Part shown: positions 1 to 64,000 of the stretch, piece after piece
How the letters are laid out: every line of letters starts with the position of its first letter
Position numbering within the stretch: position 1 is the first letter of the stretch
IMG/VR virus record: IMGVR_UViG_3300043185_000099
Location: 1 to 64,000 of that record
Length of the DNA: 64,000 nucleotides
DNA from: a virus
Reading direction: 5' to 3' (one strand)
Program-made: the position numbers and the translations under genes
Notes under the pieces: generated by a model
Seen by the model: only the letters and a program-made list of their open reading frames with translations
Database searches by the model: none
What the model was told of the DNA's origin: nothing

Positions 1-420
1 CGCCTTGACGATCACCGGGTCGATCATGTCGATTGCGACGTCGAGCGCAAGATCGATGAACATCCCCGCGGCGATCTGGATGGGGCGTCCCCCCTGCTCG
101 GTGGGGAGTCTCTGTGCGAACATGAGCCGGCCAATTGCCCAGACCTCCATGTCGAAGTACCAGCATGGCTGGGGCACGACAGGTGCCGAAAACGTCATGC
201 GGAAGTAGAACGACAGTCTCTTGTCGCCCATGACGAGGAGAGGTTCGCTTGCGAACCGTTGGCCAGGAGCCGCGAGCCTGAAACCGTCGATTCGTCCCCA
301 GTCTCGGACGACGATGTAGAACTCACCGGCCTGCGCGAGCCGGACGATGGTCTCTAGCTCGTCATCCGTCATTGGGACGTACAGCCCGTGCTTGCTTTTG
401 CCGCCGAATGGATTGGTCAT
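1..420 (-). CDS. hypothetical protein (partial, runs off left edge)
   Basis: ATG at 420 overlaps the TGA of the upstream gene (ATGA). Frame MTNPFGGKSKHGLYVPMTDDELET... is open to position 1. Not in the ORF track because it has no stop in the window. Confidence 0.7.
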   Translation of the reverse strand, partial: MTNPFGGKSKHGLYVPMTDDELETIVRLAQAGEFYIVVRDWGRIDGFRLAAPGQRFASEPLLVMGDKRLSFYFRMTFSAPVVPQPCWYFDMEVWAIGRLMFAQRLPTEQGGRPIQIAAGMFIDLALDVAIDMIDPVIVKA

Positions 421-911
421 GGATTTTGCCCTGCTAGGGTGACATAACATGCCCGAGTACGCCCGCGTCTGAACCCCTCGAAGAAAAGGACTTCCATGCC
501 GGGCATCGGTAGGCGTCCGTCCGTCATCTCCGACCTGTGAAGGTAATGGGAGCGTCCATCGGTCGTCCTGATGAACCCGTACCCGCGACGCTCGTTGAAA
601 TCTTCGACGATCCCGTGAGAAGGCGTGGGGGCGTGCAATCTAGAGACGTGATGAGCCTTCGGCGCACTCCCGTTGGAGCGCGTGGTCGGGTCATAGTCCA
701 CATCGACTTCTTCCCCGATGATCGGTGGTGGTCGGATAGCGAAGTTGCCCCAGTTGAAGGCCCGGATGTGGAAGAAGACCTGGCGACCCTCGTCATCCTC
801 TACGAACCCGTAGAGTCGGGTCGGGAGATACTTGAGGACCCGCATCCGCTGCCGAATGATCTCTGACACAGCCCAAGGTCTCGTCTCGCGAAAGCTAGAG
901 GATCGATCCAA
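417..911 (-). CDS. tandem cold-shock domain (OB-fold) protein
   Basis: Two CSD RNP1/RNP2 motif pairs: YGFVEDDEGRQVFFH and RGYGFIRTTDGRSHYLH. The true start may be downstream (about 869 or 845). Confidence 0.8.
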   Translation of the reverse strand: MDRSSSFRETRPWAVSEIIRQRMRVLKYLPTRLYGFVEDDEGRQVFFHIRAFNWGNFAIRPPPIIGEEVDVDYDPTTRSNGSAPKAHHVSRLHAPTPSHGIVEDFNERRGYGFIRTTDGRSHYLHRSEMTDGRLPMPGMEVLFFEGFRRGRTRACYVTLAGQNP

Positions 912-1275
912 CCACCGCCTTCAGCACCTGGCCGATTGTCTGTCCCACTGCCGCGATCCACTTCCGGGCGTGCTCCTTCCGAGCGGCTTCGGCGTTCTGG
1001 AGCTGTGCCAGCATGTTGCTGGCGATCAACAGGTTCTTGGTGACTTTGCGGATATCGGTGGAGTCCCCGTCGAGGAGGCGCTCCACCGCGTCCTGGGCCA
1101 TCTTGAAGCCCTCGGGACCGTGGCGTCGCGCACCGTCGGCAAGGAAGTCGAGGAGCGTCCGTTTCCACGGCTCGTCGGCTTTCGACGCCTGTTCGTCCAA
1201 GACGGCTGCCAACTTGTCGACGCCGGCCTCTCCAACTTTGGAGGCTAGATTTGAGATCTTCCTCTTGTAGCTCAT
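895..1275 (-). CDS. hypothetical helical protein
   Basis: 126-aa ORF in the operon direction with natural composition. Confidence 0.65.
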   Translation of the reverse strand: MSYKRKISNLASKVGEAGVDKLAAVLDEQASKADEPWKRTLLDFLADGARRHGPEGFKMAQDAVERLLDGDSTDIRKVTKNLLIASNMLAQLQNAEAARKEHARKWIAAVGQTIGQVLKAVVGSIL

Positions 1276-1330
1276 GGCTTCTCCTTGGCTTCTTCAAAAG
1301 GCCCGCTCAAGGCGACGGCCATGAGGAACT

Positions 1331-1705
1331 CTACTCGCCTGGCGGACAGAGAGCGGCGGTATCCTCCTCCGAGACGGGAGGCTCCTCGCCCGGGTTCTCT
1401 TCCGAGAGGCCACCCAAGTACATCATCATGGCGATGTGCCATTTGAGCCGCGCCCCCATCACGACGACGTTGAGCGCGGCCATCTCGCAACTCTCGCTAG
1501 ACCAGTTGCCGTCCTCGTCGCATTTGCAGGCGCCGTCGGCCAAGTGTTCGCGCAGCAGCGCGGTGTCTTGCTCAATGGCCATCTCGAGCAGATAGATCTC
1601 GTTCTTGTACGTCAAGGCGTCCCGCACGACAACACGTTTGCAGGCGGACGTGCCCAACATGGAGACCGAGAGCGTCGAGAGAAGGAGCAGTTTAATGGCC
1701 CGCAT
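1331..1705 (-). CDS. putative lipoprotein
   Basis: Signal peptide MRAIKLLLLSTLSVSMLGTSA followed by a lipobox-like Cys. Confidence 0.65.
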   Translation of the reverse strand: MRAIKLLLLSTLSVSMLGTSACKRVVVRDALTYKNEIYLLEMAIEQDTALLREHLADGACKCDEDGNWSSESCEMAALNVVVMGARLKWHIAMMMYLGGLSEENPGEEPPVSEEDTAALCPPGE

Positions 1706-1706
1706 A

Positions 1707-2087
1707 CTAGATCCCGGCCCTCTTGAGCGCCGCGATGATCTCGTGCTTCCAGTCGCGTGACTTGACGTCGAGGCCGGCCTTCTTCGCGATCTGGTACAGC
1801 TCCTTCTGCGTCATGTCTTCGTCCCACTTCGGCTTCTTGGCCTTCTTGGGGGCCTCCTTCTTGGGGGCCTCCTTCTTGGGGGCCTCCTTCTTGGGGGCCT
1901 CCTTCTTGGGGGCCTCCTTCTTGGGAGTCGCAGGAGCGGGAGCCGCTGTCAGTTCGCTCTTTCCCCGCATCTGTTGTTGCTTCTCTAGATCAGAGAGAGT
2001 GGGTTGCTGAACGACGACTCGATGCACCGGAGGAGCAACCTTCCGTTGCACTCGTCCGTACATGGGGGGAGGTGGACGATTCGCCAT
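1707..2087 (-). CDS. Lys-rich protein with KKEAP repeats and a C-terminal HeH/Rho-N-like helical domain
   Basis: (KKEAP)x5 tract followed by MTQKELYQIAKKAGLDVKSRDWKHEIIAAL. Confidence 0.65.
   Translation of the reverse strand: MANRPPPPMYGRVQRKVAPPVHRVVVQQPTLSDLEKQQQMRGKSELTAAPAPATPKKEAPKKEAPKKEAPKKEAPKKEAPKKAKKPKWDEDMTQKELYQIAKKAGLDVKSRDWKHEIIAALKRAGI
1842..1925. repeat. perfect 15-bp tandem repeat (CTTCTTGGGGGCCTC) x5 plus a partial copy
   Basis: Directly visible; encodes PKKEA on the minus strand. Confidence 0.95.
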
Positions 2088-2109
2088 CTACTTGTCTCCT
2101 TTCGACATG

Positions 2110-3240
2110 TTACGCAACTTTCTGTTGTGCGGTGCAGGAACGACAGGCCCACGATTTGCCAGCCAGAAGTTTCTGTGCGGCAACAGGAGCCACAAGCCCG
2201 CAATCACAACGCGTCATCCATTGGGAGGAGGCCGAGCGAAAGAGATGATACAAGACGACACGAGACCCGAACCGTTGGCCGCCGAGATCGTGTAGTTTGG
2301 GGGGTGTTGCCTGTGCGAGCCGAGCCCTCTTTTTCGGGTATCGTGGTTTCACGAACTTCTTGAAGAGATCACGCGAGCCGGCCAAGATTCTGAGGCACTC
2401 TTGTTGCTTGGATCGGTCACGTGGAGGACGGTCATTTGTCGAATAGGAGACCCCTAGACGGTCGAGAACGGCACGGAGGAAATCGAAGCCACCGTGCGCC
2501 TTCTGTGAAAAGGAGATCCCCCGTCCATCACGAGACACGCTCCCATCGGAATCCAGAAGCCCGGCGACCCACTCTTCCCAATGAGCAGGATTTTCAGGAA
2601 ACACCCACTTCTCTCGGTCGAGCCCAGACACCTTGAAGCGCGCGAAATCTTCCGCAAGACGGACTGAATAGACATGAACTCCTGTCTTGGTGGTTCCCCA
2701 AGGAATCTTGAGACGGTCCAGCGCCTTAGAGATCTTGGCTTGATTTTCTGGAGGAACGCAAGCAAACGTGATAACGCCTCCTCCATCTTCGGCGAAATAT
2801 GTCGACCCATCGCCATGGAACACGCCAAGCAACCAGCACCAATCGCGGTCTTGAAGATTGAGCGAATGCCAGTACTTGGTCGAACCGCACGACTTGCACG
2901 ACTTTGAGTGACCGCTCCGTAGGTCTGGTCCCCCGACAGTTCCTTCGCGACCGCAATCACACACGACGTTCCAACGAGCTGTGGCGTTCTTGTTGGCCCT
3001 GCTAAGGACGGTCCACTTACCGAAGCGTCGACCGGTGAGGTCAATTAATTTCGTGAAGGTTGCACGGCCGCACTTGCGACATGCCTTCCCACCACCGTTT
3101 CGGAGGCGTTGAGACGGGACTACATCTTCCTTGCCGCAGTCGCAGCGGACGAGCCAGTGCACAGGACCAGAGATCGACACTTTCCGTAGAACGGTCCGCG
3201 ATCCGAACTTCTGTCCAGTTAGATCGAGGAACTTGCTCAT
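2110..3240 (-). CDS. homing endonuclease (LAGLIDADG-like, with repeated DLTG..FG..W..CDCG modules)
   Basis: Motifs WLLGVFHGDGS and WVAGLLDSDGS. Three DLxGxxFG...CDCG modules typical of phage homing endonucleases. Confidence 0.75.
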   Translation of the reverse strand: MSKFLDLTGQKFGSRTVLRKVSISGPVHWLVRCDCGKEDVVPSQRLRNGGGKACRKCGRATFTKLIDLTGRRFGKWTVLSRANKNATARWNVVCDCGREGTVGGPDLRSGHSKSCKSCGSTKYWHSLNLQDRDWCWLLGVFHGDGSTYFAEDGGGVITFACVPPENQAKISKALDRLKIPWGTTKTGVHVYSVRLAEDFARFKVSGLDREKWVFPENPAHWEEWVAGLLDSDGSVSRDGRGISFSQKAHGGFDFLRAVLDRLGVSYSTNDRPPRDRSKQQECLRILAGSRDLFKKFVKPRYPKKRARLAQATPPKLHDLGGQRFGSRVVLYHLFRSASSQWMTRCDCGLVAPVAAQKLLAGKSWACRSCTAQQKVA

Positions 3241-3509
3241 GCCTCTGGTTTCTCCGAATGACCCGACATGATGGCTGCTACGCGCGTGTAGCGATCGACG
3301 AGAGCTTGACCGCCGATGTAGAAACTGGCCAGCGTGCCCGCGGTGACGGCCAACACCATGAAGGCGACGTTCTCTCCGAGCGCACCGATCTCCTGCTCAA
3401 AGAGCATGATCCCCATCAACAGGAAGAAGCCGATCTCGCAAACGAGGAAGGCGATGAATTTCTTGGACGCGAGAGCACCCTTTTCTCCGTTGTTCGTATT
3501 CTTCGCCAT
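3237..3509 (-). CDS. holin-like two-TM membrane protein
   Basis: MAKNTNNGEKGALASKKFIAFLV...YIGGQALVD: SKKF start, two hydrophobic segments, YIGGQ..VD tail. Confidence 0.55.
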   Translation of the reverse strand: MAKNTNNGEKGALASKKFIAFLVCEIGFFLLMGIMLFEQEIGALGENVAFMVLAVTAGTLASFYIGGQALVDRYTRVAAIMSGHSEKPEA

Positions 3510-3598
3510 GGTCAGGTGCATCTCTTCGGTTGCTGTTTCGGAGCCAAATGCGGGGGGAGATTGACGATCTGGGAGACGCGGCCCACGGCCTGGCCACG

Positions 3599-4039
3599 TC
3601 AGCACTTCCTTGGCTGCATCTTCGGGGCGAGATGCGGGGGCAAGTTGATGGATTGCGCCACGCGACCCGCTGGCAGGAACCTGCCACCGAGTCGACCCGC
3701 TGTGTAGACCGGAATCCGGTTCATCCTGGCCTGGAACGTGTCTTCGCTGGTCGTGCAGTCCTTGACCAGGAACACGAGTCCAGGATTGTCCCGGAACAGG
3801 AGATCGAACCGCTCCTTTTCGCAAGGCCAGAGTGCCGGGTAGAGCTTACAGAAATCAGTGCGAGCCAGCTGGGAGTGCTCAAGGGCGTCCAGGATGAAGC
3901 AGTCCTGCAGCACGATGGGGTTGTCGGGGTCGCACTCGCAACCCTTGAGCGTGTTCGTGCCCGAGGAGAGGATCCAGTAGTTCGTCGAGCACGTGCAGGG
4001 AAACTGCCGACATTGCGCGCAGTTAGTCTCGCAGCCCAT
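3599..4039 (-). CDS. Cys-rich hypothetical protein
   Basis: 146 aa, N-terminal CETNCAQCRQFPCTC. Confidence 0.65.
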   Translation of the reverse strand: MGCETNCAQCRQFPCTCSTNYWILSSGTNTLKGCECDPDNPIVLQDCFILDALEHSQLARTDFCKLYPALWPCEKERFDLLFRDNPGLVFLVKDCTTSEDTFQARMNRIPVYTAGRLGGRFLPAGRVAQSINLPPHLAPKMQPRKC

Positions 4040-4074
4040 CCCCAGCGGGCATCGGATAGGCAGATTACTGCGGA

Positions 4075-4800
4075 CTACTCGGGCGTCTCTGATCCCAGGA
4101 GCGCGCTGATATCCACCGTCTCCGCGTCCTGCACGAGTTGCCGCAGGTTCTTCTTGTCGCCCGATATGCGGGGCGCGTCGAACGCAGGGGGCACGGCCGC
4201 AACCTCTACGACGACAGGAGCGGATACCGCGTCGGCCGTCTTCACGATCCCTTTCCGTCGCGGTGGGGGTTCGTCAGGAGGCGGGGACACGCGAACCTCG
4301 TCCGGCCCGGCCGACATCGGACCCGCATCGTCCTTTTCCTTTTTTCCGCCCCCTCGTTTTTCCCCGATTGCTTGGAGATGCTCCCAGATCTCCTTCCTCT
4401 TGCTCCCGAAGGAAGAGATGTCGATTCCGAGTTCGGCCGCCAGCTTGCGTAGTTCGTCGAGGAGCGGGACTTGTCGTTTTTTCGGCGGCTTGGCCTGGGG
4501 CACGACGGGGGCTTCGCCGTCGTAGCCGATTGCCAGGATCGCATGTCCAGTCTCCGACACGTAGATCGTTGCGCGGCCTCGTCTCCCTATCTTCGTCGCT
4601 TGGTGCTCGGCGACGATCTTGGCGAAGTCGCTCGTGACGAGGAACTTGTTTGCTCGCTCGACGAGTGTCGCCAAATTCTCCGCGGCCGCGCTCAAGGCAT
4701 CGCCGAGGAGAGCCTCACCGAACGACTCGCCGCTGCTGTTGAGAAGCTGGACGGCTAGATGAATGTCGATGGGACCTGAGTACGGCTTGGCCTTTGGCAT
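4075..4800 (-). CDS. hypothetical protein
   Basis: 241-aa ORF with a central HeH-like segment (LDELRKLAAELGIDISSFG). Confidence 0.7.
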   Translation of the reverse strand: MPKAKPYSGPIDIHLAVQLLNSSGESFGEALLGDALSAAAENLATLVERANKFLVTSDFAKIVAEHQATKIGRRGRATIYVSETGHAILAIGYDGEAPVVPQAKPPKKRQVPLLDELRKLAAELGIDISSFGSKRKEIWEHLQAIGEKRGGGKKEKDDAGPMSAGPDEVRVSPPPDEPPPRRKGIVKTADAVSAPVVVEVAAVPPAFDAPRISGDKKNLRQLVQDAETVDISALLGSETPE

Positions 4801-4809
4801 AGATTTTCC

Positions 4810-5298
4810 TCACAGAACGCGGACTATGCCGCCGAGCACGATGACTCCGTCGCGCGGTCTTGCCACCACATCACCAATGATCTGCACGGGTTGGTGTGGA
4901 CGTCGACCCCATGAGATCTTTTCGACATCGAGGGGGTTGCGGGTCTCGAAGTAGCCCGCCCATCCGTGCGACGATCTGAAGTAGACTCGGTAAAAGGCCC
5001 GACCCCGTTCGCGAACGTAGCGCATCCTCGTGACGGTCACCTCGATGGGGTATCGCTCGCCGTCTGCTGGTGGCTCGCGCACGGTCCCCCGGACCGAAGC
5101 CTGCTCGTACGCTTCCAACGCATCGGCGATCATCGCCAGCTCGCACCCCACGTGCTCATCTTCGGTATCTCGGAGAAGGGCCGCGACGACTTGCTCGCGG
5201 AGAGCGTCGCTCGCGGGGAGGGAGCTGAGGGCCCACGCTTCCCGAGGGTGATCGTTCATCCACGCCTTTACCCGTTCGCTGGACTCGACGGGAATCAC
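4810..5298 (-). CDS. hypothetical protein
   Basis: GTG at 5298 overlaps the upstream stop (GTGA). Confidence 0.6.
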   Translation of the reverse strand: MIPVESSERVKAWMNDHPREAWALSSLPASDALREQVVAALLRDTEDEHVGCELAMIADALEAYEQASVRGTVREPPADGERYPIEVTVTRMRYVRERGRAFYRVYFRSSHGWAGYFETRNPLDVEKISWGRRPHQPVQIIGDVVARPRDGVIVLGGIVRVL

Positions 5299-5822
5299 GT
5301 AAGACTCCAGCAGGACTCGTGAACCCAGAGCAGGTTGCCGCCGCCCCAGATCGGAGCAACCGATCCAAGGAACGGCTGTGCGCACAATGGACAGACTCGA
5401 GCCTGTTCGACGATCTCGTCTAGCGTTCGTGGAAAACCAGGTCGTGGATCGAAGAGAGGCGAACGCGGCAACGGTTTGCTACAACACATCCATTTGATAC
5501 GTGGATCCCGCTCAAAGAGCGGGTGGTAGCTATGGAAAGCTTCGGAGAGTCCTTCCGTCGCGGATTGCAGAAGGGCCTCGGTGCCCTCGACGTCGTGGAT
5601 GACCACTGCAACCTTGCCACGATGGACGCTGGGCGGTCCGTCCCACACGACTTCAATCGATAACAACGTATCCCCACGTAGGATGTCGTGCTCGGCCGAG
5701 AGCTTGATCAGTAACCACGAGGGCCGCTCAATCTCCCCTAGGATCGTCCGAGTCGCGATTTCGGGGAGTCCCAAACCTCCCCAAAACCTGTCAGTGCTGT
5801 TTGAGACGCTGATCAGAGGCAC
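5295..5822 (-). CDS. hypothetical protein with C-terminal CxxC...HxxC
   Basis: 175-aa ORF, CPLC and WVHESC motifs. Confidence 0.6.
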   Translation of the reverse strand: MPLISVSNSTDRFWGGLGLPEIATRTILGEIERPSWLLIKLSAEHDILRGDTLLSIEVVWDGPPSVHRGKVAVVIHDVEGTEALLQSATEGLSEAFHSYHPLFERDPRIKWMCCSKPLPRSPLFDPRPGFPRTLDEIVEQARVCPLCAQPFLGSVAPIWGGGNLLWVHESCWSLT

Positions 5823-5893
5823 AGAAAAGTCCCTCGCGGCACTATACGCACGCGAGAGACCCTTCTTATGGGGCGAAATTCGCCCCTACTTCA

Positions 5894-6091
5894 TCAGCCT
5901 GAAACCCGAGGCACGTAGAAGTACTGCGTGTTGCCGTTGGTCGGGGCCGTGCTCATGTTGGCCCGAGCCGGACCCGTCGTGGCGCTGGTGATCGCTCGGT
6001 AGCGCCCGATGTTGTGGTAGGGACCCGACTGCGGCAGCCGGTAGTTCGGCGGCGAGGGCTGGAACTGCGAGGTCGTCGAGCGGATGGCCAT
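5894..6091 (-). CDS. small hypothetical protein
   Basis: 65 aa with an AGGAG Shine-Dalgarno upstream. Confidence 0.55.
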   Translation of the reverse strand: MAIRSTTSQFQPSPPNYRLPQSGPYHNIGRYRAITSATTGPARANMSTAPTNGNTQYFYVPRVSG

Positions 6092-6163
6092 GATGAATCT
6101 CCTGCTCGAACGCCCTTCCTATAGCCGCGCTATACACGCGTCCACGCTCCGGGTGCAGCCGGG

Positions 6164-6367
6164 TCATGGCTTTGTCCTGGCCCGGCCCTGCAAGGTGACC
6201 CAGATCGCCCAGAGCAAGATGCCGGCGGCGCACAAGAGGGCGCACAGAAACAGCAGCGCGTTGATCGGGTTCATGAGCGCGTGCCTCCGCGTGCCCTCGA
6301 CCGACACGACAACGCGCCCGTCCTTGTCGATGACTTCGACCGGCAGCGGATCGGCCATGTGGATCAT
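6164..6367 (-). CDS. small membrane protein
   Basis: 67 aa with one long hydrophobic segment. Confidence 0.55.
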   Translation of the reverse strand: MIHMADPLPVEVIDKDGRVVVSVEGTRRHALMNPINALLFLCALLCAAGILLWAIWVTLQGRARTKP

Positions 6368-7044
6368 TATACGCCCTCACGGAGCCTCTGTCGCCTGACA
6401 GGCCCGTGGGACCAGTGTTCGTTCGTCTGCACATGGTCGGCGCGGACGAGCTTCCCGATCTTCGTCGCGAAGTCGGCATCATGGATGGCCCCTGACACTC
6501 TCACGACGACACCCTCACGAGCCCCGCCGTAGACCGATGGGTGTCCCATGTAAGCGATTGTGTAGGACTCGAGCGCGCGCAGTGTCGTAATGTCGACGCC
6601 CTTGCTCAGCACAGGCACAGTCGGAGCCCCGATCTCGGCTGCGATCGTCTCCACGTCGGACCAGGCCCACCACGTCGGCGAGAGACTATCCCACGGGATC
6701 CCATCCCAGCGGGCAGCAAAAACATGGAACCACGAGGGGAGTGCCTCGTACTCGATACTATGCACCGCGTACGTCCACTCGCCGAAGATGGACAGTCCGG
6801 GTGGAATCTGGAACCGCACGCTTGCGTGGAGCGCTTTGGCGGCGGCGAACGACGGATGCCCAGGAGCGCCCGAGTGAGACCTCGCGAAGATGGCGTCGCG
6901 CGTGAATGCCACATTGCTCCCATCTAATTTCTCGGTGACGACCAGGGGCACGCCCAGCAGGCCGACGTCCCCCATGCGCCGGTCGTCGCAGGTTCCGCCG
7001 GGCGACCAGGGAAGATGGGGGGTGCGAGGATACTTCGCGGACAT
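6367..7044 (-). CDS. RNA ligase family nucleotidyltransferase
   Basis: N-terminal KYPRTPHLPWSPG, motif I EKLDGSN, GEW, REGVVVR and KLVR. Confidence 0.85.
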   Translation of the reverse strand: MSAKYPRTPHLPWSPGGTCDDRRMGDVGLLGVPLVVTEKLDGSNVAFTRDAIFARSHSGAPGHPSFAAAKALHASVRFQIPPGLSIFGEWTYAVHSIEYEALPSWFHVFAARWDGIPWDSLSPTWWAWSDVETIAAEIGAPTVPVLSKGVDITTLRALESYTIAYMGHPSVYGGAREGVVVRVSGAIHDADFATKIGKLVRADHVQTNEHWSHGPVRRQRLREGV

Positions 7045-7127
7045 GACCTGTAGGTACGGGCTCTCCCCGATCTATACACGACCATTCGACCGGGTAAAAG
7101 GGCGCAGAACCGAAAACCGAGTATCAG

Positions 7128-7400
7128 ATGAACGAGTACGAGCAGATGCTGCATCGGTGGGAGGACGACACGCGGTTCCGCTTGGACCGCCTCGCCTACG
7201 CCCAACTCGTCGAGGCGGGTGCGGCCGTTGTCCCGATGCTGCTCCGAGCTGTCGAGCGCCGATCGGGGTGGAAGGCCCTCACGGCGCTGCGGGGGATCTT
7301 CGGCGAAGATGGCCCTGTGGTCGAGGACATCGCCGGCCGATTCGAGCCGATCTGTCAGCGGTGGATCGACTGTGCCCGAGCGCGAGGCATCTCGTGGTGA
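7128..7400 (+). CDS. hypothetical protein
   Basis: 90-aa ORF whose stop overlaps the UDG start. Confidence 0.6.
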   Translation: MNEYEQMLHRWEDDTRFRLDRLAYAQLVEAGAAVVPMLLRAVERRSGWKALTALRGIFGEDGPVVEDIAGRFEPICQRWIDCARARGISW

Positions 7401-7996
7401 ACGTCGCCGACCGCCTGGAGTACCTCCGCGTCCACAAGATCGGAGACTGCACACGATGCCCCCTGCACCTGCACAGGACGCGCGTCGTCTTCGGAGAGGG
7501 ACGCCCCGACGCGGATATCATGTTCGTGGGTGAGGCCCCCGGACAACAGGAGGACGCGACGGGCCGTCCATTCGTCGGGCTTGCGGGGCAACTATTGAAT
7601 GCATGGATTGCGGCGATCGGTCTGCGGCGCGAGGGCGTCTACATCGCCAACACCGTGAAGTGTCGCCCGCTTGAGAACCGAGATCCGTACCCGACGGAGA
7701 AGGAGACGTGTGCTCCGTTTCTGCACACGCAGATCTTCCTGGTGCGACCAAAGGTGCTGGTGGCGCTTGGGCGGCATGCGGCTCACAGCCTGGCCGAGAC
7801 CGACATCGCGATGAAGAGCCTACGCGGAGCAGACCTCCACTATCGCAACGCGCAGACCGGGGTCGCCGTGCCTGTCGTGGCAACGTACCATCCGAGTTAC
7901 GTCCTCAGGAAAGGCCGCGGCGAACCCGAGCAAGAGGTCCTGGCCGACCTACGCCGCGCCGTGACGTTGGGCGGCCTATCGACGGGACAGGGGTGA
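7397..7996 (+). CDS. uracil-DNA glycosylase, family 4 (4Fe-4S)
   Basis: CTRC, VGEAPG, GRPFVG, NTVKCRP and TYHPS motifs. Confidence 0.92.
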   Translation: MNVADRLEYLRVHKIGDCTRCPLHLHRTRVVFGEGRPDADIMFVGEAPGQQEDATGRPFVGLAGQLLNAWIAAIGLRREGVYIANTVKCRPLENRDPYPTEKETCAPFLHTQIFLVRPKVLVALGRHAAHSLAETDIAMKSLRGADLHYRNAQTGVAVPVVATYHPSYVLRKGRGEPEQEVLADLRRAVTLGGLSTGQG

Positions 7997-8166
7997 TGTC
8001 CACGGCAGTGAAACAAGGCAAGGACAAGGACGCCCGGGCCAAGGCCCGCACAGCGACCTTGGCTGCGGAAATCACCCGAGCGGCGACGATGACCATGAGC
8101 GAGGCCGACCGCGCCAAGGCCCTTCTCGCTCTCGGCCTATTGGCGCCACCCGCGCAAGACGGGTGA
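7996..8166 (+). CDS. small hypothetical protein
   Basis: ATG overlaps the UDG stop; MSTAVKQGKDK... Confidence 0.5.
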   Translation: MSTAVKQGKDKDARAKARTATLAAEITRAATMTMSEADRAKALLALGLLAPPAQDG

Positions 8167-8770
8167 GATCTCCCTCCCAGTTCCGAGGATTCGCAGTAAA
8201 CGGCGAAATTCCGCGTTTCCGCGGCTATTCGTGACCAAGGATGAGGCGTAGATATGCCCGTGACCTCGGACGCCCGCGCTCGTGCTCGACGACTCGTGGA
8301 CTTCTGGCGCAGTCGTCAGTGGCTGCGGTCCCCGTCGCCCGTCCACGTGCATCCTCTGGATCTCACGAAACTGGAGGAGCTGATCACCATGGAATTGACG
8401 GCGAACGCTGGGAATGGCCAAGACGAGGCTCGTGGCGACGTGTAACCTTCGACAGAGCCCCGTACTTTCCGTCGGAGGAGGACCCCCTGCCCAAGGCCAG
8501 CAAATTTGAACGTCGACGGAAGAAGGCCCGTCGCAAGCGAAACCGTCGTGAGAGGGCAGCCAACGTCTCGACGGTCCCGTCGGAAACGCGCGTCCGTACC
8601 TCCTTCAAGGCCAAGGCGCGACGAGGTGACGAGGCCATCCTCGACTTTGTCTTCTCGTCGACAGCCGTCCCCTTCATTCCTGACGAGCCCGAGCCCGAGG
8701 CGGCCGCGAAGCGGCGTCATGATGCCGTGGAGACGTGGGAGGCGGGAAATCACCAGACTGTGGGCGACGC

Positions 8771-9427
8771 CTAGTCCGCGTGCGCGGTCGGGAACTTCGC
8801 GCGGACGAAATCCTGCATCTGCTTGCGGGAAACCGGTCGGTGTCCGTCCCACGGAACGTCGTCGCCCCAGAGAAAGCCAAACTCGAAGGAAATCCCGCGG
8901 GCCTTGGAGTAGAGATCCTTGTCGGTAGAGATGGCAAACGCTGGATCGGACTTCGGGTCGACGGCGATCTGAGCCTTGGGTGGTCCCTTCGTGTGGTACA
9001 TGCCGAGCACCCCATCCTTCGACTTGTGGATGACGGCGTCCTGTCCGTACGTACGCCCGAGATCGAACAGCTGCTCGGGACGGATGTTGGGGATGAGCAT
9101 GGACTTCTCGGTCACCCCCTCCCAGGAACCTCGCAACGGAACAGGTCGATAGCCGAGACGCTGCAGGTCCGCCATCAACTCGCCATGCCGCTCTTGATTC
9201 TTCTTCTTGCTGCTCCCGCTTTGGTACGCGGAGACGATCCCGAAGGTGCCCCCATGCTCCAGCATCTTCTGGAGGTTGCGCTTGCGCAGGGCCTCCTTGT
9301 CGAGCGACGCAGCGATATCCCGGGCTGTTTCTCGATCAGACAGGTGCTCGATCTCGGCGAGGAGGCTCGTGGCTAAGTTCGGCCGTTCCCGGGCCATTCG
9401 CAGGATTCGATCGGTAACGAGCACCAT
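8771..9427 (-). CDS. conserved phage protein (DUF3293-like)
   Basis: FGIVSAY...KNQERH..L...GSW..TEKSMLI...YGQDAVI pattern. Confidence 0.6.
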   Translation of the reverse strand: MVLVTDRILRMARERPNLATSLLAEIEHLSDRETARDIAASLDKEALRKRNLQKMLEHGGTFGIVSAYQSGSSKKKNQERHGELMADLQRLGYRPVPLRGSWEGVTEKSMLIPNIRPEQLFDLGRTYGQDAVIHKSKDGVLGMYHTKGPPKAQIAVDPKSDPAFAISTDKDLYSKARGISFEFGFLWGDDVPWDGHRPVSRKQMQDFVRAKFPTAHAD

Positions 9428-9491
9428 CTGTAGAGGCCCCGACGTATAGAGGGACCATCGACGGTAGAGTCCGTTCCACAGGAGACAGCAC

Positions 9492-9944
9492 ATGACAAGC
9501 GACATCAAACAGACCATCCGGGACATCGGGCGCCTCACGGAGCGCCGCTCCGACATGGACGATTTCAAGGCGATGGCCACGGTTCCGCTCATCGACATGA
9601 TGCGGCCGTGGCTCGTCATCACCAATCTCGACTTCAAGGACGTCGTACATGTCTCGGTCGAGGAGATCTGGTCGGCGTTATGTCGTGTTCACGACAAGCT
9701 GGGCGGGATCCTCGACGTGCTCGAGGAGGACCAGATGCGGGAGACTGCATGCCGCATGATCGCGAGCGTCACCGTACGCGATGCGGATCCCGTAGTAGAT
9801 GGGGACATCCTCCTCCACTGCGGCACGACGATCTCGTGGGACGGAGGATCGTGGCAGTACGTGTCCGATCCCAAGCTCCGGATGCGCGCCTCTGCGAAGA
9901 CGTACGCAGAGGCGCTGGAAGCCGTGCGCGGAAGATCGGAGTAG
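9492..9944 (+). CDS. hypothetical protein
   Basis: 150 aa, AGGAG Shine-Dalgarno upstream. Confidence 0.65.
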   Translation: MTSDIKQTIRDIGRLTERRSDMDDFKAMATVPLIDMMRPWLVITNLDFKDVVHVSVEEIWSALCRVHDKLGGILDVLEEDQMRETACRMIASVTVRDADPVVDGDILLHCGTTISWDGGSWQYVSDPKLRMRASAKTYAEALEAVRGRSE

Positions 9945-9951
9945 AAGGAAC

Positions 9952-10437
9952 GTGATTGTCTACATCGTCGGTGATGCCACGAGGCCCCAGGGCGACGGCC
10001 TGAAGGTCGTCGCCCACTGTCTCTCGGACACGGGAGCCTGGGGCGCAGGGTTCGTCCTGGCCGTGTCTCGACGATGGCCAAGGCCTGAAGCAGAGTATCG
10101 GCGCTGGTATCGCGAGAAACGGGCAATGTTCCCTCGCATGCTCGGCTGTGTCCAACTCGTCCCCGTCGAACATGACATCTGGATCGCCAACCTCCTTGGA
10201 CAACGAGGAGTCGGGAGAGGACAAGACGGACGACCACCAGTCAGGTACGAGGCTCTCGGGAAGGGTTTCTCTCTGATCGCGGACTTCGCCGAGGCTCATC
10301 CAGAACGTCGTGTATCGGTCCATGCGCCCCGGCTGGGCTGTGGTCTCGCTGGCGGGCGTTGGGAAGAGGTAGAGCCGATTCTGGAACAGACTCTGGTACG
10401 ACGAGGCATCTCTGTCACGGTGTACGATCTCCCGTGA
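9952..10437 (+). CDS. macro domain (TARG1/DarG-like) ADP-ribose processing protein
   Basis: GDAT, AHC, WGAGFV and PRLGCGLAGGRW motifs. Confidence 0.88.
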   Translation: MIVYIVGDATRPQGDGLKVVAHCLSDTGAWGAGFVLAVSRRWPRPEAEYRRWYREKRAMFPRMLGCVQLVPVEHDIWIANLLGQRGVGRGQDGRPPVRYEALGKGFSLIADFAEAHPERRVSVHAPRLGCGLAGGRWEEVEPILEQTLVRRGISVTVYDLP

Positions 10438-11518
10438 ATTTGACGATTCTTCGGCACCACTCCAGGAAATCCTCGATCGACAAGACGTTCCTCATCATGT
10501 TGACGTCCTTGTGAACCCACTGGACATTGTCCGGTCGATAGCCTGTTTCACGGTCGAGGCGATCTAGGGAGGCCGTTCGTCTTCGTCCTCTCAGTTCCAA
10601 GGGAAGCCCAGTCAACGCGCAGTGACCTTGTTGTTTTCGGTATATCTGCCAAGCCTCGGCCGCGGAGAGATCGACCGAGAGGCCGCGACGGCGCGCGCGG
10701 CGAAGAACCCTGGACCACAAGGTGGCCGAGACCTCACCTGACCCCTTGAACTGCAGACATCCACACGATGTCGACTTGTTCTGCACGAGAGAGTCGAACC
10801 GAACCTCCTTCTCCACGCCACACGCGCATCGACATCGGGCCGTGTAAGAGAGACCAGAGGGCGTCCGAGTACGCCATCGTTCTAGCACAGTCCATCTCCC
10901 GTAGCGTGTCTTTCGCGGCATGGGAATGCTCTCTCGAGACGACCCCTTTGCTCGCGGGTTCTCTGCGCAGACGGGACAATCCGGACTGACCACGAGGCCA
11001 CACAGGAACAGAAATCTCGACGGTGTCAAACGTCCCTTCATCAGGTTCACGGTCTTGTGGAGCCACTGAACGTTCGTGATCAGGTAGCCGCGGTCATTGT
11101 CTATGCGGTCGAGCGAGGCGGTCCCTTCCTTGAATCCGAGGGCTTGACCAGACAACGCACAGATGCCTTCCTGAGCTTGAAACAGATCCCAAGCATCCTC
11201 GATGTTCAACTTGAAGTCGTGTCCGCGTTCTCGCGCTCCGCGACCAAGACCAGACCAGTACTTGGCTGGGATGTCTCCGGCTCCGCGCCAGCTCGCGGAT
11301 CGAGATCCACGGAGATCTCTCGTGACCTCGCGATTTAGACACCCACAACTTCGGGTGGCACCTCGCTTGATCGAGGCGACCAACACTTCGATTTCCCTCC
11401 CGCAATCGCAGCGACATTGGGCAACGTAGCGGCGCACTCCCACCCTTCGGCGCCTCAACACAACCAAGCGTCCGAACCTACGGCCGTCCAAGTTCTCCTG
11501 GGAGTAGATGCGGGGCAT
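10415..11518 (-). CDS. HNH-type homing endonuclease, internally duplicated
   Basis: Two copies of CxCxCG...SCGC...CALSG/TG...ASLDRID/LD...NVQW.HK.VN.M. Confidence 0.8.
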   Translation of the reverse strand: MPRIYSQENLDGRRFGRLVVLRRRRVGVRRYVAQCRCDCGREIEVLVASIKRGATRSCGCLNREVTRDLRGSRSASWRGAGDIPAKYWSGLGRGARERGHDFKLNIEDAWDLFQAQEGICALSGQALGFKEGTASLDRIDNDRGYLITNVQWLHKTVNLMKGRLTPSRFLFLCGLVVSPDCPVCAENPRAKGSSRESIPMPRKTRYGRWTVLERWRTRTPSGLSYTARCRCACGVEKEVRFDSLVQNKSTSCGCLQFKGSGEVSATLWSRVLRRARRRGLSVDLSAAEAWQIYRKQQGHCALTGLPLELRGRRRTASLDRLDRETGYRPDNVQWVHKDVNMMRNVLSIEDFLEWCRRIVKFTGDRTP

Positions 11519-11587
11519 GTTTGGACAGACCAGTTTACCACGGGAGGGTTTTCGTATCAAGAATCGTTCTCTAAGAGGGTCCTGGAC

Positions 11588-11878
11588 ATGGCCGAGTCGA
11601 GCAAGAGCACGTCACGTGTAGACAGAGCGTGGGGAGTCTCGGATCCCGTAGCGGCCGCGGTGGGCTACGTCGTGACGATCTTGGCAGTGTTCGGGGTCTT
11701 CAAGAACCTGGGCCTCGATCCCGATCAGGTAGCCACTCTAGGCGGCGCCCTAGGGGGTCTTGTGGCGACCCTCCGTGCCCTCCATGAGAGGAGCAAGAAG
11801 CGCCAGATCACGTCTCTCCTGGAAGAGTTGGAGCGCCATCGAGCATCCTCCTCTCACAGCGGCAGCTCGCCGAAGTAA
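11588..11878 (+). CDS. holin-like small membrane protein
   Basis: Two hydrophobic segments followed by a basic/charged C-terminus. Confidence 0.5.
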   Translation: MAESSKSTSRVDRAWGVSDPVAAAVGYVVTILAVFGVFKNLGLDPDQVATLGGALGGLVATLRALHERSKKRQITSLLEELERHRASSSHSGSSPK

Positions 11879-11895
11879 GATTTCTCCGCCAGCGC

Positions 11896-11924
11896 TTGAC
11901 GTCGTCGAGAAAGCCCGCTAGAGT
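11896..11924 (+). promoter_or_regulatory. sigma70-type promoter
   Basis: TTGACG-17 nt-TAGAGT upstream of the Thr-rich leader and tRNA-Thr cluster. Confidence 0.7.
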
Positions 11925-11970
11925 GCTCCCGTCCCTGTCCTTGGCAGGCGGGACGACCGAGAACCACGCC

Positions 11971-12066
11971 ATGAGACGCACCACGACAACCGAGACCACC
12001 GTGACGGCCAAGCCGGCCGCCGCGATGTGGTCGTGCGGCCCCGATACGGCCGCAATCGCGTGTTGA
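11971..12066 (+). CDS. Thr-rich leader peptide (31 aa, MRRTTTTETTVTAKPAAAMWSCGPDTAAIAC)
   Basis: 7 Thr codons within codons 4-12 (ACC, ACG, ACA). Lies between a promoter and three tRNA-Thr genes; resembles thrL-type leaders. Confidence 0.7.
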   Translation: MRRTTTTETTVTAKPAAAMWSCGPDTAAIAC

Positions 12067-12140
12067 GCGTCTCCCCGGTGTAGTTCCGTCCAACAGACAA
12101 CACCGGGGAGACCCGCAGCACGCGAGCCGACCGGCTAGGC
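12007..12140 (+). promoter_or_regulatory. attenuator-like alternative RNA structures
   Basis: Stems: GTCTCCCCGGTGT/ACACCGGGGAGAC (12069-81/12100-12); CGCGTGTTG/CAGCACGCG competing with the CGCGAT..TGCGGCC/GGCCGCA..ATCGCG hairpin; GCCAAGCCGG/CCGGCTAGGC. Confidence 0.5.
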
Positions 12141-12151
12141 ATCATGCCCTC

Positions 12152-12219
12152 GCTGACGTAGCACAGTGGCAGTGCACCGCCCTCGTACTGCGGGGACAAG
12201 AGTTCGATTCTCGGCTCCA
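12152..12219 (+). pseudogene. tRNA-Thr(CGT), apparently with a ~6-nt deletion in the T-stem/acceptor 3' strand
   Basis: GCTGACG..D-arm..CCGCC CT CGT AC TGCGG..AAGAG TTCGATT CTC[..]GGC T CCA. Confidence 0.65.
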
Positions 12220-12238
12220 CGAACCAGGAGAAACCATC

Positions 12239-12311
12239 GCCGGCGAAGCTCAAGAGGAAGAGCGCCTGACTTGTAATCAGGAGGAAGCGGGTTCGACTCC
12301 CGTAGCCGGCT
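12239..12311 (+). tRNA. tRNA-Thr(TGT)
   Basis: Cloverleaf with anticodon arm CCTGA CT TGT AA TCAGG and T-loop GGTTCGACTCC. Confidence 0.85.
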
Positions 12312-12317
12312 CCCGAC

Positions 12318-12393
12318 GCTACCGTAGCTCAGTCGGGAGAGCGCAAACTTGGTAAGTCTGAGGTCGCCGGTTCGATCCCGGCCGGTAGCTCCA
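12318..12393 (+). tRNA. tRNA-Thr(GGT)
   Basis: Acceptor stem GCTACCG/CGGTAGC, anticodon arm CAAAC TT GGT AA GTCTG, encoded CCA. Confidence 0.9.
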
Positions 12394-12420
12394 AGCGACA
12401 AGACGAGGAAAGGAAGACAG

Positions 12421-12537
12421 ATGCCACGCACGCTCACAGGACCACTCGATCAGGACTCCGACGAGGACGACGATCGTTCGCCGCGTTGGGGTAGTGGTCA
12501 TCCTGTCCGGTTGTCTCCCGGACGACACCGCGGATGA
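12421..12537 (+). CDS. Asp-rich leader ORF (MPRTLTGPLDQDSDEDDDR...) reading into tRNA-Asp
   Basis: Purine-rich Shine-Dalgarno (GAGGAAAGGAAG). 6 Asp codons in 9 codons, ending 5 nt before the tRNA-Asp 5' end. Confidence 0.65.
   Translation: MPRTLTGPLDQDSDEDDDRSPRWGSGHPVRLSPGRHRG
12480..12530 (+). pseudogene. tRNA-Asp(GTC), 5' two-thirds, truncated at the T-stem
   Basis: GCCGCGT TG GGGTAGTGGTCATCCT G TCCGG TT GTC TC CCGGA CGAC ACC, then foreign sequence. Confidence 0.65.
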
Positions 12538-12598
12538 GCAGGTCGCGAAGCGGCGCCGGGAAGAGCACGCACGCGTCGTAGACCACGATGAACGCCAC
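12530..12598 (-). pseudogene. PIN-domain toxin N-terminal fragment
   Basis: GTG start, AFIVVYDACVLFPAPLRDLLIR. Typical start of PIN proteins paired with excisionase-like HTH genes; the similarity stops at the tRNA-Asp junction. Confidence 0.65.
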
Positions 12599-12613
12599 GA
12601 CGCGACCTGCCTG

Positions 12614-13066
12614 TCAGTACCCTAGGTCGTGCTTCTGCGCCTCGGCGGCGAGTTCTTCGAGGGCGGCCTTCGCCTCGACTTCTTCGCGGCGCTTGTACTC
12701 GAGGACATCCGCCATCTTGATCCGACGGTGGGTGCCCACCTTCCGGTGCGGGATCTTTCCCTCCTCGAGCAGGCGCACGACGTGAGGCCGGGAGACGTTC
12801 AGGAACTCGGCCGCCTGCTGGGTGGTCAGCTCCGCGTGCTGCGGAAGGATGGCGACCAGGCTCCCGTTCGCCATGTGCCCGAGCACCTCGACGAGAAGGC
12901 GCAGGGCGTCCGGCGGCAAGGTCACGGTGACCTCGTGCCCATTGTCCTCGGAACGCAGGGTCACGGCCCGTGGGGCCCGGGCCCGCTTGCTCAGGGGCTC
13001 GAGCCCGCGCAGGGCCGAGCGGGCGATCTCGGCGGCGTCCTTTGCGGGTGCAGGGGCGGCGTGCAT
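12614..13066 (-). CDS. excisionase-family HTH DNA-binding protein (putative antitoxin)
   Basis: LTTQQAAEFLNVSRPHVVRLLEEGKIPHRKVGTHRRI. Confidence 0.85.
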   Translation of the reverse strand: MHAAPAPAKDAAEIARSALRGLEPLSKRARAPRAVTLRSEDNGHEVTVTLPPDALRLLVEVLGHMANGSLVAILPQHAELTTQQAAEFLNVSRPHVVRLLEEGKIPHRKVGTHRRIKMADVLEYKRREEVEAKAALEELAAEAQKHDLGY

Positions 13067-13499
13067 GGGGTGGGCTCCGAGGGGAGCTTACCCCTCCGCC
13101 GCGTAAACGCAATAAACGAAACCGACCTGAACCAAGGGAGGTTCAAACCGCCCCAGAAACCAGTTTGCAGACCGTTGGCCGGGTTCGAGGGACGCGAAAG
13201 GGTTTGCGAACTCGCCCACGTTCGCGCTCGCGCGGGATGAGCGCCCGTCGGGGTTCGCGCGGGCGCGCTGCTCGGGGGTGAGACGGGGTCGGGACACGGT
13301 CGCGGGGCCACCAGGGTAGCGTCCGCGGCGCGGGTGGCGGTCGAACCTTCGAGATCGCCGGCGCGCCGGCGATGCGTGGGACTCCGCGAACGCACGGCCC
13401 GGGCCGAGGGATTCACCGATCCTCGGGAAACGGGCAGCTAGAGGGTCTGCGGGCGCGGTGGTGGAGGGGCACAGAGGAGGCGAGGGCCCGGGCGGTCGT

Positions 13500-13800
13500 C
13501 GCGAATGGTACAGGCACACGACGAGGGGCAGGCGAGGTCGCACGGTCACGATCCCGCGAGACCTCGTCCAGGCGCTTCGTGTCGCGAACCCGGGAGCGAA
13601 CGATCCCGTCGCCCGCGGCGCGGATGGGCAACGCGTCATGCCGTGCGCCCTGACCGAGCTGCTCCCCACCTTGCTGCGCAAGGCGGGGCTCGACCGACCC
13701 GGCCTCGGGCTGCACTGCCCGCGGCACACGTACTGCTCGCCGACCGGTACAGGCACCTCGCCCCGAGGCACGTCGAGCAATCCGTTCACGGGCGGCCCGG
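13500..13800 (+). pseudogene. tyrosine recombinase/integrase C-terminal remnant
   Basis: T[R]GRRGRTVTIP and LHC[P]RHTYCS, then a jump to DRYRHLAP (catalytic Tyr region) in another frame with the intervening segment missing. Confidence 0.65.
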
Positions 13801-13848
13801 CCTTGACCCGGACCTGACGGCAAGAAGCCCCGTTTTCGGGGCCTAGAC

Positions 13849-13888
13849 GGAGCGGGAGACGGGATTCGAACCCGCGACATCCAGCTTG
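13849..13888 (-). other. 3' half of a tRNA-Gly (att-like site)
   Basis: Minus strand reads CAAGCTGGATGTCGCGGGTTCGAATCCCGTCTCCCGCTCC. No 5' half nearby; adjacent to the integrase remnant. Confidence 0.7.
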
Positions 13889-13944
13889 CCTTCTAAGCAA
13901 GCGTGCAGCAAAACAAGACCTCGCACTCGGAACGACCTGACATT

Positions 13945-14066
13945 GCCGGACCACGACCCCATCGGGGGGTCACCGACTCAAAATCGGAAAAGACCGCAGC
14001 ACTCGCCTCCCCGAGAGGCATCCGCGGATGGTCCACAAGCTCCTGGTTCGACTCCAGGGTCCGGCG
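13945..14066 (+). tRNA. atypical tRNA-Leu(CAA)-like gene with a ~53-nt variable region
   Basis: Acceptor GCCGGAC/GTCCGGC, anticodon arm CCGA CT CAA AA TCGG, T-arm CCTGG TTCGACT CCAGG. D-arm is non-canonical. Confidence 0.5.
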
Positions 14067-14096
14067 CCGAAGGTGGCCCGCCAGACAGGGCCTACA

Positions 14097-14153
14097 AGCA
14101 AAGTAGCTCAATCGGTTGAGCGTCTCGATCGCAACGAGAAGGTCGCTGGTTCG
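14097..14153 (+). pseudogene. tRNA-like fragment, anticodon CGC (Ala), truncated in the T-loop
   Basis: TAGCTCAATCGGTTGAGCG TCTCG AT CGC AA CGAGA AGGTC GCTGGTTCG, then foreign sequence. Confidence 0.5.
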
Positions 14154-14431
14154 GCAGCCGCTTCCTGGACCCATCGACGGAGAACGTCGCCGTCAAACGT
14201 CTCGGCGAACAGGTGGAGACGGGTCGTGTGCGCTGCAGGTGCACGGAACGAGGTCGCGTAGTACCGGCTGAACTCCTCGATGTAGTGCCGGTCGACGTAC
14301 GGGTGTTCCACGACCATCGTGCCGATGTCGAACCCACCGTGGCGAAAGTAAGCGGCGAGGTACTTGACCTGCTCGGACTCATGGTCCCCGCCGCACACTT
14401 CCGCCACGAGCTGTTGCAGCGGCCGCGTCAT
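14108..14431 (-). pseudogene. N-terminal fragment of a bacterial hypothetical protein
   Basis: VVEHPYVDRHYIEEFSRYYATSF...RLHLF. The frame runs into the antisense of the tRNA fragment, suggesting truncation. Confidence 0.45.
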
Positions 14432-14445
14432 GGCCGATGCCGAGG

Positions 14446-14625
14446 CTACCGCAGGCGGATGCGAAGATCCTTTGCGGTCAACTTCTCAAGAGATGCGGTC
14501 CCGGCTTCCACCGCTGCACGGAACTCGGTCGCCTCCTTGTCCAGGCGGTCGAGATCGGCGTCGGTGAGGGTCGCAGGTCGAGGCAGCTCCGTCGCCAGTT
14601 TCGGCTTCTGGGTCTCGTCGGCCAT
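14446..14625 (-). CDS. small hypothetical protein
   Basis: MADETQKPKL..., GGAG Shine-Dalgarno. Confidence 0.55.
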   Translation of the reverse strand: MADETQKPKLATELPRPATLTDADLDRLDKEATEFRAAVEAGTASLEKLTAKDLRIRLR

Positions 14626-14691
14626 GGTGCGCTCCCGAAGATCCGGGGAGGATCTCGGCGTCAGGCTAGCCGCCGCTGCGCCGAGGCGCAA

Positions 14692-14716
14692 GGTTCAAAT
14701 TCTGTCCCCGCTACCA
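14692..14716 (+). other. 3' fragment of a tRNA-Met(initiator)-like gene
   Basis: GGTTCAAATTCTGTCCCCGCTACCA. Confidence 0.45.
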
Positions 14717-14807
14717 CGACAATCCCGAGGTCGGTCGCCGATGGCGGCGTGACAGGCCGGCCTCGCATGCCCCCCTCCTCAGGGATCGTCGACGTGGCTT
14801 CTATGCC

Positions 14808-15467
14808 ATGTCCTTGACCTCGCTCTGGCGTAGAAGCAAGGTGCGACGCATCTTCCGCTGCCCCCAAGAAGTAGTCTTGGATCCGTCCGAGATTCGCGTC
14901 GCTCGAGCCCTCGGTACGGCGAGACATAATCGAGACCGCAAGCACGGAATCGTTGACCGCCAGGTCGACATCAAAACACCAGACGAGTCGATTCGCCGGG
15001 ATGCCCTGGCGATGGGAGCCGAGCTAGCCCTCTGCAAGGCTTGGAATCTGTATCCGGATCTCACAACCCATCCCCGGCATGGCGGGATCGACACACGCCT
15101 CCACAATGGCCGGACAGTAGACGTCAAACACACTCCGCATGGCTGGAACCTTTGGTTCCCGACCTACAAGACCCTCGACGGGCACGCTGACATCTGTGTG
15201 CTCGTTACCGGCGGAGATCCAGATGGCACTCCCTATGTCATCCAGGGGTGGGCCTGGACCACGGATCTCACCCAGGAGCGGAGGATCGGCCGTCTTCCAC
15301 GTCGGGAGGAGCCGACATACCTGATGACCATTGGCGAGCTGTTCACGGAAATCGAGGACCTCCCGGGGGTTGACCTTCCACCCGCTCGGGAAGTGCCTGA
15401 CCTGGATCTGAGCTGCCTCTGGACCTCCGAGACGCCGTCCCTTGACAACGGCTCTCATTCCACGTAG
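14808..15467 (+). CDS. hypothetical phage protein (possible PD-(D/E)xK fold)
   Basis: GAELALCK...D...TVDVKHT pattern. Confidence 0.6.
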   Translation: MSLTSLWRRSKVRRIFRCPQEVVLDPSEIRVARALGTARHNRDRKHGIVDRQVDIKTPDESIRRDALAMGAELALCKAWNLYPDLTTHPRHGGIDTRLHNGRTVDVKHTPHGWNLWFPTYKTLDGHADICVLVTGGDPDGTPYVIQGWAWTTDLTQERRIGRLPRREEPTYLMTIGELFTEIEDLPGVDLPPAREVPDLDLSCLWTSETPSLDNGSHST

Positions 15468-15470
15468 GAT
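15442..15470 (+). promoter_or_regulatory. sigma70-type promoter
   Basis: TTGACA-17 nt-TAGGAT upstream of tRNA-His. Confidence 0.75.
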
Positions 15471-15523
15471 GCGTCTGAACACGGTCCCATGATGATCTCC
15501 CGACATAGCGACGAGCCACACAT

Positions 15524-15600
15524 GGTGGGTGTAGTGCAGTCGGTCAGAACGCGGGTCTGTGAAACCCGAGGCACCGGTTCGATCCCGGTCACCTACCCCA
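15524..15600 (+). tRNA. tRNA-His(GTG)
   Basis: G-1, anticodon arm CGGGT CT GTG AA ACCCG, T-arm, C discriminator and encoded CCA. Confidence 0.9.
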
Positions 15601-15774
15601 AGAACAACACGAGCGCGCGCTTTATCTAGCCGGATCTCCGCACGACGGAGGATCCGGCCGAGAAGAAACGCGACCCGTCGGACAGCTCTCGACCGAGGCT
15701 GTCCTCGTGGTCGCACTCCTGCGTGCGTCCATCGTGATGGGTGAAAATCATGGACATTGTTCTCTTTCCTGCGG

Positions 15775-15849
15775 TGCCTCGGGTTGGAGTTGAACCAACA
15801 CCTCCTGGTCTTCAGCCAGGCGCTTACGGACCGCGTCAGCTTCCGAGGC
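15775..15849 (-). tRNA. tRNA-Phe(GAA)
   Basis: Acceptor GCCTCGG/CCGAGGC, anticodon arm CCTGG CT GAA GA CCAGG, T-arm GTTGG TTCAACT CCAAC; followed by CCG rather than CCA. Confidence 0.85.
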
Positions 15850-16106
15850 CGCGCATCTGTCTGCGCTGCGGCCAGACCGTAACCGCGGAGCAGTTTACAC
15901 GGCCGGCTCCGCGAGGAGAAGGACCGGCGCCGCAGACTCGCCGCGGTCGGGTAGCTCATCTTCGGGCTCGATGACACTCGTGGTTCACGCGCCAGAGTCG
16001 GGAACGGCAGAACTCTGCCGGAGGATCATCGGGGCCGTGGAGGCGAGGACGTAGAGAATAGGGGAGATGAATGTCGACGGTTCGACCTCGTCCCCGACCA
16101 CCGCCG

Positions 16107-17162
16107 TCACATCGTCCGCGCGAAGAACTCCTCGTGCTCGGGCGGCAGCGTGCCGAGCACGTGCATGGCGAACGCCTCCGGGAAGTGCTCGGTCACCTTC
16201 GTGGCCGCGTAGTCCGACGGGAAACTCCTGGCCATCGCCTCGTGCTCCATGAGGTTCCAGAGGGAGTTCGCCGACACCTTCGCTCCCGTGGACAGGACCA
16301 CCAGGATCCTGCCCCGCAGATCGGTCTCGTACTTGACTATCGTGGGAGTCTCCTTGGCCCCCTTGATCGGCACCGGGAGTAGATCGCCCGGCTTCGGAAG
16401 AGAGACTTGAGGGCGCCTGATCCCCAACTCCGTATGTCTGGCGGCCCACGCCTGCTTTTGCGTGCCTGACATGAACTTTGTCCAGTAGCGGTGTCCCAGC
16501 TCGTGTAGGAAGTTGTGCAGTTCCCCGCGTCCGACCTTCAGGTGCGGCCGCAGGTAGACGTCGTCCCCAGCCTCGTAGTACCACGCCAGCGTACGAGGTT
16601 GCTTGAGCCGTCCGACGAGGAATACGTCCCCATAGAGAACACGCGCCAGGTCGCTCCCCGCGCGCCGTAGCTTGGTCTCAGCCTGCGTGAGCAGACTCTT
16701 GATCGTGTCGAGCTTCCGGTCGTCGAGGTGCAGCGAGTTGTGAACCGTGAACGGTCCAACCTTGACCAGCTCCTGGACTTCGCGAGGGCTCTCTCCACGC
16801 TCCGGCCACTTCTCGGCCTCTAGGATGGTGGCGATGTGGCGTCGGTTCTTCGCCCACCACTTCACGATGTTTTTTGTTCGCGAGGCCTCGACGGCTCTGG
16901 CCGCAAGCTCGACCGCCTTCGCCTTTCCGGGAGGGATGGACCTCGTCTCGACGATCCATCGGGCGATCTGCTGCGCGTGGATGATAATCCGGCCCCACAG
17001 TACCCGGAGCAGCATGTCGCCCGGATCGCCCTTCACCAGTTCCTCCTCCAGCTGGTCGACGGTGCGACGTAAGTCTCCGTAGAGCCAGGAGATGCGTGAC
17101 GGATCATGGACCATCCCCGCGATCCACCGAGATGCGACACGTTTGGAGACTACACTCGTCAC
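16107..17162 (-). CDS. HEXXH zinc metallopeptidase-like protein
   Basis: LHELGH with downstream YA...EHFPEAF. Confidence 0.7.
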   Translation of the reverse strand: MTSVVSKRVASRWIAGMVHDPSRISWLYGDLRRTVDQLEEELVKGDPGDMLLRVLWGRIIIHAQQIARWIVETRSIPPGKAKAVELAARAVEASRTKNIVKWWAKNRRHIATILEAEKWPERGESPREVQELVKVGPFTVHNSLHLDDRKLDTIKSLLTQAETKLRRAGSDLARVLYGDVFLVGRLKQPRTLAWYYEAGDDVYLRPHLKVGRGELHNFLHELGHRYWTKFMSGTQKQAWAARHTELGIRRPQVSLPKPGDLLPVPIKGAKETPTIVKYETDLRGRILVVLSTGAKVSANSLWNLMEHEAMARSFPSDYAATKVTEHFPEAFAMHVLGTLPPEHEEFFARTM

Positions 17163-17163
17163 G

Positions 17164-18798
17164 CTACTTCACCGTGACCACAGTCCCGTCGAACTTGCGG
17201 AGCTTGAAGCCCACGAACGGCTGGTTGTATGTGTTCGCCACGTCCTTAAGGAACTGGATCGCCACCTTCTCGCCGAGGAGGATGCTCTGATCGCCGTCGC
17301 TCCGGTAGTGAACCCCCGCCATGTTTCGGCCCGTGGCGATGTTGGACGCGAGCTTGTTCAGCTCGACGCCCACGGTCAGCTGGCTCGTGATGTCGGGATC
17401 CGTAATAGCAGCGGCCTCCAGCTGGGCCATCGTCTCGGTCCCCGTGACCGACTCCACGATCTTGAACGTGCCTCCCGCGAGGCTCGTCATCAGGACGTCC
17501 TCATCAAAGAAGGCTTTGAGTACCGTGGCGCAAGCCCCAGCCACGGTTGCGTGTCCAGCTGGGTAGCTGGGATGCGCCGGACTTCCCTCTGGGAATACGA
17601 GCGGAAGCATGTAGGTCGGATGACCGTTCATCGTGTTGATGGCGAGGATACGGGCGGTCGTACCCGAACTCAGGAGTGTCGCATCGAGTCCATAGTTCTG
17701 TGCATCTGTCAGCGTGAAGTGAACCCGCCCGGCCATCACCTCTGGCCGCAGGCGCATGTTCACGCACCATTTGTGCCGCCAACACGTCTGCAAAGCGATC
17801 TGTGAGACCTCGAAGATCCTGGCCATGACGTCCGGCGGTCCCATGGTTCCGAATCCCACCTCGTTGGGGAGTACTGGAATGTTGGGGTCAAGCGGGGCTC
17901 CGGCGTTGAGGAGGATCAAGCAGGCGTGAAAGAACGCCTGCGCGAGAGGATCGTTGTGCACGTAGCTAGCGAGCACGCGCGGGCTGAACACCCGGCGACG
18001 GAGACCAGTCCGGTTGGCTCCCGGCGGCGTGATGCCTCGCTGGATGTCGAGCCACCCGGAGACGGAGATCGACGCGGCCGCGTCCGACTCCGTCTCCGTA
18101 AGCTGCTCGACGAACAGGTTGCCGTAGTCGAAGTCGTGGAGCATGAACTGGCTGACGTACGGCCCCACGGTCTCGCCCTGTCCCACGCCGCGGAAGAGCG
18201 TCTGTCTCGTCACGAGACCTCCGACCTTCGGTCCCTTGAAGCTTCCGCCGAACGTGTTGAGGTCGGACAGGAGCGTGTTCACGTCCGGCTCCTGCCCCGT
18301 CGTGCCATCAGCGATGTCGCGGAAGGCCGCGTCGCGCAAGATGGCCATGCCGTAGACCTCGACCATCTCTGAGCCGGCCTCGTCCGAAAGCATGGACGGG
18401 GCAGGTGGCATGCTCACGCTGAACGAGTCGGCGCCCAGGAGGGAGAACGCGAGACCAGCCTGTGGATCGACGAGTTTCCTGACGGCTGCCGGATCGCGCT
18501 TGATCCTGTCGAAGTACGCCTGGTCCCCGCTGCGCAGCGCGACCTCCACCATCACCCAGTCGTCATCCGACACCTCGCCGTAGGCGTTGTGGATCAGACA
18601 CTTGGAGTACATGGCGGTTCGGTACCAGACGCCTCCCCGCTGGATCATGAGGGCGCGGTCCGCGTTCTGGGCCTGGACGATCTCGGCCTCCTCTCGCTGC
18701 ACGTTGGCCCGGTCGATGCGGAAGTCGTAGGGCATCTCCTGGGGGTCGGAAGGGTCCTGGCGCCTCATCTTGCATACGGGGAAGGATAGGCCGAGCAC
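17164..18798 (-). CDS. vanadium-dependent haloperoxidase (PAP2 superfamily)
   Basis: All three vanadate-binding motifs: KWCVNMRLRPE, HPSYPAGH and RNMAGVHYRSD. Confidence 0.88.
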   Translation of the reverse strand: MLGLSFPVCKMRRQDPSDPQEMPYDFRIDRANVQREEAEIVQAQNADRALMIQRGGVWYRTAMYSKCLIHNAYGEVSDDDWVMVEVALRSGDQAYFDRIKRDPAAVRKLVDPQAGLAFSLLGADSFSVSMPPAPSMLSDEAGSEMVEVYGMAILRDAAFRDIADGTTGQEPDVNTLLSDLNTFGGSFKGPKVGGLVTRQTLFRGVGQGETVGPYVSQFMLHDFDYGNLFVEQLTETESDAAASISVSGWLDIQRGITPPGANRTGLRRRVFSPRVLASYVHNDPLAQAFFHACLILLNAGAPLDPNIPVLPNEVGFGTMGPPDVMARIFEVSQIALQTCWRHKWCVNMRLRPEVMAGRVHFTLTDAQNYGLDATLLSSGTTARILAINTMNGHPTYMLPLVFPEGSPAHPSYPAGHATVAGACATVLKAFFDEDVLMTSLAGGTFKIVESVTGTETMAQLEAAAITDPDITSQLTVGVELNKLASNIATGRNMAGVHYRSDGDQSILLGEKVAIQFLKDVANTYNQPFVGFKLRKFDGTVVTVK

Positions 18799-18879
18799 CG
18801 TGTAAACTCATGGATTGGGCCGTACTATGCCTCGCGAGATCCTCATGGAACGTCTACACATCGGCGGACGTCCATCCAC

Positions 18880-19653
18880 GTGCCGGAGGCGCGGGCCGTG
18901 TTCGATGCCGGGACGGTTCTCCCGGTGACGGTCGACCACCTGTTTCTGACGCACGGCCATCCCGACCACGCGGGCGCGCTCCCAGCCATCGCCGCGCGCC
19001 GGAAGATCCAGGGATGCCCCCGCCCACTCATGGTGTACCTGCCCGCCGAGATCGCCGAGGACGTAAAGACGGCTCTTGATGCGATGGGCAGGATCGGAGG
19101 GGATCGATCCTCGTCGGAGACCATAACACTCCGTCCGTGCAAGCCGGGAGATGCTGTGCCCCTCGAGCACGGGATCTCCGTCCGCGCGATGAAGACGTTC
19201 CACCGGGTGCCCACCTGCGGATGGGCCGTCGAGCAGACGACCAGGAAGCTGCGACCGGAATTCCAAGGCATGCCTGGCAAGGAGATCGGGCGTCTGCGCG
19301 CTGAAGGTGTCGTGGTCGCTGACGAGGCGGTGCGCACAATGCTCGTGATTCCCGGGGACACGACGATCGACTTCCTTCTGGAGAATGAACAGGCGCGACG
19401 GGCCCATGTGCTCACGCACGAGGTGACGTACTGGGACGACCGTTCCTCGATCGAGGAGTGTCGCAAGTTCGGCCACACACACGTGGACGACATGATCGAG
19501 CACTGCGAAAAATTCGAGGGCGATTTCCTTGTGCTCGTGCACCGATCTCTCAAGTACAGGAGGAACCACGCACAGGACGTTGGAATAACCCGAAGAAGAG
19601 CACCTACGCGTTGTTGGCTGGCAATATGGCGCTCGACAGCAAAAACCACGTGA
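18880..19653 (+). CDS. RNase Z (tRNase Z)-like metallo-beta-lactamase, probably damaged at both ends
   Basis: FDAG, THGHPDH, FHR, PGDT, HEVT, GHTH and LVHRSLKY. The upstream ATG at 18845 is out of frame, and the C-terminus after about 19575 looks foreign. Confidence 0.75.
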   Translation: MPEARAVFDAGTVLPVTVDHLFLTHGHPDHAGALPAIAARRKIQGCPRPLMVYLPAEIAEDVKTALDAMGRIGGDRSSSETITLRPCKPGDAVPLEHGISVRAMKTFHRVPTCGWAVEQTTRKLRPEFQGMPGKEIGRLRAEGVVVADEAVRTMLVIPGDTTIDFLLENEQARRAHVLTHEVTYWDDRSSIEECRKFGHTHVDDMIEHCEKFEGDFLVLVHRSLKYRRNHAQDVGITRRRAPTRCWLAIWRSTAKTT

Positions 19654-19898
19654 TCTGGAAGGGCCTCACGCAGTACTCCAACGCGCCCGAGATCTCGGAT
19701 TTCGTGCGGGACTTTCCGCAGTCCAATTATTCCGTGCTCGGAAAGTTCGCGAAGGCCAAGGTGAACCACCTCAAGGGCATGATCAATGGCACCAAAGTGA
19801 TCACCATCAACGGCGTCCCACAGCGTCCGAGCGAGGACGATCTCGGACGATGGCGCAAGGAGCTGGAGATCTGGGAAGATGTCCAGCGCCGGATCTAG
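19575..19898 (+). pseudogene. 3' portion of a phage hypothetical gene (WNNPKKSTY...)
   Basis: Natural-looking frame starts abruptly inside the RNase Z 3' end with no own start. Confidence 0.45.
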
Positions 19899-19931
19899 CG
19901 TCCCTTAATCATCCTATCGCATGCCTCCCGT

Positions 19932-20783
19932 ATGCGCATCACCGTTCCCGTCCTACTCCTTCTCGCATCTTGCGGCCGTCCCGCCCAGGAGAAAAGGTCA
20001 GAGCCAGAGCCCTCGCCGTCCCCACAGCACCAGGTGACAATCGCGAACCTTTGCCCGTTCGATGTCTGGGTGGCCTCGCAACCCAACGCCGGGCATCCGG
20101 TCCTGCCAGACGGGATCGTGAAACTCACGGCCAAGACCGGTACCCACGGCTACGCCATGCCCAACGCTGGGTGGGCTGGTCGATTTTGGCCGAAGACGGG
20201 ATGTGACGCGAGTGGTGAGGCGTGCGCGACGGGACAAGCCATTCCCCCGTGTCCCGCGGCGGGTTGCCAGCCCCCGGCCGACACCAAGATTGAGTTCTTC
20301 TTCGGCCCCGCAGGCGGCGCAGCCAGGCCCTACTACGACGTGAGTCTCGTGGACGGGTTCTCTCTGGGCGCCAAGATCGTGCCCTCAACCTCAGGCGGAA
20401 GATGTACGCCGACTTCGTGCGCGCTCGTGCTGAATGAGTGCCCCACTGCCGAGAAGGACAACGTCGGTGATCTGCAGATCAAGCAGGGGAACGACGTGGC
20501 CCAATGCTTCGCGCCCTGCAAGAAGTGGACGTGGCCCACACCTCTCGGTGATGGGAAGACCGAGGCCGACCCCACTGGCCAAGCGCTCTGCTGTCCGAGT
20601 CCCGTGACGCCCGAGACGTGCAACGCCGGGATCGTGAAAGACACAGAGTATGTGAAACTCGTGCACCAGGGCTGCCCCTCGGCCTACGCGTTTTCCTACG
20701 ACGACAAGGGAGGATCGCACGACTGCGATCCCGGCACGACCTTCACTGTCACCCTCTGCCCGGGTGTCCCCGCTCAGCCCTGA
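19932..20783 (+). CDS. thaumatin-family (PR-5-like) lipoprotein
   Basis: Lipobox LLLLASC; motifs IANLCPFDVW, WAGRFWPKTGC, TKIEF, YYDVSLVDGF, CPSAYAFSYDD and FTVTLCP. Confidence 0.88.
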   Translation: MRITVPVLLLLASCGRPAQEKRSEPEPSPSPQHQVTIANLCPFDVWVASQPNAGHPVLPDGIVKLTAKTGTHGYAMPNAGWAGRFWPKTGCDASGEACATGQAIPPCPAAGCQPPADTKIEFFFGPAGGAARPYYDVSLVDGFSLGAKIVPSTSGGRCTPTSCALVLNECPTAEKDNVGDLQIKQGNDVAQCFAPCKKWTWPTPLGDGKTEADPTGQALCCPSPVTPETCNAGIVKDTEYVKLVHQGCPSAYAFSYDDKGGSHDCDPGTTFTVTLCPGVPAQP

Positions 20784-21009
20784 CGCCGCCCGAAGGCCAA
20801 CGTCTTGTTCAGACGCTTGCGTCGTTCCTCGCAGGGGGAGCACGTCTTGATCCCCAGGGCGTTCGTCACCTTCTTCACGACATCCCCCGCACCAACTTGA
20901 CCTTTGATGGGCACGGGTACGACGATTTTGGGTTTCGGGTGGCGCTGGTGCATGCGGGGCCTTCCAAGACCCGGGAAGCCATAGACCCGAAACCGGGTAT
21001 ACTTCGTGC

Positions 21010-21252
21010 GTGTCAGCCGCGGGTCACGAGGCCCTCGTGAAGATCGTGCTCAGCACGGAGTGCCCATTCTCGGACGATGACTGGGTCGAGCGTTGTGCCC
21101 GTTACCGGGCCGACAACTTCAGCGTGTGCTGCTGCTGGATGTGCGGCAATCCCAGACGCCTGCGGAACAGCAACGGCCCGTCCCTCACGGTCCAGGAGCG
21201 TCTGGCGGATCTTCGCGAGCAGGTGTTGCTCGACGAGGGCTCGGACGGATAG
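21010..21252 (+). CDS. small Cys-rich phage protein
   Basis: CCCWMCGNPRR...LTVQER motif. Confidence 0.55.
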   Translation: MSAAGHEALVKIVLSTECPFSDDDWVERCARYRADNFSVCCCWMCGNPRRLRNSNGPSLTVQERLADLREQVLLDEGSDG

Positions 21253-21601
21253 AAAAGACGTCGTGTACGGGCCGCCGGAGGACATCGATGGGCAGTGCAA
21301 CGCGCAGCTCCACATCGGAGACGACTACGGCGACAATCACACGACCATGCGCTGCCAGCTCTCCCCGGGACACGACGGACCTCATCGCGAGGAGTTCCAG
21401 AGGTCCGGGACTCCCGTCGTGGTGACCTGGATGGTCGACGACAGGCTCGAGGACTGCCCCGTGTGTGGGCAGACGAGCATCGAGACGAAGTGGCCCGAGC
21501 ACTGCCAACACTGCTACACGCGCGCCTGTTCACCCGCTTGCCTGGAGAGGCACGAGTGCGACTGGGGAAGCCCGCTTGACACGATCCCCGAGAACGGCTA
21601 A
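21077..21601 (+). CDS. Cys/His-rich hypothetical protein (start uncertain, likely near 21240)
   Basis: CQLSPGHDGPH, CPVC, CQHC and CSPAC motifs. Confidence 0.45.
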   Translation: MTGSSVVPVTGPTTSACAAAGCAAIPDACGTATARPSRSRSVWRIFASRCCSTRARTDRKDVVYGPPEDIDGQCNAQLHIGDDYGDNHTTMRCQLSPGHDGPHREEFQRSGTPVVVTWMVDDRLEDCPVCGQTSIETKWPEHCQHCYTRACSPACLERHECDWGSPLDTIPENG

Positions 21602-21604
21602 AAA
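21576..21604 (+). promoter_or_regulatory. sigma70-type promoter (weak -10)
   Basis: TTGACA-17 nt-TAAAAA. The predicted +1 falls near the ATG at 21611, so the mRNA may be leaderless. Confidence 0.55.
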
Positions 21605-21610
21605 CCTTCC

Positions 21611-21733
21611 ATGACTCGCGAGACCCGTGTCCGGGAAGCCATCGACCAGGTGCTCAGCACCCGGGGCGATCTCCTGCGCCGTCTCGCCGAGGTCGAAGCC
21701 GCCGAGAAACGGATCGGGAAGCACAAGCGTTAG
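21611..21733 (+). CDS. 40-aa leader ORF ending EKRIGKHKR
   Basis: All 3 Lys codons are in the last 8 codons; followed by a hairpin and tRNA(CTT). Confidence 0.5.
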   Translation: MTRETRVREAIDQVLSTRGDLLRRLAEVEAAEKRIGKHKR

Positions 21734-21782
21734 CCCGCCGTGGACGATCCTCCGTCCGCGCCGGGCTTCGCAGGCACATCTC

Positions 21783-21868
21783 GGGCCGGTCGCACAGTCT
21801 GGTTGGTGTAGCGGACTCTTAATCCGCCGGACGCAAGTCCCTCGTGGGTTCAAATCCCTCCCGGCTCA
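21783..21868 (+). tRNA. tRNA with Lys anticodon CTT and a long variable arm
   Basis: Acceptor GGGCCGG/CCGGCTC, anticodon arm GCGGA CT CTT AA TCCGC, V-arm GGAC GCAA GTCC, T-arm GTGGG TTCAAAT CCCTC. Confidence 0.8.
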
Positions 21869-21895
21869 CCGCCCTCCACAGGTTCACGGAATACC

Positions 21896-22141
21896 GTGGA
21901 CACCATTCCACTTTTCCCCAACAGCTCCGGGGCCGCCACTTTCCTCGGCTCCTTCGACGGGCACGACTTGTATTTCGATCCGCAAATCGGCATCCCGACC
22001 GTGATCGCCCGGTATGGGCCCGAGGGCCACGAGTACAAGAGCGGCATGGAGTTCGCCGTGCGCGGACTCGACACGCACTTGGTCGAGGCGCGTCGACGTG
22101 CCCTCGCTCTCGGCCTCATCAAGACGATCCAGGAGGGATGA
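21896..22141 (+). CDS. small conserved phage protein
   Basis: FLGSFDGHDLYF...TVIARYG...YKSG pattern. Confidence 0.65.
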   Translation: MDTIPLFPNSSGAATFLGSFDGHDLYFDPQIGIPTVIARYGPEGHEYKSGMEFAVRGLDTHLVEARRRALALGLIKTIQEG

Positions 22142-22192
22142 TCCGATGCCCGTCACACACCACAAGCTCAAACGCAACCGCTCCCGAAACAA

Positions 22193-22274
22193 GGGCGGGT
22201 TAAGCGTAGCTGGCCGAACGCACCGGACTTTTAACCCGGCGAGGAGAAATCCCCATCGAATCCCACCCCGCTCT
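22193..22274 (+). pseudogene. tRNA-Lys(TTT) with a long variable arm, 5' T-stem strand missing
   Basis: Acceptor GGGCGGG/CCCGCTC, anticodon arm CCGGA CT TTT AA CCCGG, V-arm GGA GAAA TCC, then ATCGAATCCCAC lacking the GTGGGTT strand. Confidence 0.6.
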
Positions 22275-22295
22275 CCGCAACGAAGGAACACAGCC

Positions 22296-22980
22296 ATGGA
22301 CACCCTCATCATCGAGATACGTGCCGCCGAGGGCGGTCAAGACGCCAAGCTGCTCGTGATCGAGCAGTTCAAGGTCTACGAGCGCTTCATGCAGCTGGAG
22401 CGCCTTTGACCACGAGCTGATCGACGTACGGCCTGGGATTCTCCTGTTCCGCGTGACCGGCCGAGGTGCGCGAGAAGCCTTCCGCCACGAACCGGGCGGT
22501 CATAGGTGGCAGAGAGTGCCCCCCACCGAGAAGCGCGGTCGAGTGCACACGAGCACCGTGACGGTCGCCGTGCTCGACGTGCCGTCCGAGCACGAGGTCG
22601 TGATCGATCCCCGCGACATCGAGGAGTCCTTCACCCGAGGCAGCGGCAAGGGTGGCCAGCACAGGAACAAGACGGACACCTGCGTGGTGCTCAGGCACCT
22701 GCCCACCGACATCTCGATCCGCGTCGACGGGGGTCGAAGCCAGCACGTCAACCGTCAGACGGCCATGCAGATGCTGAGAACCAGGATCAAGGCGGCGGCA
22801 GACGAACGCGCCACCGGAACCAGGAACGCGAGCCGTCGGGCACAGCTGGGAAGCGGCATGCGCGGTGACAAGGTCCGGACGGTGGCCCTCCAGCGCGACA
22901 CCGTGACGGACCACGAGACGGGGCGGTCGATGGCCTCGAGGCCATACCTGCGAGGGCACCTCCGTCACCTGTGGGCATGA
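22296..22980 (+). CDS. class I peptide chain release factor (RF1-type PxT, lacks domain 1), expressed by a +1 frameshift at 22404-22410
   Basis: Frame 0 encodes IEIRAAEGG; the +1 frame encodes GGHRWQRVPPTEKRGRVHTS, GSGKGGQHRNKT and RSQHVN. Junction is GGAG CGC CTT TGA C. Confidence 0.9.
22397..22410 (+). promoter_or_regulatory. prfB-type programmed +1 frameshift cassette
   Basis: Internal SD-like GGAG, 3-nt spacer, CTT TGA C. Confidence 0.85.
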
Positions 22981-23195
22981 GGTCGCGTCCACCATCGGCG
23001 AAGCCTGCCTCGCCATCGTCGCAGGAGCACCTGCCACCACGACATCCGGCGCACCAGGATCTCCCGCCGCCCGCCCGCGAGGACCTCGTAGCGGGCTGCG
23101 CCTCTCGCCGTCTGCAGGAGAACCATATCGCCGCGACGAAAGACCGACGGGTCCTCGACCGGGATCCAAGAGCGGCGGTGACGAGGCACAGTCAC
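22965..23195 (-). CDS. small hypothetical protein
   Basis: 76-aa ORF at the end of the minus-strand block. Confidence 0.4.
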   Translation of the reverse strand: MTVPRHRRSWIPVEDPSVFRRGDMVLLQTARGAARYEVLAGGRREILVRRMSWWQVLLRRWRGRLRRWWTRPHAHR

Positions 23196-23216
23196 CCGTA
23201 CCTCGGGATAGAACCG

Positions 23217-24041
23217 TCACCGCTCAATCCCGAGCAGGTCGAAGATGCCTCCGGTCTGGGCGGGTGCGTCAGCATGCTCCTCGTAGTGCCATCCCTGGCG
23301 CCGACGCTCAAAATGGTCGAGCGCCTCTTGCTTGACGTCGAACCCGAGGAACCGCCTCCCGAGATTGAACGCGGCCTCACCACACGATCCGCTACCAGCG
23401 AACGGATCGAGCACTAGGTCGCCCGGGGCGCTCGACTGTGCGATCAAGATCTCGTTGAGACGCACGGGCTTCTCCGTCGGGTAAGCGTCGTTCCCCTTGA
23501 TCCACGGGACGTCAGCGATATCCTGAAAGTTCCTGACGGACTTGTCGGCCGGGGGTAACCTTTTCCCCTTCTCCGCGAGGAGGACAAACTCGTAGGATGA
23601 TCGGTACGGGTACCCCATCCCAGGCGCTCCCGGAGCGTGTCGCTCGGTCACGTGCGCCCCGCACCGTGGACACGCTACCGACTCGAGCTTGCCCACCTTG
23701 TGCCAGATGACGGACTTGCGCAACCCGAAGCCCGCGTCACGGATCATCGGCTTGAGCGCATCCGCGGTCTCCTCGTCGCACATGATGTACATGTGCGAGT
23801 CTCTGTCTAGAACTCGATAACACTCGACGAAGAACTCTTTGAAGTAACTGTTCGGCACTGTCGGGAACCACGCGTTGCTCGACTGCTTCGACTTCGTCAG
23901 CCGAGTCGTCGTACCCATGTTTCTCCACTTCTCCAGGCTCTCGTAGGGAGGATCGGTGACGATGAGGCCGACCGACTCCGCTTCGAGGACTCGCATGGCC
24001 GTCATGGCATCGTCGACGAGACGCATCTCGTGGTCGCTCAC
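23217..24041 (-). CDS. beta-class DNA methyltransferase (N6A/N4C)
   Basis: TDPPY, YPTEKP and DPFAGSGS; internal CPRC insertion. Confidence 0.9.
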   Translation of the reverse strand: MSDHEMRLVDDAMTAMRVLEAESVGLIVTDPPYESLEKWRNMGTTTRLTKSKQSSNAWFPTVPNSYFKEFFVECYRVLDRDSHMYIMCDEETADALKPMIRDAGFGLRKSVIWHKVGKLESVACPRCGAHVTERHAPGAPGMGYPYRSSYEFVLLAEKGKRLPPADKSVRNFQDIADVPWIKGNDAYPTEKPVRLNEILIAQSSAPGDLVLDPFAGSGSCGEAAFNLGRRFLGFDVKQEALDHFERRRQGWHYEEHADAPAQTGGIFDLLGIER

Positions 24042-24307
24042 GGGTTCTCCATCATGCTCAAGCTCGCCTTGGTCTTCTCGACGTAGTTCCCGACCTCGTC
24101 GTGAACGAGGTACCACGACAGACGTGGCGTCCGTCGTGCCGCGAGGCGACGTACTCCTTCGGGGCCGGACGAACGCAGACGGGGGCAGAACACCCGCGGC
24201 CTCGTGTCGTACGCCTCCTGCGCAATCTCGACGAACCGCTTGTGGTCCGGCATGCCTCCGTCCTTCACCTCCAGCATCGGGCTGCGTTTCTCTTGATCGT
24301 CGCTCAC
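24038..24307 (-). CDS. hypothetical protein
   Basis: GTGA overlaps at both ends. Confidence 0.55.
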   Translation of the reverse strand: MSDDQEKRSPMLEVKDGGMPDHKRFVEIAQEAYDTRPRVFCPRLRSSGPEGVRRLAARRTPRLSWYLVHDEVGNYVEKTKASLSMMENP

Positions 24308-24437
24308 ACATCCTCCGTATCGTTCGACGGATAGGGCCCCACAACGAAGTTGTTGCCTAGGAGCGTGCTCGCTGAGAACACCACGACGATCACCGCGAGC
24401 ATCCACGGCGACTGCGTGGTCTGTCGCGCTTGTATAT

Positions 24438-24875
24438 TCACCGTGGTACCTCCTGGCGCAGGGGACATGCTTCGAAGTCGGCGCGGTGCTTGGCGGTCGC
24501 CATCGCCGACTCGACGACGCTGTCGTCCCAACCCTCTCCCTCCGGAGTCACGCCGGCCCCGCACAGGCTCTCTACCTGCGCGTCGAACCACGCGCACTCG
24601 GGACACCGGGCGGTCGGGAACGGTCTGTCAGCCCCCATGATCGCCAGCACGTGCCCACGCTCGGCCCGCTGCTCGGCACTCTCGGACGGGCAGCTCGACG
24701 TCACCGAGCATCCGTGCCTTCTCATGGTCTCCTCGATGTCGGCGACCTGCGCGTCGGTACAGAGACTTCTCAGGATTGACCTTCCTCCATCATGGCTCAT
24801 GATCGGGTTGCCATGGACCTGCATCTCGAATGGCGTGCCACCGGTGACGAGGAAGACCCACAGTCGTCGCGTCAT
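24438..24875 (-). CDS. Cys-containing hypothetical protein
   Basis: MTRRLWVFLV...CPECAW...CPLR. Confidence 0.6.
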   Translation of the reverse strand: MTRRLWVFLVTGGTPFEMQVHGNPIMSHDGGRSILRSLCTDAQVADIEETMRRHGCSVTSSCPSESAEQRAERGHVLAIMGADRPFPTARCPECAWFDAQVESLCGAGVTPEGEGWDDSVVESAMATAKHRADFEACPLRQEVPR

Positions 24876-25210
24876 CACTTCGATCCCACGGAAGATCGCT
24901 CCCCCAGCCACCTGTGAACAGCGAGGACGTCGCTCGGGCTCGTTGCGTCCTCGCATCCGAGCATCACCTGGCGATACCCGTGACCGTCGAACTCCTCGTC
25001 GTGCAGAGGAACCACGGTCACCCGACCGCCGTCCGGCAATAGCACGGAACGACCCGCGCTCGTCGATCCCGTAACCGCGATCCCGTACAGCAGGCGCAAG
25101 ACCGTGCCTGCATCCTGGTCGGGGACCACGACAACGATCCACTCCACGCCGCGCACTGCCTCGTCCACCACCTTCCTGAGCACGGGCAGACACGTCAGGA
25201 TTCGTTCCAT
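24875..25210 (-). CDS. hypothetical protein
   Basis: 111 aa; stop overlaps the next start. Confidence 0.55.
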   Translation of the reverse strand: MERILTCLPVLRKVVDEAVRGVEWIVVVVPDQDAGTVLRLLYGIAVTGSTSAGRSVLLPDGGRVTVVPLHDEEFDGHGYRQVMLGCEDATSPSDVLAVHRWLGERSSVGSK

Positions 25211-25238
25211 GCACTCACCTTATACGCCTTCCTGAGAG

Positions 25239-26315
25239 TCATTCCAGCAGCTCGGCTCGCCAGCCTACCACTCGGTCGGCCACCGTGTTGATCGGTGATA
25301 CGCGGAGGGCCATCGGCGTGAGCTTGCTCGCTCTGTCAGCCAGCCCTCGACCGAGCTTCGTGGCGAGCGACCGCGCCGCGACGACGATGAAGTTGAAGTT
25401 CGGGTTCCGCTCGGTTCGGCCTCCGTCGATGGACACGGTCCACTCGGCAGTAACGAGAGATCGCGTCCCTCGCCGATCGTCGATTTGTGTGCCCGTGTAT
25501 CCGGCCTCGTGGAGCGAGGAGAGGACCATGTCCGCGATGACCGGCGCCGAGGAGCGACGGCCCTGCGTACTCGTGAGCGTCATGTGGGCCAGACCCTGAC
25601 GCTCGTCGAACGTCATCGCGGCCAGCTCGGCCCCTGTCGGAGGAGCCACATCACGCAGGGCGACGGGTCTGCCTGGTTCGTAGCCCTCCACTCCGACACC
25701 CCGCGCGAATTCCTGGCGCACGAGACCATGGTCGGGGGTCGGTCCTCCGACGGCTTCCAACATCTTCGCAACACTCTCGTCGTGCGCTGCCTGTGCCCTA
25801 CGCAGGTGATCCGTAATATCTTGGCTCGCTCGCTTGAGCATGGCTCCGATCACCACTGGATCACGCGCCGTTGTGTGTACGGGGACCGCCGCGTGACCCC
25901 CCTCGGGCAGTGGGCCAGTCCTGAGTTCGGGAACATCCCCGTCGAACTGGAGAAGCTCGACGATCATCCCCATGAACAGGGGATGGAGCATCTTGTAGCC
26001 CGGACGATCCTCGAAAGGTTGGAAGACGAGATCCTCCTCCGTGAACCCCCAACGACTCAGAGCTGTCTCGCGTTCTGGGAAGTGTGCGAGGTCGGTGGAT
26101 TGGGCCTCGACTTCAAACGCCGTGAGCAGCGCCCTCTCCACACGAGAACGCAAGTCGTCGTTCGTCGAGCCAAGCGTCCACACACGGCGAACCGCCTCCT
26201 CCTGGCGGATCAAGCCTTGTCTGGCGTCCTGCAGGATCTGAGCGATTTCTGGACAAGCAACGAGAATCTCCTTGTCGAAGGCCGCGACCGCTTCGAGAAA
26301 CTTGTCTGCGCTCAT
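25239..26315 (-). CDS. hypothetical protein
   Basis: 358-aa ORF with ATGA overlap. Confidence 0.75.
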   Translation of the reverse strand: MSADKFLEAVAAFDKEILVACPEIAQILQDARQGLIRQEEAVRRVWTLGSTNDDLRSRVERALLTAFEVEAQSTDLAHFPERETALSRWGFTEEDLVFQPFEDRPGYKMLHPLFMGMIVELLQFDGDVPELRTGPLPEGGHAAVPVHTTARDPVVIGAMLKRASQDITDHLRRAQAAHDESVAKMLEAVGGPTPDHGLVRQEFARGVGVEGYEPGRPVALRDVAPPTGAELAAMTFDERQGLAHMTLTSTQGRRSSAPVIADMVLSSLHEAGYTGTQIDDRRGTRSLVTAEWTVSIDGGRTERNPNFNFIVVAARSLATKLGRGLADRASKLTPMALRVSPINTVADRVVGWRAELLE

Positions 26316-26967
26316 TTCTCCCCCCGAATCTGGGGGAAGAAGCGAGACGCCGTGCCGACATCGCCGTAGCCCGGGTCGCCGCGGACCTCATCTGGCGAGA
26401 GATCCATTCCCAAACCTTTCCCGCCTCCGTAGACGCGTTGACCCCCGGAGATGTTGGCAATGCGGCCCCCCGCCGAACGGCTGACACCGCTCGCTCGATC
26501 GAGCGCGAGGACGGGACAGCCCGGCTGGCACTCCCATCGCGTCACGACTTCGCCGTCCATGTGGTGCTCCTGGAGCCCGGTCTGACCGGCATGTCCTGTC
26601 GGCCCCGCAACGTCGGAACCGGAGGGTCGCGAGGACGGGTAGTGCCCGTTCGCTCGGACCGATGCCGGGCCGACGGGCACGCAGGATGGATGGTGCTGGA
26701 GCACGACGTTGGGCGGCCATCTTCCGGACTTCGGCTTCCACCGCACCGGATCTCCAGCACGTCCTCCCTGGTCCTGCCCCAGCCGGGGCCCTCCCGCTCG
26801 TAGCTCTGGGGATAGTCCTTTCGTCGAACCGCGTTCACGCTGCCGAGGATGTCCCCTCCGCCAACCCGGGAGCCGTCTATGTCGATCGCGCCCGTCCCCC
26901 ATCGGAGGACGTTCTCCGCAACAGAGGCTCCGGCCAGCGGCTTGCGAGTGATAGTCACGATTCTCAT
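26312..26967 (-). CDS. free-standing DNA-methyltransferase middle module, frameshifted near 26770
   Basis: MRIVTITRKP...WGTGAIDIDGSRV in one frame and GRWPPNVVLQH...CPV..LD...ASRFF in the -1 frame. Confidence 0.7.
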
Positions 26968-27914
26968 GGCTTCCGTCTCCGGAGAGTTACGGTTCCTCCG
27001 GGCTCCACGACGATGTCTTTGCGCGGTGCCCAGGGATCGATGGCTTCCCGTACCGGGAGACGCGCTCGAGCAGTCGCCGGAGGTAGAGGCTCTCCGCCTA
27101 CCATGACGCCCTCCGGCGGCATCGGTGTGTTGAAGGGCTGAGAATGAGGCTGCTGCTCAACAGATGGCGGGGGAGCAATAGACGCTGCTGTCTCTCTCTG
27201 CTTGGTTTCCTCTTCCGCTATCATGCGGAGCTGGTCCTCGTACCAGGAACGCACGGTCTCCAAGTGCTTGCAGCGGTGTATGTGACGGAACCCCTGGCAC
27301 TCGCAAGACCACTCGCCGCTCTTCGTCAACGCAACCCTATAGGACTTGTTCGGCTCGGAGGAAGACGGGTACTGCGTTTCGTACTCGACTTCCGTCACCT
27401 CGCGGAAATGAGTCGGTGTGCTCTCGGACCGCGGTCGCGGCAGATCCGGCTCGGGGCGCCCCTTAGCCCGTGCGAGTTCCTTCACTGCCTCGTCGACGGC
27501 GGTCGTCGCGTCTGGCGCGGCAACCGTTGCCACTCCATCCGAAGGCACATCGGGGATCTCCCAGTCTTGCCTTCGTGCAGCGATCTCCAGACGTTCTGCT
27601 TTGGCGTTCATCTGCTCAAACGCCATTTGGGTGATCGCCTGGTGTTCCGGGCTCGACAGATCTGAGAACTGCGGGTCGTTGAGAAGGTAATCCACCTGCT
27701 CTCGCATCCTCGTGAGCCAGGGGCTGATGGCTCCTTTCGCTCGAATGCAGTCGACGTTACGACAGACTCGACAGAACGCCTTCATGAACGCGTTCGCATC
27801 GGGGTGGAACCACGGCTGTCCGGGTTCGTTGCAGCCGCCGAACAGATCGCGCTGTTCTCTCGGCCGCACACCGACGAGGCGTTCCTCGCCAAGAGAGCGC
27901 TTCGGGTTCGCCAT
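26964..27914 (-). CDS. SWIM zinc-finger protein
   Basis: YRVAL...WSCECQGFRHIHRCKH; N-terminal CRVCRNVDC. Confidence 0.75.
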   Translation of the reverse strand: MANPKRSLGEERLVGVRPREQRDLFGGCNEPGQPWFHPDANAFMKAFCRVCRNVDCIRAKGAISPWLTRMREQVDYLLNDPQFSDLSSPEHQAITQMAFEQMNAKAERLEIAARRQDWEIPDVPSDGVATVAAPDATTAVDEAVKELARAKGRPEPDLPRPRSESTPTHFREVTEVEYETQYPSSSEPNKSYRVALTKSGEWSCECQGFRHIHRCKHLETVRSWYEDQLRMIAEEETKQRETAASIAPPPSVEQQPHSQPFNTPMPPEGVMVGGEPLPPATARARLPVREAIDPWAPRKDIVVEPGGTVTLRRRKP

Positions 27915-28519
27915 CAGTCGTCTGCCAGGGCGTCGATGATATCGTCCTCGACAGCCGCGTCGTCTTTCTCGGGCGGTTCGGTCGATTCCGGTGTGTCTCC
28001 CGCGGCAGCGATCTGGTCTGCGATGCTGGGTGGGCGCGACCCCGCGCTGGGAGCGGGTACGTGCGGCCGCTCGACGTCGCCCAACACAACACGCTCAAGG
28101 TCAGCAGAGACGGGTTCGGGCGCTCGTCCTCGAGGTTCCGGGATCTCGGCAGGATCCTCGATGACCTCGGTGTCTTCCGACGTCAGCGTCTTGTTCCGCG
28201 CCATGTCTTCCCAGTGGATTTGGTCCTTGACGGTCAGCCAGGGTTCCGTCTCGATCACATGCGGACGTCCGGGCCTCGGGTTCTGCTTGAGCGCGAGTGG
28301 ACAGTCCAAGCACTTCGGACCCATGACCATGATCCCGCAATGCTCGCGCCACGTGGTGAGAAGTTGGTAGAGGTTCTGATCGATCGTCCCCTGGCGCCAC
28401 ATTGTGTCGATGTCGTCGGGGGTGTGTCCATACATCTGCGGCGGAGGAAACTGGCGTGCGTGCGTGCACTCGAGGGTGAGCTTGCGCCCTCTGTACTCGA
28501 CATCTATGGATTTGAGCAT
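27914..28519 (-). CDS. hypothetical protein with acidic tail
   Basis: MLKSIDVEY...KCLDCPL...DDIIDALADD. Confidence 0.65.
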   Translation of the reverse strand: MLKSIDVEYRGRKLTLECTHARQFPPPQMYGHTPDDIDTMWRQGTIDQNLYQLLTTWREHCGIMVMGPKCLDCPLALKQNPRPGRPHVIETEPWLTVKDQIHWEDMARNKTLTSEDTEVIEDPAEIPEPRGRAPEPVSADLERVVLGDVERPHVPAPSAGSRPPSIADQIAAAGDTPESTEPPEKDDAAVEDDIIDALADD

Positions 28520-28533
28520 TTGGTGGCCTTTCG

Positions 28534-31500
28534 TTAGAGCCCGTGGATTCTCGCGAGGGTATCGAAGACCAGGGGATTCACCCGAATCTCCTCGTCGGCG
28601 TACTTGATGGGTTCGCCCATTGGTCCGTAGACGCGCAGTGGATGGACGCCGCTCCACCGGCACTCTACGATGATCTCCGCGAGCCGCTGCGCGACTCGAC
28701 ACGACAGGCGTCTCAGGTGCAGCTCATGAGGCGCGCCGGGCGGCAGGGTTGGACCCTGGGGGGTGGCCGGGGCGGGGTCTGGCGTGGGAGCCGTTTCCTG
28801 CGTCCCGGGGGGCCTCGCCACAGGCTCGGGGGTAGGCGGGGGCGTGGTCGTCTCGGCGGGCGTCCGTGCCTCCTGGACGCCTCCCAGGGCTTCCTCCGGG
28901 GGCGCAAAAGGCGCCTGTTCCTCAGAAGGTTTGGGGGGAGCCTCGGTCTGAAGCTTGGGGGCATCCGCAGTGCCGTAGGCCGCCGCGAAGAGGCGGACGA
29001 GATTCTCCGGCCAGCGCTTGGTTGTGGGTTGTCCCTTGGAGTCAACCTCGACGCCATCCGAACGAACTCGACCTGCTTTGAAGACATTCACGTTCCAAGG
29101 GACGGTCCAGTCGTAGCCAATCTCGCAGTCGGTCGTGAGGGGGACGGGCCACTTCCTGTTGAGGATGGTCTTGTTCCGTGCCATCAAATCGCGGAATGTC
29201 TCGATCGCTTCCACGAGAATATCCTCGTCAATCTCAAAGACCAGCTCGTCGTGGATCGTGATCGTCAGGTAAACCTTCTCGAACCACCCTCGCTTCTTGC
29301 ACTCGCGGTAGATCATCCCCATGGCGAGCTTCGTGATGTCGGCCGACAAGCCCTGGATCGGTCCGTTCGTCGCGTTCCGTTCGGCCTTCGCTTTCCACTT
29401 CCTGTTCAAGGCGACTCGCTCTCGCACGACATGGTCGTCTGGAGGGTCCGCGCGTTCTCCCGCTTCAATCTTCTGTCGGTACTCCTCGGTGAGCACGCGG
29501 TGCACCTCGTGCTGTGTCACTGGAAGCTGGATGTCGGGCAGTGGATACCGTCTCCCGAAATCCGTCTCGACGAAGCCATACTTGACCCCGTACTTCTTGA
29601 TGTAATCCCACCACGATCGCAGGGTGGAGTACGTCTGGTTGAATGCACGATGGTGGCGAGCTGCCTCGTCGTTGCTGCACCCGATCGAACGCTCGATCGC
29701 CTGCGGACCACCTCCGTACGCCAAGGCGAAGTTCGACGACTTCGCGTCGTTTCTCTGCTGCTTCCACTGTTTGCCGCCGACGGCGTCCTCACCGAAGAAC
29801 GTGATCGCGGTCAAGGTGTGAAGGTCGCCGATACGGTCGTCGCCGCATTTTGGACAGAACGGGGGTGGCGGTTCGGGAGTAGTCGTGCCGTCCCCTTGAT
29901 CGAAGTCTTGGCCGCACGAGCTGCAGCGGAAGTACTCCCGCATCCACTTGGGTTCACGGGAGAGGATTGTTGCGATGCGTAACTCGACGCCAGCGTAGTC
30001 GATCGAGACCATCACCTTGCCAGGCCGCGCCGTGATGACCTCGCGGACCCTCAGGAGACATTGCGGGCGGCTCTTGTCGTAGGTCGCCGGGGTGCCGTGC
30101 ATCGGGTACTTGGTGCCCCCGTCCTGCGACGGATCCTCGGAGCCAGGTGTGGTGAACCTCCCCGTGTCGGTCCCTTGCTGCTTGTACCTGACCTTGATGG
30201 TCGAGTCCGGGCCTCGGTCGGCATGTAGCGACACGAGATACGTGCCCAGCGCCTTCTGGAGTTCTCCCAGCCGCTTGAACTTGGGCAGGAAGGGATATTT
30301 CTTGCCGTGGTCCGACTCCAGCCTGTCGATGACCTCCTGCGTCGTCTGGATCTGCTCGGACTTTCCCGTGCGCCTCAACCCGGGAATCTGGAGTTCGCAG
30401 AACAGGGGCCCGAGCTGCGGACGCGAGAGCACGTCGTAGCGCTCGGGGAAATCCTTGAAGACCTCCTTTTTCCCATCGATCTTCAGCTCGACGTGCTTCT
30501 CGATGGGATAGAAGTGTCCCTTGCGATCGAGGCGGTCGGCCATCTCCGCCTCCTCGGGATTCATGGAGTTCGTAGACAGCCCCCTGGCGCGGGCCTTGCA
30601 GTCGTCCATCTGGCGGGCGAGGCTGTACGACGGATCGTCCGCAACGAACGTCTTGCGGAGAAGGCGAAACCACGCCGGCTCCACGTTTCGTCCTAACGAG
30701 GCATTACAGGCGTCATAAATCTCGCGGAGGCAATCGAACAGCTCCGTCTGGCCCAGCTGGATCAGCTCGGCTACCTTCCGCTCATCAATGTGAACGCGGC
30801 AGCGCTCCATCCACCGCACTGCCGGTGTGCACATCTTCTCGATCTGGTAGACGGCACGCTGCCCCTTGGACCCTGGAATCTCTTTCTCCAACACCTCGGC
30901 TTTCAGTTTCTGGAACAGTCTCCAGGTGCAAATAACGTCGCTCGTCGCGTACCAGAGGGCCGGCTCCCATGTAATGTCTAGCGTGGAGAAGTCATACGTC
31001 TTTGCTTCGGGCGGGAACAGCTCGTGCAACTCGATCATGTTCATGCCGAGTATTTCGCGGGACATGCTCTTGAGGCTCAGCTCGCGTGACCGGGCGTCTC
31101 GTAGGTAGGCGAGGTGATATGTGTCCTCCCACTTCGTAGGATCGTCCCAGGTACCGAGTGGCGTCCCGACGCCGTACTGCAGGAACTCGTGATCGAAGGA
31201 CCCGTTGTGGAAGATGGCGACAGCAGGCGATTCGACGAGTCGCATCATCGCCCGCTCAAACTTGTTGTGCGGGATGCAGATCTCCTCGTTCGGGAGATGA
31301 AGGAGAGGGATGTAGTAGCCCACTTGACCATCGGGACTAACCCCGACGCCCGCGATTCGGGAAGCCGTTCGGCCGTTGAACACTCGAGAATCCTTGCCCG
31401 ACGTCTCAAGGTCCATCGCGTATAGCCCCGAAGCGACGCACTCGTCGATCACACGGTCAAGCGTGTCTTCGGTGACCAGCTCCATGCGTACCGAGGAGAA

Positions 31501-31560
31501 CCACTCCTTGGGCTGGATGTCAGGACGGGTGGCCTGTTCAAGCTCTGCCAGAAAGTTCAT
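28534..31560 (-). CDS. polA: family A DNA polymerase (3'-5' exonuclease + polymerase)
   Basis: Exonuclease motifs DLET and HNGSFD; TGRF; motif A DYAGVELR, motif B RNDAKSSNFALAYG, motif C IHDEL. Confidence 0.95.
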   Translation of the reverse strand: MNFLAELEQATRPDIQPKEWFSSVRMELVTEDTLDRVIDECVASGLYAMDLETSGKDSRVFNGRTASRIAGVGVSPDGQVGYYIPLLHLPNEEICIPHNKFERAMMRLVESPAVAIFHNGSFDHEFLQYGVGTPLGTWDDPTKWEDTYHLAYLRDARSRELSLKSMSREILGMNMIELHELFPPEAKTYDFSTLDITWEPALWYATSDVICTWRLFQKLKAEVLEKEIPGSKGQRAVYQIEKMCTPAVRWMERCRVHIDERKVAELIQLGQTELFDCLREIYDACNASLGRNVEPAWFRLLRKTFVADDPSYSLARQMDDCKARARGLSTNSMNPEEAEMADRLDRKGHFYPIEKHVELKIDGKKEVFKDFPERYDVLSRPQLGPLFCELQIPGLRRTGKSEQIQTTQEVIDRLESDHGKKYPFLPKFKRLGELQKALGTYLVSLHADRGPDSTIKVRYKQQGTDTGRFTTPGSEDPSQDGGTKYPMHGTPATYDKSRPQCLLRVREVITARPGKVMVSIDYAGVELRIATILSREPKWMREYFRCSSCGQDFDQGDGTTTPEPPPPFCPKCGDDRIGDLHTLTAITFFGEDAVGGKQWKQQRNDAKSSNFALAYGGGPQAIERSIGCSNDEAARHHRAFNQTYSTLRSWWDYIKKYGVKYGFVETDFGRRYPLPDIQLPVTQHEVHRVLTEEYRQKIEAGERADPPDDHVVRERVALNRKWKAKAERNATNGPIQGLSADITKLAMGMIYRECKKRGWFEKVYLTITIHDELVFEIDEDILVEAIETFRDLMARNKTILNRKWPVPLTTDCEIGYDWTVPWNVNVFKAGRVRSDGVEVDSKGQPTTKRWPENLVRLFAAAYGTADAPKLQTEAPPKPSEEQAPFAPPEEALGGVQEARTPAETTTPPPTPEPVARPPGTQETAPTPDPAPATPQGPTLPPGAPHELHLRRLSCRVAQRLAEIIVECRWSGVHPLRVYGPMGEPIKYADEEIRVNPLVFDTLARIHGL

Positions 31561-31578
31561 TGGCGCAAATCTTCTACC

Positions 31579-32034
31579 CTACGTCACGACGAACTCGTCC
31601 CCGACGACGACGAACACGTAACGACCCTCTGCCCATGCGTGAGCGACGGCATTTGCGGCGACTCGCAGGGCATCGCGACGAGCAGGCGCTACATAACACT
31701 CCGGCATCTCACCCGATCCTGGATGACACGTCGGCTTGGCTGCGGCACACATTCTTTTTTGGCGCTCGAGACACATGGTTTCGCCAAGCGGGATCCTCCG
31801 AGCGCGCGCGAACGGAGGATTTCCGAGCTGCAAGCGCAGTGGTTTCGGGTGCCCGTGAAGGGCGTGGGACCACACTTCGCCCGTGACCTCGGGGATCTGG
31901 TCCCCCCACGAGGTACCACGCAGGGGAGTCAAGACTCCCCACGGCTCGCCGGGCAGCGGCGCAGGGTACATGACCAGGAGTCTCGTCGCCCTGTCTGGAT
32001 CGGCTATCGAGGCGTAGCGCAGACCATCGATCAC
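31579..32034 (-). CDS. hypothetical protein
   Basis: 151 aa with GTGA overlap. Confidence 0.65.
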   Translation of the reverse strand: MIDGLRYASIADPDRATRLLVMYPAPLPGEPWGVLTPLRGTSWGDQIPEVTGEVWSHALHGHPKPLRLQLGNPPFARARRIPLGETMCLERQKRMCAAAKPTCHPGSGEMPECYVAPARRDALRVAANAVAHAWAEGRYVFVVVGDEFVVT

Positions 32035-33053
32035 GGTTTCCTCCCGACGACCACAGGCTCCCAGGCTGGCTTAAGCGCGGTCCCGTACCCCTGCCACGTC
32101 TTCGCGAGATCGGAGGAGGGCGCGGTGATGCGACGTGTGCCGTTCCATCGCTCGCCCGTCTTCTGGTAGCCCCAGTCTCCATCCTCAGTAGCAACGAGAT
32201 CGGCCTTCCCTCCGTCCGCGCGGGACCGCATCGCGCGCGACGGGATAGCCGAGGCAATGTAGTCGTCGTGGACGGAGTCGAGGTGCAGCACCTCCTTGAG
32301 ACGGACCCATTCCTCGGGCGTCGGCAGATAGATCTCCTCAGCTCTCTTTCCTCCCCGGCCCTCCACCCACGAGTAACGAGTCGTCCCGCCGAACACCAGG
32401 CGATCCACCTCGACCCTGGACAGCCCGAGAGCCTCTCTCCGCTCGCGGAGGTACGCCTGGATCTCGCGTTCCCTCGCACGGTCTGTTCCTCGCAGCTTGT
32501 CGACAGCCTTTGCCACGTTCGTCGACTTGGGAAATCCCGTCGAGTACGTCCAGGCTCGGATATCCACGTCAACAAACCCCACGCCTCGCATCGCTTTCAC
32601 GAGCCGATGATAGGTTCTGGTCCCCCCGAACGCTCGAAGCATGCCGTCCGGCTTCAGCAGACGGTAGCACTCCGCCAGCCATCGTCTGTGCCACTTATCC
32701 ATCTCCCGGAGGTGGTTGTTCTTGATTTCGTCGGGATCAACGGCCCGACCCCGGACGTGCCACCGCGGGTTCTCGCAAATGCATTTCCGTCGGCCGCGGC
32801 GACGCCCCCCACAGACGGAACACGACGGATTCGCCCCTCCGAATCCAGAGGCCATCCCAAAAGACACCCACTCGGTCTTGCGGGCCCCGATACCAGGCCG
32901 ACTCATCCCGGCCCCGGTCACCCACAACGTGTCCCACTCCGCGCCCATGAATTCTAAGCCGTAGGGGGGATCGCACACGACGGCGTCGATGGACTCGGGA
33001 GCAAATTGTCCGAGCCGCTCGACACAGTCTCCGTGCCACAATTCGATCTTCAC
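32031..33053 (-). CDS. DNA methyltransferase catalytic (DPPY) half only, with zinc-ribbon and HTH insertions
   Basis: GDC, CDPPYGLEFMG, GFPKS; ends GYGTALKPAWEPVVVGRKP. No FxGxG motif. Confidence 0.85.
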   Translation of the reverse strand: MKIELWHGDCVERLGQFAPESIDAVVCDPPYGLEFMGAEWDTLWVTGAGMSRPGIGARKTEWVSFGMASGFGGANPSCSVCGGRRRGRRKCICENPRWHVRGRAVDPDEIKNNHLREMDKWHRRWLAECYRLLKPDGMLRAFGGTRTYHRLVKAMRGVGFVDVDIRAWTYSTGFPKSTNVAKAVDKLRGTDRAREREIQAYLRERREALGLSRVEVDRLVFGGTTRYSWVEGRGGKRAEEIYLPTPEEWVRLKEVLHLDSVHDDYIASAIPSRAMRSRADGGKADLVATEDGDWGYQKTGERWNGTRRITAPSSDLAKTWQGYGTALKPAWEPVVVGRKP

Positions 33054-33661
33054 GACATTCCTTTCACGTCAAGGACCTTTTCGCGGAGACGGACGAGCGC
33101 TTGGACCCCCTTCAGCTCGCCCCACGACTCCTTGCTCACGCCGTAGTCCACGCGATCAAATGTCTCCCAGAATGCGAGGATCGTACGCGCGTCCGGCTCC
33201 CGATCATGGGTGAGCCCCCTGAGCAGTCGATCGGTCCGGCGACGTTCGTCCTCGTAGGAGACCGACCGCGCGACATCAATCTCATCGTGGACATCCGCTG
33301 GACGATCCTCGGCATCGACCCATGGAAGCGCCCCAAGCCCGAGGCGCTGTTCGAGGTGCTCGACTGCCTCCCGGAAACCGACGCCCTCCTTCTCCATGAC
33401 ATAGGCAATCGGATCCCGGCTCTTGCGGCAGACCCAGCACCATGTCGAGTTCGTCGAAGGGTAGTAGCGCGCAGATGGTTTCCGGTCGACGCCGTGGAGA
33501 TCGCACGAGAACTGCTGCTCACGGTGCGGGTCAGAGACGACAGCGTACCCGTACGAGCGAAGCAGGTCGCCAAGGTTGCACGTATGGTTGACTCGATCTG
33601 CACGCGCCCTCAGTCGCTTGATGGCCTTGAGCCGCGCTGCCTCGTCGTCCACCGTACTCAC
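33050..33661 (-). CDS. primase-type CHC2 zinc-finger protein
   Basis: FSCDLH..DRKPS...WCWVC...D.I.YVMEKEG..F.EAV..L. Confidence 0.8.
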   Translation of the reverse strand: MSTVDDEAARLKAIKRLRARADRVNHTCNLGDLLRSYGYAVVSDPHREQQFSCDLHGVDRKPSARYYPSTNSTWCWVCRKSRDPIAYVMEKEGVGFREAVEHLEQRLGLGALPWVDAEDRPADVHDEIDVARSVSYEDERRRTDRLLRGLTHDREPDARTILAFWETFDRVDYGVSKESWGELKGVQALVRLREKVLDVKGMS

Positions 33662-34308
33662 CGGTCGAACGCCTTTCGCAACCGCAGATTCAGAATCAGC
33701 CGAGTCTCCTCGCGGTGCCAACCCGGATACGTCACCGGAGATACCGACGACGATCTACGGCAGGTGATCGGGCAGATGCTGCGCTCCATGAGGAGCGAGG
33801 CTCCCGCATCCGTGAGGCTTAGCACGCGATCGCCATCTCTGTCGCGCGCGTTCCACACGCCATCGTCATCGCGCTCAATGCTGCGGATGAGAGACCGAGG
33901 GGCCTCGACGTCTAGGAGCGCAGGATCGCAGAACACCGCCCACGAGTACCACGTGTATCCGTGGAGTTGGTCTTCCCTTCCTCCCGGAATCGCGAAGCGT
34001 ACCTGTCGCTTGAGCGAGGCGCGTGCGGTGCCCCCCAGGTCGTCGTCGATTCTCTCGAGGAGACGCATCAGGTACCTCGCTCGAGCCTGATCGTGCGTGG
34101 TGACGAGGAACGGAAACTTGTGGTTGTGTCCGCTGTGAGCTTGGTGGAAGTCCAGGCACAGCTCGGACATCAGCTGTACGTCCGGGTCACGTAGCCGTCG
34201 CGAGTCATCGGCGTCGGCGAGGCGGTCTTTGAACACGAGTGACGTGACGTGCAGGGCGAGACCCCCGCGCGCGCGGAAGCCACGGGTCCCCGTGTCTGAA
34301 CCGGACAT
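33658..34308 (-). CDS. hypothetical protein
   Basis: 216-aa ORF in operon. Confidence 0.6.
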   Translation of the reverse strand: MSGSDTGTRGFRARGGLALHVTSLVFKDRLADADDSRRLRDPDVQLMSELCLDFHQAHSGHNHKFPFLVTTHDQARARYLMRLLERIDDDLGGTARASLKRQVRFAIPGGREDQLHGYTWYSWAVFCDPALLDVEAPRSLIRSIERDDDGVWNARDRDGDRVLSLTDAGASLLMERSICPITCRRSSSVSPVTYPGWHREETRLILNLRLRKAFDR

Positions 34309-34340
34309 CCGACGTTGTACGCCTCAGGATAGACGGAGTC

Positions 34341-34802
34341 TCACCCGAGGATCCGGAGACGCACGCGGTCCGGGCCGACACCGCGTTCGGCGGCAATCTC
34401 TGCCCCGCGCTCCACGAACTCCTGCGGTCCCTCGATGCTCACGGTGCCGTCATGGTGCTTGACGTAGAGCCCTTGGCCGCTCCGTCGCAGATCGCGCATG
34501 AGGTGTGCTCCCTTGTCCTTCTGGAGAGCCCGGGGGGCAAGCTCCCTCACGACCACGGTCTCGCCGAGGTTCGTGTGCTGGACATCCAGCAGGACATCGC
34601 TGCGATCGGGACGATGGCGATCCACACCGAATCCGAGGAGCCATAGACAGGAGAATCCCCTGCACGCGGTCGGCCGCCCCTCGTAGATCGAGCACCCCTC
34701 GCGCGAGGCGTGTCGGCACCGTTCGCCAGCCGGCTTGTCGATCTCCTCCACACGCAGCACCGTGCAGCACACGGTGCAGCGTCCGCACGTCCTGGTGCTC
34801 AT
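34341..34802 (-). CDS. YkgJ-family Cys-cluster protein
   Basis: CGRCTVCC...C..CSIYEGRPTACRGFSCLW. Confidence 0.8.
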   Translation of the reverse strand: MSTRTCGRCTVCCTVLRVEEIDKPAGERCRHASREGCSIYEGRPTACRGFSCLWLLGFGVDRHRPDRSDVLLDVQHTNLGETVVVRELAPRALQKDKGAHLMRDLRRSGQGLYVKHHDGTVSIEGPQEFVERGAEIAAERGVGPDRVRLRILG

Positions 34803-35065
34803 GACTCGGGCTCCAGGACGGCCACGATCCACTCCTGCCGAACGATGACCTCGACGCCGTCTTCCTGGCGCACGGAGAACTCCACGACCGTCGGGTGCGT
34901 CGGGTGATCGCCCCGCACGCGGATGACCACGCCCTCGACGACCCTCCTCGTCGCGGCCACCTTCATCTGCGCACCGGCCAGTGAGGCGCGAGGGATCGGC
35001 TCGAACCACTCGGCCCTGACACGCGTCCCCTTGGTCACGTAGACCTCGGTGCGATTCTCCGTCAC
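34799..35065 (-). CDS. hypothetical protein
   Basis: 88 aa, overlapping both neighbours by 4 nt. Confidence 0.6.
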   Translation of the reverse strand: MTENRTEVYVTKGTRVRAEWFEPIPRASLAGAQMKVAATRRVVEGVVIRVRGDHPTHPTVVEFSVRQEDGVEVIVRQEWIVAVLEPES

Positions 35066-37002
35066 AGCATGGCCTCCACGTCGGCGACGCCGATCACCTG
35101 GACGCCGTAGTCGCGCGCCTTCTTAGCCTTGCCGCTCGCCGATGTCGGGTCCTTCGCTACGAGATACGTGAGATCCTTGCCCACGCTCGTCTTGATAGCC
35201 CCTCCGGCGTCCTTGATCCGATCCTCCATTCCCTTGTCGCGGATCCCGGTGAAGCAGAACGACTTGCCCGACAGCTTCCCCTTCACGGGGCCCTTGACGG
35301 AGACGCCGGCCGCCAGCAGGTCCTCGACCAGCTTGCGGCAGCCGCGGAAACCGTCGACGAACGCTCCCGCCTTGGTCTCGCCCAGTCCGGGGATCGCGGC
35401 GAGGGCGGCGAGCGACGCCTTCCCCATCTTCTCCAGCGTGTCGAACCCGGCGTCGACGATCATCTGGCACACCGTCTGGCCGCAGAGGTCGATCCCGAGC
35501 GCGCCCACGAAGTCTGCGATGCGAAGCGTTTTCTTGGCGGAGAGGTTCTCCAGCATGCGCTCGGCCGTGCTGGTGCCGATCCTCTTCCCCGAGAGCTGGA
35601 AGTCTTCCAGATCGGTCACCGTGAGTCGGTAGATGTCGGCGAGGGAACGGACCTTGCCCGAGGCACAGAGCGCCTCGATCGCCGTGTCGCCCCACTCCTT
35701 CACGTCGAGTTTCTTGACCCACCGCTTGACGGCGCCGCTCTGCTGCGCCGGGCACCGCGCCCCGTCGTCGCAGACGAGGAACTCCCCCTTCTTGGACAGG
35801 GGCTTGCCGCACGACGGACAGTCGCGAGGGATCGCGAACCTCCCGTTCTGCGACGGCCGCAGCACCTGCTCCACGTATGGGATCACGTCGTTCCGACGCG
35901 AGACGAGCACGGTGTCGCTCATGCCGAGCAGGTTCTGCGGGCACTTCTCGGCGAGGCGGCGGATGTTGGACTCGTTGTGGAGGCTCGCCTGCGAGACGGA
36001 CGCACCCGCGAGGTTCACCGCGTCGAAGTACGCCACCGGAGTCACCCGGCCGCTCGCTCCTACCTGCCACACGATCTCGCGCAGCTTGGTGGGCTGCTTC
36101 TCGTGGGGGAACTTGAACGCCCGTGCGCCCTTGGGCCGCCCGTCGTGCTCGCCGAGGTGCTCCATGGCGGACAGGTCGTCGAGTTCGACGACGAGTCCGT
36201 CGATTTCGTAGTCCAGACCCTCCCGCGTCTTGGAGACATACTCCCTGTAGACGGAGAGGACATCGTCGACCGTAGACGCTGTGCTCCAATTGGGAGTTAT
36301 ACAGCCGAGCTTCTCCAGGAGCTTCAGCTCGACGGACTTGCGCACGATCCCGTGCGCGTCCGTGATCACTTGGTAGCAGATGACCGTGAGGTGCTTGCAC
36401 GGAGCCGGGTCCGACTCTCGCTTGGCGATGCCCGAAGCTGCGTTGCGTGGGTTCTTGTACTCGGGGACGTGCTTCCGATGATCGCTCCGCAGAAGAACGA
36501 TCTCACCGCGCACGAACCCGGTGAAGTCGCGCATCTTCCTCTGGACGCCCTTCATCAGCAGGACGTTGCGCGTGATGTCCTCGCCCATCTCTCCGTCTCC
36601 CCGCGTGAGAGCCTGGACGAGCTGCCCGTTCTCGTAACGGAGGCTGATGGAGATCCCATCGAGCTTCTCTGAGATCACGATGCCTGGATCAGCCGAGCCG
36701 ACATCCCCGGAAACGTGGGCCGCCCGAATCTTGGCGCTTACGTCGGTGTGCCACTCGGCGAGTTCCTGCTCGACCTGGACCTTGAGGAGACTGCCCATGG
36801 GCGCCCCGTGGCGTACCTTGGACCACCCGGACTTGGGCTTCGCGCCGACAGCCTTGAAGTAGGCGTTCTCGGGGTCCAGGTCTCGTAGTTGGTCCTCCAG
36901 CGCGTCAAACTCCGCATCCGACATGATGGGGGAGTCCCCGTAGTAGGCGTCCCTGGCCTGCTGGAGCTGCTCGACGAGGTCCTGGACTTCGCGTGTACTC
37001 AT
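35062..37002 (-). CDS. ligA: NAD-dependent DNA ligase
   Basis: AYY..SDAEFD, EKLDG, TRGDG, RGE, NPRNAASG, IDGLV, Cys4 zinc finger, HhH repeats and BRCT (FCFTG). Confidence 0.95.
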   Translation of the reverse strand: MSTREVQDLVEQLQQARDAYYGDSPIMSDAEFDALEDQLRDLDPENAYFKAVGAKPKSGWSKVRHGAPMGSLLKVQVEQELAEWHTDVSAKIRAAHVSGDVGSADPGIVISEKLDGISISLRYENGQLVQALTRGDGEMGEDITRNVLLMKGVQRKMRDFTGFVRGEIVLLRSDHRKHVPEYKNPRNAASGIAKRESDPAPCKHLTVICYQVITDAHGIVRKSVELKLLEKLGCITPNWSTASTVDDVLSVYREYVSKTREGLDYEIDGLVVELDDLSAMEHLGEHDGRPKGARAFKFPHEKQPTKLREIVWQVGASGRVTPVAYFDAVNLAGASVSQASLHNESNIRRLAEKCPQNLLGMSDTVLVSRRNDVIPYVEQVLRPSQNGRFAIPRDCPSCGKPLSKKGEFLVCDDGARCPAQQSGAVKRWVKKLDVKEWGDTAIEALCASGKVRSLADIYRLTVTDLEDFQLSGKRIGTSTAERMLENLSAKKTLRIADFVGALGIDLCGQTVCQMIVDAGFDTLEKMGKASLAALAAIPGLGETKAGAFVDGFRGCRKLVEDLLAAGVSVKGPVKGKLSGKSFCFTGIRDKGMEDRIKDAGGAIKTSVGKDLTYLVAKDPTSASGKAKKARDYGVQVIGVADVEAML

Positions 37003-37125
37003 CTGGCCTCCCGTACGGCCCGGTCCCCGCTTTTACACGCCGCGGCCGCCCAACGAGGCCCGCGCACTATGCGCGTCACCAGGACCTCGCGAAAACCAGT
37101 ATCTCCTCTATAGCCCACCACCAGG

Positions 37126-37707
37126 GTGTCCCTGTCTCTCCGAGAAGGAGCGCTGTCGCAAGACGTCGAGGTGCTCCTCCACGGGGATCGGCTCGTGGTC
37201 GCGGCGGGCCCGGTGCTGCGCCAGACCCGATGGTCGGGTGGTCTCTGGGTCCTGTTCGTCACGCCGACGGGCGTGAGCGACTGGATCGTCGAGAGATCGA
37301 ACGGCGTACAGGCGACCGGATTCCTGCTGTTCGGCTCGGAGAACTACGCGAACTCGGCTGGCGACGCCGGCTACCGCAACTTCACGAGCATCCAGCCGGC
37401 CAACCCGCAGGCCACGACGTTCGCGATGGGCGCCAACACGCTCCCGATGGTCACGGGCGGAGGTCGGTTCCTCTTCCGCGTGTTCGAGACGGTGGCGCTG
37501 ACGCCGGCGGGCGTGCGCGCCGGCGGTCCCGCCGTCTACAACCTCAACGACATCCTCAAGGTCAGCGAGAACGGTCTCCTGTGCAACGATCCCGACGCCA
37601 ACCTGCTGGCCGCTACGGGTGGCACGGAGACTATCAAGGTGGGGACATGCTCGGCCATTCCCGATGACCGCAGTGGCAACAGGCTCGGCCTCGACTTCAA
37701 GTTCTGA
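37126..37707 (+). CDS. hypothetical protein (possibly virion-associated)
   Basis: 193-aa isolated + strand ORF with strong GC3 codon bias. Confidence 0.7.
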   Translation: MSLSLREGALSQDVEVLLHGDRLVVAAGPVLRQTRWSGGLWVLFVTPTGVSDWIVERSNGVQATGFLLFGSENYANSAGDAGYRNFTSIQPANPQATTFAMGANTLPMVTGGGRFLFRVFETVALTPAGVRAGGPAVYNLNDILKVSENGLLCNDPDANLLAATGGTETIKVGTCSAIPDDRSGNRLGLDFKF

Positions 37708-38332
37708 CCTGCTTGAAGAATCTCGATCCCCCTCCCTGATCGCCGTACCAGATCTGCGGCGTGTCGGCTGGACGGCTCTCTGCACCGAAGGTCGCGCTTC
37801 TGTTTCCGTCTCGCCCTCGCCCCGTCCGTCGCTTGATCGTGCCGCTTCCACTCGCGAGCAGACCACTCTGCGCGTCGATGTCATCGACGGGGCATCCGCG
37901 TTCGCACGTCCACGACGCAATAGTCTCGAGCCCGTCCGTTTCCGCGTACCCGTGGTCTGGCGTCCCTGGAGGCACCTTGCCCCAGCCGGTGACGCCCTCC
38001 GATCTCACGCCGTGGCGCTTGACGGCGACGCCTGTCTTGACTCTGCGAGTCCCGCTCTGTCGACATCCTGCAAGGTGCTGCAGGATCACGTTCGCCGGCC
38101 ACCGTCCTCCGGCCGTCTCGGGACCGTGAAATGTCTCTCCTGACGTCGATCTGCCTTCGTTTCGATGACCGAGACAGAGACCGTCTGGTCCTCGTCGCGT
38201 GCAGTGGGTCCCACCACCGTCGGATCCGATCCGGCTCCTGGTAATATCCAGCGCACCTGTGCCCCAGGTCGACACGTTGTCCGTGATGCTCTGTTGAGCC
38301 AGCGGCTTGCGCGAGATGGTGACGACTCTCAT
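37697..38332 (-). CDS. free-standing DNA-methyltransferase middle module
   Basis: MRVVTISRKP...WGTGALDITRSRI...GRWPANVILQH...W.C..GCPV...GGSRFFKQV. Confidence 0.75.
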   Translation of the reverse strand: MRVVTISRKPLAQQSITDNVSTWGTGALDITRSRIGSDGGGTHCTRRGPDGLCLGHRNEGRSTSGETFHGPETAGGRWPANVILQHLAGCRQSGTRRVKTGVAVKRHGVRSEGVTGWGKVPPGTPDHGYAETDGLETIASWTCERGCPVDDIDAQSGLLASGSGTIKRRTGRGRDGNRSATFGAESRPADTPQIWYGDQGGGSRFFKQVRT

Positions 38333-38883
38333 GGACGTACCTGCTTGAAGAATCTCGCCGCCGCCGTGCCGCTGTCTCCGTAGTCCTCGGGTGGAACAAA
38401 CACTCGATGACGCGGGAGCACTGGCGCTTTCCCCCGGTCGACCTTGAACGGTTGCTGTCCAGGTCGTGCTCGACGGGACACTCCCGTTCCGGTACCGCCC
38501 GATTCGCTCTGTCGGTCCAGGATCCCGACGGGACACACCGGACCGCACTCGCCGTCGCACGCCTTGACATGCTGGAGGATCACGTTCGCCGGCCACCGAC
38601 CAAGCTGCTCGGACGGGCGCTCTGCCATGTAAACATCCGCGCTTCCACGACGCCCGAGTTTACCAAGAAGCTCGGTCTCGGACGCTCGGCTAGAGCCATA
38701 GATCCGCTCGGCCATGGGCGCCTTGTCAGACTTGCGAGCCGAGGCTCGCCGTGCAGCAGCGGGAGATCCTCCAGGAGACGATATCCGACAGGGATCCACG
38801 GCGAGGCCACCAGACCCCCAGCGCTGGATGTTCGCCGCGATGGGTCCCTCAGGTGGTTTACGCGCTACGGTGATCACCCTCAA
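38329..38883 (-). CDS. free-standing DNA-methyltransferase middle module
   Basis: MRVITVARKP...WGSGGLAVDPCRI...GRWPANVILQH...CPV..LDRQS...AARFFKQV. Confidence 0.75.
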   Translation of the reverse strand: MRVITVARKPPEGPIAANIQRWGSGGLAVDPCRISSPGGSPAAARRASARKSDKAPMAERIYGSSRASETELLGKLGRRGSADVYMAERPSEQLGRWPANVILQHVKACDGECGPVCPVGILDRQSESGGTGTGVSRRARPGQQPFKVDRGKAPVLPRHRVFVPPEDYGDSGTAAARFFKQVRP

Positions 38884-40418
38884 TCTTCGACTCCTCCGAT
38901 GTCGAGGCCGAAGATACCACCCTCCTGCTCAGCCTCGTTCTCCATGGGTGGAACTTCGCTCTCGATCCTGGGGGACAGGTCACCCGGGGTTTCTGCCGCC
39001 TTCCATCGCACGCGTTGTTCTGCAATCTGTGCGTACTCGACGTCCTGCTCGATGCCCACGAAGTTGAGTCCGTGCCCCTTCTTCCGACGTTTCGATTCGG
39101 CCATGCAAGCGAGCCCTGTCGTACCGGACCCCATGAATGGATCGCAGACCAGCGCACCATCCGAGACGTCTCTCAGAAGAGCTTCCATGACGGCAACCGG
39201 CTTCACTGTGGGGTGGTCCGACTGCACGATGCGCTTTTTCTCGACCGTACGCGTGTCGAACCGCTCGCGCATTTCATCAGGAACGTCGTCGACTGCCAGG
39301 CCGTCCTCGACCATCCTCTCCAAGATGTCTTTGTCCACATTCTCGGAGAGTTCTTCGCGCAGATCCTCGACACTCTCGTCCTCGCGCGGGAACAACCGCT
39401 CCGAGCGGATGACCTTTTCCCTCGGTACGACGCCAGCGTTGCGTTCCGTAGTGCTAGCCTTCGCGACGTAGTGGAACTCTCCAGGCGTGTCGAGGACGGC
39501 GATGGCGTCCCTGATCTCGTACCCGAAGTCCTCGACGGCACACGCCCCCGTCGTCCCGGTCGGGTCGTCCTCGTCCGAGATCAGGAGCAGGTGTGCTCCC
39601 GGACGCAGCACCCTGTCGATCTCCTTCATCCACGGGCTGGGATCGCCGACGGTCACGATGCCGTGCACGGACTTGTCGGCGAGGGCCGCGAAGTCGACGC
39701 TGGCCAAGTCGGCCTCGGCGATGATCACTGGCTCGCAGCTCGGGGGCGGGCTGATCATCGTGACGAGGTAGTCCCAGAGTTCCTGCGGGATGCCGTCCTT
39801 CATGTCTGCTCTCCTGGTCTGTTTGAAGAAGCGCGAGGCTCCGCCTCCATCGGCGTAGACGCGCGTGCCCGGATCGTTGAGGGCCACGTCGCCCTGTGGG
39901 TCTCCGTAGACGACACCCCTCTTCCGCGTCGCGGTCGCCGGATGCGGGTGAGGCCCGCGAGGATCGGCCCTCCCCGTGAGGGTCGAGGGTCGATCCCCGG
40001 ACTGGCGGTCGAGCGCCATCACGGCACATCCGTCCTGGCAGACCCACTTGACGACCCTCTCGTCCGGCAGTCGCTCGCTCTCGTACGCGACCCCCGCCGC
40101 GTCCCCGAACGGATGGGCCCCTCCCACGTGCCTGTTGATGACGTAGCCCGGCACCATGGTCGTGCCGTCGGGCCTGCAGCCCGTCTCGTGGACGAGCACG
40201 GTGTTGGCCGGCCAGCGACCCGACGCGCTCGACATCTGGCCGCTGCGGCGATGGGTCGCGCGACCTCCCACATGCCTGAAGTCCGGCTGCGGCACGGACG
40301 GAGGCACGCCCGCGATGCGGCACCCGTCCACGTCGATGGCGCCCGCGGCCCACCGCAGAGCGTTCGACGTCGCGCTGCCCTCCGAGCACACCTTGCGGGA
40401 GAGCGTCACCACTCTCAC
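38880..40418 (-). CDS. methyltransferase middle module fused in-frame to a DPPY-less, SAM-binding module (internal start at 39803)
   Basis: RVVTLSRK...GAIDVDGCRI...GRWPAN...ASRFFKQ; then AGGAG-ATG MKDGIP..., RVLRPGAHLL, GYEIRD, YVAKASTTERNAG, HPTVKP and DPFMGSGTTG. Confidence 0.8.
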   Translation of the reverse strand: MRVVTLSRKVCSEGSATSNALRWAAGAIDVDGCRIAGVPPSVPQPDFRHVGGRATHRRSGQMSSASGRWPANTVLVHETGCRPDGTTMVPGYVINRHVGGAHPFGDAAGVAYESERLPDERVVKWVCQDGCAVMALDRQSGDRPSTLTGRADPRGPHPHPATATRKRGVVYGDPQGDVALNDPGTRVYADGGGASRFFKQTRRADMKDGIPQELWDYLVTMISPPPSCEPVIIAEADLASVDFAALADKSVHGIVTVGDPSPWMKEIDRVLRPGAHLLLISDEDDPTGTTGACAVEDFGYEIRDAIAVLDTPGEFHYVAKASTTERNAGVVPREKVIRSERLFPREDESVEDLREELSENVDKDILERMVEDGLAVDDVPDEMRERFDTRTVEKKRIVQSDHPTVKPVAVMEALLRDVSDGALVCDPFMGSGTTGLACMAESKRRKKGHGLNFVGIEQDVEYAQIAEQRVRWKAAETPGDLSPRIESEVPPMENEAEQEGGIFGLDIGGVED

Positions 40419-42157
40419 TCCGGTCTTCTCGCGACGACGATGGGCTCCCAGGCCGGCTTCAGAGCGGTGCCGTACCCATCCCACAGCTTGGCCTCCTCGG
40501 TCGCCGGGACCGTCACCGGGACCTGGACCGGAATCTGACGGATGCCTGTCCCGTAGGCGCCGAGAGATCCGCCCGGACTCGTGTGGATGCGCGGGTCTTT
40601 GCCGGCAAGAACGTCGTTGAGATTTTCTCCGCCGACGCCGCGAGAGTAGCCGACTACTTGTCTCTCGGCCTTGGCTCTCCTGTCGATCTGCTTGGAGATG
40701 TTGGTCGATTTCGGGAAGCCACTGTTCCCGGTGACGAAGACGCGACCGTTGTGGCGAGCGAGGAAGGCTCCGGTCGGCACCCGGACACACCACACGTCGC
40801 CCGTGTAGTGTTCCCGAACGGGATCCTTGAGGTGTCGTCGTACGAGCTGTGTCTGCGGGTTCTCATGCAGAGAGACGGTCGCCTTGCGCGGATTGTCGCG
40901 CGCCTGCCACCCGATGACGTGTGCGAGCGTCTGGAACCACTCGCGATCCGCATCGTCCTTCTGATAGAAAGCCTTGGCGGCCGGGGTTCCGTCACCGCGG
41001 AGAGCCGCGTGGAGGAATGCCTCCTTCTCCTCCAGCGACATCCTCCAGAGCAGATCATACGTTGGGTGCTTGTCTGGCAGGTCCTCGCGCACTCGGGCGG
41101 CCATTTCCCCAGTGAAGAACCACATGTGCTCGTCGTACGGCAGCCCCCGGTAGAGGCGCGGACGAACGTAGTGCTTGCGATACGGCACCAGATCCCCCAC
41201 GAGAGCATGGATCTCCTCGACGAACTCGCGGCCCGATCCGTCGACCCTCGTACTCTGGCAGATCCTGACTCCGGTGCCGTGCTCGTCGAATCCACCCTCC
41301 GTCCATACCCAGGCCAGTAATTCGGCGTAGCGAAGGCCACCGTCCAGGCCTGAACCATCGTGGTAACCGGCGAGAGGGAGGTTGAGTGTGTTCCAGCGAT
41401 TGATCTCCCCGGCTTCCACCGCGTTCCAGTGATCCTCGCGAGTCGTGACGCGGACGCCGTCCCGCTGCTTCCTGATCCGCGCTCGCTTGTAGACCCGATG
41501 GTTCGGTGTGAGCATCTGGTCTGTGTTGTCGTTGACAAACCGGACCATCTCCCCGTCGTAGGGAGCGACGATCTTCTCCTGGACAGGCAAGAGCAGGACG
41601 GCCTCGGTCTCATGGTCCCAGCACGCCACCCGTTCCCTCTCGTCCACATCGATGCCGAGCTTCCAGCCGTGTTCGGTCAAGATCTCGGACGAGGCATCGA
41701 GACACCCGTAAATCCAGGAGTGCAGCTCGACGTCGACGAGACCCGCGCGCCGCATCGCCCTGACCATGCGATGGTAGGTCCGCGTGCCGCCGAACGCCTT
41801 GACGACGCCTCCCGGCCGCAGCTTGCGGAGTACGAGGTCCCAGAAGTCGGGATCGAACGCGATGCCCGTCGCGTCCCAGACCTTCCCCATGAAGCCCCCA
41901 CCTCTTCGCACTTGGTCGTGAGAGTCCAGCCGGGTCCGGCCGAAGGGTGTCCCGGGATCATTCATGCGAGGACTTCCCCCACGGCTGGCGGACGTCATGC
42001 GAGGACTTCCCCCACGGCTGGCGGACGTCAGATCGTACGGAGGATCGGTCACGACGACGTCGAGACTGTCATCTGGAAGTTCTGCCAAACGAAGCAGGCA
42101 GTCACCTTGCCAGAGTCTGATGTTGGCTGTAGATCTTGTCTTGGTGGCGGACATCAC
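40415..42157 (-). CDS. intein-containing DNA methyltransferase catalytic (DPPY) half only
   Basis: GDC, TDPPY, GFMGKVWD, AFGGTRTYHRM, SGFPKS; ends GYGTALKPAWEPIVVARRPE. No FxGxG motif. Confidence 0.85.
   Translation of the reverse strand: MMSATKTRSTANIRLWQGDCLLRLAELPDDSLDVVVTDPPYDLTSASRGGSPRMTSASRGGSPRMNDPGTPFGRTRLDSHDQVRRGGGFMGKVWDATGIAFDPDFWDLVLRKLRPGGVVKAFGGTRTYHRMVRAMRRAGLVDVELHSWIYGCLDASSEILTEHGWKLGIDVDERERVACWDHETEAVLLLPVQEKIVAPYDGEMVRFVNDNTDQMLTPNHRVYKRARIRKQRDGVRVTTREDHWNAVEAGEINRWNTLNLPLAGYHDGSGLDGGLRYAELLAWVWTEGGFDEHGTGVRICQSTRVDGSGREFVEEIHALVGDLVPYRKHYVRPRLYRGLPYDEHMWFFTGEMAARVREDLPDKHPTYDLLWRMSLEEKEAFLHAALRGDGTPAAKAFYQKDDADREWFQTLAHVIGWQARDNPRKATVSLHENPQTQLVRRHLKDPVREHYTGDVWCVRVPTGAFLARHNGRVFVTGNSGFPKSTNISKQIDRRAKAERQVVGYSRGVGGENLNDVLAGKDPRIHTSPGGSLGAYGTGIRQIPVQVPVTVPATEEAKLWDGYGTALKPAWEPIVVARRPE
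40724..41704 (-). mobile_element. intein (327 aa) with LAGLIDADG-like endonuclease
   Basis: G|CLDASSEILT, block B LTPNHRV, FLHAALRGDG, and VWCVRVPTGAF...VTGN|S. Confidence 0.9.
41962..42030. repeat. perfect 33-bp tandem duplication (TSASRGGSPRM x2) just after the DPPY motif
   Basis: TCATGCGAGGACTTCCCCCACGGCTGGCGGACG occurs twice. Confidence 0.95.
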
Positions 42158-42938
42158 CTGCGCTCGTTGTGTGAAGTCATTCCACGTCCCTGACTATCGA
42201 GCCCGGACGGCTCAGTTCTGTTCGCGCGGCTGCATGACTCAGGCACCACTCTGCCGACTCCCCCCTCATCGTCCCCGAAAGAGGATCGTCCTGACGTGCA
42301 AGACTTGCCAGCAGACGTTTGAGAGACAGAGCGGACGCCCACGCCATGGGCGCGGCGTCTACTGCTCCCGTCGTTGTATGTATGAGGGACTCGCCGAACA
42401 CAGAGCCCCACGTCAGACGATGGTCTGTGTCGGCTGCGGAGCAATCTTCCAGATTCTTGCTTGCCAGCAACGAGACCGCAGAGGGGCAGGCACGTACTGC
42501 TCGCGAGCCTGCCGCGACGAAAATCGGCGCGGGCCGAAGCATCCTCAGTACCTCCACGGCGCAGGGGCCTACCATCGCGGACCGAATTGGCAGCGGCAGA
42601 AACGTCACGCGAAAGCGCGGGACGGCCATCGGTGCCTGCGCTGCGGAACCCGTGAACAAGATCTTCGGGCGCGTGGCAAGTTCCTCCACGTCCATCACGT
42701 CGTGCCCTATCGCCTCTGTTCCTCTTGGAAGAGTGCCAACCGCTTAGAGAACCTCCGATCCCTGTGCGAGAACTGCCATCGCGTCGAGGATGCAGAGTTC
42801 CAGGCGCTGGAACGCGATCTGATTGCTGATCTGGAGAAGATCTCGTCAAGCACATCTGTCCATGTGGCCCCTGAAGACGGCGAGACTCTCGGCACCCGTC
42901 AAGACGGTCAGCGAAGTTGTGGAGCAGGCACACCATGA
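42120..42938 (+). CDS. HNH endonuclease with three CxxC...(Y/F)CSRxC zinc modules
   Basis: RDGHRCLRCG, LHVHHVVP and NLRSLCENCH; start uncertain. Confidence 0.8.
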   Translation: MLAVDLVLVADITCARCVKSFHVPDYRARTAQFCSRGCMTQAPLCRLPPHRPRKRIVLTCKTCQQTFERQSGRPRHGRGVYCSRRCMYEGLAEHRAPRQTMVCVGCGAIFQILACQQRDRRGAGTYCSRACRDENRRGPKHPQYLHGAGAYHRGPNWQRQKRHAKARDGHRCLRCGTREQDLRARGKFLHVHHVVPYRLCSSWKSANRLENLRSLCENCHRVEDAEFQALERDLIADLEKISSSTSVHVAPEDGETLGTRQDGQRSCGAGTP

Positions 42939-42973
42939 CCTGTCTACCCGCCCGAGTGCCATGTCGAAAACAT

Positions 42974-44536
42974 CTACTCGACCTCCAGGATGACGGGCCG
43001 CTGCTTCGACTCCTTGAATTTGGTCTCCTGGCCCTTCGCGTTCTTCACCTTCTCCTCGAGTGTCTCGATCGGCGTGTGATCAGTCAGGAATCGTCGGCAA
43101 GCGAATTCAATGCGAACCGGCACCCGTGCGAACGGTTTCTGGTCGCGAGATTTCAGGCACTGAAAGATTGCCTGCCCGAGCTTGGCCAGCTCCTCGTCGA
43201 TCCACGTGGCCGTCACGATGTCCGCAGATCGCTCGCATTCGTTCGCATACGACAGGGCCGTGAGGTTGTACCTTCCGCCGGCTTTCTCGGCCGCGCGCCA
43301 CCCCTCGCGGCTGATCTGGAACAGGGCGACGACGGCAATTCCCATGCCGCGGTTGAAGGACATGGCGAGCTTTTTGAGGTCGCGGATCACCTCGTTAAGC
43401 CTCTCTGTCGTGCTGCTGTAGCGACCCCTGGCGCTCATCAGCCCCGCGTGGTCCACGAAGATTGACCTGAACGGAGTCTTGCTGAAGAGCAGCTCGGCAC
43501 GGCTCCGCAGGTCCACGATCGTGAAATCGTTCTTGTCGGGGTCCGCCACCTCGATATGGATGTCCCCATACTCCGACGGATCGACCGGATACGGACCGCT
43601 CGGTGGCACGACACGGACCTTGTTGATTGATGGGACCACGAATTCACGGAGAAACTGCTCTTCATGCGGAAGCAACTTGCCATCCCTGATCTTCTCGTAG
43701 TCGAGACCAAGCGTAGGGATGCCCAGGCGTTTCCGCACATCGCGGAAGTCGTCGTGAGCACTGTGCATCGTGTAGAGCAGGTTCCGGACCTGGAGGTACG
43801 GCATCTCCAGGCTGAAGTAGACGGAGGAGCACCTGTGGTAAATGGCCTGCGTGTAGGCCCAGTGGAGGGCCCAGCTGGACTTGAGTGCGCCGGTGAATCC
43901 CGCGTGGACCCACAGCTCGTTCCGTTTGGCGCCGTTGAGCGTGACGTCGATCTGCTCGATCCCGCAGTGTTGGCCGACACCGAAGTTGGGATCGGCCTTG
44001 ACTTGGTCGTACCGCTTGAAGAAGTCCTCCGCGTCCTGCATCGCGTTGCCAGACAACTTGCCGCCCAATGTCGGGGCTACGATGTCGTGGCTCTTGTCCA
44101 AAACGTAGCGCACCGCGTCGACAGCCCCCATGAGCTTGGTGGACTTCCCCCTGGGATCCTTGATCTCGAGGCCCGAAGAGACGATCTGTGCCATCTCCTT
44201 GGCCAGGTCCATCACGATGCGGTTGCGCCGATCACGGGCCTTCTCCTCCAAGTAGGCTACGAAGTCGCCTCGCGTGCGCGCTTTGATAGCGGAGAGCCAC
44301 TCGATACGATCGACGACATCTACTTCCTGGACCCCTGAGAAGTGGCTCCGCATCGTCTGGATTGTCGGAGCGTGGCCGTGCTGCTTAAAAAAGTCCTGGA
44401 TGTATGTCCAAATGACGTTGTCCTCGACCGTGTCGAAGCCCAGACCCGAGTCCGCCATCGCGTGGTAGTTGAGCGCGATCTCGTTGCTGCTGTCGGTCGG
44501 ATCGGCGACGAAGCAGGAGCGCAGAAGATTTTTCAC
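42974..44536 (-). CDS. DnaB-like replicative helicase
   Basis: Walker A variant GFTGALKS, YFSLEM, FVDHAGLM, LFQISR, ERSAD and KSRD. Confidence 0.85.
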   Translation of the reverse strand: MKNLLRSCFVADPTDSSNEIALNYHAMADSGLGFDTVEDNVIWTYIQDFFKQHGHAPTIQTMRSHFSGVQEVDVVDRIEWLSAIKARTRGDFVAYLEEKARDRRNRIVMDLAKEMAQIVSSGLEIKDPRGKSTKLMGAVDAVRYVLDKSHDIVAPTLGGKLSGNAMQDAEDFFKRYDQVKADPNFGVGQHCGIEQIDVTLNGAKRNELWVHAGFTGALKSSWALHWAYTQAIYHRCSSVYFSLEMPYLQVRNLLYTMHSAHDDFRDVRKRLGIPTLGLDYEKIRDGKLLPHEEQFLREFVVPSINKVRVVPPSGPYPVDPSEYGDIHIEVADPDKNDFTIVDLRSRAELLFSKTPFRSIFVDHAGLMSARGRYSSTTERLNEVIRDLKKLAMSFNRGMGIAVVALFQISREGWRAAEKAGGRYNLTALSYANECERSADIVTATWIDEELAKLGQAIFQCLKSRDQKPFARVPVRIEFACRRFLTDHTPIETLEEKVKNAKGQETKFKESKQRPVILEVE

Positions 44537-45498
44537 CGACGTCCTCCGCGACCCCGGGGCTTCCTGGGTTTCGGGTCTTCGAGCGAGAGCGTATGCAGGA
44601 AGCTGGTGGTGTGATTGTTCGACTCATCTTCCTCGGCCAGCTCATCGATGATTCCCCCAGCGTCGTCGACGGCATCTTCTCCTTCGTCATCCGCATCGTC
44701 CGTGATGCCCTCTGCCGGTTCTTCGGCCGGCGCGGACTCACGAGGCGCGTCAAGGTCCTCCAGGGCAGCAGTGATAGCCCCGTCCTGTGCCACGACATCC
44801 ACGACAGTGGAGACACTCTTGAAGTTCTTCACCTTGTCGTTGATGATCCGTATGTGGGACCACGTGCTCAGCAGCGACTCCAGGCTCTCGCTGTAGAACC
44901 TATGGTGAACCTCGTTGATGCGGTGGTCTGGTTGATCGACGATCCACGTCGGCTTTCCCTCGTACCGCCGGAGCCCGAGAGCTTCGAGCAGTGCGTTGGG
45001 GGCCTCCTTGTTGGGAAGCTGCTTGACGCCGAGGAAGATCACGAGGAGGTCAGGTGGCGTCACGAGATCGGGCAAGTCGATGGCCTCCAAGGTGGCCCGC
45101 TCGATCTCCAGGTCGTAAATCTTGATGCCCTGAGCCTTCTGTGTGCCGAACCAGCTGTCCAGGAGCTGTGAGTCCGCGTAGACCCGACAGTCCCACATCG
45201 AGGACATGGCGTACGCGAGGGCCTTCATGTGTCGCCGGAATGTGATCTCGCTGGTTGTGATCCACAGGTTGCGGCGCAAGAACAGCTTGAGAGGCGGATC
45301 GTTGCGCAGGCCGGGGATGTCCTTGGCCTCGGACAGCGACTTCCAGATGCTCTCCATGTTCACGAGCTTCAGAGCATCCTTCGTGCAGTCGCAGTACTCG
45401 CCGCCCTTCTCGCCCGGTCGCGTGTAGATACAATCGGGGTAGATGAAGCCCGTGCCACCACACTTCGGGCATTTCGGGTCGGCGTAGTCGCGGCTCAC
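44533..45498 (-). CDS. DnaC/IstB-like helicase loader (degenerate) with N-terminal zinc finger
   Basis: CPKCGGTG...CDC, PDLLVIFLG, R..EGKPTWI; directly upstream of the helicase. Confidence 0.55.
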   Translation of the reverse strand: MSRDYADPKCPKCGGTGFIYPDCIYTRPGEKGGEYCDCTKDALKLVNMESIWKSLSEAKDIPGLRNDPPLKLFLRRNLWITTSEITFRRHMKALAYAMSSMWDCRVYADSQLLDSWFGTQKAQGIKIYDLEIERATLEAIDLPDLVTPPDLLVIFLGVKQLPNKEAPNALLEALGLRRYEGKPTWIVDQPDHRINEVHHRFYSESLESLLSTWSHIRIINDKVKNFKSVSTVVDVVAQDGAITAALEDLDAPRESAPAEEPAEGITDDADDEGEDAVDDAGGIIDELAEEDESNNHTTSFLHTLSLEDPKPRKPRGRGGRR

Positions 45499-45505
45499 GG
45501 TCTGT

Positions 45506-47020
45506 CTACTCCAACGTCGGATCGGGCGGGGCGTCGTCACTAGGGTTTGCAACCGAAAGGAAGTCGAACAACCCTCCTCCGTCGTCTGCCACGTCGGCCA
45601 TCCCGAGCGGCTCCTGGTCCCTGATCCTGGCCGTAGCCAATCCGAGGTAGGTCGCGCTGGCGTCGATTCCGATGTAGTCCCGAGCCTCTCGAAGAGCCAC
45701 GAACCCTGTCGTGCCCGAGCCAGAGAACGGATCGAGCACCGTGCATGGTGTCATGTCGTGCGGAGAGCACGAGCACGTCGGTTCCCATCCGACCGTCTTG
45801 TCCGGGTGCCGCGCCTTCCATGCGTTGATCTCTTTGCCAGATAGCTTGGATGCTCTGAATCCCATGTTGCCCGCACCCACGTTGCCGGGCTGCCCGATCT
45901 CAAGACGCTTACCTGGATCGCGGTGTGCCGGCTCCGGCGCAGGCGGGCCCTTCTCCACGACCCTCCTCCACGGAGAGCCGCACGACGAGCAACACCCCAG
46001 GGATGTTCCAGCTTGGATGCAGAGGCGCGGGAGTTCGGGCGGGAACACGGCGAAGTGCGCTCCCGGGTACGGCTTGGTGTTGATGGGCCACACAGATCGC
46101 CGATTACGGCCCGGCTGGTTAGGGGCCTCCTGTGGTCTGCGTTTGCCCCCGATGGAGAGCCGCTCTGGCGTCTCCCAGTTGTTGCCCCCAGCCGCGCCCA
46201 TCCTCTCGTCGGCCCAGGGTTCCATGATCGCGACGTGGTCGTAGTAGTAGTCGTGTGGGTTCTTCGTCAGCAGGAAGATGTACTCGTGGGAGGTTGTCGG
46301 TCGATCCTTGACCGCCTCTGGCATTGGGTTTCCTTTGCTCCACACAATGTTGGACCGCACGTTCCACCCGTCCTCCTGCAGCGCGATGGCGACGCGATGC
46401 GGGATCATCACGAGATTCTTCGGGCGCAGACCCTCGGGAACACGCGACGACTGGCCCTGTGGCAGATTCTTCCACTTCGTCGGTGAGACTTGCTTCACAC
46501 GGTTGGCCGTGTAGCTATCTCCCAGGTTGAGCCACAGGGTCCCGTCGTCTCTGAGGACTCTCCACACCTCGCGGAACACCTCGATGATGTGCTCGACGTA
46601 CATCCATGGGGTTGGCTCAAGTCCGAGGTGCCCGCGCCACGCCCCGCACAGCGTACAAGACTCGGAGCGGTCGACCCTGTACTGCTCCGTCTCGCCGTGG
46701 TCATTCTCAAGACCAGGACCGAGAGTCTTCTCCGCACCCGCCGACACCAGGGTGGAGCCGAGATCTTCTCGGCCGTTGGTGCTGCCCTTGCGCACGACAG
46801 ACGCGTCCTCCCACCGGTGCGGGCACGCGGCATCGCCTCCCCACACGCTCGGCTCGGAATCGTAGGCGCGGAGGCCCCAGTACGGGGGCGACGTCACGAC
46901 GCAGTGGACCGAGGAAGACGGTAGCTCTCGCAGAGCCTCGCGACAGTCGTGGCCGTAGTAGAGATGCGCCTCGGGCGGGCGGTCTCCTGTCGGCCGACGG
47001 ACGACGACGGGCTCAGGCAC
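45506..47020 (-). CDS. beta-class DNA methyltransferase (SPPY, probably N4C)
   Basis: TSPPYWGLR, WLNLGDSY, PMPEAVKDRPT, AHFAVFP and DPFSGSGTT. Confidence 0.92.
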   Translation of the reverse strand: MPEPVVVRRPTGDRPPEAHLYYGHDCREALRELPSSSVHCVVTSPPYWGLRAYDSEPSVWGGDAACPHRWEDASVVRKGSTNGREDLGSTLVSAGAEKTLGPGLENDHGETEQYRVDRSESCTLCGAWRGHLGLEPTPWMYVEHIIEVFREVWRVLRDDGTLWLNLGDSYTANRVKQVSPTKWKNLPQGQSSRVPEGLRPKNLVMIPHRVAIALQEDGWNVRSNIVWSKGNPMPEAVKDRPTTSHEYIFLLTKNPHDYYYDHVAIMEPWADERMGAAGGNNWETPERLSIGGKRRPQEAPNQPGRNRRSVWPINTKPYPGAHFAVFPPELPRLCIQAGTSLGCCSSCGSPWRRVVEKGPPAPEPAHRDPGKRLEIGQPGNVGAGNMGFRASKLSGKEINAWKARHPDKTVGWEPTCSCSPHDMTPCTVLDPFSGSGTTGFVALREARDYIGIDASATYLGLATARIRDQEPLGMADVADDGGGLFDFLSVANPSDDAPPDPTLE

Positions 47021-48626
47021 GCTGCCTCCTGGCATCGGCTGCCAGCGCGTTGAAGATGTCGTCGACGCTGTTCGCGTCGGAGACCAGCACGTTCTTGTCG
47101 TCCTCCCCCTTGATGCGGCGCCCCATGACCTCCTCGATGAGCTGCATCTTCTTCCTGAGCACGGCCATGACCTGCACGTCGATGGTCCCGCGCGCCACCA
47201 GGTGGATCGCGTAGCAGCGGTCGTGCGTCGACCCGATGCGGATCATGCGGCCGAGAATCTGGATGTAGTCCCCCGCGCTCCAGGGGTTGTCGTAGAAGAT
47301 CAGCGCCTTCGCAGCCTGGAGATTGATGCCCTCCGCCCCCGCCGACGTGATCCAGCAGACGCGCACGTCCGACTTCGGGTCCTGGAAGATCCGCATCGCC
47401 TCCTCACGCTCGCCCTCATCCTCGTCTCCGGTGATGCGGACCGTCTTGAGTCCGTACTTCTTGGAAGATGCTTCTCGTTCCAGGATATTGACCATTTTCC
47501 GGAAGCGGCTGAAGACGATCACTTTCTCGTCGGCGAGATCCCCCTCCGTGAGGATTTCAAACAGCTCGTCCATCTTGTCACTCTCGCCATCGCACTCGAC
47601 CAGCTCCGGGTGGTCGACGATCTGCTGGCAGTAGATCAAGGCGGTGAGCTTGGTTGTCTCCTTTGTCTCGCCCGTCTGATCGATCTCCAGGAGCCCCGAC
47701 AGCGCCTCGTGGTACTTCACGGCCTGCTCTGGCGTCATGGCCATGCGGTGTTCTTTCACCGTGAGGATGGGCAGTTCCTTCGCCACGTCCATCTTGGCTC
47801 GGGCGAGGAAGTACGGATCGATCTTCTCGCGGAAACGCTTGATCTGGTCGCTACGATAGCCGATGATCACCGGGATTTGCCGTCGGCTTCCAGGGATGGG
47901 CTGGAGTCGGGTGAGACAGTACTCGGACATGAACCTGTTCTTGGACGTGGGAAACAGGCCCGGCACCAGCAACGAGTAGATCCCGAATCCCTCGATCAGG
48001 TTATTTTTGATGAGGGTGGCAGTGAGCGCCCACATCCTCCGAGCGCGCTCGGGATGGCCGAGGTGCCGCACGACTTGATACGTCTGCGTCGATGGGTTCT
48101 TGTAGGCCGTAGCCTCGTCGGTCACGAGGATGTAGTCCTTCAAGTTCTGCAGATGCTTGATGTCCCGGCGCGCGCTGGCGTAACCCAGGATCAGGACTGT
48201 GGGCCCGACAGAGTGCTGGAACTCCTTGTAGACCGCGTGCCTTTGTGCAGGGGCGCCACTGCACGGCAGCGCCTTGATTGACCCTGGCGTGCAGAACTTC
48301 GCAAACTCCGTGGCCCACTGCATCACCACGCTCTTATTCGTGAGGATGATGACCCTCGTGTTCGGCTCCTTCGCCCAGACGAAGCACAGCGCCGCGATGC
48401 TGACCAAGGTCTTTCCCGTGCCGGTGTCGTCGCCCAGCAGGAACCTGTTCATCATCACGAGATGCAGGACGGCCTGCACCTGGTAGTAACGAATGCGGAG
48501 CGGCTGCTCACTCCCGTCGAAATCCGTGAACGTCGGCTTCAAGAGCGGCGTAGCCCGGAGAGACAGGTCGGTGCGCGTCCTGATATCCCGGAGCTTGTCG
48601 TGGGCAGCCTTCAGGCGCTCGTCCAT
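47013..48626 (-). CDS. SNF2-family helicase
   Basis: DDTGTGKT, DEA, LTAT, EGINLQ and Q..GR..RIG. Confidence 0.92.
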   Translation of the reverse strand: MDERLKAAHDKLRDIRTRTDLSLRATPLLKPTFTDFDGSEQPLRIRYYQVQAVLHLVMMNRFLLGDDTGTGKTLVSIAALCFVWAKEPNTRVIILTNKSVVMQWATEFAKFCTPGSIKALPCSGAPAQRHAVYKEFQHSVGPTVLILGYASARRDIKHLQNLKDYILVTDEATAYKNPSTQTYQVVRHLGHPERARRMWALTATLIKNNLIEGFGIYSLLVPGLFPTSKNRFMSEYCLTRLQPIPGSRRQIPVIIGYRSDQIKRFREKIDPYFLARAKMDVAKELPILTVKEHRMAMTPEQAVKYHEALSGLLEIDQTGETKETTKLTALIYCQQIVDHPELVECDGESDKMDELFEILTEGDLADEKVIVFSRFRKMVNILEREASSKKYGLKTVRITGDEDEGEREEAMRIFQDPKSDVRVCWITSAGAEGINLQAAKALIFYDNPWSAGDYIQILGRMIRIGSTHDRCYAIHLVARGTIDVQVMAVLRKKMQLIEEVMGRRIKGEDDKNVLVSDANSVDDIFNALAADARRQRA

Positions 48627-48643
48627 CGCCCAGGCTATACCCC

Positions 48644-49276
48644 TTAGAACAGATCGACGATGCGGCCCACGGCCGGTTTCTCCTGGAATCTATCCCCGAC
48701 GAGACGTCGTTTGAAGTCGCGCAGAAGCAGCACACCCGCATCGGCGTCAGGAGCGGGACCCTTGAACACCTTCACCAAATCGCGCGCCTTCCGCCACACC
48801 GAAGCCAAGTACTCGCGGCGTGCAGGACCTACGACATTCGCGAGAAACCACTCGCCGATCTCCTTCATCGCCTCGTCGCGGGCGTCGCCGTGTTCGAGTT
48901 CGGGCACGATCATGTCGCTCCACGTCGCCGGAACGGCCCCAAACCAGATGTGGAGACTTTGCAGGGCTCGCAGGGCTTCTCTCGTCCTCGGCGAGAGGGG
49001 CGGCCAGTGCTTCCCATTCACGAGAAACCAGTTCACGAACAGCGGATCAAGGCCGTGTTTGGCCGCAATCCTTGCCTCCTCGCGCAAGATCTCCGGAATC
49101 GCCGCAACCAGATCTTTGAGCAGGGAGTCCTTTGTCGCCTCGTACGCCTGCTCGACCAGGCGTTCGCGCTCTGCTCGGGTCATCGCACGCGCTGGGGGTG
49201 GCTCCTCGCGCTGGTCTGGCTGCCCGAGCAGCTTGTCGAGCCACGCCCAGGCCACACGCTCGTGGGTCTCGATCAT
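48644..49276 (-). CDS. hypothetical protein
   Basis: 210 aa; start overlaps the upstream stop. Confidence 0.65.
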   Translation of the reverse strand: MIETHERVAWAWLDKLLGQPDQREEPPPARAMTRAERERLVEQAYEATKDSLLKDLVAAIPEILREEARIAAKHGLDPLFVNWFLVNGKHWPPLSPRTREALRALQSLHIWFGAVPATWSDMIVPELEHGDARDEAMKEIGEWFLANVVGPARREYLASVWRKARDLVKVFKGPAPDADAGVLLLRDFKRRLVGDRFQEKPAVGRIVDLF

Positions 49277-50091
49277 CGAGGAGGCTCCATGAAATCAATG
49301 ACCACGCGCCCCGCCCCGGAGACGCTGATCTCGGCCCCTCGCACTGTCCTGGCGGTTCGCACCTGACCATAGGGGTGGATAGCAAAATCAACGCCAGGCA
49401 CATCGACGGTCCCGCGCACGGGAGGGTCAAGCGTCGCGACCGAACGGGGAACCATTGTTGAGAGCTTCTGCGCCACGTCGGCCGCGCGAGTCGAGTGGAG
49501 GCCTGCTGCCCGCAAGGCTCCCTGTGTCTTGTTCCCTAGGATCCCATCGATGGCCCCCACGTTGTAGCCGAGAAGGTGAAGCCGCGCCTGAATCATCCGC
49601 TCTGTCGCACGCGCTCCACCCCACGTCTCGACGTCAATCTGCGCGGCGCAACAGAATCCCGGCCATCCGGCTTCGCCGCGACCGGCACCGAGCAGGTTGT
49701 CCATGAGGATCGACCACTGACCGAACACGTGGAAGATATCGTCATGCGGTCCCGGCAAGGGGTACCTTGAGAAGGGGACGAACCCGAGGGGAATCGCAGC
49801 TCCCCAGAGCATGGCGATCTCTCGCTCCCGTCTTGACGCGGCTGGCTCGGCATCCTCGACCAAGTCGAGGCGCAGGTAGACCTCTCGACCCGTTGGAATG
49901 GCCGACCACTCGGGAGGCAGACCCGTCGGACCGGGGTCCTTCCGGACACTTTCCCATGTCATCTCGCTCGCTTCGCGACCGCTCACGTGCAGCCGTGCCT
50001 TGAGGGTGGTCACGCGGCTCTCGAGCTTGCGCAGCATGTCGACTGTGTCGGGTGTGAAGGTTCCGGTGCGGTACTGGATGAGACTGGTCAT
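49273..50091 (-). CDS. peptidoglycan-binding domain protein
   Basis: IQARLHLLGYNVGAIDGILGNKTQGAL (PG_binding_1 signature). Confidence 0.7.
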   Translation of the reverse strand: MTSLIQYRTGTFTPDTVDMLRKLESRVTTLKARLHVSGREASEMTWESVRKDPGPTGLPPEWSAIPTGREVYLRLDLVEDAEPAASRREREIAMLWGAAIPLGFVPFSRYPLPGPHDDIFHVFGQWSILMDNLLGAGRGEAGWPGFCCAAQIDVETWGGARATERMIQARLHLLGYNVGAIDGILGNKTQGALRAAGLHSTRAADVAQKLSTMVPRSVATLDPPVRGTVDVPGVDFAIHPYGQVRTARTVRGAEISVSGAGRVVIDFMEPPR

Positions 50092-51716
50092 GGGGCCCTC
50101 TGCTTCTTCACAATCGCGACATCGGCCGTGAGCATAGTCGAGGCCGCCGAGATCGCGGAGATGACCGCGGCCTTCACGACTTCGTAGGGATCGCACAGAA
50201 CGGGAGGCTCCATCAGGTCCCGGAGCCGCTGGCGGATGGCGTCCCAGCCTACCCCCCAACCCATCCCCTCGGAGGCGTCCCTAGACGCCTCCAAGATGCT
50301 CCGCAGGACCACCGGAGGCTCTGCCCCGGCGTTCTTGGCGAGCACTTTCAGGGGCTCCCTGAGAGCCTCAGCGACGACCCTTGCCTCCACAGTGTCGTCC
50401 TCCGCGCGGAGCCGTTCAGAGAGGGCCAGGCAGGCTATGCCTCCTCCCGGGACGACGCCTCCCTCGACCGCCACCTTGACGGCGTTCAACGCGTCCTCGA
50501 CCTTGCCCTTTCGCTCGCGAATCTCGACCTGTGTCGCCCCACCGATACGGAGAACACAAAACCCGTCGGTCAGACGAGCGATCCGAGTGCGGATCTCCTC
50601 GATATCGTGGCTGTGGGTGGCCCGCTGCTCCTCAAGATGAAGCGCCGCCACACGAGCTTCGATCCGAGGGAACGCGTCCTCGAACGTGAACATGGTGGTT
50701 GTTGTCCGATTTGTGACGATACGTTGGGCCGAACCCAGATGTTCCGACCTGAAGCTGGCGATCGGGAGAGCGTGCGGATCGATGATGGTAGCGCCCGTCA
50801 AGGCCGCAATGTCCTCCAACTTGGTGCGAACTAGATCGGGGCGTCCCGGGAGGCGCACAGCCACGGCCTCAAACTTGACGCCGTCGGGGCGTTCCAACTT
50901 GCGGTCGTTGGCCACAATCGTCTGGAGAGCTTTCCCGTAACAGCCGCGAGACACGATCACGAGAGGGTGTGGAAACTGGATCGCCTCTTCCATGATTTGG
51001 CGAACGTCGTTGATCGTTTCCAGCGTGCCATCGACGATCGCTACGAGAGGGATTTCAAAGGCTCGTCGGCCCTCATCGTCGGCGAGATCGGAACTCTCGA
51101 GGCCGCCGGAGATTTCCATGCCGGTTTTGTGGACGATCTCGACTCCGCGACCCCGCCCGTCTTCAACGACGATCATGCCCTCGGTCCCGACAGCATCCAG
51201 CGCAGCGACGATGGCCTCAGCCACGTCTACATCACCGCCGCTCGCCTGGAGCGCTAGTTCTCGCAAGAGTGTGGGATCCTCTACGGGCAACCTCCACTCG
51301 GCGAGCATGTCGGAGACGCGGTTACTGATCCTGCGGAGGCCGTCAGCCAGTTCGACGACGTTGGTGCCGGCGGTCCATTTCACGGACTCACGAACGAGCG
51401 CGGCCAACAGCAGCGCCGTCGTTGTCGTCCCATCCCCGGTGGTCCGGGAGACGTGGCCGCACACGTTTTGCGCGATGCGGACCCCGAGACGATGCACAGG
51501 ATCAGCCGGCTCCAGTTCCCAGGCTACGGTTGCGCCGTCGCGAGTGGACAGGATTCCCCCCGCTCGATCCAGCATGACCGTCCTGCCCCGGGGCCCGAAG
51601 GTCACCGCGACTACCCGCTCAAAATCCCGGATTCCTGCTTGCAGGGCTTTGCGAGTAGGTGGTCCTTCAGAAACACAAACAGGGGTCTTAGTCCGTCGGG
51701 GCGAGCGCGAGACCAT
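50088..51716 (-). CDS. groL: chaperonin GroEL-like (divergent)
   Basis: TFGPRGR, TRDGATVA, GDGTTT, RIARL...IGGAT, EDALNA and GVVPGGG. Confidence 0.92.
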   Translation of the reverse strand: MVSRSPRRTKTPVCVSEGPPTRKALQAGIRDFERVVAVTFGPRGRTVMLDRAGGILSTRDGATVAWELEPADPVHRLGVRIAQNVCGHVSRTTGDGTTTTALLLAALVRESVKWTAGTNVVELADGLRRISNRVSDMLAEWRLPVEDPTLLRELALQASGGDVDVAEAIVAALDAVGTEGMIVVEDGRGRGVEIVHKTGMEISGGLESSDLADDEGRRAFEIPLVAIVDGTLETINDVRQIMEEAIQFPHPLVIVSRGCYGKALQTIVANDRKLERPDGVKFEAVAVRLPGRPDLVRTKLEDIAALTGATIIDPHALPIASFRSEHLGSAQRIVTNRTTTTMFTFEDAFPRIEARVAALHLEEQRATHSHDIEEIRTRIARLTDGFCVLRIGGATQVEIRERKGKVEDALNAVKVAVEGGVVPGGGIACLALSERLRAEDDTVEARVVAEALREPLKVLAKNAGAEPPVVLRSILEASRDASEGMGWGVGWDAIRQRLRDLMEPPVLCDPYEVVKAAVISAISAASTMLTADVAIVKKQRAP

Positions 51717-51745
51717 TTCGTCTCTACACTACACACTGCGCCGCT

Positions 51746-52063
51746 CTAGCACTCCCAGGACTCCTCGAGAGTGTCGTACCAGAGGATGTACTTGCGGATC
51801 GCCACCACGTCGGCTTTCCCGCTCGTCACGACAATCTCGATGTCCTTGACCGTGTCCACTTCGGCGAACGTCGCAATCACGTTAAATTCGGACTTGAGCG
51901 TGTAGGCCAAGTTCGGGTGGCAATCGCTGTAGCTGAGGTAGAGGGGACCGTGGCGCACGATGATCGTGGCCGCCACTCGTTTGTCGGCTTGCTCGCTGGG
52001 CACGGGCATCTCAACAATACCCTCGGAGGCGATGAGCGCGAGAATCAGGGTTTGAAGGATCAT
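51746..52063 (-). CDS. hypothetical protein
   Basis: Short ORF with a hydrophobic N-terminus. Confidence 0.5.
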   Translation of the reverse strand: MILQTLILALIASEGIVEMPVPSEQADKRVAATIIVRHGPLYLSYSDCHPNLAYTLKSEFNVIATFAEVDTVKDIEIVVTSGKADVVAIRKYILWYDTLEESWEC

Positions 52064-52120
52064 CTTGTCTCCTGTACGGACAATGCTTCGAGGATACACT
52101 GCGCTACTAGCGCAGCCCTC

Positions 52121-52732
52121 CTATGCTCCTTCGGGCTTCATTTCGGGCTCGGACGTGGCCTTGTTCTTCAGGAAGTGCTTGAAGACCATCTCCCAGAGCC
52201 CAACGGCGGACGCGCCGACCATGAAGCCTCCCGCGAGAGCATCGATGATACTTGCGCCTTCGACCATGAGAGCGGCGGCGATGTAGCCGAGGATGCTCGT
52301 ACCGGCCGCGAACCACGGCATTGCGGACTTGGGCAGCTTCTTGGCCAATCCCAGACGACCGGCGATGAACACGACGAGCATGATGGCCAGCGCGGCCACG
52401 AGGCTCCACTGTCCATTGCGCGCCGCATCGATCAAGGTTTTCACGGCCGCGGTGGCGGCGTCGTCGTCCTTGATTTCGGCGGGACTCTCGCTGTCGGCCT
52501 TCTCGAGAGTTCCTGGATTCTCCTTGGTTTCCTCGGCAGGATCAGCCGCTTTCGGCTCCTCGGCTTTGGCTTCCTCGGCCTTCGCCTCGGGTGTCCCGGG
52601 ATCCTCGGTTTTGGCTTCCTCGGCCTTCGCCTCGGGGGAAGCCTCTTCCGGAGGCGCCGCGATTGCGGGGATCGAAAACAGGAACGCAGCCACGAAGACT
52701 GCAGGGATAGGGATCATGAACGGGTTTCGCAT
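52121..52732 (-). CDS. membrane protein (signal peptide, acidic repeats, three TM helices; holin-like C-terminus)
   Basis: EAKAEEAK repeats; ...GASAVGLWE tail. Confidence 0.65.
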   Translation of the reverse strand: MRNPFMIPIPAVFVAAFLFSIPAIAAPPEEASPEAKAEEAKTEDPGTPEAKAEEAKAEEPKAADPAEETKENPGTLEKADSESPAEIKDDDAATAAVKTLIDAARNGQWSLVAALAIMLVVFIAGRLGLAKKLPKSAMPWFAAGTSILGYIAAALMVEGASIIDALAGGFMVGASAVGLWEMVFKHFLKNKATSEPEMKPEGA

Positions 52733-53106
52733 GGCTTCTTTCCTTTGGCGGCGAGGATCTTCTGTATGATCAGCGCCTTCGTGTCTCCGGGCTCCAGAAC
52801 CACCGCATGGCGGTCGGCCACTCTCCTCAATCTTTGATGCGGGAACGCGAGCAGGTCATCGGCAGTGACATGGTCGAGGTCGAGGGGCGCCTCTGGCATC
52901 GGACCTGAGTCGATGCCCCATGCGGGAGGTTCCTGCGCGGCGTACACCTTCGGACGACCAAGATCGCGCAGCTCTCGCCGGAGACGATTCATCTCCTCAA
53001 CCGAGAGATCGCTCCGTGACAGCGACGCTCGCAGAGACTTCCGATAGCTGTCCAAATGCGGACGCCGGACATCCATCGTCAACATCTGCTGAGAGATGTG
53101 TTTCAT
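52714..53106 (-). CDS. hypothetical protein
   Basis: 130 aa with ATGA overlap. Confidence 0.6.
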   Translation of the reverse strand: MKHISQQMLTMDVRRPHLDSYRKSLRASLSRSDLSVEEMNRLRRELRDLGRPKVYAAQEPPAWGIDSGPMPEAPLDLDHVTADDLLAFPHQRLRRVADRHAVVLEPGDTKALIIQKILAAKGKKPCETRS

Positions 53107-56100
53107 GTGATGTCGACCTGGTCACGGCCCGGGAACGGAGCCATCGAGATCGTCTCTGGATTGGGGGTTGTTCTGGTGCGACCGACGAACATAGGCTTGC
53201 CGTTGATGCGATAGCGATCAGCCGCAGCCGTGCCCTCCCCGAACCCTGTGGGGCCGATGATCCCGGCGAGCGTGACCCCTTTCGCTTGCGTGGACCCGTC
53301 TCCGAGCACTCCGTTGGTGAGGATGATCATCTGGATCTCGTCACCGTCGGTCGTCGTGTCATCGGTGGAGAACGCCTCCTCGAAGAAGTTGCGGACGAGC
53401 ACCGCCTTGCACGCAAGCAGGGCTCCCTTGAGGACCGGGGTGAGAGACGGCGGCAGTGCGTCGGAGAACCAGTCGAGAGGGCCGCCCGGATTGCGTCCCG
53501 AGAGCATGAGGGATGACCCGCCACCACGGTAGAGACGGAATCTTTTCGTTCCTCCAGGATTTGTGGTCGAGAAGGCCGTGTATTGCAAGATGGCCCCATC
53601 CGCCTCAGCCACCAGCTCGCCGGGTGCCCCTGAGAATCTCGTGAACTCCTCGCCGGCCGATCGCGTGAGAGGCAACAGAATCTGCACGGGGCGGATGCCA
53701 CCGTAGGTTGCCTGCACGGCGGAGGCGGCATCGTTGAGCGGGTTCTCGCCGATGAAGTCGCTGTCTTGCAGGAGGATGCCGAGCGGGAGACGGTCTGTCA
53801 TGCCCGTCAAGACGAGCTGTGTCGTCCCGTTGCCGGCATTGAGGACGAGATCCTGTCCCCCGAGCAGTGGGGTCGTGGTCAGCCGAGCGCTAAGACCCTG
53901 TTCTCCCGTCGTCGGGACCTTCAGCAGGAAGTTGACGAGATCGTTGACCTCAACCGTGACCGCGTTGCCCGCCGCTCCGACCGCGAACGCCACGATCTCG
54001 ATCTGAGGCGTGTCGATGTCGTTGAAGGCCACGATAGTGCTCTGGAGTTCTGTGCGTGCGTTGATCTTGTCGAACAATTCCCGGGCGATGACCGCCGGGT
54101 CCGGTGAGCTAGCGTCGAACTCACCGGGGTTCACCGTGGGGCCGTTGATTGCCACGAACGCAATGCGCTCTCCGGTGGGCTTGATCACCGTGAACGTCGA
54201 GACCAGGAAGTCGAAGGTCGCGTTGTTGCCGATGATCTCGAGAACAGCCTCTGCCCGGTCCGTGTTGGTCTTCGCCTGACCCTCCGTGAAGGCTCGTGTC
54301 AGAACACGCCACGGTGGGGTTGTGGCCTGTGCGGGGATCCTCGTGGATGCTGCGGGGGTGTTCTGAACGAACCCCACGTCTGTCACGGTGCCGGGGAAGA
54401 GCCTGCCTCCGATGTTGCCCGATCCCATCGTCGTGTAGAAGTCGAGAGATGCGAGCACTTGGAACGAGCGCGCGTTGGGACGCTCGGGGATCTGTTCACC
54501 ATCGACCTCGAATTGTTGGATGGCGAAGTTGAGCTGGTAAGCGTCCGACTGCGCGACTTGGCCGTAGCGGTCCTCGTAATCAGTCGTCATCCTCACTTCG
54601 CCCGCTCGCGTCATGTACGGGTCTCCTTGGTAGACGGTGCGCTCCTGCGCAACGTAGAGACGACTGGAATCCGGAGCTGCCGACGGGATCGCCATGAAAA
54701 ATCCCTGCAGTTCAGGGTTCAGTCCGTCCGTCCGCAGGGTCCCTTGTCCGTTGTGGCGCCGCGCCACCACGAAGTTGTTGTCGTTGACCCACCCTCTGGC
54801 GAACCCGAAGCAAGTGAACTCCAGGACATACTCCAAATCTGTGGGCAACTCCCCGTCCACGTAATTCGGAGACTTCGTGATGTCCAGGAGGTTGAACGGA
54901 ACTATGTACGTGTGGTCGCCCCGCTCGCCTGTGAGGTCGAACGCACCATCCTCACAGAGGAACAGAGTCTGCTTGGTGGCATCACGACGCATGAGGTTGA
55001 TCGCCCGATTAGCTTCGGGTGTCACTCGGTCGGCTTGGAATGTGGCGCCGCCCTTGGCGACGAAGTCTCGACGGTCGTAGACGCCGTAGAGCCGCGCAAT
55101 CCCAAGATACGGAGGCAACTGGATGCCGATGAGGCCCGACCCGAAATCCGAGCTGATGACGCTGTCGAGGTAGTTAGTGATCTCGGCTGCGTTGGTCGTC
55201 CCGGTGCCAATCTCCGTTGTGAGCCGTCCCTGGTAAGCGTTTCGCAGGGTGCCGATGATGTTGGCGAACTGGCCGTACTTGAGCCCCGATGTTGACCCCG
55301 TCTGCACACAGATGGGCGTGACCTGGACGCCGCCCGACAGGTTGTCCTCGCCGCCAATGATGTTGAACACCGGGTTGGTGAGGTCTGTCGTGTCGCAGAA
55401 CAGATGGTTGACGCCGTCCAGGAATATCCCTGCTCCGAACGCCGGTCCGTTGTCCTGGTAATAGGGGATGTCCATCCGCCCGAACCGCGGCATGTACTGT
55501 GGCGGCACCGGGTACCCCATCTGCAGCCCTGTGGTGAGGATCTGCGCGTCATCCTTGGGACCATCCCATCCGTTCAAGATGAGCGAGGGGTTGGGGTATT
55601 GGGTAGATGCGTTCGGGAAGTCTGGCGGGTTGTTGGCCCCCAACAACGTCGCGGTGACCGAAGGGATGATCGTGACCCCCTTCGTCGTCATGTTCTGGCG
55701 TTGGAACGGCCGGAACAACAACGTCTTCGATCCTGCGTCGAAGAAGCTCTCGTTCTCGCGGTCGGTCTCGGACGACAAAACGACATTACCTCCGTAGTTG
55801 GGAGCGTCCGGAGCCCACATGCCCAGACTCGGCAGGCGATTCCAGGTCTGGATGTGCGTCGGGTCGTAATTGACCTCGACCGGATTGCCCGGTGCTCCCG
55901 TCTGCGTGGGAAAATTCGGATCGAGGACGGCTCTGCTCTGCCGCATGATCCGGCTGTTCGGACTCTGAATGGCGATGCGGTGGATCAGATCGGGCACGCG
56001 GGCATTCGCCCCACGGCCAGGGTGGTAGAGGAGCGTCAGATTGAGGATTGCCTTGAAGTCGAACGGGGTCTGCAGCGTCTTCCCGTTGGCCGCCATGCTC

Positions 56101-58757
56101 GGGTTGATGTTGTTGATGTTCCAGGGATTGGCGGCACCTCCCTGCTGAGCCGTCAGATCCGTGAACGTGATGGTCAAAGTTGCGGGACCGATGGCGGACC
56201 CTCCGTTGTCCTCGGAGTTCGTGGTCTGCGACCGCAACTCGGCGGTGACCGTCTTCGTCGTCGTATTGTCGAAGTCGGTCACACCCTGGCTCAGGAACTG
56301 GACGCGGACGCGATTGGACGCCGAGGCCGGGTTCGTGGTGATCCCCGACACCGACGTGCCGGCTCCGATCACCTTGAAGGCGCCGTTGTTCGGCGTCTTG
56401 GAATCGTCCCCGAAGAGAATCAGGTACACCTCAGACGAGTTTCCCGTGATGTCCTTGCCGCCGTTGGTGAGCATGCTCCACAGGGTCCGCTCGCCGCGGA
56501 GGACGGGGAAGTTGAGCAGCGACGGGTCATTCTGAAAGTTGCCGTTGGCGTCCTTGGTCCACCAGTCGCCTGCGGTGTCGAAGTTAGTGCCGGGCAATAC
56601 GATCTCACCCTCACCGAGTGGGATCAGGGGATCGAGACTGTTCCCGATGAGCTGCGTGGCCCCGTCGATGCCGGTGACGACGGACGCGCTGTTGAGCACG
56701 CCACCACACACGAGGAACGGCCGCTCGAAATCGAGGAACTGCAGCGGGTACATCGGGCCCGGATGCTCCGTCGTCGACTCGCCGGGGCCCGCATTCGAGA
56801 GGGACTGAAGACCACCTCCAGATCCCGCCACCCCGGCGTTGGCCTGGTCACTGCTGACCCACTGGATCGAGACGGGGTGCTGCAGGCCCGTTGTCGAATC
56901 GGGGAACTGCTGCTTCCAGTATTCCTGCGGCGACACGAAGCGCACGGCTTTCGTACCCGCGGCTCGGAACGTCTTGCGTGCTCCGTTCGATCCATCGTCG
57001 CCTCCGATGTAGATGAAGATGGTCGTCCCGTTCGTGAACCCGGGCATCGCGTTGTTCTGGTTGTTCATGAACGCCGCCGGCTTGAAATCGGCGCCCACGT
57101 CCCACTCGACGAGGTCGTCGAGCGTCTGGATGAAGCCAGCGTTCATCGTAGCATCGGGGTTGAGGAGACAGGTGACATCTCCTTGAATCGTCGCAGCGTC
57201 AGACCAGATCTGGCGGATGCCGTCGGGACCATCGAGCGCCTCCGATCCAATGGGCACCGCTGTGGCACCATCCTGGAGCAGATAGTCGACTTCGGTGACG
57301 GACACGCCCTCCGTGTCCCCGCCCGGAGCGCCGGCCTGCTTCCAGGTCGAACGCAGATTATTGCGCATCAGGGCCGAGACATTGTGAAGGAGGAGCCTGT
57401 TGTAGTCCCAGTCCCCGATGATCGTGCCACGTCGCAAGTCCAGGATGTCGTCCTCGGACACCTCGTCGGCATAACGTCCGTCCGGGCGCGTGTTGAAGAA
57501 GTTGACGTTCGATCCACTGCCGAAGTCGTTGTTGTCGTTGCGGCCCACATGCGTCACGATGTCGGAGCCCCAACGGCCACGCCCGTTGGCGGGAACGGTG
57601 ACCGTTGGTGGGCTGGAAACCGTGTCGACGGCGGAGATCCCGATCACTTCCTCGTCGATGACCATGAACGCTTTGGTTAAATCGAGACTCGGATCGTCCC
57701 AGCCGGAGCCGATCAGGTTGTCTACCTGGATCAGCGTATCCACCGTGAATTGCTGCGGTGGCATGTCATTGATCAGCGTCATCTGGAGGAGCTGCTTGGC
57801 GCCGTCCCGCGGATCGGGGAGAGTCAACGCCGACGGGTTGCGATTGAAGGCGCCGTTCTGATTGGGAGCGCCCGCGAGATTGGCGGCGACGAACGGCTGG
57901 CTGTTGCGTCGGAACACGGCGCAAATCGGGATCGCGTAGGAGTAGCCGTCCGTCGTCCCAAGGTCGTTCTGGGAGTCGCCATCCCCGGCGCGCCAGAGCG
58001 AGGGATCGCCGAGCTGCGTGCGCATGTTCGCGAAGGTGAACGACGTAACAGCGCTGCTCGCCCCTTGAGCGAATACGTTGGGGTCGCCAAGGCCATCCGG
58101 GTAGACACTCAGGTCAGGGCTCGTGCCGGCCCCGGAACCTTCACCCACGACGCGGATGCGGTACTGGAGCTGCACGCGCTCCGTCGTCTCAAAGCCGATG
58201 GTGGGGTCCGTGATGTCATCAGAGATATTCGTGGCCCCGAACTCGACGTTGCCGTACTTCCAGACTGCGTTCGCGGCCGGCTTGTTGGCCGTGCTGGGAT
58301 TCGGCGCGACACTCACCATCCACGCCTCGAGGAAAACGAAGTCGATGCGGGAGTCGCTCTCGGGCGGAGGGAAGAGGCGAACCTCGTTGGACGTCGAGTT
58401 CTCCAACGTCAGGAACGTCCCGGTCACCGGGATGATCCACCCGTTGACGTTGGCGAAGAGGACGGGGCTAATCTCTTCCGGAGCCCCGTCTACGTCGTTC
58501 TTCTGTTGACCGAAGAGGAACCTGTTAGAGTCGAGCGGGTTGGTCACGAAGTCTGCCAGAGCCCGCGTCGGGTCCAGGAAGAACCCACTGTGCGCCTCGG
58601 CGCGCACGAGCTGCCGCAGCTGCTCGATCTGGTCCTGCTGCAGGAGGTTCAGCTCGCTGTCCAGCGGAGGCTTGCCCTGCTGGAAAACGACAACTTGGAA
58701 CTGCCGGGCAAGGGCAGAGAGGGTACGGCTGACTCCGTTTCCGAAATCTTCGGACAT
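53103..58757 (-). CDS. large virion structural protein (baseplate/tail-associated)
   Basis: 1884 aa, G/N/T/D-rich. N-terminal VVFQQGKPPLDSELNLLQ and ETTERVQLQY resemble baseplate/tail proteins of large myoviruses. Confidence 0.7.
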   Translation of the reverse strand: MSEDFGNGVSRTLSALARQFQVVVFQQGKPPLDSELNLLQQDQIEQLRQLVRAEAHSGFFLDPTRALADFVTNPLDSNRFLFGQQKNDVDGAPEEISPVLFANVNGWIIPVTGTFLTLENSTSNEVRLFPPPESDSRIDFVFLEAWMVSVAPNPSTANKPAANAVWKYGNVEFGATNISDDITDPTIGFETTERVQLQYRIRVVGEGSGAGTSPDLSVYPDGLGDPNVFAQGASSAVTSFTFANMRTQLGDPSLWRAGDGDSQNDLGTTDGYSYAIPICAVFRRNSQPFVAANLAGAPNQNGAFNRNPSALTLPDPRDGAKQLLQMTLINDMPPQQFTVDTLIQVDNLIGSGWDDPSLDLTKAFMVIDEEVIGISAVDTVSSPPTVTVPANGRGRWGSDIVTHVGRNDNNDFGSGSNVNFFNTRPDGRYADEVSEDDILDLRRGTIIGDWDYNRLLLHNVSALMRNNLRSTWKQAGAPGGDTEGVSVTEVDYLLQDGATAVPIGSEALDGPDGIRQIWSDAATIQGDVTCLLNPDATMNAGFIQTLDDLVEWDVGADFKPAAFMNNQNNAMPGFTNGTTIFIYIGGDDGSNGARKTFRAAGTKAVRFVSPQEYWKQQFPDSTTGLQHPVSIQWVSSDQANAGVAGSGGGLQSLSNAGPGESTTEHPGPMYPLQFLDFERPFLVCGGVLNSASVVTGIDGATQLIGNSLDPLIPLGEGEIVLPGTNFDTAGDWWTKDANGNFQNDPSLLNFPVLRGERTLWSMLTNGGKDITGNSSEVYLILFGDDSKTPNNGAFKVIGAGTSVSGITTNPASASNRVRVQFLSQGVTDFDNTTTKTVTAELRSQTTNSEDNGGSAIGPATLTITFTDLTAQQGGAANPWNINNINPSMAANGKTLQTPFDFKAILNLTLLYHPGRGANARVPDLIHRIAIQSPNSRIMRQSRAVLDPNFPTQTGAPGNPVEVNYDPTHIQTWNRLPSLGMWAPDAPNYGGNVVLSSETDRENESFFDAGSKTLLFRPFQRQNMTTKGVTIIPSVTATLLGANNPPDFPNASTQYPNPSLILNGWDGPKDDAQILTTGLQMGYPVPPQYMPRFGRMDIPYYQDNGPAFGAGIFLDGVNHLFCDTTDLTNPVFNIIGGEDNLSGGVQVTPICVQTGSTSGLKYGQFANIIGTLRNAYQGRLTTEIGTGTTNAAEITNYLDSVISSDFGSGLIGIQLPPYLGIARLYGVYDRRDFVAKGGATFQADRVTPEANRAINLMRRDATKQTLFLCEDGAFDLTGERGDHTYIVPFNLLDITKSPNYVDGELPTDLEYVLEFTCFGFARGWVNDNNFVVARRHNGQGTLRTDGLNPELQGFFMAIPSAAPDSSRLYVAQERTVYQGDPYMTRAGEVRMTTDYEDRYGQVAQSDAYQLNFAIQQFEVDGEQIPERPNARSFQVLASLDFYTTMGSGNIGGRLFPGTVTDVGFVQNTPAASTRIPAQATTPPWRVLTRAFTEGQAKTNTDRAEAVLEIIGNNATFDFLVSTFTVIKPTGERIAFVAINGPTVNPGEFDASSPDPAVIARELFDKINARTELQSTIVAFNDIDTPQIEIVAFAVGAAGNAVTVEVNDLVNFLLKVPTTGEQGLSARLTTTPLLGGQDLVLNAGNGTTQLVLTGMTDRLPLGILLQDSDFIGENPLNDAASAVQATYGGIRPVQILLPLTRSAGEEFTRFSGAPGELVAEADGAILQYTAFSTTNPGGTKRFRLYRGGGSSLMLSGRNPGGPLDWFSDALPPSLTPVLKGALLACKAVLVRNFFEEAFSTDDTTTDGDEIQMIILTNGVLGDGSTQAKGVTLAGIIGPTGFGEGTAAADRYRINGKPMFVGRTRTTPNPETISMAPFPGRDQVDIT

Positions 58758-58760
58758 AGC

Positions 58761-59996
58761 TCAAAGGCTCCTTGCGGCCGGCAAATCATACCGACGACGA
58801 TGATTAGCGATGGTGTCCCGATGGACATTGACTTGCCTGGCGAGAGCAACGTCAGGCATCGTGCCAACCAGGGCATGCCAAGCCGGCATCTGAGTCTCGG
58901 TATACACCGGGATGGCGAGTTTGCGACGGTAATGCAGCACCGTCACTGGCGAGAGGTTGAACTTCGTCGCGATGTGGGAGTCAGGCATCGTGCCAACCAG
59001 GGCATGCCACGGTCGCGAAGACAGTTTTCGTGTGGGGGCGACAGCTTTGAACCCTGCCAACTTTCGTGAACGAGCGACATCCGAGATCCCGAGACCGACT
59101 CGTTCGCTGATCTCTTGATCCGTCAACTTGCCAAACCACTTGTGCCACGGTTGAGGTCGAAGGCCCCGCAACGGCTCGTACGGGTCTCGTTCGCTGATCA
59201 GGCCTCCAACTTTGGCACGCATCGCGCACCAGTCTTGCCAAATCTTGTACTTGCGAGCGAGCCGCATACCGGTCCCAGCATAGATGGCCTTACAGAACAG
59301 TTCCGCTTGCGAGCCGTCCATACGGACCGTTGTCGACGTCACGCTGTGTGGAACACCCAGGGTGTCCAGAAGTCGAGAGAGGAACACCAGGTCACGACGC
59401 GGGCCACACGCGATGCCGGCACGGAGGACACTGCCTCCAGGCATCTTGCGATTTTTGACGCTCATGATCCATCCATCTCCGTCGCAGACACCACGCAAGA
59501 AATCGGTGGCCCACAACTCAGGAATGAAGACCATCCTTGTTCCAGTCTTTGACTTGCGAGGCCGAATACCCAGCCGCAGGAGACGACCGACAAGCGTATC
59601 GCTGACCGTGACGGAGGCATGTTGGACCTTGGGTGTTTTCCTCAACTTGGTCCCGCACACCTCGCGCTGCTTCGGCGTCTTCCTGATGATCTTGTTCGGG
59701 TTCCCCACGAAGTTGTGGAACCAACGAGCTTGCTCCTCGTCCGTGCTGACGAACTGAATCCTCCACGAGCCCTTCGCCGGTTTCGTGATGTTCCCATCAC
59801 TGAAAATGAGCCCGAGCGCGTAAGCCATGTCCGGCGTCCACTCGTCGAAGGCATCCAGTCGCAACTGAGTCTCCGTCGCACGACGCTTGAACTGCCCTCG
59901 ACATTTTGCCGAACACATCCGAGCCATGCCATACCGGCTTGTCGAGAACTGCTGCTCGCAGATCTCGCACAGGGCCGTCTTCATGTGCGTTGACAT
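58761..59996 (-). CDS. LAGLIDADG homing endonuclease with C-terminal HTH-like repeats
   Basis: YALGLIFSDG and FLRGVCDGDG; repeats WHALVGTMPD (30-bp identical copies at 58851-58880 and 58980-59009). Confidence 0.85.
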   Translation of the reverse strand: MSTHMKTALCEICEQQFSTSRYGMARMCSAKCRGQFKRRATETQLRLDAFDEWTPDMAYALGLIFSDGNITKPAKGSWRIQFVSTDEEQARWFHNFVGNPNKIIRKTPKQREVCGTKLRKTPKVQHASVTVSDTLVGRLLRLGIRPRKSKTGTRMVFIPELWATDFLRGVCDGDGWIMSVKNRKMPGGSVLRAGIACGPRRDLVFLSRLLDTLGVPHSVTSTTVRMDGSQAELFCKAIYAGTGMRLARKYKIWQDWCAMRAKVGGLISERDPYEPLRGLRPQPWHKWFGKLTDQEISERVGLGISDVARSRKLAGFKAVAPTRKLSSRPWHALVGTMPDSHIATKFNLSPVTVLHYRRKLAIPVYTETQMPAWHALVGTMPDVALARQVNVHRDTIANHRRRYDLPAARSL

Positions 59997-60784
59997 CAGA
60001 AAAGTACCGCGTAGTGGGCCAAGTAATACTTGGCGTTGGGATTCGTGTTCTTGAAGGCCAGCCGGATCAGCAGACCCGGGGTGCAGAAGGCGATGGGGAT
60101 GAGACGCTGTACCGGGAAGAAGTTCGCGCCGTCATTGATGGAGAGGAACGCCTGGAAGTCACCAGGCTCCTGGTCGACTTCCAGCACCTGCCGGATGGCG
60201 GCGAGGTTCTGACCGGCGAAGAACCCGAAGCTCGAGCGCACGTCGATGGTCGTAGAGAAGCGATACAAATACCAGTAGACGGCGAACTCCGAGGCGCCCG
60301 CGCCACCTGTGAGAGCCCCGACGTCGATGGTGTCCGTGACGATCACGCCGGGACGCTCGAGTCCGAGTCCGGCGGTGTCGTTGCTTTCCAGCATCGCCAC
60401 TGAGCAAGCCGCGTTTCCAGACGGGAGCGGGCCCGCCGTCCCGCGCCCCATCTGGAGGCGCGACACATGCGAGGCCGTCACCGGCGCACCCTCATTGAGG
60501 ACGGCCGTCGGATCGAGGTCATCCATGTCCGTGTCCTCGATCAAAGGGTTGTAAAGGACGTTCTCGTACTGCGGAAACTGTGCGAGGAGCCCGGCGAAGT
60601 TCCTCGCGACCACCGAGTTCGGATTGAAGGACGGGAGGATGAAGCTGTCCGGCTCGACGGCGACCTTGACCCCCTCCGCGATGGGGACCATATACATCCC
60701 GTTTCGCGATACGGGGGTACCGTTCGGTGGATTTTTCTCCACTTGGACGATGCGGTTGTCCGCAAGTGTGGCAACGACGCGCAC
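59996..60784 (-). CDS. putative virion protein
   Basis: 262 aa in the structural block; ends YYLAHYAVLF. Confidence 0.6.
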   Translation of the reverse strand: MRVVATLADNRIVQVEKNPPNGTPVSRNGMYMVPIAEGVKVAVEPDSFILPSFNPNSVVARNFAGLLAQFPQYENVLYNPLIEDTDMDDLDPTAVLNEGAPVTASHVSRLQMGRGTAGPLPSGNAACSVAMLESNDTAGLGLERPGVIVTDTIDVGALTGGAGASEFAVYWYLYRFSTTIDVRSSFGFFAGQNLAAIRQVLEVDQEPGDFQAFLSINDGANFFPVQRLIPIAFCTPGLLIRLAFKNTNPNAKYYLAHYAVLF

Positions 60785-60915
60785 GACGTTTCACGGAGGC
60801 GAGGTTATAGAGCCGTTAGGGGAGACTCGAGGGTCCTCGGAGATCCACATGCCAAGAACCATCGCGAGGAAGCTGTGCTCGACAGTGACGATGCGAGGTA
60901 GAGGATACGCGGACC

Positions 60916-63900
60916 TCATGGCGGCAGCAGCGGTGGTCCCGTGATGTCGAACCGCGTGACAGAGTGGGTGAACCATGTGTCCAAGTTCACCCTGGGCGCT
61001 CCAGCCGACGTCTTTTGGATGGCTGTGATGAGGTAGAGCCCGGTAGCGCCGGCCGGTAGGTTGGCTGCGGAGTTGATGACGCCGTTGGCGATCATGGTGA
61101 AGTTGGCATCGAATAGACCGTACCGAACTTCAGGCCCGGAGAACGTCTCCATCACGAAGTGGTAGACTCCCGTGCCGTCGGACACCACCCCCGTCGGGAG
61201 CCCCAGCGCGCCTCCCGACCCGAGGCCGAAAAAGCTGAACGTGTCGGTTGTGGGGCCATAGACCCTGAGTCCGGCCATGACGACGTCCGCGGGAGGGGCA
61301 AGGATGCTGATGGCCTCAGCCGATGTGATGGGCGATGTCACTCCCGTGTCTGTGCCAATGAGCCCCGTGAAAAAGATGTATTCCTCGCCCGACGCGTTGA
61401 TCTCGAATTTGGTCACATACCTCGTGAACGAGTTGACAGACACGACCCCGACACCGTTGTTGTCGGGGCTCGTCATCACTCCCTTGTAGTCGAACTGCGC
61501 GATGAGGCTAGCAAGGCGAAGCCTCGGGCCGTGAGACGTCACAGCGTAGACCCCACCCGGAGCGCCGTTCACCGGATTGGCGTTGTCTTGATACGCCAAA
61601 GGTTCGACGAAACCGTTCTCGCTGTAAAATTTGTTCCCGATGACGTTGGCTTCGGGGAAAGCCGACGCACAGAAGTACCCCCACTGATAGCTGGAGAAGG
61701 CAAACTGCGCGGCCTGAATCGGGAGAATGACCTTCACGGAGCCGTCTATCTGCGGCTCCACTGTCGCATCAGGGAAGCGCAGGGCCGTCGCTCGTTGGCT
61801 CGCTCCGTAGACGGTGTCGAACTTGGCGTCCTCGGTCAGCTTTGCGTTATTGCTCGACGTCTGGCTGAACACCACGTCACGTCGAAGGATGACGCACAGC
61901 GCGGCCGCCCCGCTCGGATCGTCGACGTCGGGATGGCTCGACACGAGTAGCAGTGAGCTTGAGAAGCCCACAGTGATGACTTCCGTGTACCCCCACAATC
62001 CGTAGCTCCTGGTTACGGGCGTCCCGTCCGGCGCGAGACTCCCCTCCAGGATCTCGATCACCCCGGTGGGAGGCCCCTCCCAAACTTGGGAAAGGACGAT
62101 GCCAGTGGCGCCGATGTATGGAGGCGTCGCGACGAAGCCGGTGGCAACCAAGTCCACGTTGGCGCCAATCCGTCCGCTGTAGGCATCGACACTCCCGTCT
62201 CGTCCTCCGGCCACTCGCATGCCCGGTCCCGTCTGCGAGGGCTCCATGCTGTAGGGCACGCAGGCGGCGAAGAGAACGATCTCGTTGCGGGGGTTGTCCG
62301 TGCCGGATCCGCCAATAATGCCGTTGGGAACAATCTGGCCGCCAGGAGCTGCGGGCGGCGCGTGACTCAGAGAGATGACCCCCGAGGAGTAGTCGATGTC
62401 GACGTACTGCTCCTCCGTGAGCGAGGGATCGATGATGATTTCGCGTGACGTGATGGGGCGATCAAAATCCGGTTCCGGATCCCCCGAAGATCCCTCGCGC
62501 GCTGGAAAGAGGACCATGCGGAATCCCAAGTCGAGCAGACTCCCCGGGTCGGACGCACTGGGCAAGCCGCCTCCGACGGGAGTTTGGGCCATGGTGTCAA
62601 AGATCGCCTTGTCGGCCCGTGCAGGACTCACACCTCCTGGAAGAGGCCACGACGCAGCATCGCTGACCTCCTTCAACGCCCGCTCGACCAAAACGGGATC
62701 GATCAGGTTTCGGAGTCGGAGGGCCTCGACTTTGTCCAGGTCGAAAGCGCCTTGCCACACGAGACTTGCTGGTTCATGGACCGTGAAAAAGGCCAAGTGT
62801 ACGGGGTCACCTCCAGCGATGAAATACGGACCCGGACCGAAAAAGGTAGCCCCATCGTTTGGGTCCACTTCAGCCACGCGAGCCAAGATATAGCGGTCGC
62901 CGAGCAGAACGGCGCCAGTACTAAGAACCTCAAACCATCCCAGAGCTTGGATTCGCGTTCCAAAGGTGAGATCTACACCATCATCTGAGTCAATCTGGTA
63001 GATCTTCAAGATACGCCCGAGGTCCGAGGACGACGGGTTCTGCACGTTTTGGATGATCATTTGACCCGCAAGAGCCGTGGTCGCGGCCGCTTGCTTTTCG
63101 ATCTCCGCGGTCCCTTCACGTAGCGGACGAGGATTCGGCAGAGTAGCCCGTCCTCCGTACTGTGCCGCTGCACCGACAGTGGGAACACCAGCGAATCCAC
63201 CCTGCAGCCACGAACCATCGCCTAGTGTGCCACCATCGTACGGAGGGTATAGATCGGACGCGGCGGCCTCTTCAGGGCTAAGGACCACAAAGCTTCGCTC
63301 GCGCCCGACACCTTCTCCGCTCCCGGGAACGGCCGCCAAGCGAGTCACATAGGGCTTGAGGATAGTGATGGAGCGGATGTGCCTGGGCAGTGGCACCGTG
63401 AGATCAAAGTGATCCGCGAGGCGCTTGTTAGGATGCAGCTCGATGACGTTGCCGCCAACAGAGGCGACGCGGAAAATCTCGTACTTCGCTGTGTCCAGAC
63501 GGCTCGGGAGAGCCCCCATCGGCGTCGTACCAGCAGGCGTCGATCCGGGATTCGCGCCGTCGTCGGTAATTACGACGTAGAGGCCCCCGAGAGGCTCGTT
63601 CAAATCTCCGATCGTGAAGTTCGGGATGTCGTACCCTTCGGCGACTGTGACGGCGACTGCCGGCCCCCCATCTGGACGCACGTCCATCGTAAGGGTGTCC
63701 CCTCCATTGGCACCCGCAGCAGGACTCGCAGCCCAAGTCCAGTCGCAAAACGGGCTCTTGAGCGTGGGGCCAATCACCTCAAAGCTGATCGGATGACCGA
63801 CAAGACTGGGCCCCTTTTGACCAAACCTGTTGGTTCGCCAATTGTAGGGTACGAAGTCGACATCAGGAAGCCCTCGCTGACCCAACTTGAGGGGCTTGGA

Positions 63901-64000
63901 GCGGATCGGAGATGGAACCTCGGGCGACGCCTCATTAATGTCGGTGCTCTCCGCGACGAACCCAACCGCGTACCCATATGCGTAAGAGCTGGCCCAGGAG
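60916..64000 (-). CDS. large putative virion protein (5' end lies beyond the window)
   Basis: The frame of the 989-aa ORF stays open from 63885 to the right edge; G/P/T-rich. Confidence 0.7.
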   Translation of the reverse strand, partial: SWASSYAYGYAVGFVAESTDINEASPEVPSPIRSKPLKLGQRGLPDVDFVPYNWRTNRFGQKGPSLVGHPISFEVIGPTLKSPFCDWTWAASPAAGANGGDTLTMDVRPDGGPAVAVTVAEGYDIPNFTIGDLNEPLGGLYVVITDDGANPGSTPAGTTPMGALPSRLDTAKYEIFRVASVGGNVIELHPNKRLADHFDLTVPLPRHIRSITILKPYVTRLAAVPGSGEGVGRERSFVVLSPEEAAASDLYPPYDGGTLGDGSWLQGGFAGVPTVGAAAQYGGRATLPNPRPLREGTAEIEKQAAATTALAGQMIIQNVQNPSSSDLGRILKIYQIDSDDGVDLTFGTRIQALGWFEVLSTGAVLLGDRYILARVAEVDPNDGATFFGPGPYFIAGGDPVHLAFFTVHEPASLVWQGAFDLDKVEALRLRNLIDPVLVERALKEVSDAASWPLPGGVSPARADKAIFDTMAQTPVGGGLPSASDPGSLLDLGFRMVLFPAREGSSGDPEPDFDRPITSREIIIDPSLTEEQYVDIDYSSGVISLSHAPPAAPGGQIVPNGIIGGSGTDNPRNEIVLFAACVPYSMEPSQTGPGMRVAGGRDGSVDAYSGRIGANVDLVATGFVATPPYIGATGIVLSQVWEGPPTGVIEILEGSLAPDGTPVTRSYGLWGYTEVITVGFSSSLLLVSSHPDVDDPSGAAALCVILRRDVVFSQTSSNNAKLTEDAKFDTVYGASQRATALRFPDATVEPQIDGSVKVILPIQAAQFAFSSYQWGYFCASAFPEANVIGNKFYSENGFVEPLAYQDNANPVNGAPGGVYAVTSHGPRLRLASLIAQFDYKGVMTSPDNNGVGVVSVNSFTRYVTKFEINASGEEYIFFTGLIGTDTGVTSPITSAEAISILAPPADVVMAGLRVYGPTTDTFSFFGLGSGGALGLPTGVVSDGTGVYHFVMETFSGPEVRYGLFDANFTMIANGVINSAANLPAGATGLYLITAIQKTSAGAPRVNLDTWFTHSVTRFDITGPPLLPP

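Follow-up and report, generated by a model that had tools for sequence, protein, structure and literature searches.

The window analysed here is the whole 64,000-nucleotide stretch (positions 1 to 64,000) of IMG/VR record IMGVR_UViG_3300043185_000099, and comprises the first 64 kb of a 152-kb fragment of a high-GC giant phage belonging to a family of very large freshwater phages. Several blocks of tRNA genes in this window start with a tiny reading frame rich in the codons that the next tRNA reads. The features are as follows.

11896..11924 (+), sigma-70-like promoter of the Thr unit (TTGACG, 17 nt, TAGAGT)
11971..12066 (+), Thr leader ORF of 31 codons with 8 Thr (7 of 9 codons at 11980-12006), whose start resembles thrL
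12057..12125 (+), long hairpin whose 5' arm holds the stop codon of the Thr leader; the inner 13-bp stem pairs 12069-12081 with 12100-12112, and no U tract follows
12152..12219 (+), degenerate tRNA-Thr(CGT), probably a pseudogene
12239..12313 (+), tRNA-Thr(TGT)
12318..12393 (+), tRNA-Thr(GGT)
12405..12477 (+), Asp leader with a purine-rich Shine-Dalgarno site (12405-12416), an ATG at 12421 and 6 Asp in 9 codons (12448-12474); the frame runs on to a TGA at 12534-12536
12480..12527 (+), 5' remnant of tRNA-Asp(GTC), consisting of the acceptor 5' strand, the D arm and the anticodon arm, with the T arm replaced
12434..13066 (-), inserted toxin-antitoxin remnant, with an HTH_17/excisionase-type protein (12614-13066) and the first ~20 residues of a PIN toxin (12434-12598)
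15442..15470 (+), promoter of the His unit (TTGACA, 17 nt, TAGGAT)
15489..15524 (+), His leader of 12 codons with 2 His (CAT and CAC), reading into tRNA-His
15525..15600 (+), tRNA-His(GTG)
21576..21604 (+), promoter-like site (TTGACA, 17 nt, TAAAAA), 6 nt before the ATG of the Lys leader, so that the mRNA would be leaderless or nearly so
21611..21733 (+), Lys leader ORF of 40 codons, with 3 Lys among the last 8 codons
21733..21766 (+), hairpin that begins at the last base of the Lys leader's stop codon
21783..21870 (+), tRNA with anticodon CTT and a long variable arm (47.3 bits)
22146..22255 (+), ORF with a Shine-Dalgarno site and 3 Lys in 16 codons (22146-22193), reading into a weak tRNA(TTT)-like sequence at 22195-22255 (22.9 bits)

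The first-pass annotation had reported that five tRNA loci are each preceded by a short ORF enriched in codons for the amino acid of that tRNA, and this observation was confirmed, all codon counts being correct. It had also placed clear TTGAC-17 nt promoters at the start of three loci. The sites of the Thr and His units passed our promoter scan, whereas the third, that of the Lys unit, has a weaker second hexamer and failed the scan's rule for the last base, although relatives keep TTGAC-type promoters at the same place. The -35 hexamer and most of the -10 of the Thr promoter are invariant in an alignment of five genomes, and relatives also have a promoter at the position of the His promoter.

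Three tRNA assignments required correction. Of the three tRNA-Thr genes announced, only two are intact: the copy at 12152-12219 scores 27.6 bits, below the Rfam cut-off, and has broken acceptor and T stems, while it is intact in relatives. The tRNA-Asp lacks a complete cloverleaf and was not detected by ARAGORN, by blastn or by Rfam, even as a truncated match; foreign DNA, the inserted toxin-antitoxin remnant, follows its anticodon arm and cuts off the rest of the tRNA array, which in relatives continues with Asp-Val-Val-Ile-Met tRNAs. We accept the remnant as tRNA-Asp from its synteny with intact tRNA-Asp genes in relatives, where these follow the Thr tRNAs and the Asp leader, and in this window the Asp unit is probably dead because its tRNA is truncated. 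The tRNA with the TTT anticodon is weak.

The codon runs are far from what chance would give. When the 152-kb contig was read in all six frames, only two 9-codon clusters with at least 7 Thr were found, one of which lies 146 nt upstream of the tRNA-Thr cluster, and the only cluster with at least 6 Asp ends 5 nt before the tRNA-Asp remnant. The expected number of such a cluster falling in the short stretch upstream of a cognate tRNA is about 0.002 for Thr and 0.0002 for Asp. In 316 kb of this phage family read in six frames, all 6 clusters with at least 6 of 9 Asp lie 0-11 nt before a tRNA-Asp or its remnant, three of the 4 clusters with at least 7 of 9 Thr lie 146-169 nt before a tRNA-Thr cluster, and four triple-His runs lie exactly 7 nt before tRNA-His. 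As a control, IMG/VR was scanned for ATG plus six Asp codons; at least 80 other viral loci carry this pattern, and none of the 80 examined is next to a tRNA, so that no second phage group with this unit was obtained.

Single-protein searches of IMG/VR with three neighbouring proteins, as well as an exact search for the Thr run, returned no relatives, and GenBank phages matched only the tRNAs. Eight related phage contigs were nevertheless found, one of them 618 kb long, and all that carry the units keep the same mini-ORFs. Two contigs, L001 and L011, hold no tRNAs, and L131, a more distant virus, shows no leader. The Asp unit, a Shine-Dalgarno site, an ATG and 6-9 Asp codons that end 6 nt before tRNA-Asp, is present in 8 of 8 genomes; its leaders differ in sequence, but each has 6-9 Asp among its 10-18 codons after the ATG, and all keep a GAAAGGAG-type Shine-Dalgarno site. 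Two or three adjacent His codons lie 6 nt before tRNA-His in 6 of 8 genomes, the leader being 18-20 codons long in relatives and shortened in this window. The Lys leader has 9-11 codons with 3 Lys in relatives and is followed by the hairpin that starts at the stop codon. The Thr leader is thrL-like and keeps 30-32 codons with the same start and stop context in nine genomes, although the Thr and His leaders lack a strong Shine-Dalgarno site. An Ile unit was seen only in relatives. Two further genomes examined subsequently keep the Asp and Thr leaders.

The first-pass annotation had named in advance the absence of cognate enrichment, or of conservation of the leaders, as grounds for abandoning its reading, and had proposed comparison with shuffled leader-tRNA pairings. 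Neither ground was encountered: the leaders are conserved in position, frame, start codon and, for Asp and Ile, Shine-Dalgarno site across the eight related contigs, their peptide sequences drift while the cognate composition is kept, and the true leader-tRNA pairing ranks 1 of 120 possible pairings. Cognate residue fractions are 0.59 (Asp), 0.19 (His), 0.21 (Ile), 0.29 (Lys) and 0.23 (Thr), against 0.02-0.07 in the phage's proteins. The leaders also over-use the wobble-read codons (GAT 55% against 30% in genes, and CAT 67% against 25%). The enrichment is strong for Asp and for Thr in 5 of 9 genomes, and clear for His and Lys-CTT; His and Lys, which had been called weak in this window, are clearer in relatives. 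It is weak for Lys-TTT, whose leaders in relatives hold one Lys, the Thr run is weak in the related genomes L003, L004 and L010 (5-6 Thr of 30-31 codons), and the Ile leaders of L004 and L010 hold 1-2 Ile and are also Asp-rich. Since the loci are homologous, the genomes are not independent trials.

Most other tRNAs have no such leader. The tRNA-Phe, which the first-pass annotation had already set aside, has only one conserved Phe codon, in a longer zinc-ribbon-like ORF upstream, and is not counted as having a leader. A conserved ATG-ATG overlapping the 5' end of one tRNA-Met has no Shine-Dalgarno site and is too short to judge, and a Lys-rich stretch 80 nt before the odd tRNA at contig position 125820 is the end of a longer ORF, not a leader. 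A multivalent reading, in which the Thr leader also samples Val, Ile, Met and Asp, the amino acids of the rest of the array, is suggestive only (14-20 of 29-30 codons against a 28% background, and top 0.3-2% of all five-residue sets), and the Val codons also form the pairing partner of the Thr codons.

The RNA structures fall into two groups. The long hairpin of the Thr unit (region z-score -5.4) has a conserved consensus fold with some compensatory changes, and the Lys hairpin is conserved in six genomes, with three pairs showing compensatory changes. In contrast, the read-in leaders have no hairpin, and the leader RNA before tRNA-Asp is predicted to be unstructured, which leaves the start site open. 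A scan for terminators found none on the + strand in 11000-23000, and the sequences after both hairpins lack U runs; classical intrinsic termination is therefore not supported. Folding with a ribosome placed on the Thr run or on the stop codon showed no conserved antiterminator or alternative pairing, which leaves undecided whether mutually exclusive hairpins exist in the Thr and Lys leaders; a ribosome stalled on the Thr run leaves the big hairpin intact, so that, if this hairpin terminates transcription, the sign would be the wrong way round.

Based on these data, the interpretation put forward by the first-pass annotation, that ribosome stalling on a depleted codon switches on transcription or maturation of the matching phage tRNA, is supported. 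In the explanation that we favour, with a probability of roughly 0.6, the mini-ORFs are translated cis-acting sensors of how fast ribosomes decode the codons of the tRNA that follows, which probably lets the phage tune each tRNA to demand, and they come in two layouts. The read-in leaders (Asp, His, Ile, Lys-TTT) have a Shine-Dalgarno site, an ATG and a run of cognate codons ending about 6 nt before the tRNA's first base, with no stop codon before the tRNA. When the charged cognate tRNA is plentiful, ribosomes would run on into the tRNA sequence and keep it unfolded, so less mature tRNA would be made; when it is scarce, ribosomes would wait on the run, and the tRNA behind them would fold and be cut out by RNase P. 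In the stop-plus-hairpin leaders (Thr, Lys-CTT), the ORF ends at or inside the 5' arm of a conserved hairpin, so the position of the ribosome would decide whether that hairpin forms, which would set read-through or processing of the tRNAs behind it. The analysis itself demonstrates conservation, cognate enrichment, conserved start signals and conserved hairpins, and codon sensing is well supported, whereas translation of the mini-ORFs, the output step (read-through or maturation) and its direction (more tRNA on shortage) are inferred, as is any anticodon-nuclease context. There are no expression or ribosome data: no RNA sequencing run containing the sequence is listed, which is not evidence either way, the only run containing it in full is a freshwater metagenome that may be its source, and reads were not mapped because contigs cannot show RNA ends. 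A more far-reaching possibility, tentative and less likely than not, is that the read-in leaders, whose cognate run ends a fixed 6 nt from the tRNA's first base, are a new type of switch that does not act through transcription termination; ribosome traffic itself would then decide whether the tRNA can fold and be cut out by RNase P, a translation-gated tRNA maturation giving each phage tRNA its own supply-and-demand loop.

Among the alternatives, the one that survives best, although unlikely, is that the mini-ORFs are translated but with a different logic: ribosomes following RNA polymerase would shield the untranslated tRNA transcript from Rho or from nucleases, so that plentiful cognate tRNA gives more tRNA, not less, or the leaders would mainly set transcript stability. 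The conserved start signals, the absence of a U-tract terminator and the persistence of the large hairpin with a ribosome stalled on the Thr run, which fits poorly with stall-induced read-through, speak for this view. However, a shield needs no particular codons, yet the enrichment is specific to the amino acid of the next tRNA and favours slowly read wobble codons, and positive feedback on a tRNA supply has no obvious use.

It is somewhat less likely that the codon runs act at the RNA level without translation, as processing or protein-binding signals, as sites that pair with the anticodon, or as slippage-prone triplet repeats that persist next to the tRNA. The runs are indeed simple triplet repeats, and the Thr codons (ACG ACC) and the Val codons later in the same leader are reverse complements that pair in a hairpin (hairpin A), so part of the composition could serve structure. 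On the other hand, every Asp run is in frame with an ATG placed 4-8 nt after a conserved Shine-Dalgarno site, synonymous codons alternate within the runs, the length of the Thr ORF is held at 30-32 codons despite sequence change, and no Rfam family matches these leaders. Still more doubtful is that the mini-ORFs encode small peptides with their own function, located next to tRNAs incidentally: the C-terminal half of the Thr leader is well conserved as a peptide in six genomes, but this half is also the paired part of the RNA, the read-in ORFs have no conserved end (their tails are the translated tRNA genes, and their lengths differ between genomes), and five different peptides each matching the neighbouring tRNA is not expected under this reading. 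Chance co-occurrence picked out by a reader looking for it, although the His and Lys cases are weak in the window alone (binomial P of 0.013 and 0.13), is very improbable given that the runs are nearly unique in the sequence, sit at the cognate tRNAs and recur in eight relatives.

Why large phages carry tRNAs, and how they use them, is an open question. Here the tRNA genes themselves appear to be wired to a sensor of decoding speed for their own codons, which would make phage tRNAs a regulated, on-demand supply rather than a constant supplement, and would extend leader-peptide control to a new class of target. The read-in layout suggests a direct contest between ribosome and RNase P on one RNA, which is accessible in vitro with purified parts, and the elements are short, so they could also serve as portable sensors of the charging state of a single tRNA.

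Phage tRNAs can replace host tRNAs lost to anticodon nucleases or infection-induced decay, as established for phage T5 against PARIS. Similarly, large phages carry tRNAs for Lys, His, Asp and others, and RNA ligase genes sit beside the arrays in relatives; those reports, however, concern the tRNAs themselves, and our literature search found no report of codon-matched leader ORFs or of such control of tRNA genes. The leader-peptide transcription attenuators of amino-acid operons (E. coli thrL, hisL, pheL, and the multivalent ilv leaders) share with the present units a short ORF just after a promoter, tandem codons for the sensed amino acid, use of slowly read codons, and a stop codon placed against a stable hairpin, and the Thr leader even begins like thrL (MKR, then Ser/Thr) and carries a Thr run. 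They differ in that the genes lying downstream here are tRNAs, not biosynthetic enzymes, that there is no U-tract terminator, that a conserved antiterminator alternative could not be shown, and that four of the six leader types have no stop codon or hairpin at all and run straight into the tRNA. In the pheM-pheST attenuator, a leader peptide likewise senses the charged tRNA and feeds back on a part of the same decoding pathway, but the target there is the synthetase, through a classical terminator, whereas here it is the tRNA gene itself. T-box riboswitches also sense supply of one specific tRNA and control genes of the same amino-acid pathway, but a T-box binds uncharged tRNA directly and needs no translation, while the leaders described here carry start signals, and no match to the T-box covariance model (specifier loop and T-box sequence) was found at the gathering threshold in the whole window, nor at E up to 10 in 11000-23500. 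In translational attenuation and stalled-ribosome switches (ermCL, tnaC with Rho), a ribosome held on a leader changes what the RNA just downstream can do, and in tnaC a ribosome held at the stop codon blocks a neighbouring site, which resembles the Lys leader, whose stop codon touches the hairpin; those systems, however, stall through the nascent peptide plus a drug or free tryptophan, not through shortage of a cognate tRNA, and their outputs are protein-coding genes.

The 151,955-base IMG/VR virus record, of which the window covers bases 1-64000, is rated by CheckV as 29% complete. GC content is about 62%. As one relative lies on a contig of 618,736 bases, the record represents a fragment of a very large phage. 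The only sequencing run containing the full stretch is a freshwater metagenome. ARAGORN and Rfam agree on the following tRNA genes in the window, with tRNA-Phe found by Rfam only; the last three entries are tRNA-like stretches that fall below the Rfam cut-off:
12239-12313, tRNA-Thr(TGT)
12318-12393, tRNA-Thr(GGT)
15525-15600, tRNA-His
15775-15849, minus strand, tRNA-Phe
21783-21870, plus strand, tRNA with a long arm and anticodon CTT
12152-12219, tRNA-like stretch with a CGT anticodon but broken acceptor and T stems
14097-14163, plus strand, tRNA-like stretch scoring 28.4 bits
22195-22255, tRNA-like stretch scoring 22.9 bits

The tRNA at 21783-21870 combines a long variable arm and A73, a Leu/Tyr-like build, with a Lys anticodon, which is CTT in the window and TTT in its counterpart on the related contig L006 (5547-5633, plus strand); its amino-acid identity is unclear. 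The stretch at 14097-14163 belongs to a single tRNA body (5' end GCAAAG), which appears across the related contigs L003 (7718-7790 and 8080-8150), L004 (12804-12877 and 13158-13233), L005 (10833-10905) and L009 (12809-12881) with different anticodons (Ala CGC, Ile GAT, Arg ACG, Ser GCT and ATC), and this suggests anticodon switching within a phage tRNA lineage. Outside the window, the contig carries at 125820-125895 (minus strand) an intact tRNA (60 bits) with an 8-base anticodon loop that ARAGORN reads as 'ctac', and the related contig L002 carries a tRNA with a CTA (amber-reading) anticodon (9117-9193, minus strand). However, TAG still ends 18 of 54 long ORFs in the window's contig, so wholesale TAG recoding is not evident.

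The first-pass annotation had described short ORFs rich in cognate codons in front of five tRNA loci, and this observation held, as every codon count it gave is correct. The Thr run sits in a 31-codon ORF at 11971-12066, which lies 47 nt behind a promoter-like site and ends inside the 5' arm of a very stable hairpin (the region 11931-12150 folds with a z-score of -5.4). The Asp run sits in an ORF that starts at 12421 behind a purine-rich Shine-Dalgarno site. What follows this run is only the 5' part of a tRNA, which no tool detects, and on the minus strand the DNA beyond it encodes the first ~20 residues of a PIN toxin next to an excisionase-type HTH protein. A toxin-antitoxin remnant has therefore replaced the rest of the array, and both the Asp unit and one of the three Thr genes are decayed in this window. 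In the whole contig, read in six frames, only two 9-codon windows hold at least 7 Thr and only one holds at least 6 Asp; one of the Thr windows and the single Asp window sit just upstream of the cognate tRNA on the same strand, whereas the numbers expected by density are about 0.002 and 0.0002, respectively.

Close-match searches for related phages returned none. In contrast, the neighbouring 544-residue vanadium-haloperoxidase-like protein (17164-18798, minus strand) has a clade of relatives at 63-89% identity within this phage family, as well as homologues at about 40-45% identity in Myxococcota and Acidobacteria. Retrieval of the contigs of this clade yielded six relatives that carry tRNAs (L002, L003, L004, L005, L009 and L010), and L132 was obtained in the same way. 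A tRNA-anchored pattern search yielded L006, with L007 and L008 as copies of the same phage, and a second such pattern yielded L133, a contig binned with a Gemmatimonadota genome; the host is unknown. Contigs L003, L004, L005, L006, L132 and L133 carry the intact form of the window's array on the same strand, composed of three tRNA-Thr, a gap, two tRNA-Asp, and then Val, Ile and Met tRNAs, which settles that the remnant at 12480 is a cut tRNA-Asp. In L003 (14726-14801), L004 (19281-19356) and L005 (17152-17228), the leader-fronted first tRNA-Asp has an unusual anticodon loop (U32 and a non-standard position 38), while the second tRNA-Asp right behind it has the standard loop. RNA ligase genes lie beside the tRNA arrays of relatives (L004, 361-1017) and, in L005 (16315-16878), inside the array, which fits a tRNA repair or replacement context. 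The window also encodes, at 18880-19653 (plus strand), a metallo-beta-lactamase-fold protein that scores best as RNase Z, below the cut-off, and whose counterparts in relatives are recorded with the anti-Pycsar Apyc1 family; it could be a tRNA 3'-end enzyme or a cyclic-nucleotide phosphodiesterase. A thaumatin-family protein with a signal-peptide-like start is encoded at 19932-20783 (plus strand), and L005 has one too.

Loss of conservation among relatives had been named beforehand as an outcome that would count against the leaders, and the comparison shows that they are retained. For the Asp unit, all eight genomes have a conserved GAAAGGAG-type Shine-Dalgarno site with an ATG 4-8 nt later. 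Seven of them have 6-9 Asp among the first ten codons after the ATG, while the window's own six Asp lie at codons 10-18 (6 of the 18 after the ATG). In six genomes the run ends exactly two codons (6 nt) before the first base of tRNA-Asp, the gap being 5 nt in the window and about 4 nt in L010. The peptides differ from genome to genome, and GAC and GAT alternate. In L010, as in the window, the tRNA behind the leader has decayed but the leader remains. For the His unit, an 18-20-codon ORF behind a conserved promoter reads into tRNA-His; four genomes have three adjacent His codons 6 nt before the tRNA, two have two, and L010 and the window have two separated His codons. An Ile unit, absent from the window, consists in L006 of a Shine-Dalgarno-led ORF with 4 Ile in 11 codons that reads into tRNA-Ile, whereas L004 has 2 Ile and L010 has 1; these leaders are also Asp-rich and look derived from the Asp unit.

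In the Lys-CTT unit the promoter ends 6-10 nt before the ATG of an ORF of 9-11 codons, three of them Lys; the window's copy is longer but ends the same way. The ORF is followed by a hairpin whose first pair uses the last base of the stop codon and of which three pairs show compensatory changes, then by about 20 nt, and then by the tRNA. In the Lys-TTT unit the ORF is conserved and reads into the tRNA, but relatives have only one Lys codon there. At 22296-22980 (plus strand), the window carries a release-factor gene that lacks domain 1, scores best as RF1 (169 bits against 108 for RF2), and is split by CTT TGA C behind a GGAG, the layout of the prfB +1 frameshift site; relatives have the same split into a ~37-codon piece and a ~175-codon piece. 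For the Thr unit, all nine genomes keep an ORF of 30-32 codons with the same start and the same stop context. Codons 4-14 vary freely and hold a run of 7 Thr in 9 in the window, L005, L006 and L133, and of 6 in 10 in L132, whereas L003, L004 and L010 have only 3-4 there. The second half of the ORF is nearly invariant at the DNA level in the close relatives and forms two hairpins, while a long third hairpin holds the stop codon.

In 316 kb of the phage family read in six frames, all six Asp-rich clusters and three of the four Thr-rich clusters are these leaders, and four of 47 triple-His runs lie exactly 7 nt before tRNA-His. Comparison with shuffled leader-tRNA pairings had been proposed as a check in the first-pass annotation; here, a five-by-five table of leader family against residue fraction is strongly diagonal (0.59 for Asp, 0.19 for His, 0.21 for Ile, 0.29 for Lys and 0.23 for Thr, against 0.02-0.07 in the phage's proteins), and the true pairing is the best of 120. 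The leaders prefer the wobble-read codons, with GAT in 22 of 40 cases against 30% in genes and CAT in 16 of 24 against 25%; since the background comes from this contig only and the pooled genomes share ancestry, these P values are indicative. As a control, at least 80 unrelated viral loci with ATG plus six Asp codons were examined, and none of these 80 lies beside a tRNA.

The in-frame cognate runs behind conserved start signals argue for translation, and the choice of slow codons argues for sensing of decoding speed, and to this extent the codon-sensing interpretation of the first-pass annotation is supported. The evidence is entirely comparative: position, start signals, cognate composition and hairpins were observed directly, whereas translation, the output step and its direction are inferred. 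For the read-in units, we propose that ribosomes passing the run invade and unfold the tRNA, while ribosomes waiting on the run leave it free to fold and be released by RNase P; the fixed 6-nt spacing and the unstructured leader fit this hypothesis, although nothing in the present data tests it. For the Thr and Lys-CTT units, the stop codon touches a conserved hairpin, as in attenuators, but there is no U tract and no conserved alternative pairing was found, so that the output step could be Rho-dependent termination, pausing or processing, of either sign. The Thr leader may also sample the other amino acids of its array, a possibility for which the test gave a modest result, but its Val codons are also the pairing partners of its Thr codons.

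Full-text literature searches, which did not cover all journals, found no description of leader-peptide control of tRNA genes. The nearest known systems are the leader-peptide attenuators of amino-acid and synthetase operons; the features that define that family are only partly present in the leaders described here, and we therefore regard them as a new variant rather than as members of that family.

Follow-up and report, generated by a model that had tools for sequence, protein, structure and literature searches.

A putative translated leader written in the codons of downstream tRNA genes, found in phage and myxobacterial tRNA operons

The window, meaning the whole stretch of DNA that was analysed, comprises the first 64 kb (64,000 nucleotides, 62% G+C) of the 151,955-bp IMG/VR virus record IMGVR_UViG_3300043185_000099, for which CheckV gave a completeness of 29%. 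The 152-kb contig carries genes for a DNA polymerase, helicases, NAD ligase, GroEL, and methyltransferases, and its DNA polymerase showed 55% identity to that of the phage record G001 (618,736 bp). The element described here lies on the plus strand between a 153-aa ORF on its 5' side (11417-11878) and a convergent HTH gene (Pfam HTH_17, 12614-13066) on the 3' side of the tRNA region. Between 11878 and 12614, the order of elements was a promoter, a 5' hairpin, an ORF, two hairpins, a stem, two small hairpins, and the tRNA genes. When the two flanking proteins were used as queries, no useful relatives were obtained among viral contigs. The other tRNAs of the window (His, a minus-strand Phe-like one, and a suppressor-like one) had no obvious cognate leader.

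A sigma-70-like promoter, TTGACG-17-TAGAGT (11896..11924), was found by a sequence scan that returned two sites against 0.1 expected, and its -35 element CTTGAC was invariant in the alignments of the leader family. It is followed by an ORF of 31 codons plus TGA, MRRTTTTETTVTAKPAAAMWSCGPDTAAIAC, from the ATG at 11971 to the TGA at 12064-12066 (11971..12066), which is preceded about 8 nt upstream by a weak Shine-Dalgarno sequence, GAGAA or GGAA. Eight of the 31 codons specify Thr (ACC four times, ACG three times, and ACA once), as the original prediction of an ORF using these three codons had indicated, and the Thr run occupies codons 4-12 (11980-12006). Such density is rare in this genome: windows of 10 codons with at least 7 Thr occurred only four times in the six frames of the 152-kb contig.

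Downstream on the plus strand, tRNA-Thr(UGU) (12239..12313) and tRNA-Thr(GGU) (12318..12393) were intact, scoring 57 and 63 bits, respectively. The gene nearest to the leader, a tRNA-Thr(CGU) at 12152..12219, had lost 6 nt from the T stem and the acceptor 3' strand relative to its intact orthologue in a metagenome locus (L184). Its acceptor and T stems are broken, its Rfam score was 27.6 bits against a cut-off of 29, and ARAGORN made no call. The leader had been predicted to precede all three tRNA-Thr isoacceptors; this holds for the UGU and GGU genes, but the CGU copy is a pseudogene. Farther downstream, a degenerate tRNA-Asp(GUC)-like remnant (12474..12558) was called by neither ARAGORN nor Rfam. 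The L184 locus is a near-identical sister of the window locus (86% identity over 11791-12486), and its operon goes on with tRNAs for Asp, Ala, Ala, Trp, Cys, Val, Ile, Met, and Met. Since this operon is longer and the clear similarity stops at 12486, within the degenerate tRNA-Asp, the window carries an intact leader before an eroded operon. Each of the final seven codons of the window ORF (D T A A I A C) is cognate to tRNAs of the intact sister operon.

In G001, the homologous leader shares the promoter, has an ORF of 31 codons (MKRSTTNIATTATSMVVVAVVRPIMGDTTPC) with a stem that overlaps its stop codon, and precedes tRNAs for Thr(UGU), Thr(CGU), Thr(GGU), Thr, Asp (two), and Val (three). A three-block pattern search yielded a third viral copy and 68 metagenome loci; as the pattern forced TTGGCAGG, GCCATGA, and GTGTTGAG, the invariance of these blocks among the metagenome loci carries no independent weight. 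A sigma-54 promoter within TTGGCAGG was considered and dropped, the spacing to the GC element being inconsistent. Forty-three metagenome leaders, 35 of them distinct, passed the filter; they had 29-32 codons, started with M-K/R-R/K-S/T-T-T, contained 7-10 Thr, and had a tRNA-Thr gene first downstream in every case where the contig runs on. The ORF, its frame, the Thr run, and its position were thus conserved in 35 distinct leaders, which supports the predicted thrL-like translated leader with codons matching the downstream tRNAs.

The frame also showed a coding signature. Frame 0 of the leader ORFs was stop-free in all cases, and ACN codons made up 25.4% of frame 0 versus 2.3% and 4.4% of the other frames, the genome-wide share of Thr codons being 6.6%. 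The Thr codons of the leaders were divided into ACC (90), ACG (101), ACA (80), and ACT (4). When the family was widened, the conserved UGA was in frame with the conserved start context CGCCATGA at 15 distinct spacings from 69 to 183 nt, with three apparent exceptions that were motif-picking errors or a weak match. Because the frame is stop-free while varying in length and is enriched in ACN, the ORF behaves as coding. Judged by these sequence comparisons, the leader element of the window is not due to chance.

The exact pattern was also present in the chromosome of a cultured myxobacterium, Paraliomyxa miuraensis SMH-27-4, beside A/V-type ATPase genes. This genome holds two copies of the scaffold, and no close homologue of the phage polymerase was found in it. 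A covariance model of the leader (R1) gave matches in 32 of the 73 genomes of the order to which Paraliomyxa belongs, with at most five copies per genome, and none in 150 other genomes sampled across the phylum, for which few candidates per genome were scored. In total, about 60 copies of the homologous scaffold were collected from phage and myxobacterial tRNA operons.

The codons carried by the bacterial copies differ from operon to operon. A His-rich leader, MNRSTTDSHHHMRDHVVFVHSMHDICPC, is followed by tRNAs for Asp, Asp, and His, and MKRSANITTDCWSDTIVLDDCAR by those for Asp and Cys. The leader MERFTTTTPMNTERMFGMGFMFGTC precedes Met and Phe, and MIRFTNMMYMYTPGARFMCVMAPC precedes Met, Met, Phe, Met, Phe, and Met. 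The tRNAs after MIRSTTVTTTTTITTTVVVRGIIVC are Thr, Val, Ile, and Met, and those after MKRTTTKTHTTTNPVAMGSFTASNSRKFGSC are Thr, Phe, Asn, Lys, and Lys. Among 27 non-redundant leaders, the fraction of residues cognate to the tRNAs of their own operon was 0.421, compared with 0.295 +/- 0.015 after permutation of the operons (0/20000), and with Thr excluded it was 0.362 versus 0.223 (0/20000; n=27); the permutation only partly removes relatedness, and operons cut at contig ends add noise. For T, V, I, M, D, A, K, N, F, H, and W, the leader count was 1.5 to 4 times higher when the corresponding tRNA was present, although part of the match in composition is confounded with structure, since the Thr codons in the hairpin P1 described below pair with a strand that itself yields Val/Ala runs and Trp. 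The shift of peptide composition with the tRNA content of the operon gives the predicted codon matching further backing.

Leaders of another kind, seen in G001, lend independent support. The peptide MALWLQQQQI is encoded before two tRNA-Gln genes and MERNDNNKNFWCNWCPQGEEIG (..FWCNWC..) before Trp-Cys, each leader being followed by a canonical hairpin and U-tract terminator. MFVMKRKHKL is encoded before Lys, and ..VEREREGEPCLRGENN (..EREREGE..ENN) before three Glu and two Asn genes, where the end of the ORF forms the 5' arm of a following long hairpin with a short UUUCU tail. The matching of these leaders to their tRNAs was not reproduced by label permutation (0/20000). They resemble the window leader in being mini-ORFs in the codons of the downstream tRNAs, but they are unrelated to it in sequence, are much shorter (10-48 codons), and in the Gln and Trp-Cys cases end in U-tract terminators. 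Unlike them, the window scaffold belongs to a distinct larger family common to phages and bacterial chromosomes.

Folding of the leader RNA gave a series of helices. At the 5' end of the transcript, P0 (GTCCC...GGGAC; 11931..11954, limits approximate) carries the conserved loop CCTTGGCAGG, which is replaced by a UUCG loop in some bacterial members. In per-sequence folds, its basal stem occurred in at least 10 sequence variants with pairing kept. In the minimum free energy (MFE) fold, two hairpins lie within the ORF. P1 (11994..12032) has the distal Thr codons (GACCACCGTGACGGCC) as its 5' arm and includes GTGGTC in its 3' arm, so that GTGGTCGTG at 12027-12035 pairs with GACCAC, as had been predicted. 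The apical helix of P1 was paired in 91% of cases, and in four of its five pairs both partners vary. For P2 (12034..12054; helices 3 and 4), both-sided changes were found in seven pairs. The long stem predicted at 12057-12124, P3-P4, was recovered as a highly stable structure (-44.5 kcal/mol, z -8.7, 0/200 shuffles), in which P3 closes a three-way junction in most relatives. Its 5' arm CGCGTGTTGAGCG holds the last codons and the TGA, and the same arrangement was seen in every member folded. Two small hairpins (AGCCGACCGGCT and GGCATCATGCC; 12125..12149) lie between P3 and the first tRNA.

No U tract follows P3-P4 in the window or in most members, as the original prediction had stated for the former; the sequence 3' of the stem is G+C-rich, and a terminator scan of the plus strand found nothing. 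Since a U tract is lacking, P3-P4 is not an intrinsic terminator. The helices were evaluated by projecting per-sequence folds onto an unguided MAFFT alignment of 32 leaders. In this projection, 74.5% of cells were paired, versus 37-46% when the partners were slid by 1-3 columns, and the covariation score was 0.200, versus at most 0.096 when slid, with 0/500 shuffles reaching 0.200. With RNAalifold, the consensus for the whole MAFFT alignment was poor, the variable loops being misaligned. The exact hairpin arms had no other occurrence in the viral contigs or in the window, and the element is therefore not a repeat family. A D-arm mimic in the 3' arm of P3 and a role of P5 as a terminator were also considered and dropped for lack of consistent support.

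One reading of these helices, drawn in the original prediction, is a classical attenuator of the trp/thr type, in which a stall on the Thr run frees GTGGTCGTG to form a hairpin at 12021-12060 that competes with the 12057-12124 stem. Both P1 and the 12021-12060 hairpin are foldable (the latter at -23.8 kcal/mol, z -3.7), and the alternative hairpin does appear in the constrained fold of the early stall. The CGCG overlap through which the two structures were predicted to compete exists; however, it spans no more than 4 bp, whereas the stem folds at -44.5 kcal/mol. With a ribosome footprint imposed on Thr codons early or late in the run, the pairing probability of P3 in the window stayed at 0.85 (free, late stall, and early stall alike). 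P3 pairing was also unchanged in most homologues, and in a few phage members stalling favoured P3. When the stop region was masked to mimic a ribosome at the stop codon, no alternative structure recurred. The original prediction had itself named an absence of switching in constrained folding as the outcome that would tell against it, and its alternative-hairpin switch found no support here. Of the features of classical attenuators, the locus shows the cognate codon run but neither mutually exclusive hairpins nor a U-tract intrinsic terminator. We therefore regard a trp/thr-type attenuator as largely refuted and very improbable.

The only constant coupling between ORF and structure was geometric, namely the position of the stop codon in the 5' arm of P3. 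Because of this position, a ribosome can get to the UGA only by opening P3. Since no hairpin switch was seen and the stop codon lies in P3, we propose control of P3-P4 by decoding time. The element is likely to be the 5' leader of a tRNA operon, with a translated 31-codon mini-gene written in the operon tRNAs' own codons, whose decoding time would control the folding of P3-P4 and the output of tRNA. The time spent on the cognate codons would decide whether the ribosome is on, or short of, the 5' strand of P3 at the moment RNA polymerase synthesises the 3' strand. The speed of decoding would thereby be passed on to co-transcriptional folding of P3-P4 and from there to tRNA output; in short, ribosome speed on the matched codons probably sets the supply. 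In the eroded phage copy, the cognate codons would be mainly those for Thr, and in the intact sister operon also those for Asp, Ala, Trp, Cys, Val, Ile, and Met. Candidate read-outs are pausing or termination that depends on a factor, action of an RNA element on polymerase, and processing or stability of the precursor; the original prediction had suggested Rho access or precursor folding and processing. Cognate codons occur in two places, the N-terminal run in the 5' arm of P1 and the last seven or so codons adjoining P3, and simple occlusion would give the far-upstream and the P3-adjacent codons opposite effects. As to the sign, product feedback, in which slow decoding would lead to more tRNA, is slightly favoured over positive coupling of the pyrBI kind.

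In the opposite-sign alternative, P3-P4 would cause pausing or termination with the help of a factor, for want of a U tract, and would form when the ribosome lags; only a ribosome that had finished the cognate codons and arrived at the stop would keep it from forming. Fast decoding would then allow transcription of the tRNAs and scarcity of charged tRNA would shut it down, amounting to local stringent control. Ribosomes occlude a hairpin in the established pyrBI and pyrE attenuators, and stable-RNA synthesis falls upon amino-acid starvation; both precedents suit this alternative, as do the last codons and stop, which every member places within the stem's 5' arm, and the absence of an antiterminator alternative in constrained folding. 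We nevertheless consider it rather unlikely, although it deserves to be taken seriously: the stem is followed by G+C-rich sequence instead of a U tract, the elaborate three-way junction with its conserved sequence exceeds the needs of a pause hairpin, and codons matched to the products of the operon fit product feedback more naturally. An untranslated structural leader would act as a stabiliser, as a processing signal for RNase III, P, or E, or as a co-transcribed stable small RNA, with the ORF and the Thr run as by-products of helices. Strong covarying helices do overlap the ORF, the stack of P3 and the small P4b hairpin looks like an acceptor/T-arm minihelix, and the T4 tRNA cluster also encodes stable RNAs of unknown function. 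Such a leader is nonetheless improbable, as the frame is preserved at 15 ORF lengths, frame 0 runs without interruption, and the composition follows the tRNAs also in leaders whose helices are different, such as those rich in His, Met/Phe, or Asp/Cys. Finally, the ORF might encode a functional small peptide, such as a Thr/Cys-rich RiPP precursor or a membrane peptide, linked to tRNA genes incidentally. Such a product would suit the many phage members that begin Thr-rich, are hydrophobic in the middle, and end in Cys. However, the sequence is unconserved outside M-K/N-R-S/T-T, the composition follows the downstream tRNAs, the terminal Cys is swapped for Arg in some members, and no modifying-enzyme genes were seen adjoining the window copy; this explanation is extremely improbable.

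The proposed decoding-time control of P3-P4 by a leader ORF can be set beside several known systems. As in E. coli thrL (Rfam RF00506) and the multivalent ilv leaders, a short ORF lies just past the promoter with regulatory codon runs and overlapping hairpins, and the N-terminus of the window peptide even resembles that of thrL (MKRISTTITTT...). Multivalent ilv/thr leaders sense several amino acids, as is proposed for the window leader. In contrast to these systems, the window leader precedes tRNA genes rather than biosynthetic enzymes, lacks both a U-tract terminator and a 2:3 antiterminator, and has a conserved RNA scaffold family of its own. RF00506 gave no match in a cmscan of 11700-12700 with E up to 10, there was no match to the T-box (RF00230) at the leader locus, and no family in Rfam matched the leader. 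The pyrBI and pyrE leaders are similar in that the leader ORF enters the 5' arm of the decisive hairpin (here, the TGA at 12064-12066 lies within the stem 12057-12124) and in that ribosome position, not an alternative hairpin, decides the folding. Their hairpins, however, are canonical U-tract terminators, and their sensing relies on polymerase pausing at low UTP instead of codon-specific delay of the ribosome. T-box riboswitches likewise tie charged-tRNA supply to translation-related genes through a structured 5' leader, but they recognise uncharged tRNA by direct binding, lack an ORF, and regulate aaRS or amino-acid genes. The UGGC of the P0 loop in the window mismatches the UCCA 3' end of these tRNAs, and a T-box-like pairing of this loop with the tRNA 3' end was dropped, the discriminator being U.

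Textbook control of tRNA genes acts at the promoter, through growth rate and stringent control. A search of the published literature revealed no case of tRNA operons controlled by leader peptides, nor any leader peptide through which a tRNA operon would sense in cis how well its own codons are decoded. As far as can be read from sequence, the element is a new form of leader-peptide attenuation, a codon-matched leader of tRNA operons that is predicted to be translated. It reaches beyond one locus, with one scaffold in about 60 copies whose codons co-vary with the downstream tRNAs in phages and bacterial chromosomes. More tentatively, and with somewhat less than even confidence, it may be a modular device of one myxobacterial order and of giant phages, in which the mini-gene is rewritten for each operon in the codons read by its tRNAs and coupled to a conserved three-way junction that is not an intrinsic terminator and acts on polymerase during transcription or on maturation of the precursor, so that sets of tRNAs autoregulate their supply.

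The common scaffold links uncultured giant phages to a likely host group, and the cultured carrier Paraliomyxa miuraensis SMH-27-4 offers a tractable entry point. The conserved read-out domain, which is not an intrinsic terminator, may hide a new coupling of translation with transcription or with RNA maturation. For phage biology, the findings suggest that large tRNA arsenals are regulated, not merely carried. If the proposed working is true, decoding speed would regulate stable-RNA genes, which would be a new class of control, and phages would use it to supply tRNAs on demand.

The likeness of the window's tRNA operon to the intact sister operon of the metagenome locus L184 stops at position 12486, within a degenerate tRNA-Asp(GUC)-like remnant (12474-12558) that marks the breakpoint of the operon. 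Directly past this remnant lies a convergent HTH_17/excisionase-like gene (12614-13066, minus strand). The break within the remnant, together with this nearby gene, suggests that the tRNA-Asp gene was a site of rearrangement or insertion. Directly upstream of the leader region, the minus strand encodes a 381-aa protein with two tandem HNH/endonuclease VII-like domains (10415-11560), and in the related locus L079 two of the operon's Thr tRNAs are separated by an ORF. These two arrangements hint that homing nucleases aided the reshuffling of tRNA operons bearing the scaffold, the conserved promoter and leader-RNA family.

The promoter region across this family (e.g., 11893-11910 in the window) includes an imperfect palindrome that contains the -35 element. 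The palindrome takes the form CTTGAC N4-6 GTCAGAG in many scaffold members and is CTTGACGTCGTCGAG in the window; a DNA-binding regulator could use it as an operator.

Short cognate leaders were also found at further tRNA clusters of the related 618-kb phage G001 (loci L023, L018, L016, L019, and L021), where they accompany the Gln, Trp-Cys, Lys, Glu/Asn, Pro/Arg/Leu, and Arg/Ser clusters. The Gln leader peptide is MALWLQQQQI and the Trp-Cys one contains FWCNWC, both followed by canonical U-tract terminators; after the Glu/Asn leader comes a hairpin that carries a UUUCU tail. In the window, a tRNA-Lys(CUU) of unusual length for this isotype (86-88 nt, 21783-21870) lies downstream of a 40-codon ORF (21611-21733), the end of which (EKRIGKHKR-TAG-CCCG) is similar to the Lys leader found in G001, which has 10 codons (MFVMKRKHKL-TAG-CCCG). 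Another tRNA (15775-15849, minus strand), missed by ARAGORN and scored at 57 bits by Rfam, has a GAA (Phe) anticodon loop as read by eye, and no cognate leader was seen upstream of it. Outside the window, the same contig carries a 60-bit tRNA (125820-125895, minus strand) with the anticodon loop CUCUACA, for which ARAGORN gives a 4-base anticodon, "ctac". This tRNA may be an amber suppressor with the anticodon CUA; that would be a hint that a part of the phage recodes TAG.

Scaffold copies also occur in bacterial records. The Gemmatimonadota MAG contig JBDHAB010000014.1 (L206) carries a phage-type leader together with tRNA clusters for Thr/Asp/Val and for Lys, in the same arrangement as G001, and is probably a phage contig mis-sorted by binning. 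The cultured myxobacterium Paraliomyxa miuraensis has two chromosomal copies (L196/L213, NZ_JAOVZF010000164.1, G003:C141:273222-274310; and G003:C131:131198-132211), one upstream of a Thr/Asp/Val/Met operon and the other upstream of a Met/Phe/Lys/Asn operon. These copies provide an experimental system and a lead to the host of the scaffold-bearing giant phages.

Follow-up and report, generated by a model that had tools for sequence, protein, structure and literature searches.

A probable relic of an Asp-rich leader reading into tRNA-Asp, cut by host-like DNA, and its intact counterparts in large GC-rich phages

Introduction

Leader-peptide sensing of charged tRNA is textbook biology for amino-acid operons. 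In the translational attenuation of ermC and cat, drug-dependent stalling on a leader peptide frees a ribosome-binding site, and T-boxes are structured RNAs that are not translated and that bind tRNA in its uncharged state. Integrase-mediated events at tRNA genes usually duplicate the 3′ part of the tRNA and restore the gene. Leader-peptide transcription attenuators of amino-acid operons include thrL, hisL, pheL, trpL, leuL and ilvL, as set out, for example, in PMC1183508 and PMC3082878. Our full-text searches, which covered literature outside subscription journals, turned up no account of tRNA genes controlled by leader peptides.

Here we analyse a stretch of 64 kb, referred to throughout as the window, from the IMG/VR virus record IMGVR_UViG_3300043185_000099, whose full length is 151,955 bp. 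The record is ~29% complete by CheckV and carries phage replication genes. The nearest relative that we found is a viral contig of 618,736 bp with 55 tRNA matches (G001), whose DNA polymerase is 55% identical. Because the record is only ~29% complete and its nearest relative is a contig of 619 kb, the window probably belongs to a megaphage of several hundred kilobases.

We propose, with moderate confidence, that positions 12405-12516 of the window are the relic of a clade-conserved unit, in which a leader reads into a tRNA-Asp, that was cut by host-like DNA, and that the intact unit gates the tRNA by the speed at which Asp codons are read. The clade that conserves this unit is one of large GC-rich phages.

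Results

An Asp-rich reading frame runs into a partial cloverleaf

A sequence-only reading of this DNA had called a purine-rich Shine-Dalgarno sequence, an ATG at 12421, an Asp-rich run and, 5 nt behind the run, a tRNA-like half that begins at 12480. All of these are present in the sequence and its translation (Table 1). Asp accounts for six of the 18 leader codons that follow the ATG, and the in-frame run itself (12448-12474) holds six Asp and one Glu among nine codons. Beginning at 12480, one can trace an acceptor 5′ strand, a D-arm and a hairpin of 5 bp (12506-12510 with 12518-12522) that carries GTC at the centre of its 7-nt loop.

Table 1. Features of the window at and around the Asp site
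Feature	Coordinates	Strand	Basis and remarks
Thr-rich leader ORF before the tRNA-Thr cluster	11971-12066	+	31 codons; conserved in L065, L048, L081, L062
tRNA-Thr(TGT)	12239-12313		upstream of the Asp site
tRNA-Thr(GGT), last intact gene of the Thr cluster	12318-12393	+	ARAGORN; Rfam 63.2 bits
Purine-rich putative ribosome-binding site of the leader	12405-12416	+	sequence; agrees with the GGAG-type site conserved in relatives
Leader ORF up to the tRNA-like start	12421-12479	+	19 full codons, 6 Asp; translation, alignment
Apparent remnant of the tRNA-Asp(GTC) 5′ half, through the anticodon (12513-12515)	12480-12516	+	model R2, alignments
Captured host-like DNA, ~608 bp, in place of the tRNA-Asp 3′ part	12517-13124		blastn
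Junction zone, 5-6 shared nt	12517-12522		tRNA-Asp anticodon-stem 3′ strand (L062, L082) equals PIN antisense; by eye
PIN_3/VapC50_C-type toxin gene, truncated	12517-12598	-	codons 1-23, a 12-nt in-frame deletion, 4 more codons
TGA ending the plus-strand ORF, fortuitous	12535-12537	+	inside the captured PIN DNA
HTH_17 antitoxin-type gene, intact	12614-13066	-	150 aa; Pfam PF12728, E 2e-15

Intact units in seven related contigs

The tRNA-Thr(GGT) gene is the synteny anchor of the locus, and the Asp unit comes after it in relatives. The window gene is 88-92% identical to the tRNA-Thr(GGT) of three related contigs, L062, L065 and L074. Used as a probe, it gave 24 metagenome matches, most of them bacterial Tyr-Thr-Trp loci of low GC, which we did not use further. 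Four matches lie on phage-like contigs of 57-58% GC; three of these (L062, L065 and L074) carry the Asp unit, and the fourth, L080, ends at tRNA-Thr(GGT). A probe made from the tRNA-Asp 5′ end led to three more viral contigs, of 83-147 kb (L081, L082 and L083). Together with G001/L048, these contigs provide seven intact units.

In all seven, an intact tRNA-Asp(GTC) follows the tRNA-Thr cluster and stands directly behind an Asp-rich ORF with its ribosome-binding site and ATG. The relatives share the order Thr(TGT)-Thr(CGT)-Thr(GGT)-Asp(GTC), and the window remnant likewise lies just after Thr(GGT). The array of G001 runs Thr(TGT), Thr(CGT), Thr(GGT), an odd Thr-like element, Asp(GTC), Asp(GTC) and Val; before its first tRNA-Asp there is a GGAG site, an ATG ten bases on and ten codons, six of them Asp, the last of which abuts tRNA +1. 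The check that the sequence-only reading had proposed, a search of related phages for an intact leader with its tRNA-Asp, thus succeeded in seven contigs, and the match between leader codons and tRNA is real and conserved, as the Asp-rich read-in ORFs of the seven relatives attest. Because the seven share descent, they represent one origin and not seven independent cases.

Several other routes to relatives yielded nothing. A search of viral contigs with the haloperoxidase gene produced no relatives, a tblastx comparison of 12394-12520 with all loci returned Arg-rich low-complexity matches only, and a guessed pattern, an Asp run before a bacterial-type tRNA-Asp 5′ end, had no match in viral contigs.

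The DNA just before the Asp leader differs among the relatives. A tRNA-like element of 70-74 nt occupies this place in L048 (543-612, minus strand), L081 and L082, and is called Thr by ARAGORN with varying anticodons (TGT, GGT and AGT). A different conserved, hairpin-like element is found there in L062, L074 and L083.

Design of the intact leader

The intact leaders are 33, 36, 45 or 48 nt long and comprise 10-15 codons, with GAC or GAT (Asp) at 6-8 of them. Together, 46 of their 81 codons are Asp (57%), as against 5-7% in the long ORFs of the relatives' genomes. Six of the seven have a GGAG-type site 8-10 nt upstream of the ATG; in L083 the site is degenerate (AAAGGA). In every unit the frame is phased with tRNA +1, so that the final codon ends at tRNA -1, and the last Asp codon is invariably followed by two codons for other residues before the tRNA begins. 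Among the leader Asp codons, 61% are GAT, compared with 26-58% (~39% on average) in the relatives' long ORFs, a modest excess that is suggestive only.

No stop codon occurs before or inside the tRNA in any of the seven, nor does a terminator, and the next tRNA follows within a few nucleotides. The read-in ORFs have no fixed end, which counts against our reading: they run on for 39-110 codons, crossing one to three tRNAs, and end 85-298 nt past the tRNA start. With respect to classical attenuators, the unit has the short ORF with its ribosome-binding site and start, and the run of cognate codons, and lacks the stop followed by alternative hairpins and an intrinsic terminator. The consensus fold of the seven sequences (RNAalifold) contains the cloverleaf only, with 11 pairs kept through two-sided changes in at least one sequence; the leader is unstructured in this seven-way consensus and has no terminator. 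Pairings between leader and tRNA, seen in the single-sequence folds of two of four relatives, are absent from the seven-way consensus, and the idea of an 'anti-acceptor' pairing was dropped.

The relatives differ in the non-Asp positions, the leader length and the choice between GAC and GAT, but they have kept ribosome-binding site, ATG, frame and richness in Asp. The retained site, ATG and frame, the length changes by whole codons, the free non-Asp positions and the lack of leader structure all fit a translated leader, and we infer that these features reflect a translated ORF in which the Asp codons would be the point of selection. The conservation of frame is weaker evidence of coding than it appears, since GAY repeats slip by 3 or 6 nt.

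An account in which the Asp-rich stretch is kept for some reason other than sensing, be it an acidic peptide, an RNA or DNA processing or binding signal, or a slippage-prone repeat retained by descent, has several points in its favour: poly-acidic low-complexity runs are common, a sequence-only model of the leader and half-tRNA (R1, below) finds comparable GAY-rich stretches in coding genes of the window, and all seven relatives come from one ancestor. We nonetheless regard it as unlikely. The pattern of what varies and what persists in the leaders speaks against it, as does the enrichment of cognate codons in Ile, His and Thr leaders too (below), which is not accounted for by an Asp-specific peptide or signal.

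The window carries half of a tRNA-Asp

The window leader shares its ribosome-binding site and its ATG-CCA start with L062 and L065 in alignment, and its end resembles that of L065. It differs from these two leaders in having ~27 extra in-frame nucleotides (around 12427-12453) between the start and the Asp run.

General tRNA searches are blank at the site. ARAGORN reports no tRNA there, whether it is run on the window or on the full record of 151,955 bp. Rfam RF00005 has no match at 12480-12530 at the gathering threshold (29 bits) or, in a 1-kb search, at E<=10, and has none when the stretch is cut at 12524, which permits a 3′-truncated match. With blastn, 12470-12535 gives chance matches only and no tRNA in 50,697 phage records, and megablast of 1-25000 against phage and plasmid collections gives no match. 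The site therefore does not qualify as a full tRNA: it has no cloverleaf score of at least 29 bits, no T-arm and no acceptor 3′ strand.

The picture is different with a covariance model of the tRNA-Asp 5′ half that was built from 11 related genes (R2; alignment A5). With filters off, 12488-12522 ranks first in the 64-kb window over both strands (21.1 bits, E 3.4e-5), with a score that exceeds that of a genuine tRNA-His in the window; an R2 search of the phage's own genome did not list the site, unlike the direct unfiltered search. R1, the sequence-only model of leader plus half-tRNA, places 12444-12498 second in the window at 11.9 bits, behind an Asp-rich coding stretch, and the similarity of the site to tRNA-Asp is greater than that of 99.7% of random 43-mers from the genome. 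The sequence-only reading had made its tRNA depend on a covariance score at 12480-12530. Rfam formally gives none, but the clade-specific half-tRNA model does score the site. The Rfam blank is explained by truncation together with decay, and the Rfam threshold is too strict for a decayed half-gene.

The remnant passes as a 5′ half of the clade's tRNA-Asp(GTC) under R2 with two departures. The model aligns 12488-12496 to the acceptor strand and skips the D-arm, and position 37 (12516) is T in the window, where each of the 11 related genes has A. In its anticodon arm the remnant is nearly identical to L062 and L082. The 5′ end is ambiguous, lying at 12480 if the cloverleaf is followed or at 12488 if the covariance model is; a start at 12480 makes for a tidier cloverleaf and brings the piece close to the second type of tRNA-Asp in the relatives. 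Whichever end is right, the piece by its sequence derives from a tRNA-Asp. The earlier description of an intact acceptor 5′ strand, D-arm and anticodon arm is accordingly sound in part: the three elements can be drawn, GTC sits in mid-loop and R2 matches, but the D-arm goes unused by the model and the base at 37 is aberrant.

Host-like DNA interrupts the tRNA at the anticodon loop

The DNA that follows the remnant is 82-87% identical by blastn to Nannocystaceae/Myxococcales MAG DNA (L002-L005 and L040). The blastn homology is bounded at 12523-12531 and 13121-13125, and reaches 12517 once a 12-nt gap is allowed. From end to end, the product of the antitoxin-type gene within it has 88-92% amino-acid identity to proteins from MAGs of Nannocystaceae, Myxococcales and 'Deltaproteobacteria'; among viruses it has one distant match only. 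Next to it, the PIN-type toxin gene is a stump. Its full-length relatives are ~188 aa long (92 PIN homologues were found), and 21-22 of its first 23 residues are identical to theirs; past the 12-nt in-frame gap, 13 more bases (12529-12517, four codons) match intact PIN genes. The fragment thus falls short of a toxin-antitoxin pair, with an intact antitoxin and a toxin reduced to 27 codons, and there is no further PIN piece anywhere in the 152-kb record.

How far this PIN gene once extended bears directly on the tRNA. If it ran on leftwards, 12480-12522 could be a chance look-alike of a tRNA, the antisense of decayed PIN sequence, and the Asp run the antisense of Arg-rich codons. The blank Rfam and ARAGORN results and the lack of a blastn tRNA match in 50,697 phage records agree with this. 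So does the minus-strand ORF (12598-12434) downstream of the antitoxin gene, which stays open for 54 codons, and gapped BLASTP and tblastn alignments to PIN proteins reach residue 52. However, a PIN profile of 76 proteins supports residues 2-23 only (46 bits) and gives -2 bits for residues 24-54, and shuffle tests of DNA and protein over 12437-12517 detect no PIN signal (P 0.06-0.98). Profile and shuffle tests alike thus find none to the left of 12517. The site is also the top match of the tRNA-Asp half-model in the window, and it shares with the relatives the position of leader and tRNA-Asp, the ribosome-binding site, the ATG-CCA start and the end of the leader. We consider a PIN-antisense origin very improbable, and it was rejected for want of PIN signal beyond codon 27.

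The reading of the site as a truncated tRNA-Asp allows the junction to be placed. The anticodon-stem 3′ strand of L062 and L082 and the PIN antisense have five identical bases here (12518-12522), so that the hairpin's 3′ strand matches PIN-gene DNA and may equally be the tRNA's own. At 12516 the window has T, the relatives have A37 and the PIN antisense would give G. The apparent cut in the tRNA is in the anticodon loop, at 12516/12517. Since five bases are shared at the junction, the join looks like illegitimate recombination, and the anticodon-stem microhomology of 5 nt is its probable site. The join also gave rise to the TGA at 12535-12537 and to the minus frame that is open to 12434.

These results modify the earlier view that the T-arm had been replaced by foreign DNA. 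The foreign DNA is real, but it begins at 12517, in the anticodon loop and stem and not at the T-arm. The suspicion that the copy is dead was borne out, as everything 3′ of the anticodon is host-like toxin-antitoxin DNA; as it stands, the window copy cannot give rise to a tRNA. The antitoxin and the fragment hint at a Nannocystaceae-like (Myxococcota) host. The arrangement also suggests that the phage may use the orphan antitoxin against a host PIN toxin, possibly a tRNA-cleaving one.

Other elements of the window array are defective or fragmentary. The Thr(CGT)-like tRNA at 12152-12219 (plus strand) scores 27.6 bits, just below the Rfam threshold, has a defective T-arm and acceptor stem, and is probably a decaying member of the Thr cluster. 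Beyond the captured fragment, in the region 13125-14720, there is a 28.4-bit tRNA at 14097-14163; short matches to the T-arms of relatives' tRNAs occur at 13858-13884 and 14691-14716, and ARAGORN alone calls a Ser tRNA at 13849-13924. The tRNA array appears to be broken in several places.

Other leaders in the arrays

We scanned the arrays for ORFs with a ribosome-binding site and an ATG and no stop before a tRNA, which gave 15 distinct cases. The cognate amino acid is first or second in rank among the 20 in all seven Asp frames, in three of four Ile frames, in the one His frame and in one of two Lys candidate frames. It is outside the top two in one Ile and one Val frame and in the second Lys candidate.

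The Thr cluster has a leader of another kind. Its Thr-rich ORF (Table 1), the start of which we take to resemble the E. coli thrL peptide, has two or three Thr codons just before its end and a stop inside a conserved motif, and ~90-110 nt of hairpin-forming RNA lie downstream of this stop motif. It looks like a classical attenuator placed before tRNA genes.

This leader is a reason to ask if the Asp mini-ORF, though conserved, acts through transcription, like the classical leader-peptide attenuators, by uncoupling of ribosome and polymerase, by Rho-dependent polarity or by an unrecognised attenuator: a classical-looking leader, with its stop in a motif and ~110 nt of structured RNA, is present in the same array. 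We regard such control as a less likely alternative. All seven Asp units tell against it, in that none has a stop between leader and tRNA, where there is also too little space for a hairpin or a U-run.

Read-in frames before other tRNAs vary in their detail. Ile(GAT) read-in mini-ORFs occur in L065, L081 and L083, each with a ribosome-binding site; they have 11-12 codons after the ATG, among them 2-4 Ile and several Asp/Glu codons, and end 1 nt into tRNA-Ile. At 15489-15600 of the window (plus strand), a short ORF runs stop-free into tRNA-His(GTG). Homologous ORFs before tRNA-His in G001 (L047 1142-1217, minus strand), L062 and L074 have 1-5 His codons, and the final ATG overlaps the extra G-1 of tRNA-His. 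A Lys(TTT) tRNA with a long variable arm is found in the window (22146-22285, plus strand) and in L048 (6048-6138), with a ribosome-binding site and read-in ORF upstream. This ORF has two Lys among the 14 codons after its ATG, and a third Lys codon straddles the tRNA start. The window Lys(TTT) tRNA may be defective, because it is short of 8 nt of T-stem relative to G001 and has a low Rfam score (22.9 bits).

Discussion

We propose that the intact Asp leader reports the speed of ribosomes on Asp codons. When charged tRNA-Asp is scarce, a ribosome would stall near the beginning of the Asp run, at 20-40 nt from the tRNA, and the nascent tRNA could then fold and be excised by RNase P. When tRNA-Asp is plentiful, the ribosome would enter the tRNA body and hold it unfolded, and the yield would fall. 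As neither a stop nor a terminator lies between leader and tRNA, kinetic competition is the simplest mechanism. That the leader is translated, and that ribosome and tRNA folding compete, is our inference from the design of the unit.

A broader idea, which we hold tentatively and at less than even confidence, is that several tRNA genes of the clade (Asp, and apparently Ile, His and Lys) regulate themselves in this terminator-free manner, each through an in-frame cognate mini-ORF, with the cloverleaf as the regulated structure. If so, the phage could replace on demand a tRNA that is depleted by the host or by a host tRNA-cleaving defence. Control of this kind would also account for the way in which giant phages that carry tRNA genes by the dozen adjust their tRNA output to demand, as when host tRNAs become depleted or are cut by defence nucleases.

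What the locus appears to add to the known repertoire is a monovalent, terminator-less leader that reads into a tRNA, as found in seven intact relatives, together with an example of such a unit destroyed, to judge from its sequence, by host DNA. The Asp unit would be the simplest form of this control, with one amino acid, no terminator and the ORF welded to the tRNA. The broken copy in turn illustrates the decay of an array, in which 0.6 kb of host toxin-antitoxin DNA sits in an anticodon arm and an orphan antitoxin is left behind.

With regard to its junction, the window copy is like the truncated tRNA genes at recombination or integration junctions, where a partial tRNA lies beside non-native genes. 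It is unlike integrase events in that only the 5′ half survives, and the 5-nt microhomology suggests illegitimate recombination instead.

With regard to its proposed control, the Asp unit has features of several systems. Like a T-box, it would use codon-anticodon logic in a 5′ leader to read the status of one particular tRNA, but the Asp leader has no conserved structure; Rfam finds no T-box in the window at the gathering threshold or in 11800-12800 at E<=10, and no other Rfam family matches the Asp site. As in ermC and cat, a stalled leader ribosome would alter the folding of downstream RNA with no terminator involved. The difference is that stalling in the Asp unit would track charged tRNA-Asp and would free a cloverleaf for RNase P. 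With the leader-peptide attenuators of amino-acid operons it shares a short ORF with its own ribosome-binding site and a run of codons cognate to the product, and ribosome speed is the presumed input. In contrast to those attenuators, its product is the tRNA itself and not a biosynthetic operon, its leader has neither a stop nor a terminator/antiterminator pair, and its ORF reads into the tRNA, whose fold would be the regulated structure.

Follow-up and report, generated by a model that had tools for sequence, protein, structure and literature searches.

A class-I release-factor gene in the viral DNA analyzed here is divided between two reading frames at a shift site of the kind found in prfB, the gene for RF2, and a programmed +1 frameshift of the prfB type probably joins the two parts into a compact factor of the RF1 type, in a yield that would go up when termination at the in-frame stop, the gate codon, is slow. 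The window, i.e. the whole stretch of DNA that was analyzed, is the initial 64 kb of an IMG/VR virus record, which is 152 kb in length, has ~62% GC and carries a family A DNA polymerase, an NAD-dependent ligase, DNA methylases and five tRNA genes. The record is ~29% complete (CheckV), so that it may lack further parts of the system. The features of the locus are collected in Table 1. The layout described previously, with 37 codons in frame 0, the string GGAG-CGC-CTT-TGA-C, 190 codons in the +1 frame and PPT and GGQ motifs in a product of 227 aa, proved exact to the base. The in-frame stop is codon 38, early in the gene, and the remainder of the protein is encoded in the +1 frame; reading from CTT directly into GAC places the junction at residues 37/38 of the product.

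Table 1. Features of the release-factor locus and the tRNA genes upstream of it (window coordinates).
Feature	Position	Strand	Remarks
tRNA-Lys (CUU), 88 nt	21783..21870	+	ARAGORN; Rfam tRNA 47.3 bits; 5' of the release-factor gene
tRNA-like element, anticodon UUU	22195..22255 (to ~22290)	+	Rfam tRNA 22.9 bits, gathering score 29
Likely ribosome-binding site GAAGGA	22282..22287	+	8 nt 5' of the ATG; inferred from sequence
ORF1, frame 0, 37 codons from ATG 22296	22296..22406	+	start of release-factor domain 2, IEIRAAEGGQDA motif
Internal Shine-Dalgarno-like GGAG	22397..22400	+	3 nt 5' of CTT; CGC spacer 22401-22403
Shift site CTT TGA C	22404..22410	+	CTT 22404-22406, TGA 22407-22409, C 22410
ORF2, frame +1, 190 codons and TGA stop 22978-22980	22408..22980	+	rest of domain 2/4 and domain 3
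PPT tripeptide (RF1-type PxT loop) inside HRWQRVPPTEKRGRVHTST	22519..22527	+	residues 75-77
GGQ peptidyl-tRNA hydrolysis motif (GGQHRNK)	22651..22659	+	residues 119-121

The joined product was compared with profiles and sequences of known release factors. In Pfam, the PCRF match (residues 4-90) extends over the junction and is followed by RF-1 at residues 98-206. In a phmmer alignment, residues 2-209 correspond to residues 86-299 of RF1 from T. maritima with no gap at the junction, which falls at RF1 residue ~121-122 in domain 2 and puts Leu37 opposite the glycine and Asp38 opposite the tryptophan of the conserved G-W motif. The shift site SD-N3-CUU-UGA-C is located inside domain 2 and away from the position it has in prfB, as had been claimed. 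With the NCBIfam models the protein scored 204 bits for prfA, 124 for prfB, 71 for prfH and 44 for ArfB, each below the respective cut-off because domain 1 is absent; the two prfA equivalogs, with cut-offs of 400 and 423 bits, reached 204 and 196, matching only model positions 106-320 of 347, and the protein lacks the about 105 residues of domain 1 that a full-length, four-domain RF1 possesses. The determinants of RF1 are retained, namely the helix tip GG-x-D-A, the glutamine in HRWQ, the threonine of PxT, the HTST motif and GGQ, and no SPF-like feature is present in the 227-aa factor. Both the assignment to the RF1 type, from the ranking of the models and the decoding residues, and the lack of domain 1 stand as the sequence-only reading had them.

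With RF1 decoding residues and GGQ in place, the product would most likely release peptides at UAA and UAG. Domain 1 is the part of the protein that interacts with RF3. Earlier work on truncated release factors showed that proteins without domain 1 still release peptides and give no response to RF3, and the present factor probably acts independently of RF3 as well. Three members of the family (L008, L112 and LR745208) are devoid of any PxT loop, a hint from sequence comparison that codon reading may not be essential throughout. A single-sequence AlphaFold2 prediction of the joined protein yielded a poor model (pLDDT 46.5) and was left unused.

Among the known factors, the best sequence match is RF1 itself, with which the protein shares the PxT-type loop, the glutamine and threonine decoding residues, GGQ and domains 2-4. 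It differs from RF1 in the missing domain 1, in a score that reaches half the NCBIfam cut-off and in the coexistence of the family with a full prfA in Myxococcota, and no recoding is known for prfA (PMC12421855, PMC5009743). The absence of domain 1 with retention of domains 2-4 is a likeness to PrfH, and an identity with that protein was rejected, as TIGR03072 gave 70.7 bits against a cut-off of 166.65 and no RtcB partner was present. PrfH, also termed RFH, is a domain-1-less release factor coupled to RtcB, and it is not known to be recoded. A search for RtcB (PF01139) found no match in the 152-kb record (about 29% complete), nor beside the copies in Nannocystis or Archangium. ArfB consists of a GGQ domain and a C-terminal tail and has no codon-recognition domain; an assignment to ArfB was dismissed as well, since PCRF (domain 2/4) is present at residues 4-90 and the ArfB match is confined to residues 98-134.

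Scans of viral, genome and metagenome collections returned about 140 loci, and a motif-anchored script identified 77 distinct recoded contexts among them. A +1 shift at CTT-TGA is found in 32 distinct contexts and at CTT-TAG in 15, and there is none at TAA; an in-frame TGA accounts for 29, with no in-frame TAG or TAA. A -1-type context in Nannocystis pusilla (L095) was excluded from these counts. The string CTTT is invariant in all 47 distinct +1 contexts, and the base 3' of the stop is a C in 38 of them. We further looked for a Shine-Dalgarno-like core (GGAG, GAGG, AGGA or GGGG) at most 12 nt from the CTT and found one at 41 of the 47 sites, compared with 14% of windows of equal size from other parts of these genes (binomial p about 8e-29); a spacing of 3 nt is the most frequent. 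The same search was negative for all 29 contexts of the in-frame-TGA clade. As the motif persists under peptides as different as LERL, RRSL, KECL and REHL, selection acts on the nucleotides. The conservation of the shift site and its Shine-Dalgarno element had been named beforehand as a check; recurrence of CTT-T[GA/AG] in 47 distinct contexts from independent assemblies greatly exceeds what chance would give, and a metagenome copy of 93% identity (L130) has an identical shift site.

The pattern of substitution follows the two frames. Per-site diversity, computed over 48 distinct sequences, has its maximum at third positions of frame 0 before the stop (0.49 versus 0.28 and 0.27) and at third positions of the +1 frame after it (0.61 versus 0.41 and 0.32). 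The changeover in codon periodicity, frame 0 before and +1 after, coincides precisely with the site. Taken from these alignments, the +1 sites are under selection.

Homologs with an uninterrupted frame had been named as evidence that would speak against a frameshift. They do exist, about ten in number, and only as a minority: two lie inside the +1 clade (L141 and L143), and others form a clade from Acidimicrobiia. The two within the +1 clade read exactly like the predicted shifted product, so that they support the joined reading instead of refuting it. A database protein of 228 aa (P0021) is apparently uninterrupted as well. Most other database entries consist of ORF2 alone (174-190 aa) or of ORF2 with an upstream extension read in an incorrect frame (211-218 aa), examples being P0006, P0010, P0013, P0020 and P0024, and the family is systematically mis-annotated in public gene calls.

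Hosts of the family range from phages of 46 kb to over 600 kb to the chromosomes of cultured Myxococcota. The +1 form occurs in huge-phage contigs, including records of 213, 395 and 619 kb, and in the published 485-kb huge phage LR745208, where the site reads GGAGGGGT-CTT-TGA-C. On chromosomes it is found in Nannocystis exedens DSM 71, N. punicea FL3, Archangium gephyra SDU49, A. lansingense and Pyxidicoccus fallax. The Myxococcota that carry the gene also have full-length canonical RF1 and RF2, and prfB of Nannocystis contains GGAGG-CAT-CTT-TGA-C; it uses the same cassette, and such ribosomes therefore do perform the shift. In a maximum-likelihood tree the +1 genes form a clade of 50 rows (SH-aLRT 98) in which phage and myxobacterial sequences are mixed, the genes with in-frame TGA form a second one of 29 rows (SH-aLRT 99), and the third, uninterrupted clade stems mostly from Acidimicrobiia. 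From the position of its gene in this tree, the present phage may have a Nannocystaceae-like host. A prophage origin of the myxobacterial copies was rejected, as their neighbors are ordinary chromosomal genes (FemAB-like, Clp ATPase, glycosyltransferase) that are not conserved between genera.

In the sister clade the in-frame TGA occupies the column of the conserved RF1 tryptophan (G-TGA-K), the same alignment column as the +1 site, and it is always TGA. Two of these genes lie in phages in which the code is standard and TGA is a frequent stop, one of them 46 kb with terminal repeats and 100% complete according to CheckV (G004), the other 86% complete (G006), and no tRNA genes at all were found in either. 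Recoding of the whole phage or a phage suppressor tRNA was ruled out by these two genomes, in which the in-frame TGA must consequently need readthrough at the level of the host. The UGA would plausibly be read through by tRNA-Trp. Note that the huge phages LR756504 and LR756502 have in-frame TGAs at other positions of the gene, and both may use code 4.

The cassette in the window contains every cis element of prfB, and it recurs in the hosts' own prfB, which makes a +1 slip the most likely mechanism. In prfB, a slip from CUU to UUU is stimulated by pairing of the Shine-Dalgarno element with the anti-Shine-Dalgarno sequence and competes with termination (PMC12421855, PMC5009743). By analogy, a ribosome that has read the 37 codons would pause; its P site would contain tRNA-Leu on CUU, its A site UGA-C. 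The GGAG 3 nt 5' of the CTT would pair with the anti-Shine-Dalgarno sequence of 16S rRNA and promote slippage, upon which the peptidyl-tRNA-Leu would re-pair from CUU to UUU and reading would resume at GAC, giving a class-I release factor of 227 aa that consists solely of domains 2, 3 and 4. The shift would have to compete with termination at UGA, and the yield of full-length protein would be up when RF2 of the host is slow and down when it is fast. That RF2 has this influence, and that the product is active, is inferred from the analogy. As a factor of the RF1 type cannot terminate at UGA, it could back up RF2 only indirectly, by taking over UAA. An alternative genetic code in this phage was rejected, as 95% of the record is covered by standard-code ORFs and 67 out of 103 ORFs (~65%) terminate in TGA, and no suppressor tRNA for the gate was found in the 152-kb record, itself about 29% complete.

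The likeness to prfB comprises the slippery CUU-U, an SD-like stimulator at 3 nt, a weak UGA-C and an early site in a class-I release-factor gene. However, the prfB site lies near codon 25, in domain 1 of an RF2 with an SPF loop, features that the window gene fails to show, being of the RF1 type (PxT, not SPF) with its site in domain 2 of a protein without domain 1. Moreover, a third of the orthologs in the family use UAG, and the sister clade has an in-frame UGA with no shift. Among 8,164 prfB motifs no TAG was found, and no programmed shift in prfA (Prince et al. 2025, PMC12421855).

The sequence-only reading had considered the gate a sensor of UGA termination. This would be apt for the window copy with its TGA, but it needs modification for the family, given the +1 orthologs with CTT-TAG-C. 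At least four changes between TGA and TAG are forced by well-supported branches of the tree, and no covariation of the PxT loop with the gate codon was detected, as PPT, PPN or PKT occur under both TGA and TAG. RF2 reads UGA, and UAA is read by both factors. Viewed across the family, the gate looks like the stop codon of only one factor in a weak context, never TAA, and not like a codon tied specifically to RF2. Such a property would fit a sensor of a scarce factor, self-regulation if both codons are read, or a purely kinetic requirement. For the UGA-gated window copy we would rank a cross-sensor first, in which an RF1-type factor responds to RF2, and self-regulation second. The close orthologs with UAG and no change in the loop indicate that sensing of RF2 in particular may not be the selected property.

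If the factor read its own gate codon, through omnipotent or altered specificity or, in the UAG-gated orthologs, plainly as an RF1-type protein, its abundance would set the rate of shifting as in prfB. The repeated swaps between TGA and TAG within one clade with an unchanged recognition loop would be easiest to understand if the product treats both codons alike, the loop is PPT or PPN and not the usual PAT or PVT, and for the 15 UAG-gated genes reading of the RF1 type would already close the loop. Nevertheless, true autoregulation of this kind appears rather unlikely, as the residues that specify UAA and UAG (the glutamine in HRWQ, the threonine of PxT and HTST) are kept with nothing resembling SPF, and the RF1 models outscore those of RF2 by 80 bits. 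A constitutive shift of fixed efficiency, in which the stop is only a slow codon and the cassette sets a low, constant output with no sensing, would account for the fact that either single-factor stop works, and for the avoidance of TAA, the most efficiently terminated codon, together with the preference for a weak C context. We consider this improbable: a constant level could be had far more cheaply through a promoter or a ribosome-binding site, the gate persists down to about 40% identity and in three forms, and its counterpart in prfB is known to respond to the release factor (PMC12421855).

Two separate products, a 37-aa peptide from ORF1 and an ORF2 protein started at the GTG at 22453 (175 aa) or by reinitiation, would agree with the gene callers, which mark only ORF2 in most entries. 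Yet ORF1 encodes the conserved helix-tip motif of release-factor domain 2 under constraint at the codon level, there is no conserved start codon at the junction where CTTT is invariant, and both parts are fused in the uninterrupted homologs, all of which renders this reading very improbable. A pseudogene or an indel from sequencing or assembly is hardly credible and was rejected on conservation: an extra T in a T-run is a common type of error, and a long-read assembly of N. pusilla does show homopolymer-like indels here, but independent assemblies, complete genomes of cultured bacteria among them, supply the 47 distinct contexts, and conservation extends to both ORFs and, at the nucleotide level, to the Shine-Dalgarno element. 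In the N. pusilla strain in question, Na p29 (L095), two 1-nt homopolymer deletions (AA to A and TTT to TT) are seen relative to a sister species, and these are probably assembly errors and not a loss of the gate.

The prfB-type shift in the window gene may be one version of a more general arrangement. Tentatively, and as a possibility that falls somewhat short of probable, we propose that the compact, domain-1-less family of the RF1 type is produced solely under faltering termination at a single-factor stop, by interchangeable gates: a +1 shift at UGA, a +1 shift at UAG, or an in-frame UGA at the tryptophan position. Autoregulation of release factors by frameshifting has so far been held to be peculiar to RF2. 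If the proposal is true, the family would provide the first natural recoding of an RF1-type gene, the first prfB cassette with UAG and the long-hypothesised readthrough-gated release-factor gene, so that three missing cases (a prfA-type shift, a UAG motif and a readthrough-gated gene) would come together in one set of homologs. UGA-gated members would amount to cross-talk between RF2 and RF1, and a phage could sense or exploit the termination capacity of its host. Nannocystis exedens DSM 71 and Archangium gephyra are cultivable, and in these hosts both the sensing by the gate and the role of a factor without domain 1 are directly testable. For phage biology, a regulated termination factor would be added to the translation modules of large phages, and for annotation it is of relevance that most entries represent a truncated ORF2 or a wrong extension.

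A readthrough-gated bacterial release-factor gene is unknown in the literature, where only the eRF1 case of giant viruses is cited (Atkins et al. 2016, PMC5009743). In Mimivirus and Megavirus, the class-I release-factor gene requires frameshifting and readthrough at internal stops, a logic akin to bacterial autoregulation (PMC3521657). Like the present family, this termination factor is encoded by a virus and depends on recoding for its own translation, but it is a homolog of eRF1/aRF1 in viruses of eukaryotes, whereas the genes described here are of the bacterial RF1 type in phages and bacteria and use either a shift or readthrough, never both. Huge and recoded phages carry RF1 or RF2 among their tRNA and translation genes, with no mention of recoding within them (Al-Shayeb 2020, PMC7162821; Borges 2021 preprint, 10.1101/2021.08.26.457843). 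Burroughs and Aravind, in their survey of release factors, do not mention such a family either. The full-text literature, which was covered incompletely, yielded no account of recoding of this kind, so that an earlier description is possible.

Phage copies of the gene sit among tRNA genes. The location of the window gene behind tRNA-Lys, pointed out at the outset, is correct and is kept in the closest phage relatives (L002-L004 and L082); the bacterial copies do not show it. The element with a UUU anticodon stays below the Rfam threshold and ends immediately 5' of the start codon of the release-factor gene. At the matching place in three of the relatives (L002, L003 and L082), ARAGORN identified a tRNA-Lys(UUU) of an unusual length of 91-93 nt. 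The tRNA-Lys(CUU) of the window has an insert of ~14 nt in its variable region.

Other tRNA genes and neighbors in these genomes deserve a brief description. Outside the window, on the minus strand of the same record (G000:C1, 125820-125895), there is a tRNA with an 8-nt anticodon loop, CUCUACAC, which ARAGORN labels tRNA-?(Pyl|Val)(ctac). It could be a decoder of the quadruplet or amber type, and the phage has an RF1-type factor as well. In a member of the in-frame-TGA type (L028), a tRNA-Trp(CCA) at 2906-2980 that has an A instead of U8 at position 8 ends 20 nt 5' of the release-factor gene with its TGA at the tryptophan position. In a phage of 28% GC (L018), a tmRNA gene and three tRNA-Met genes flank the release-factor copy (287-653 and 2529-3769), which lacks an SD-like sequence and has its CTT-TAG-C gate displaced downstream by 16 codons. 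The window also encodes, at 19932-20783, a protein of the thaumatin family (Pfam PF00314, 6e-32) whose signal sequence is lipoprotein-like.
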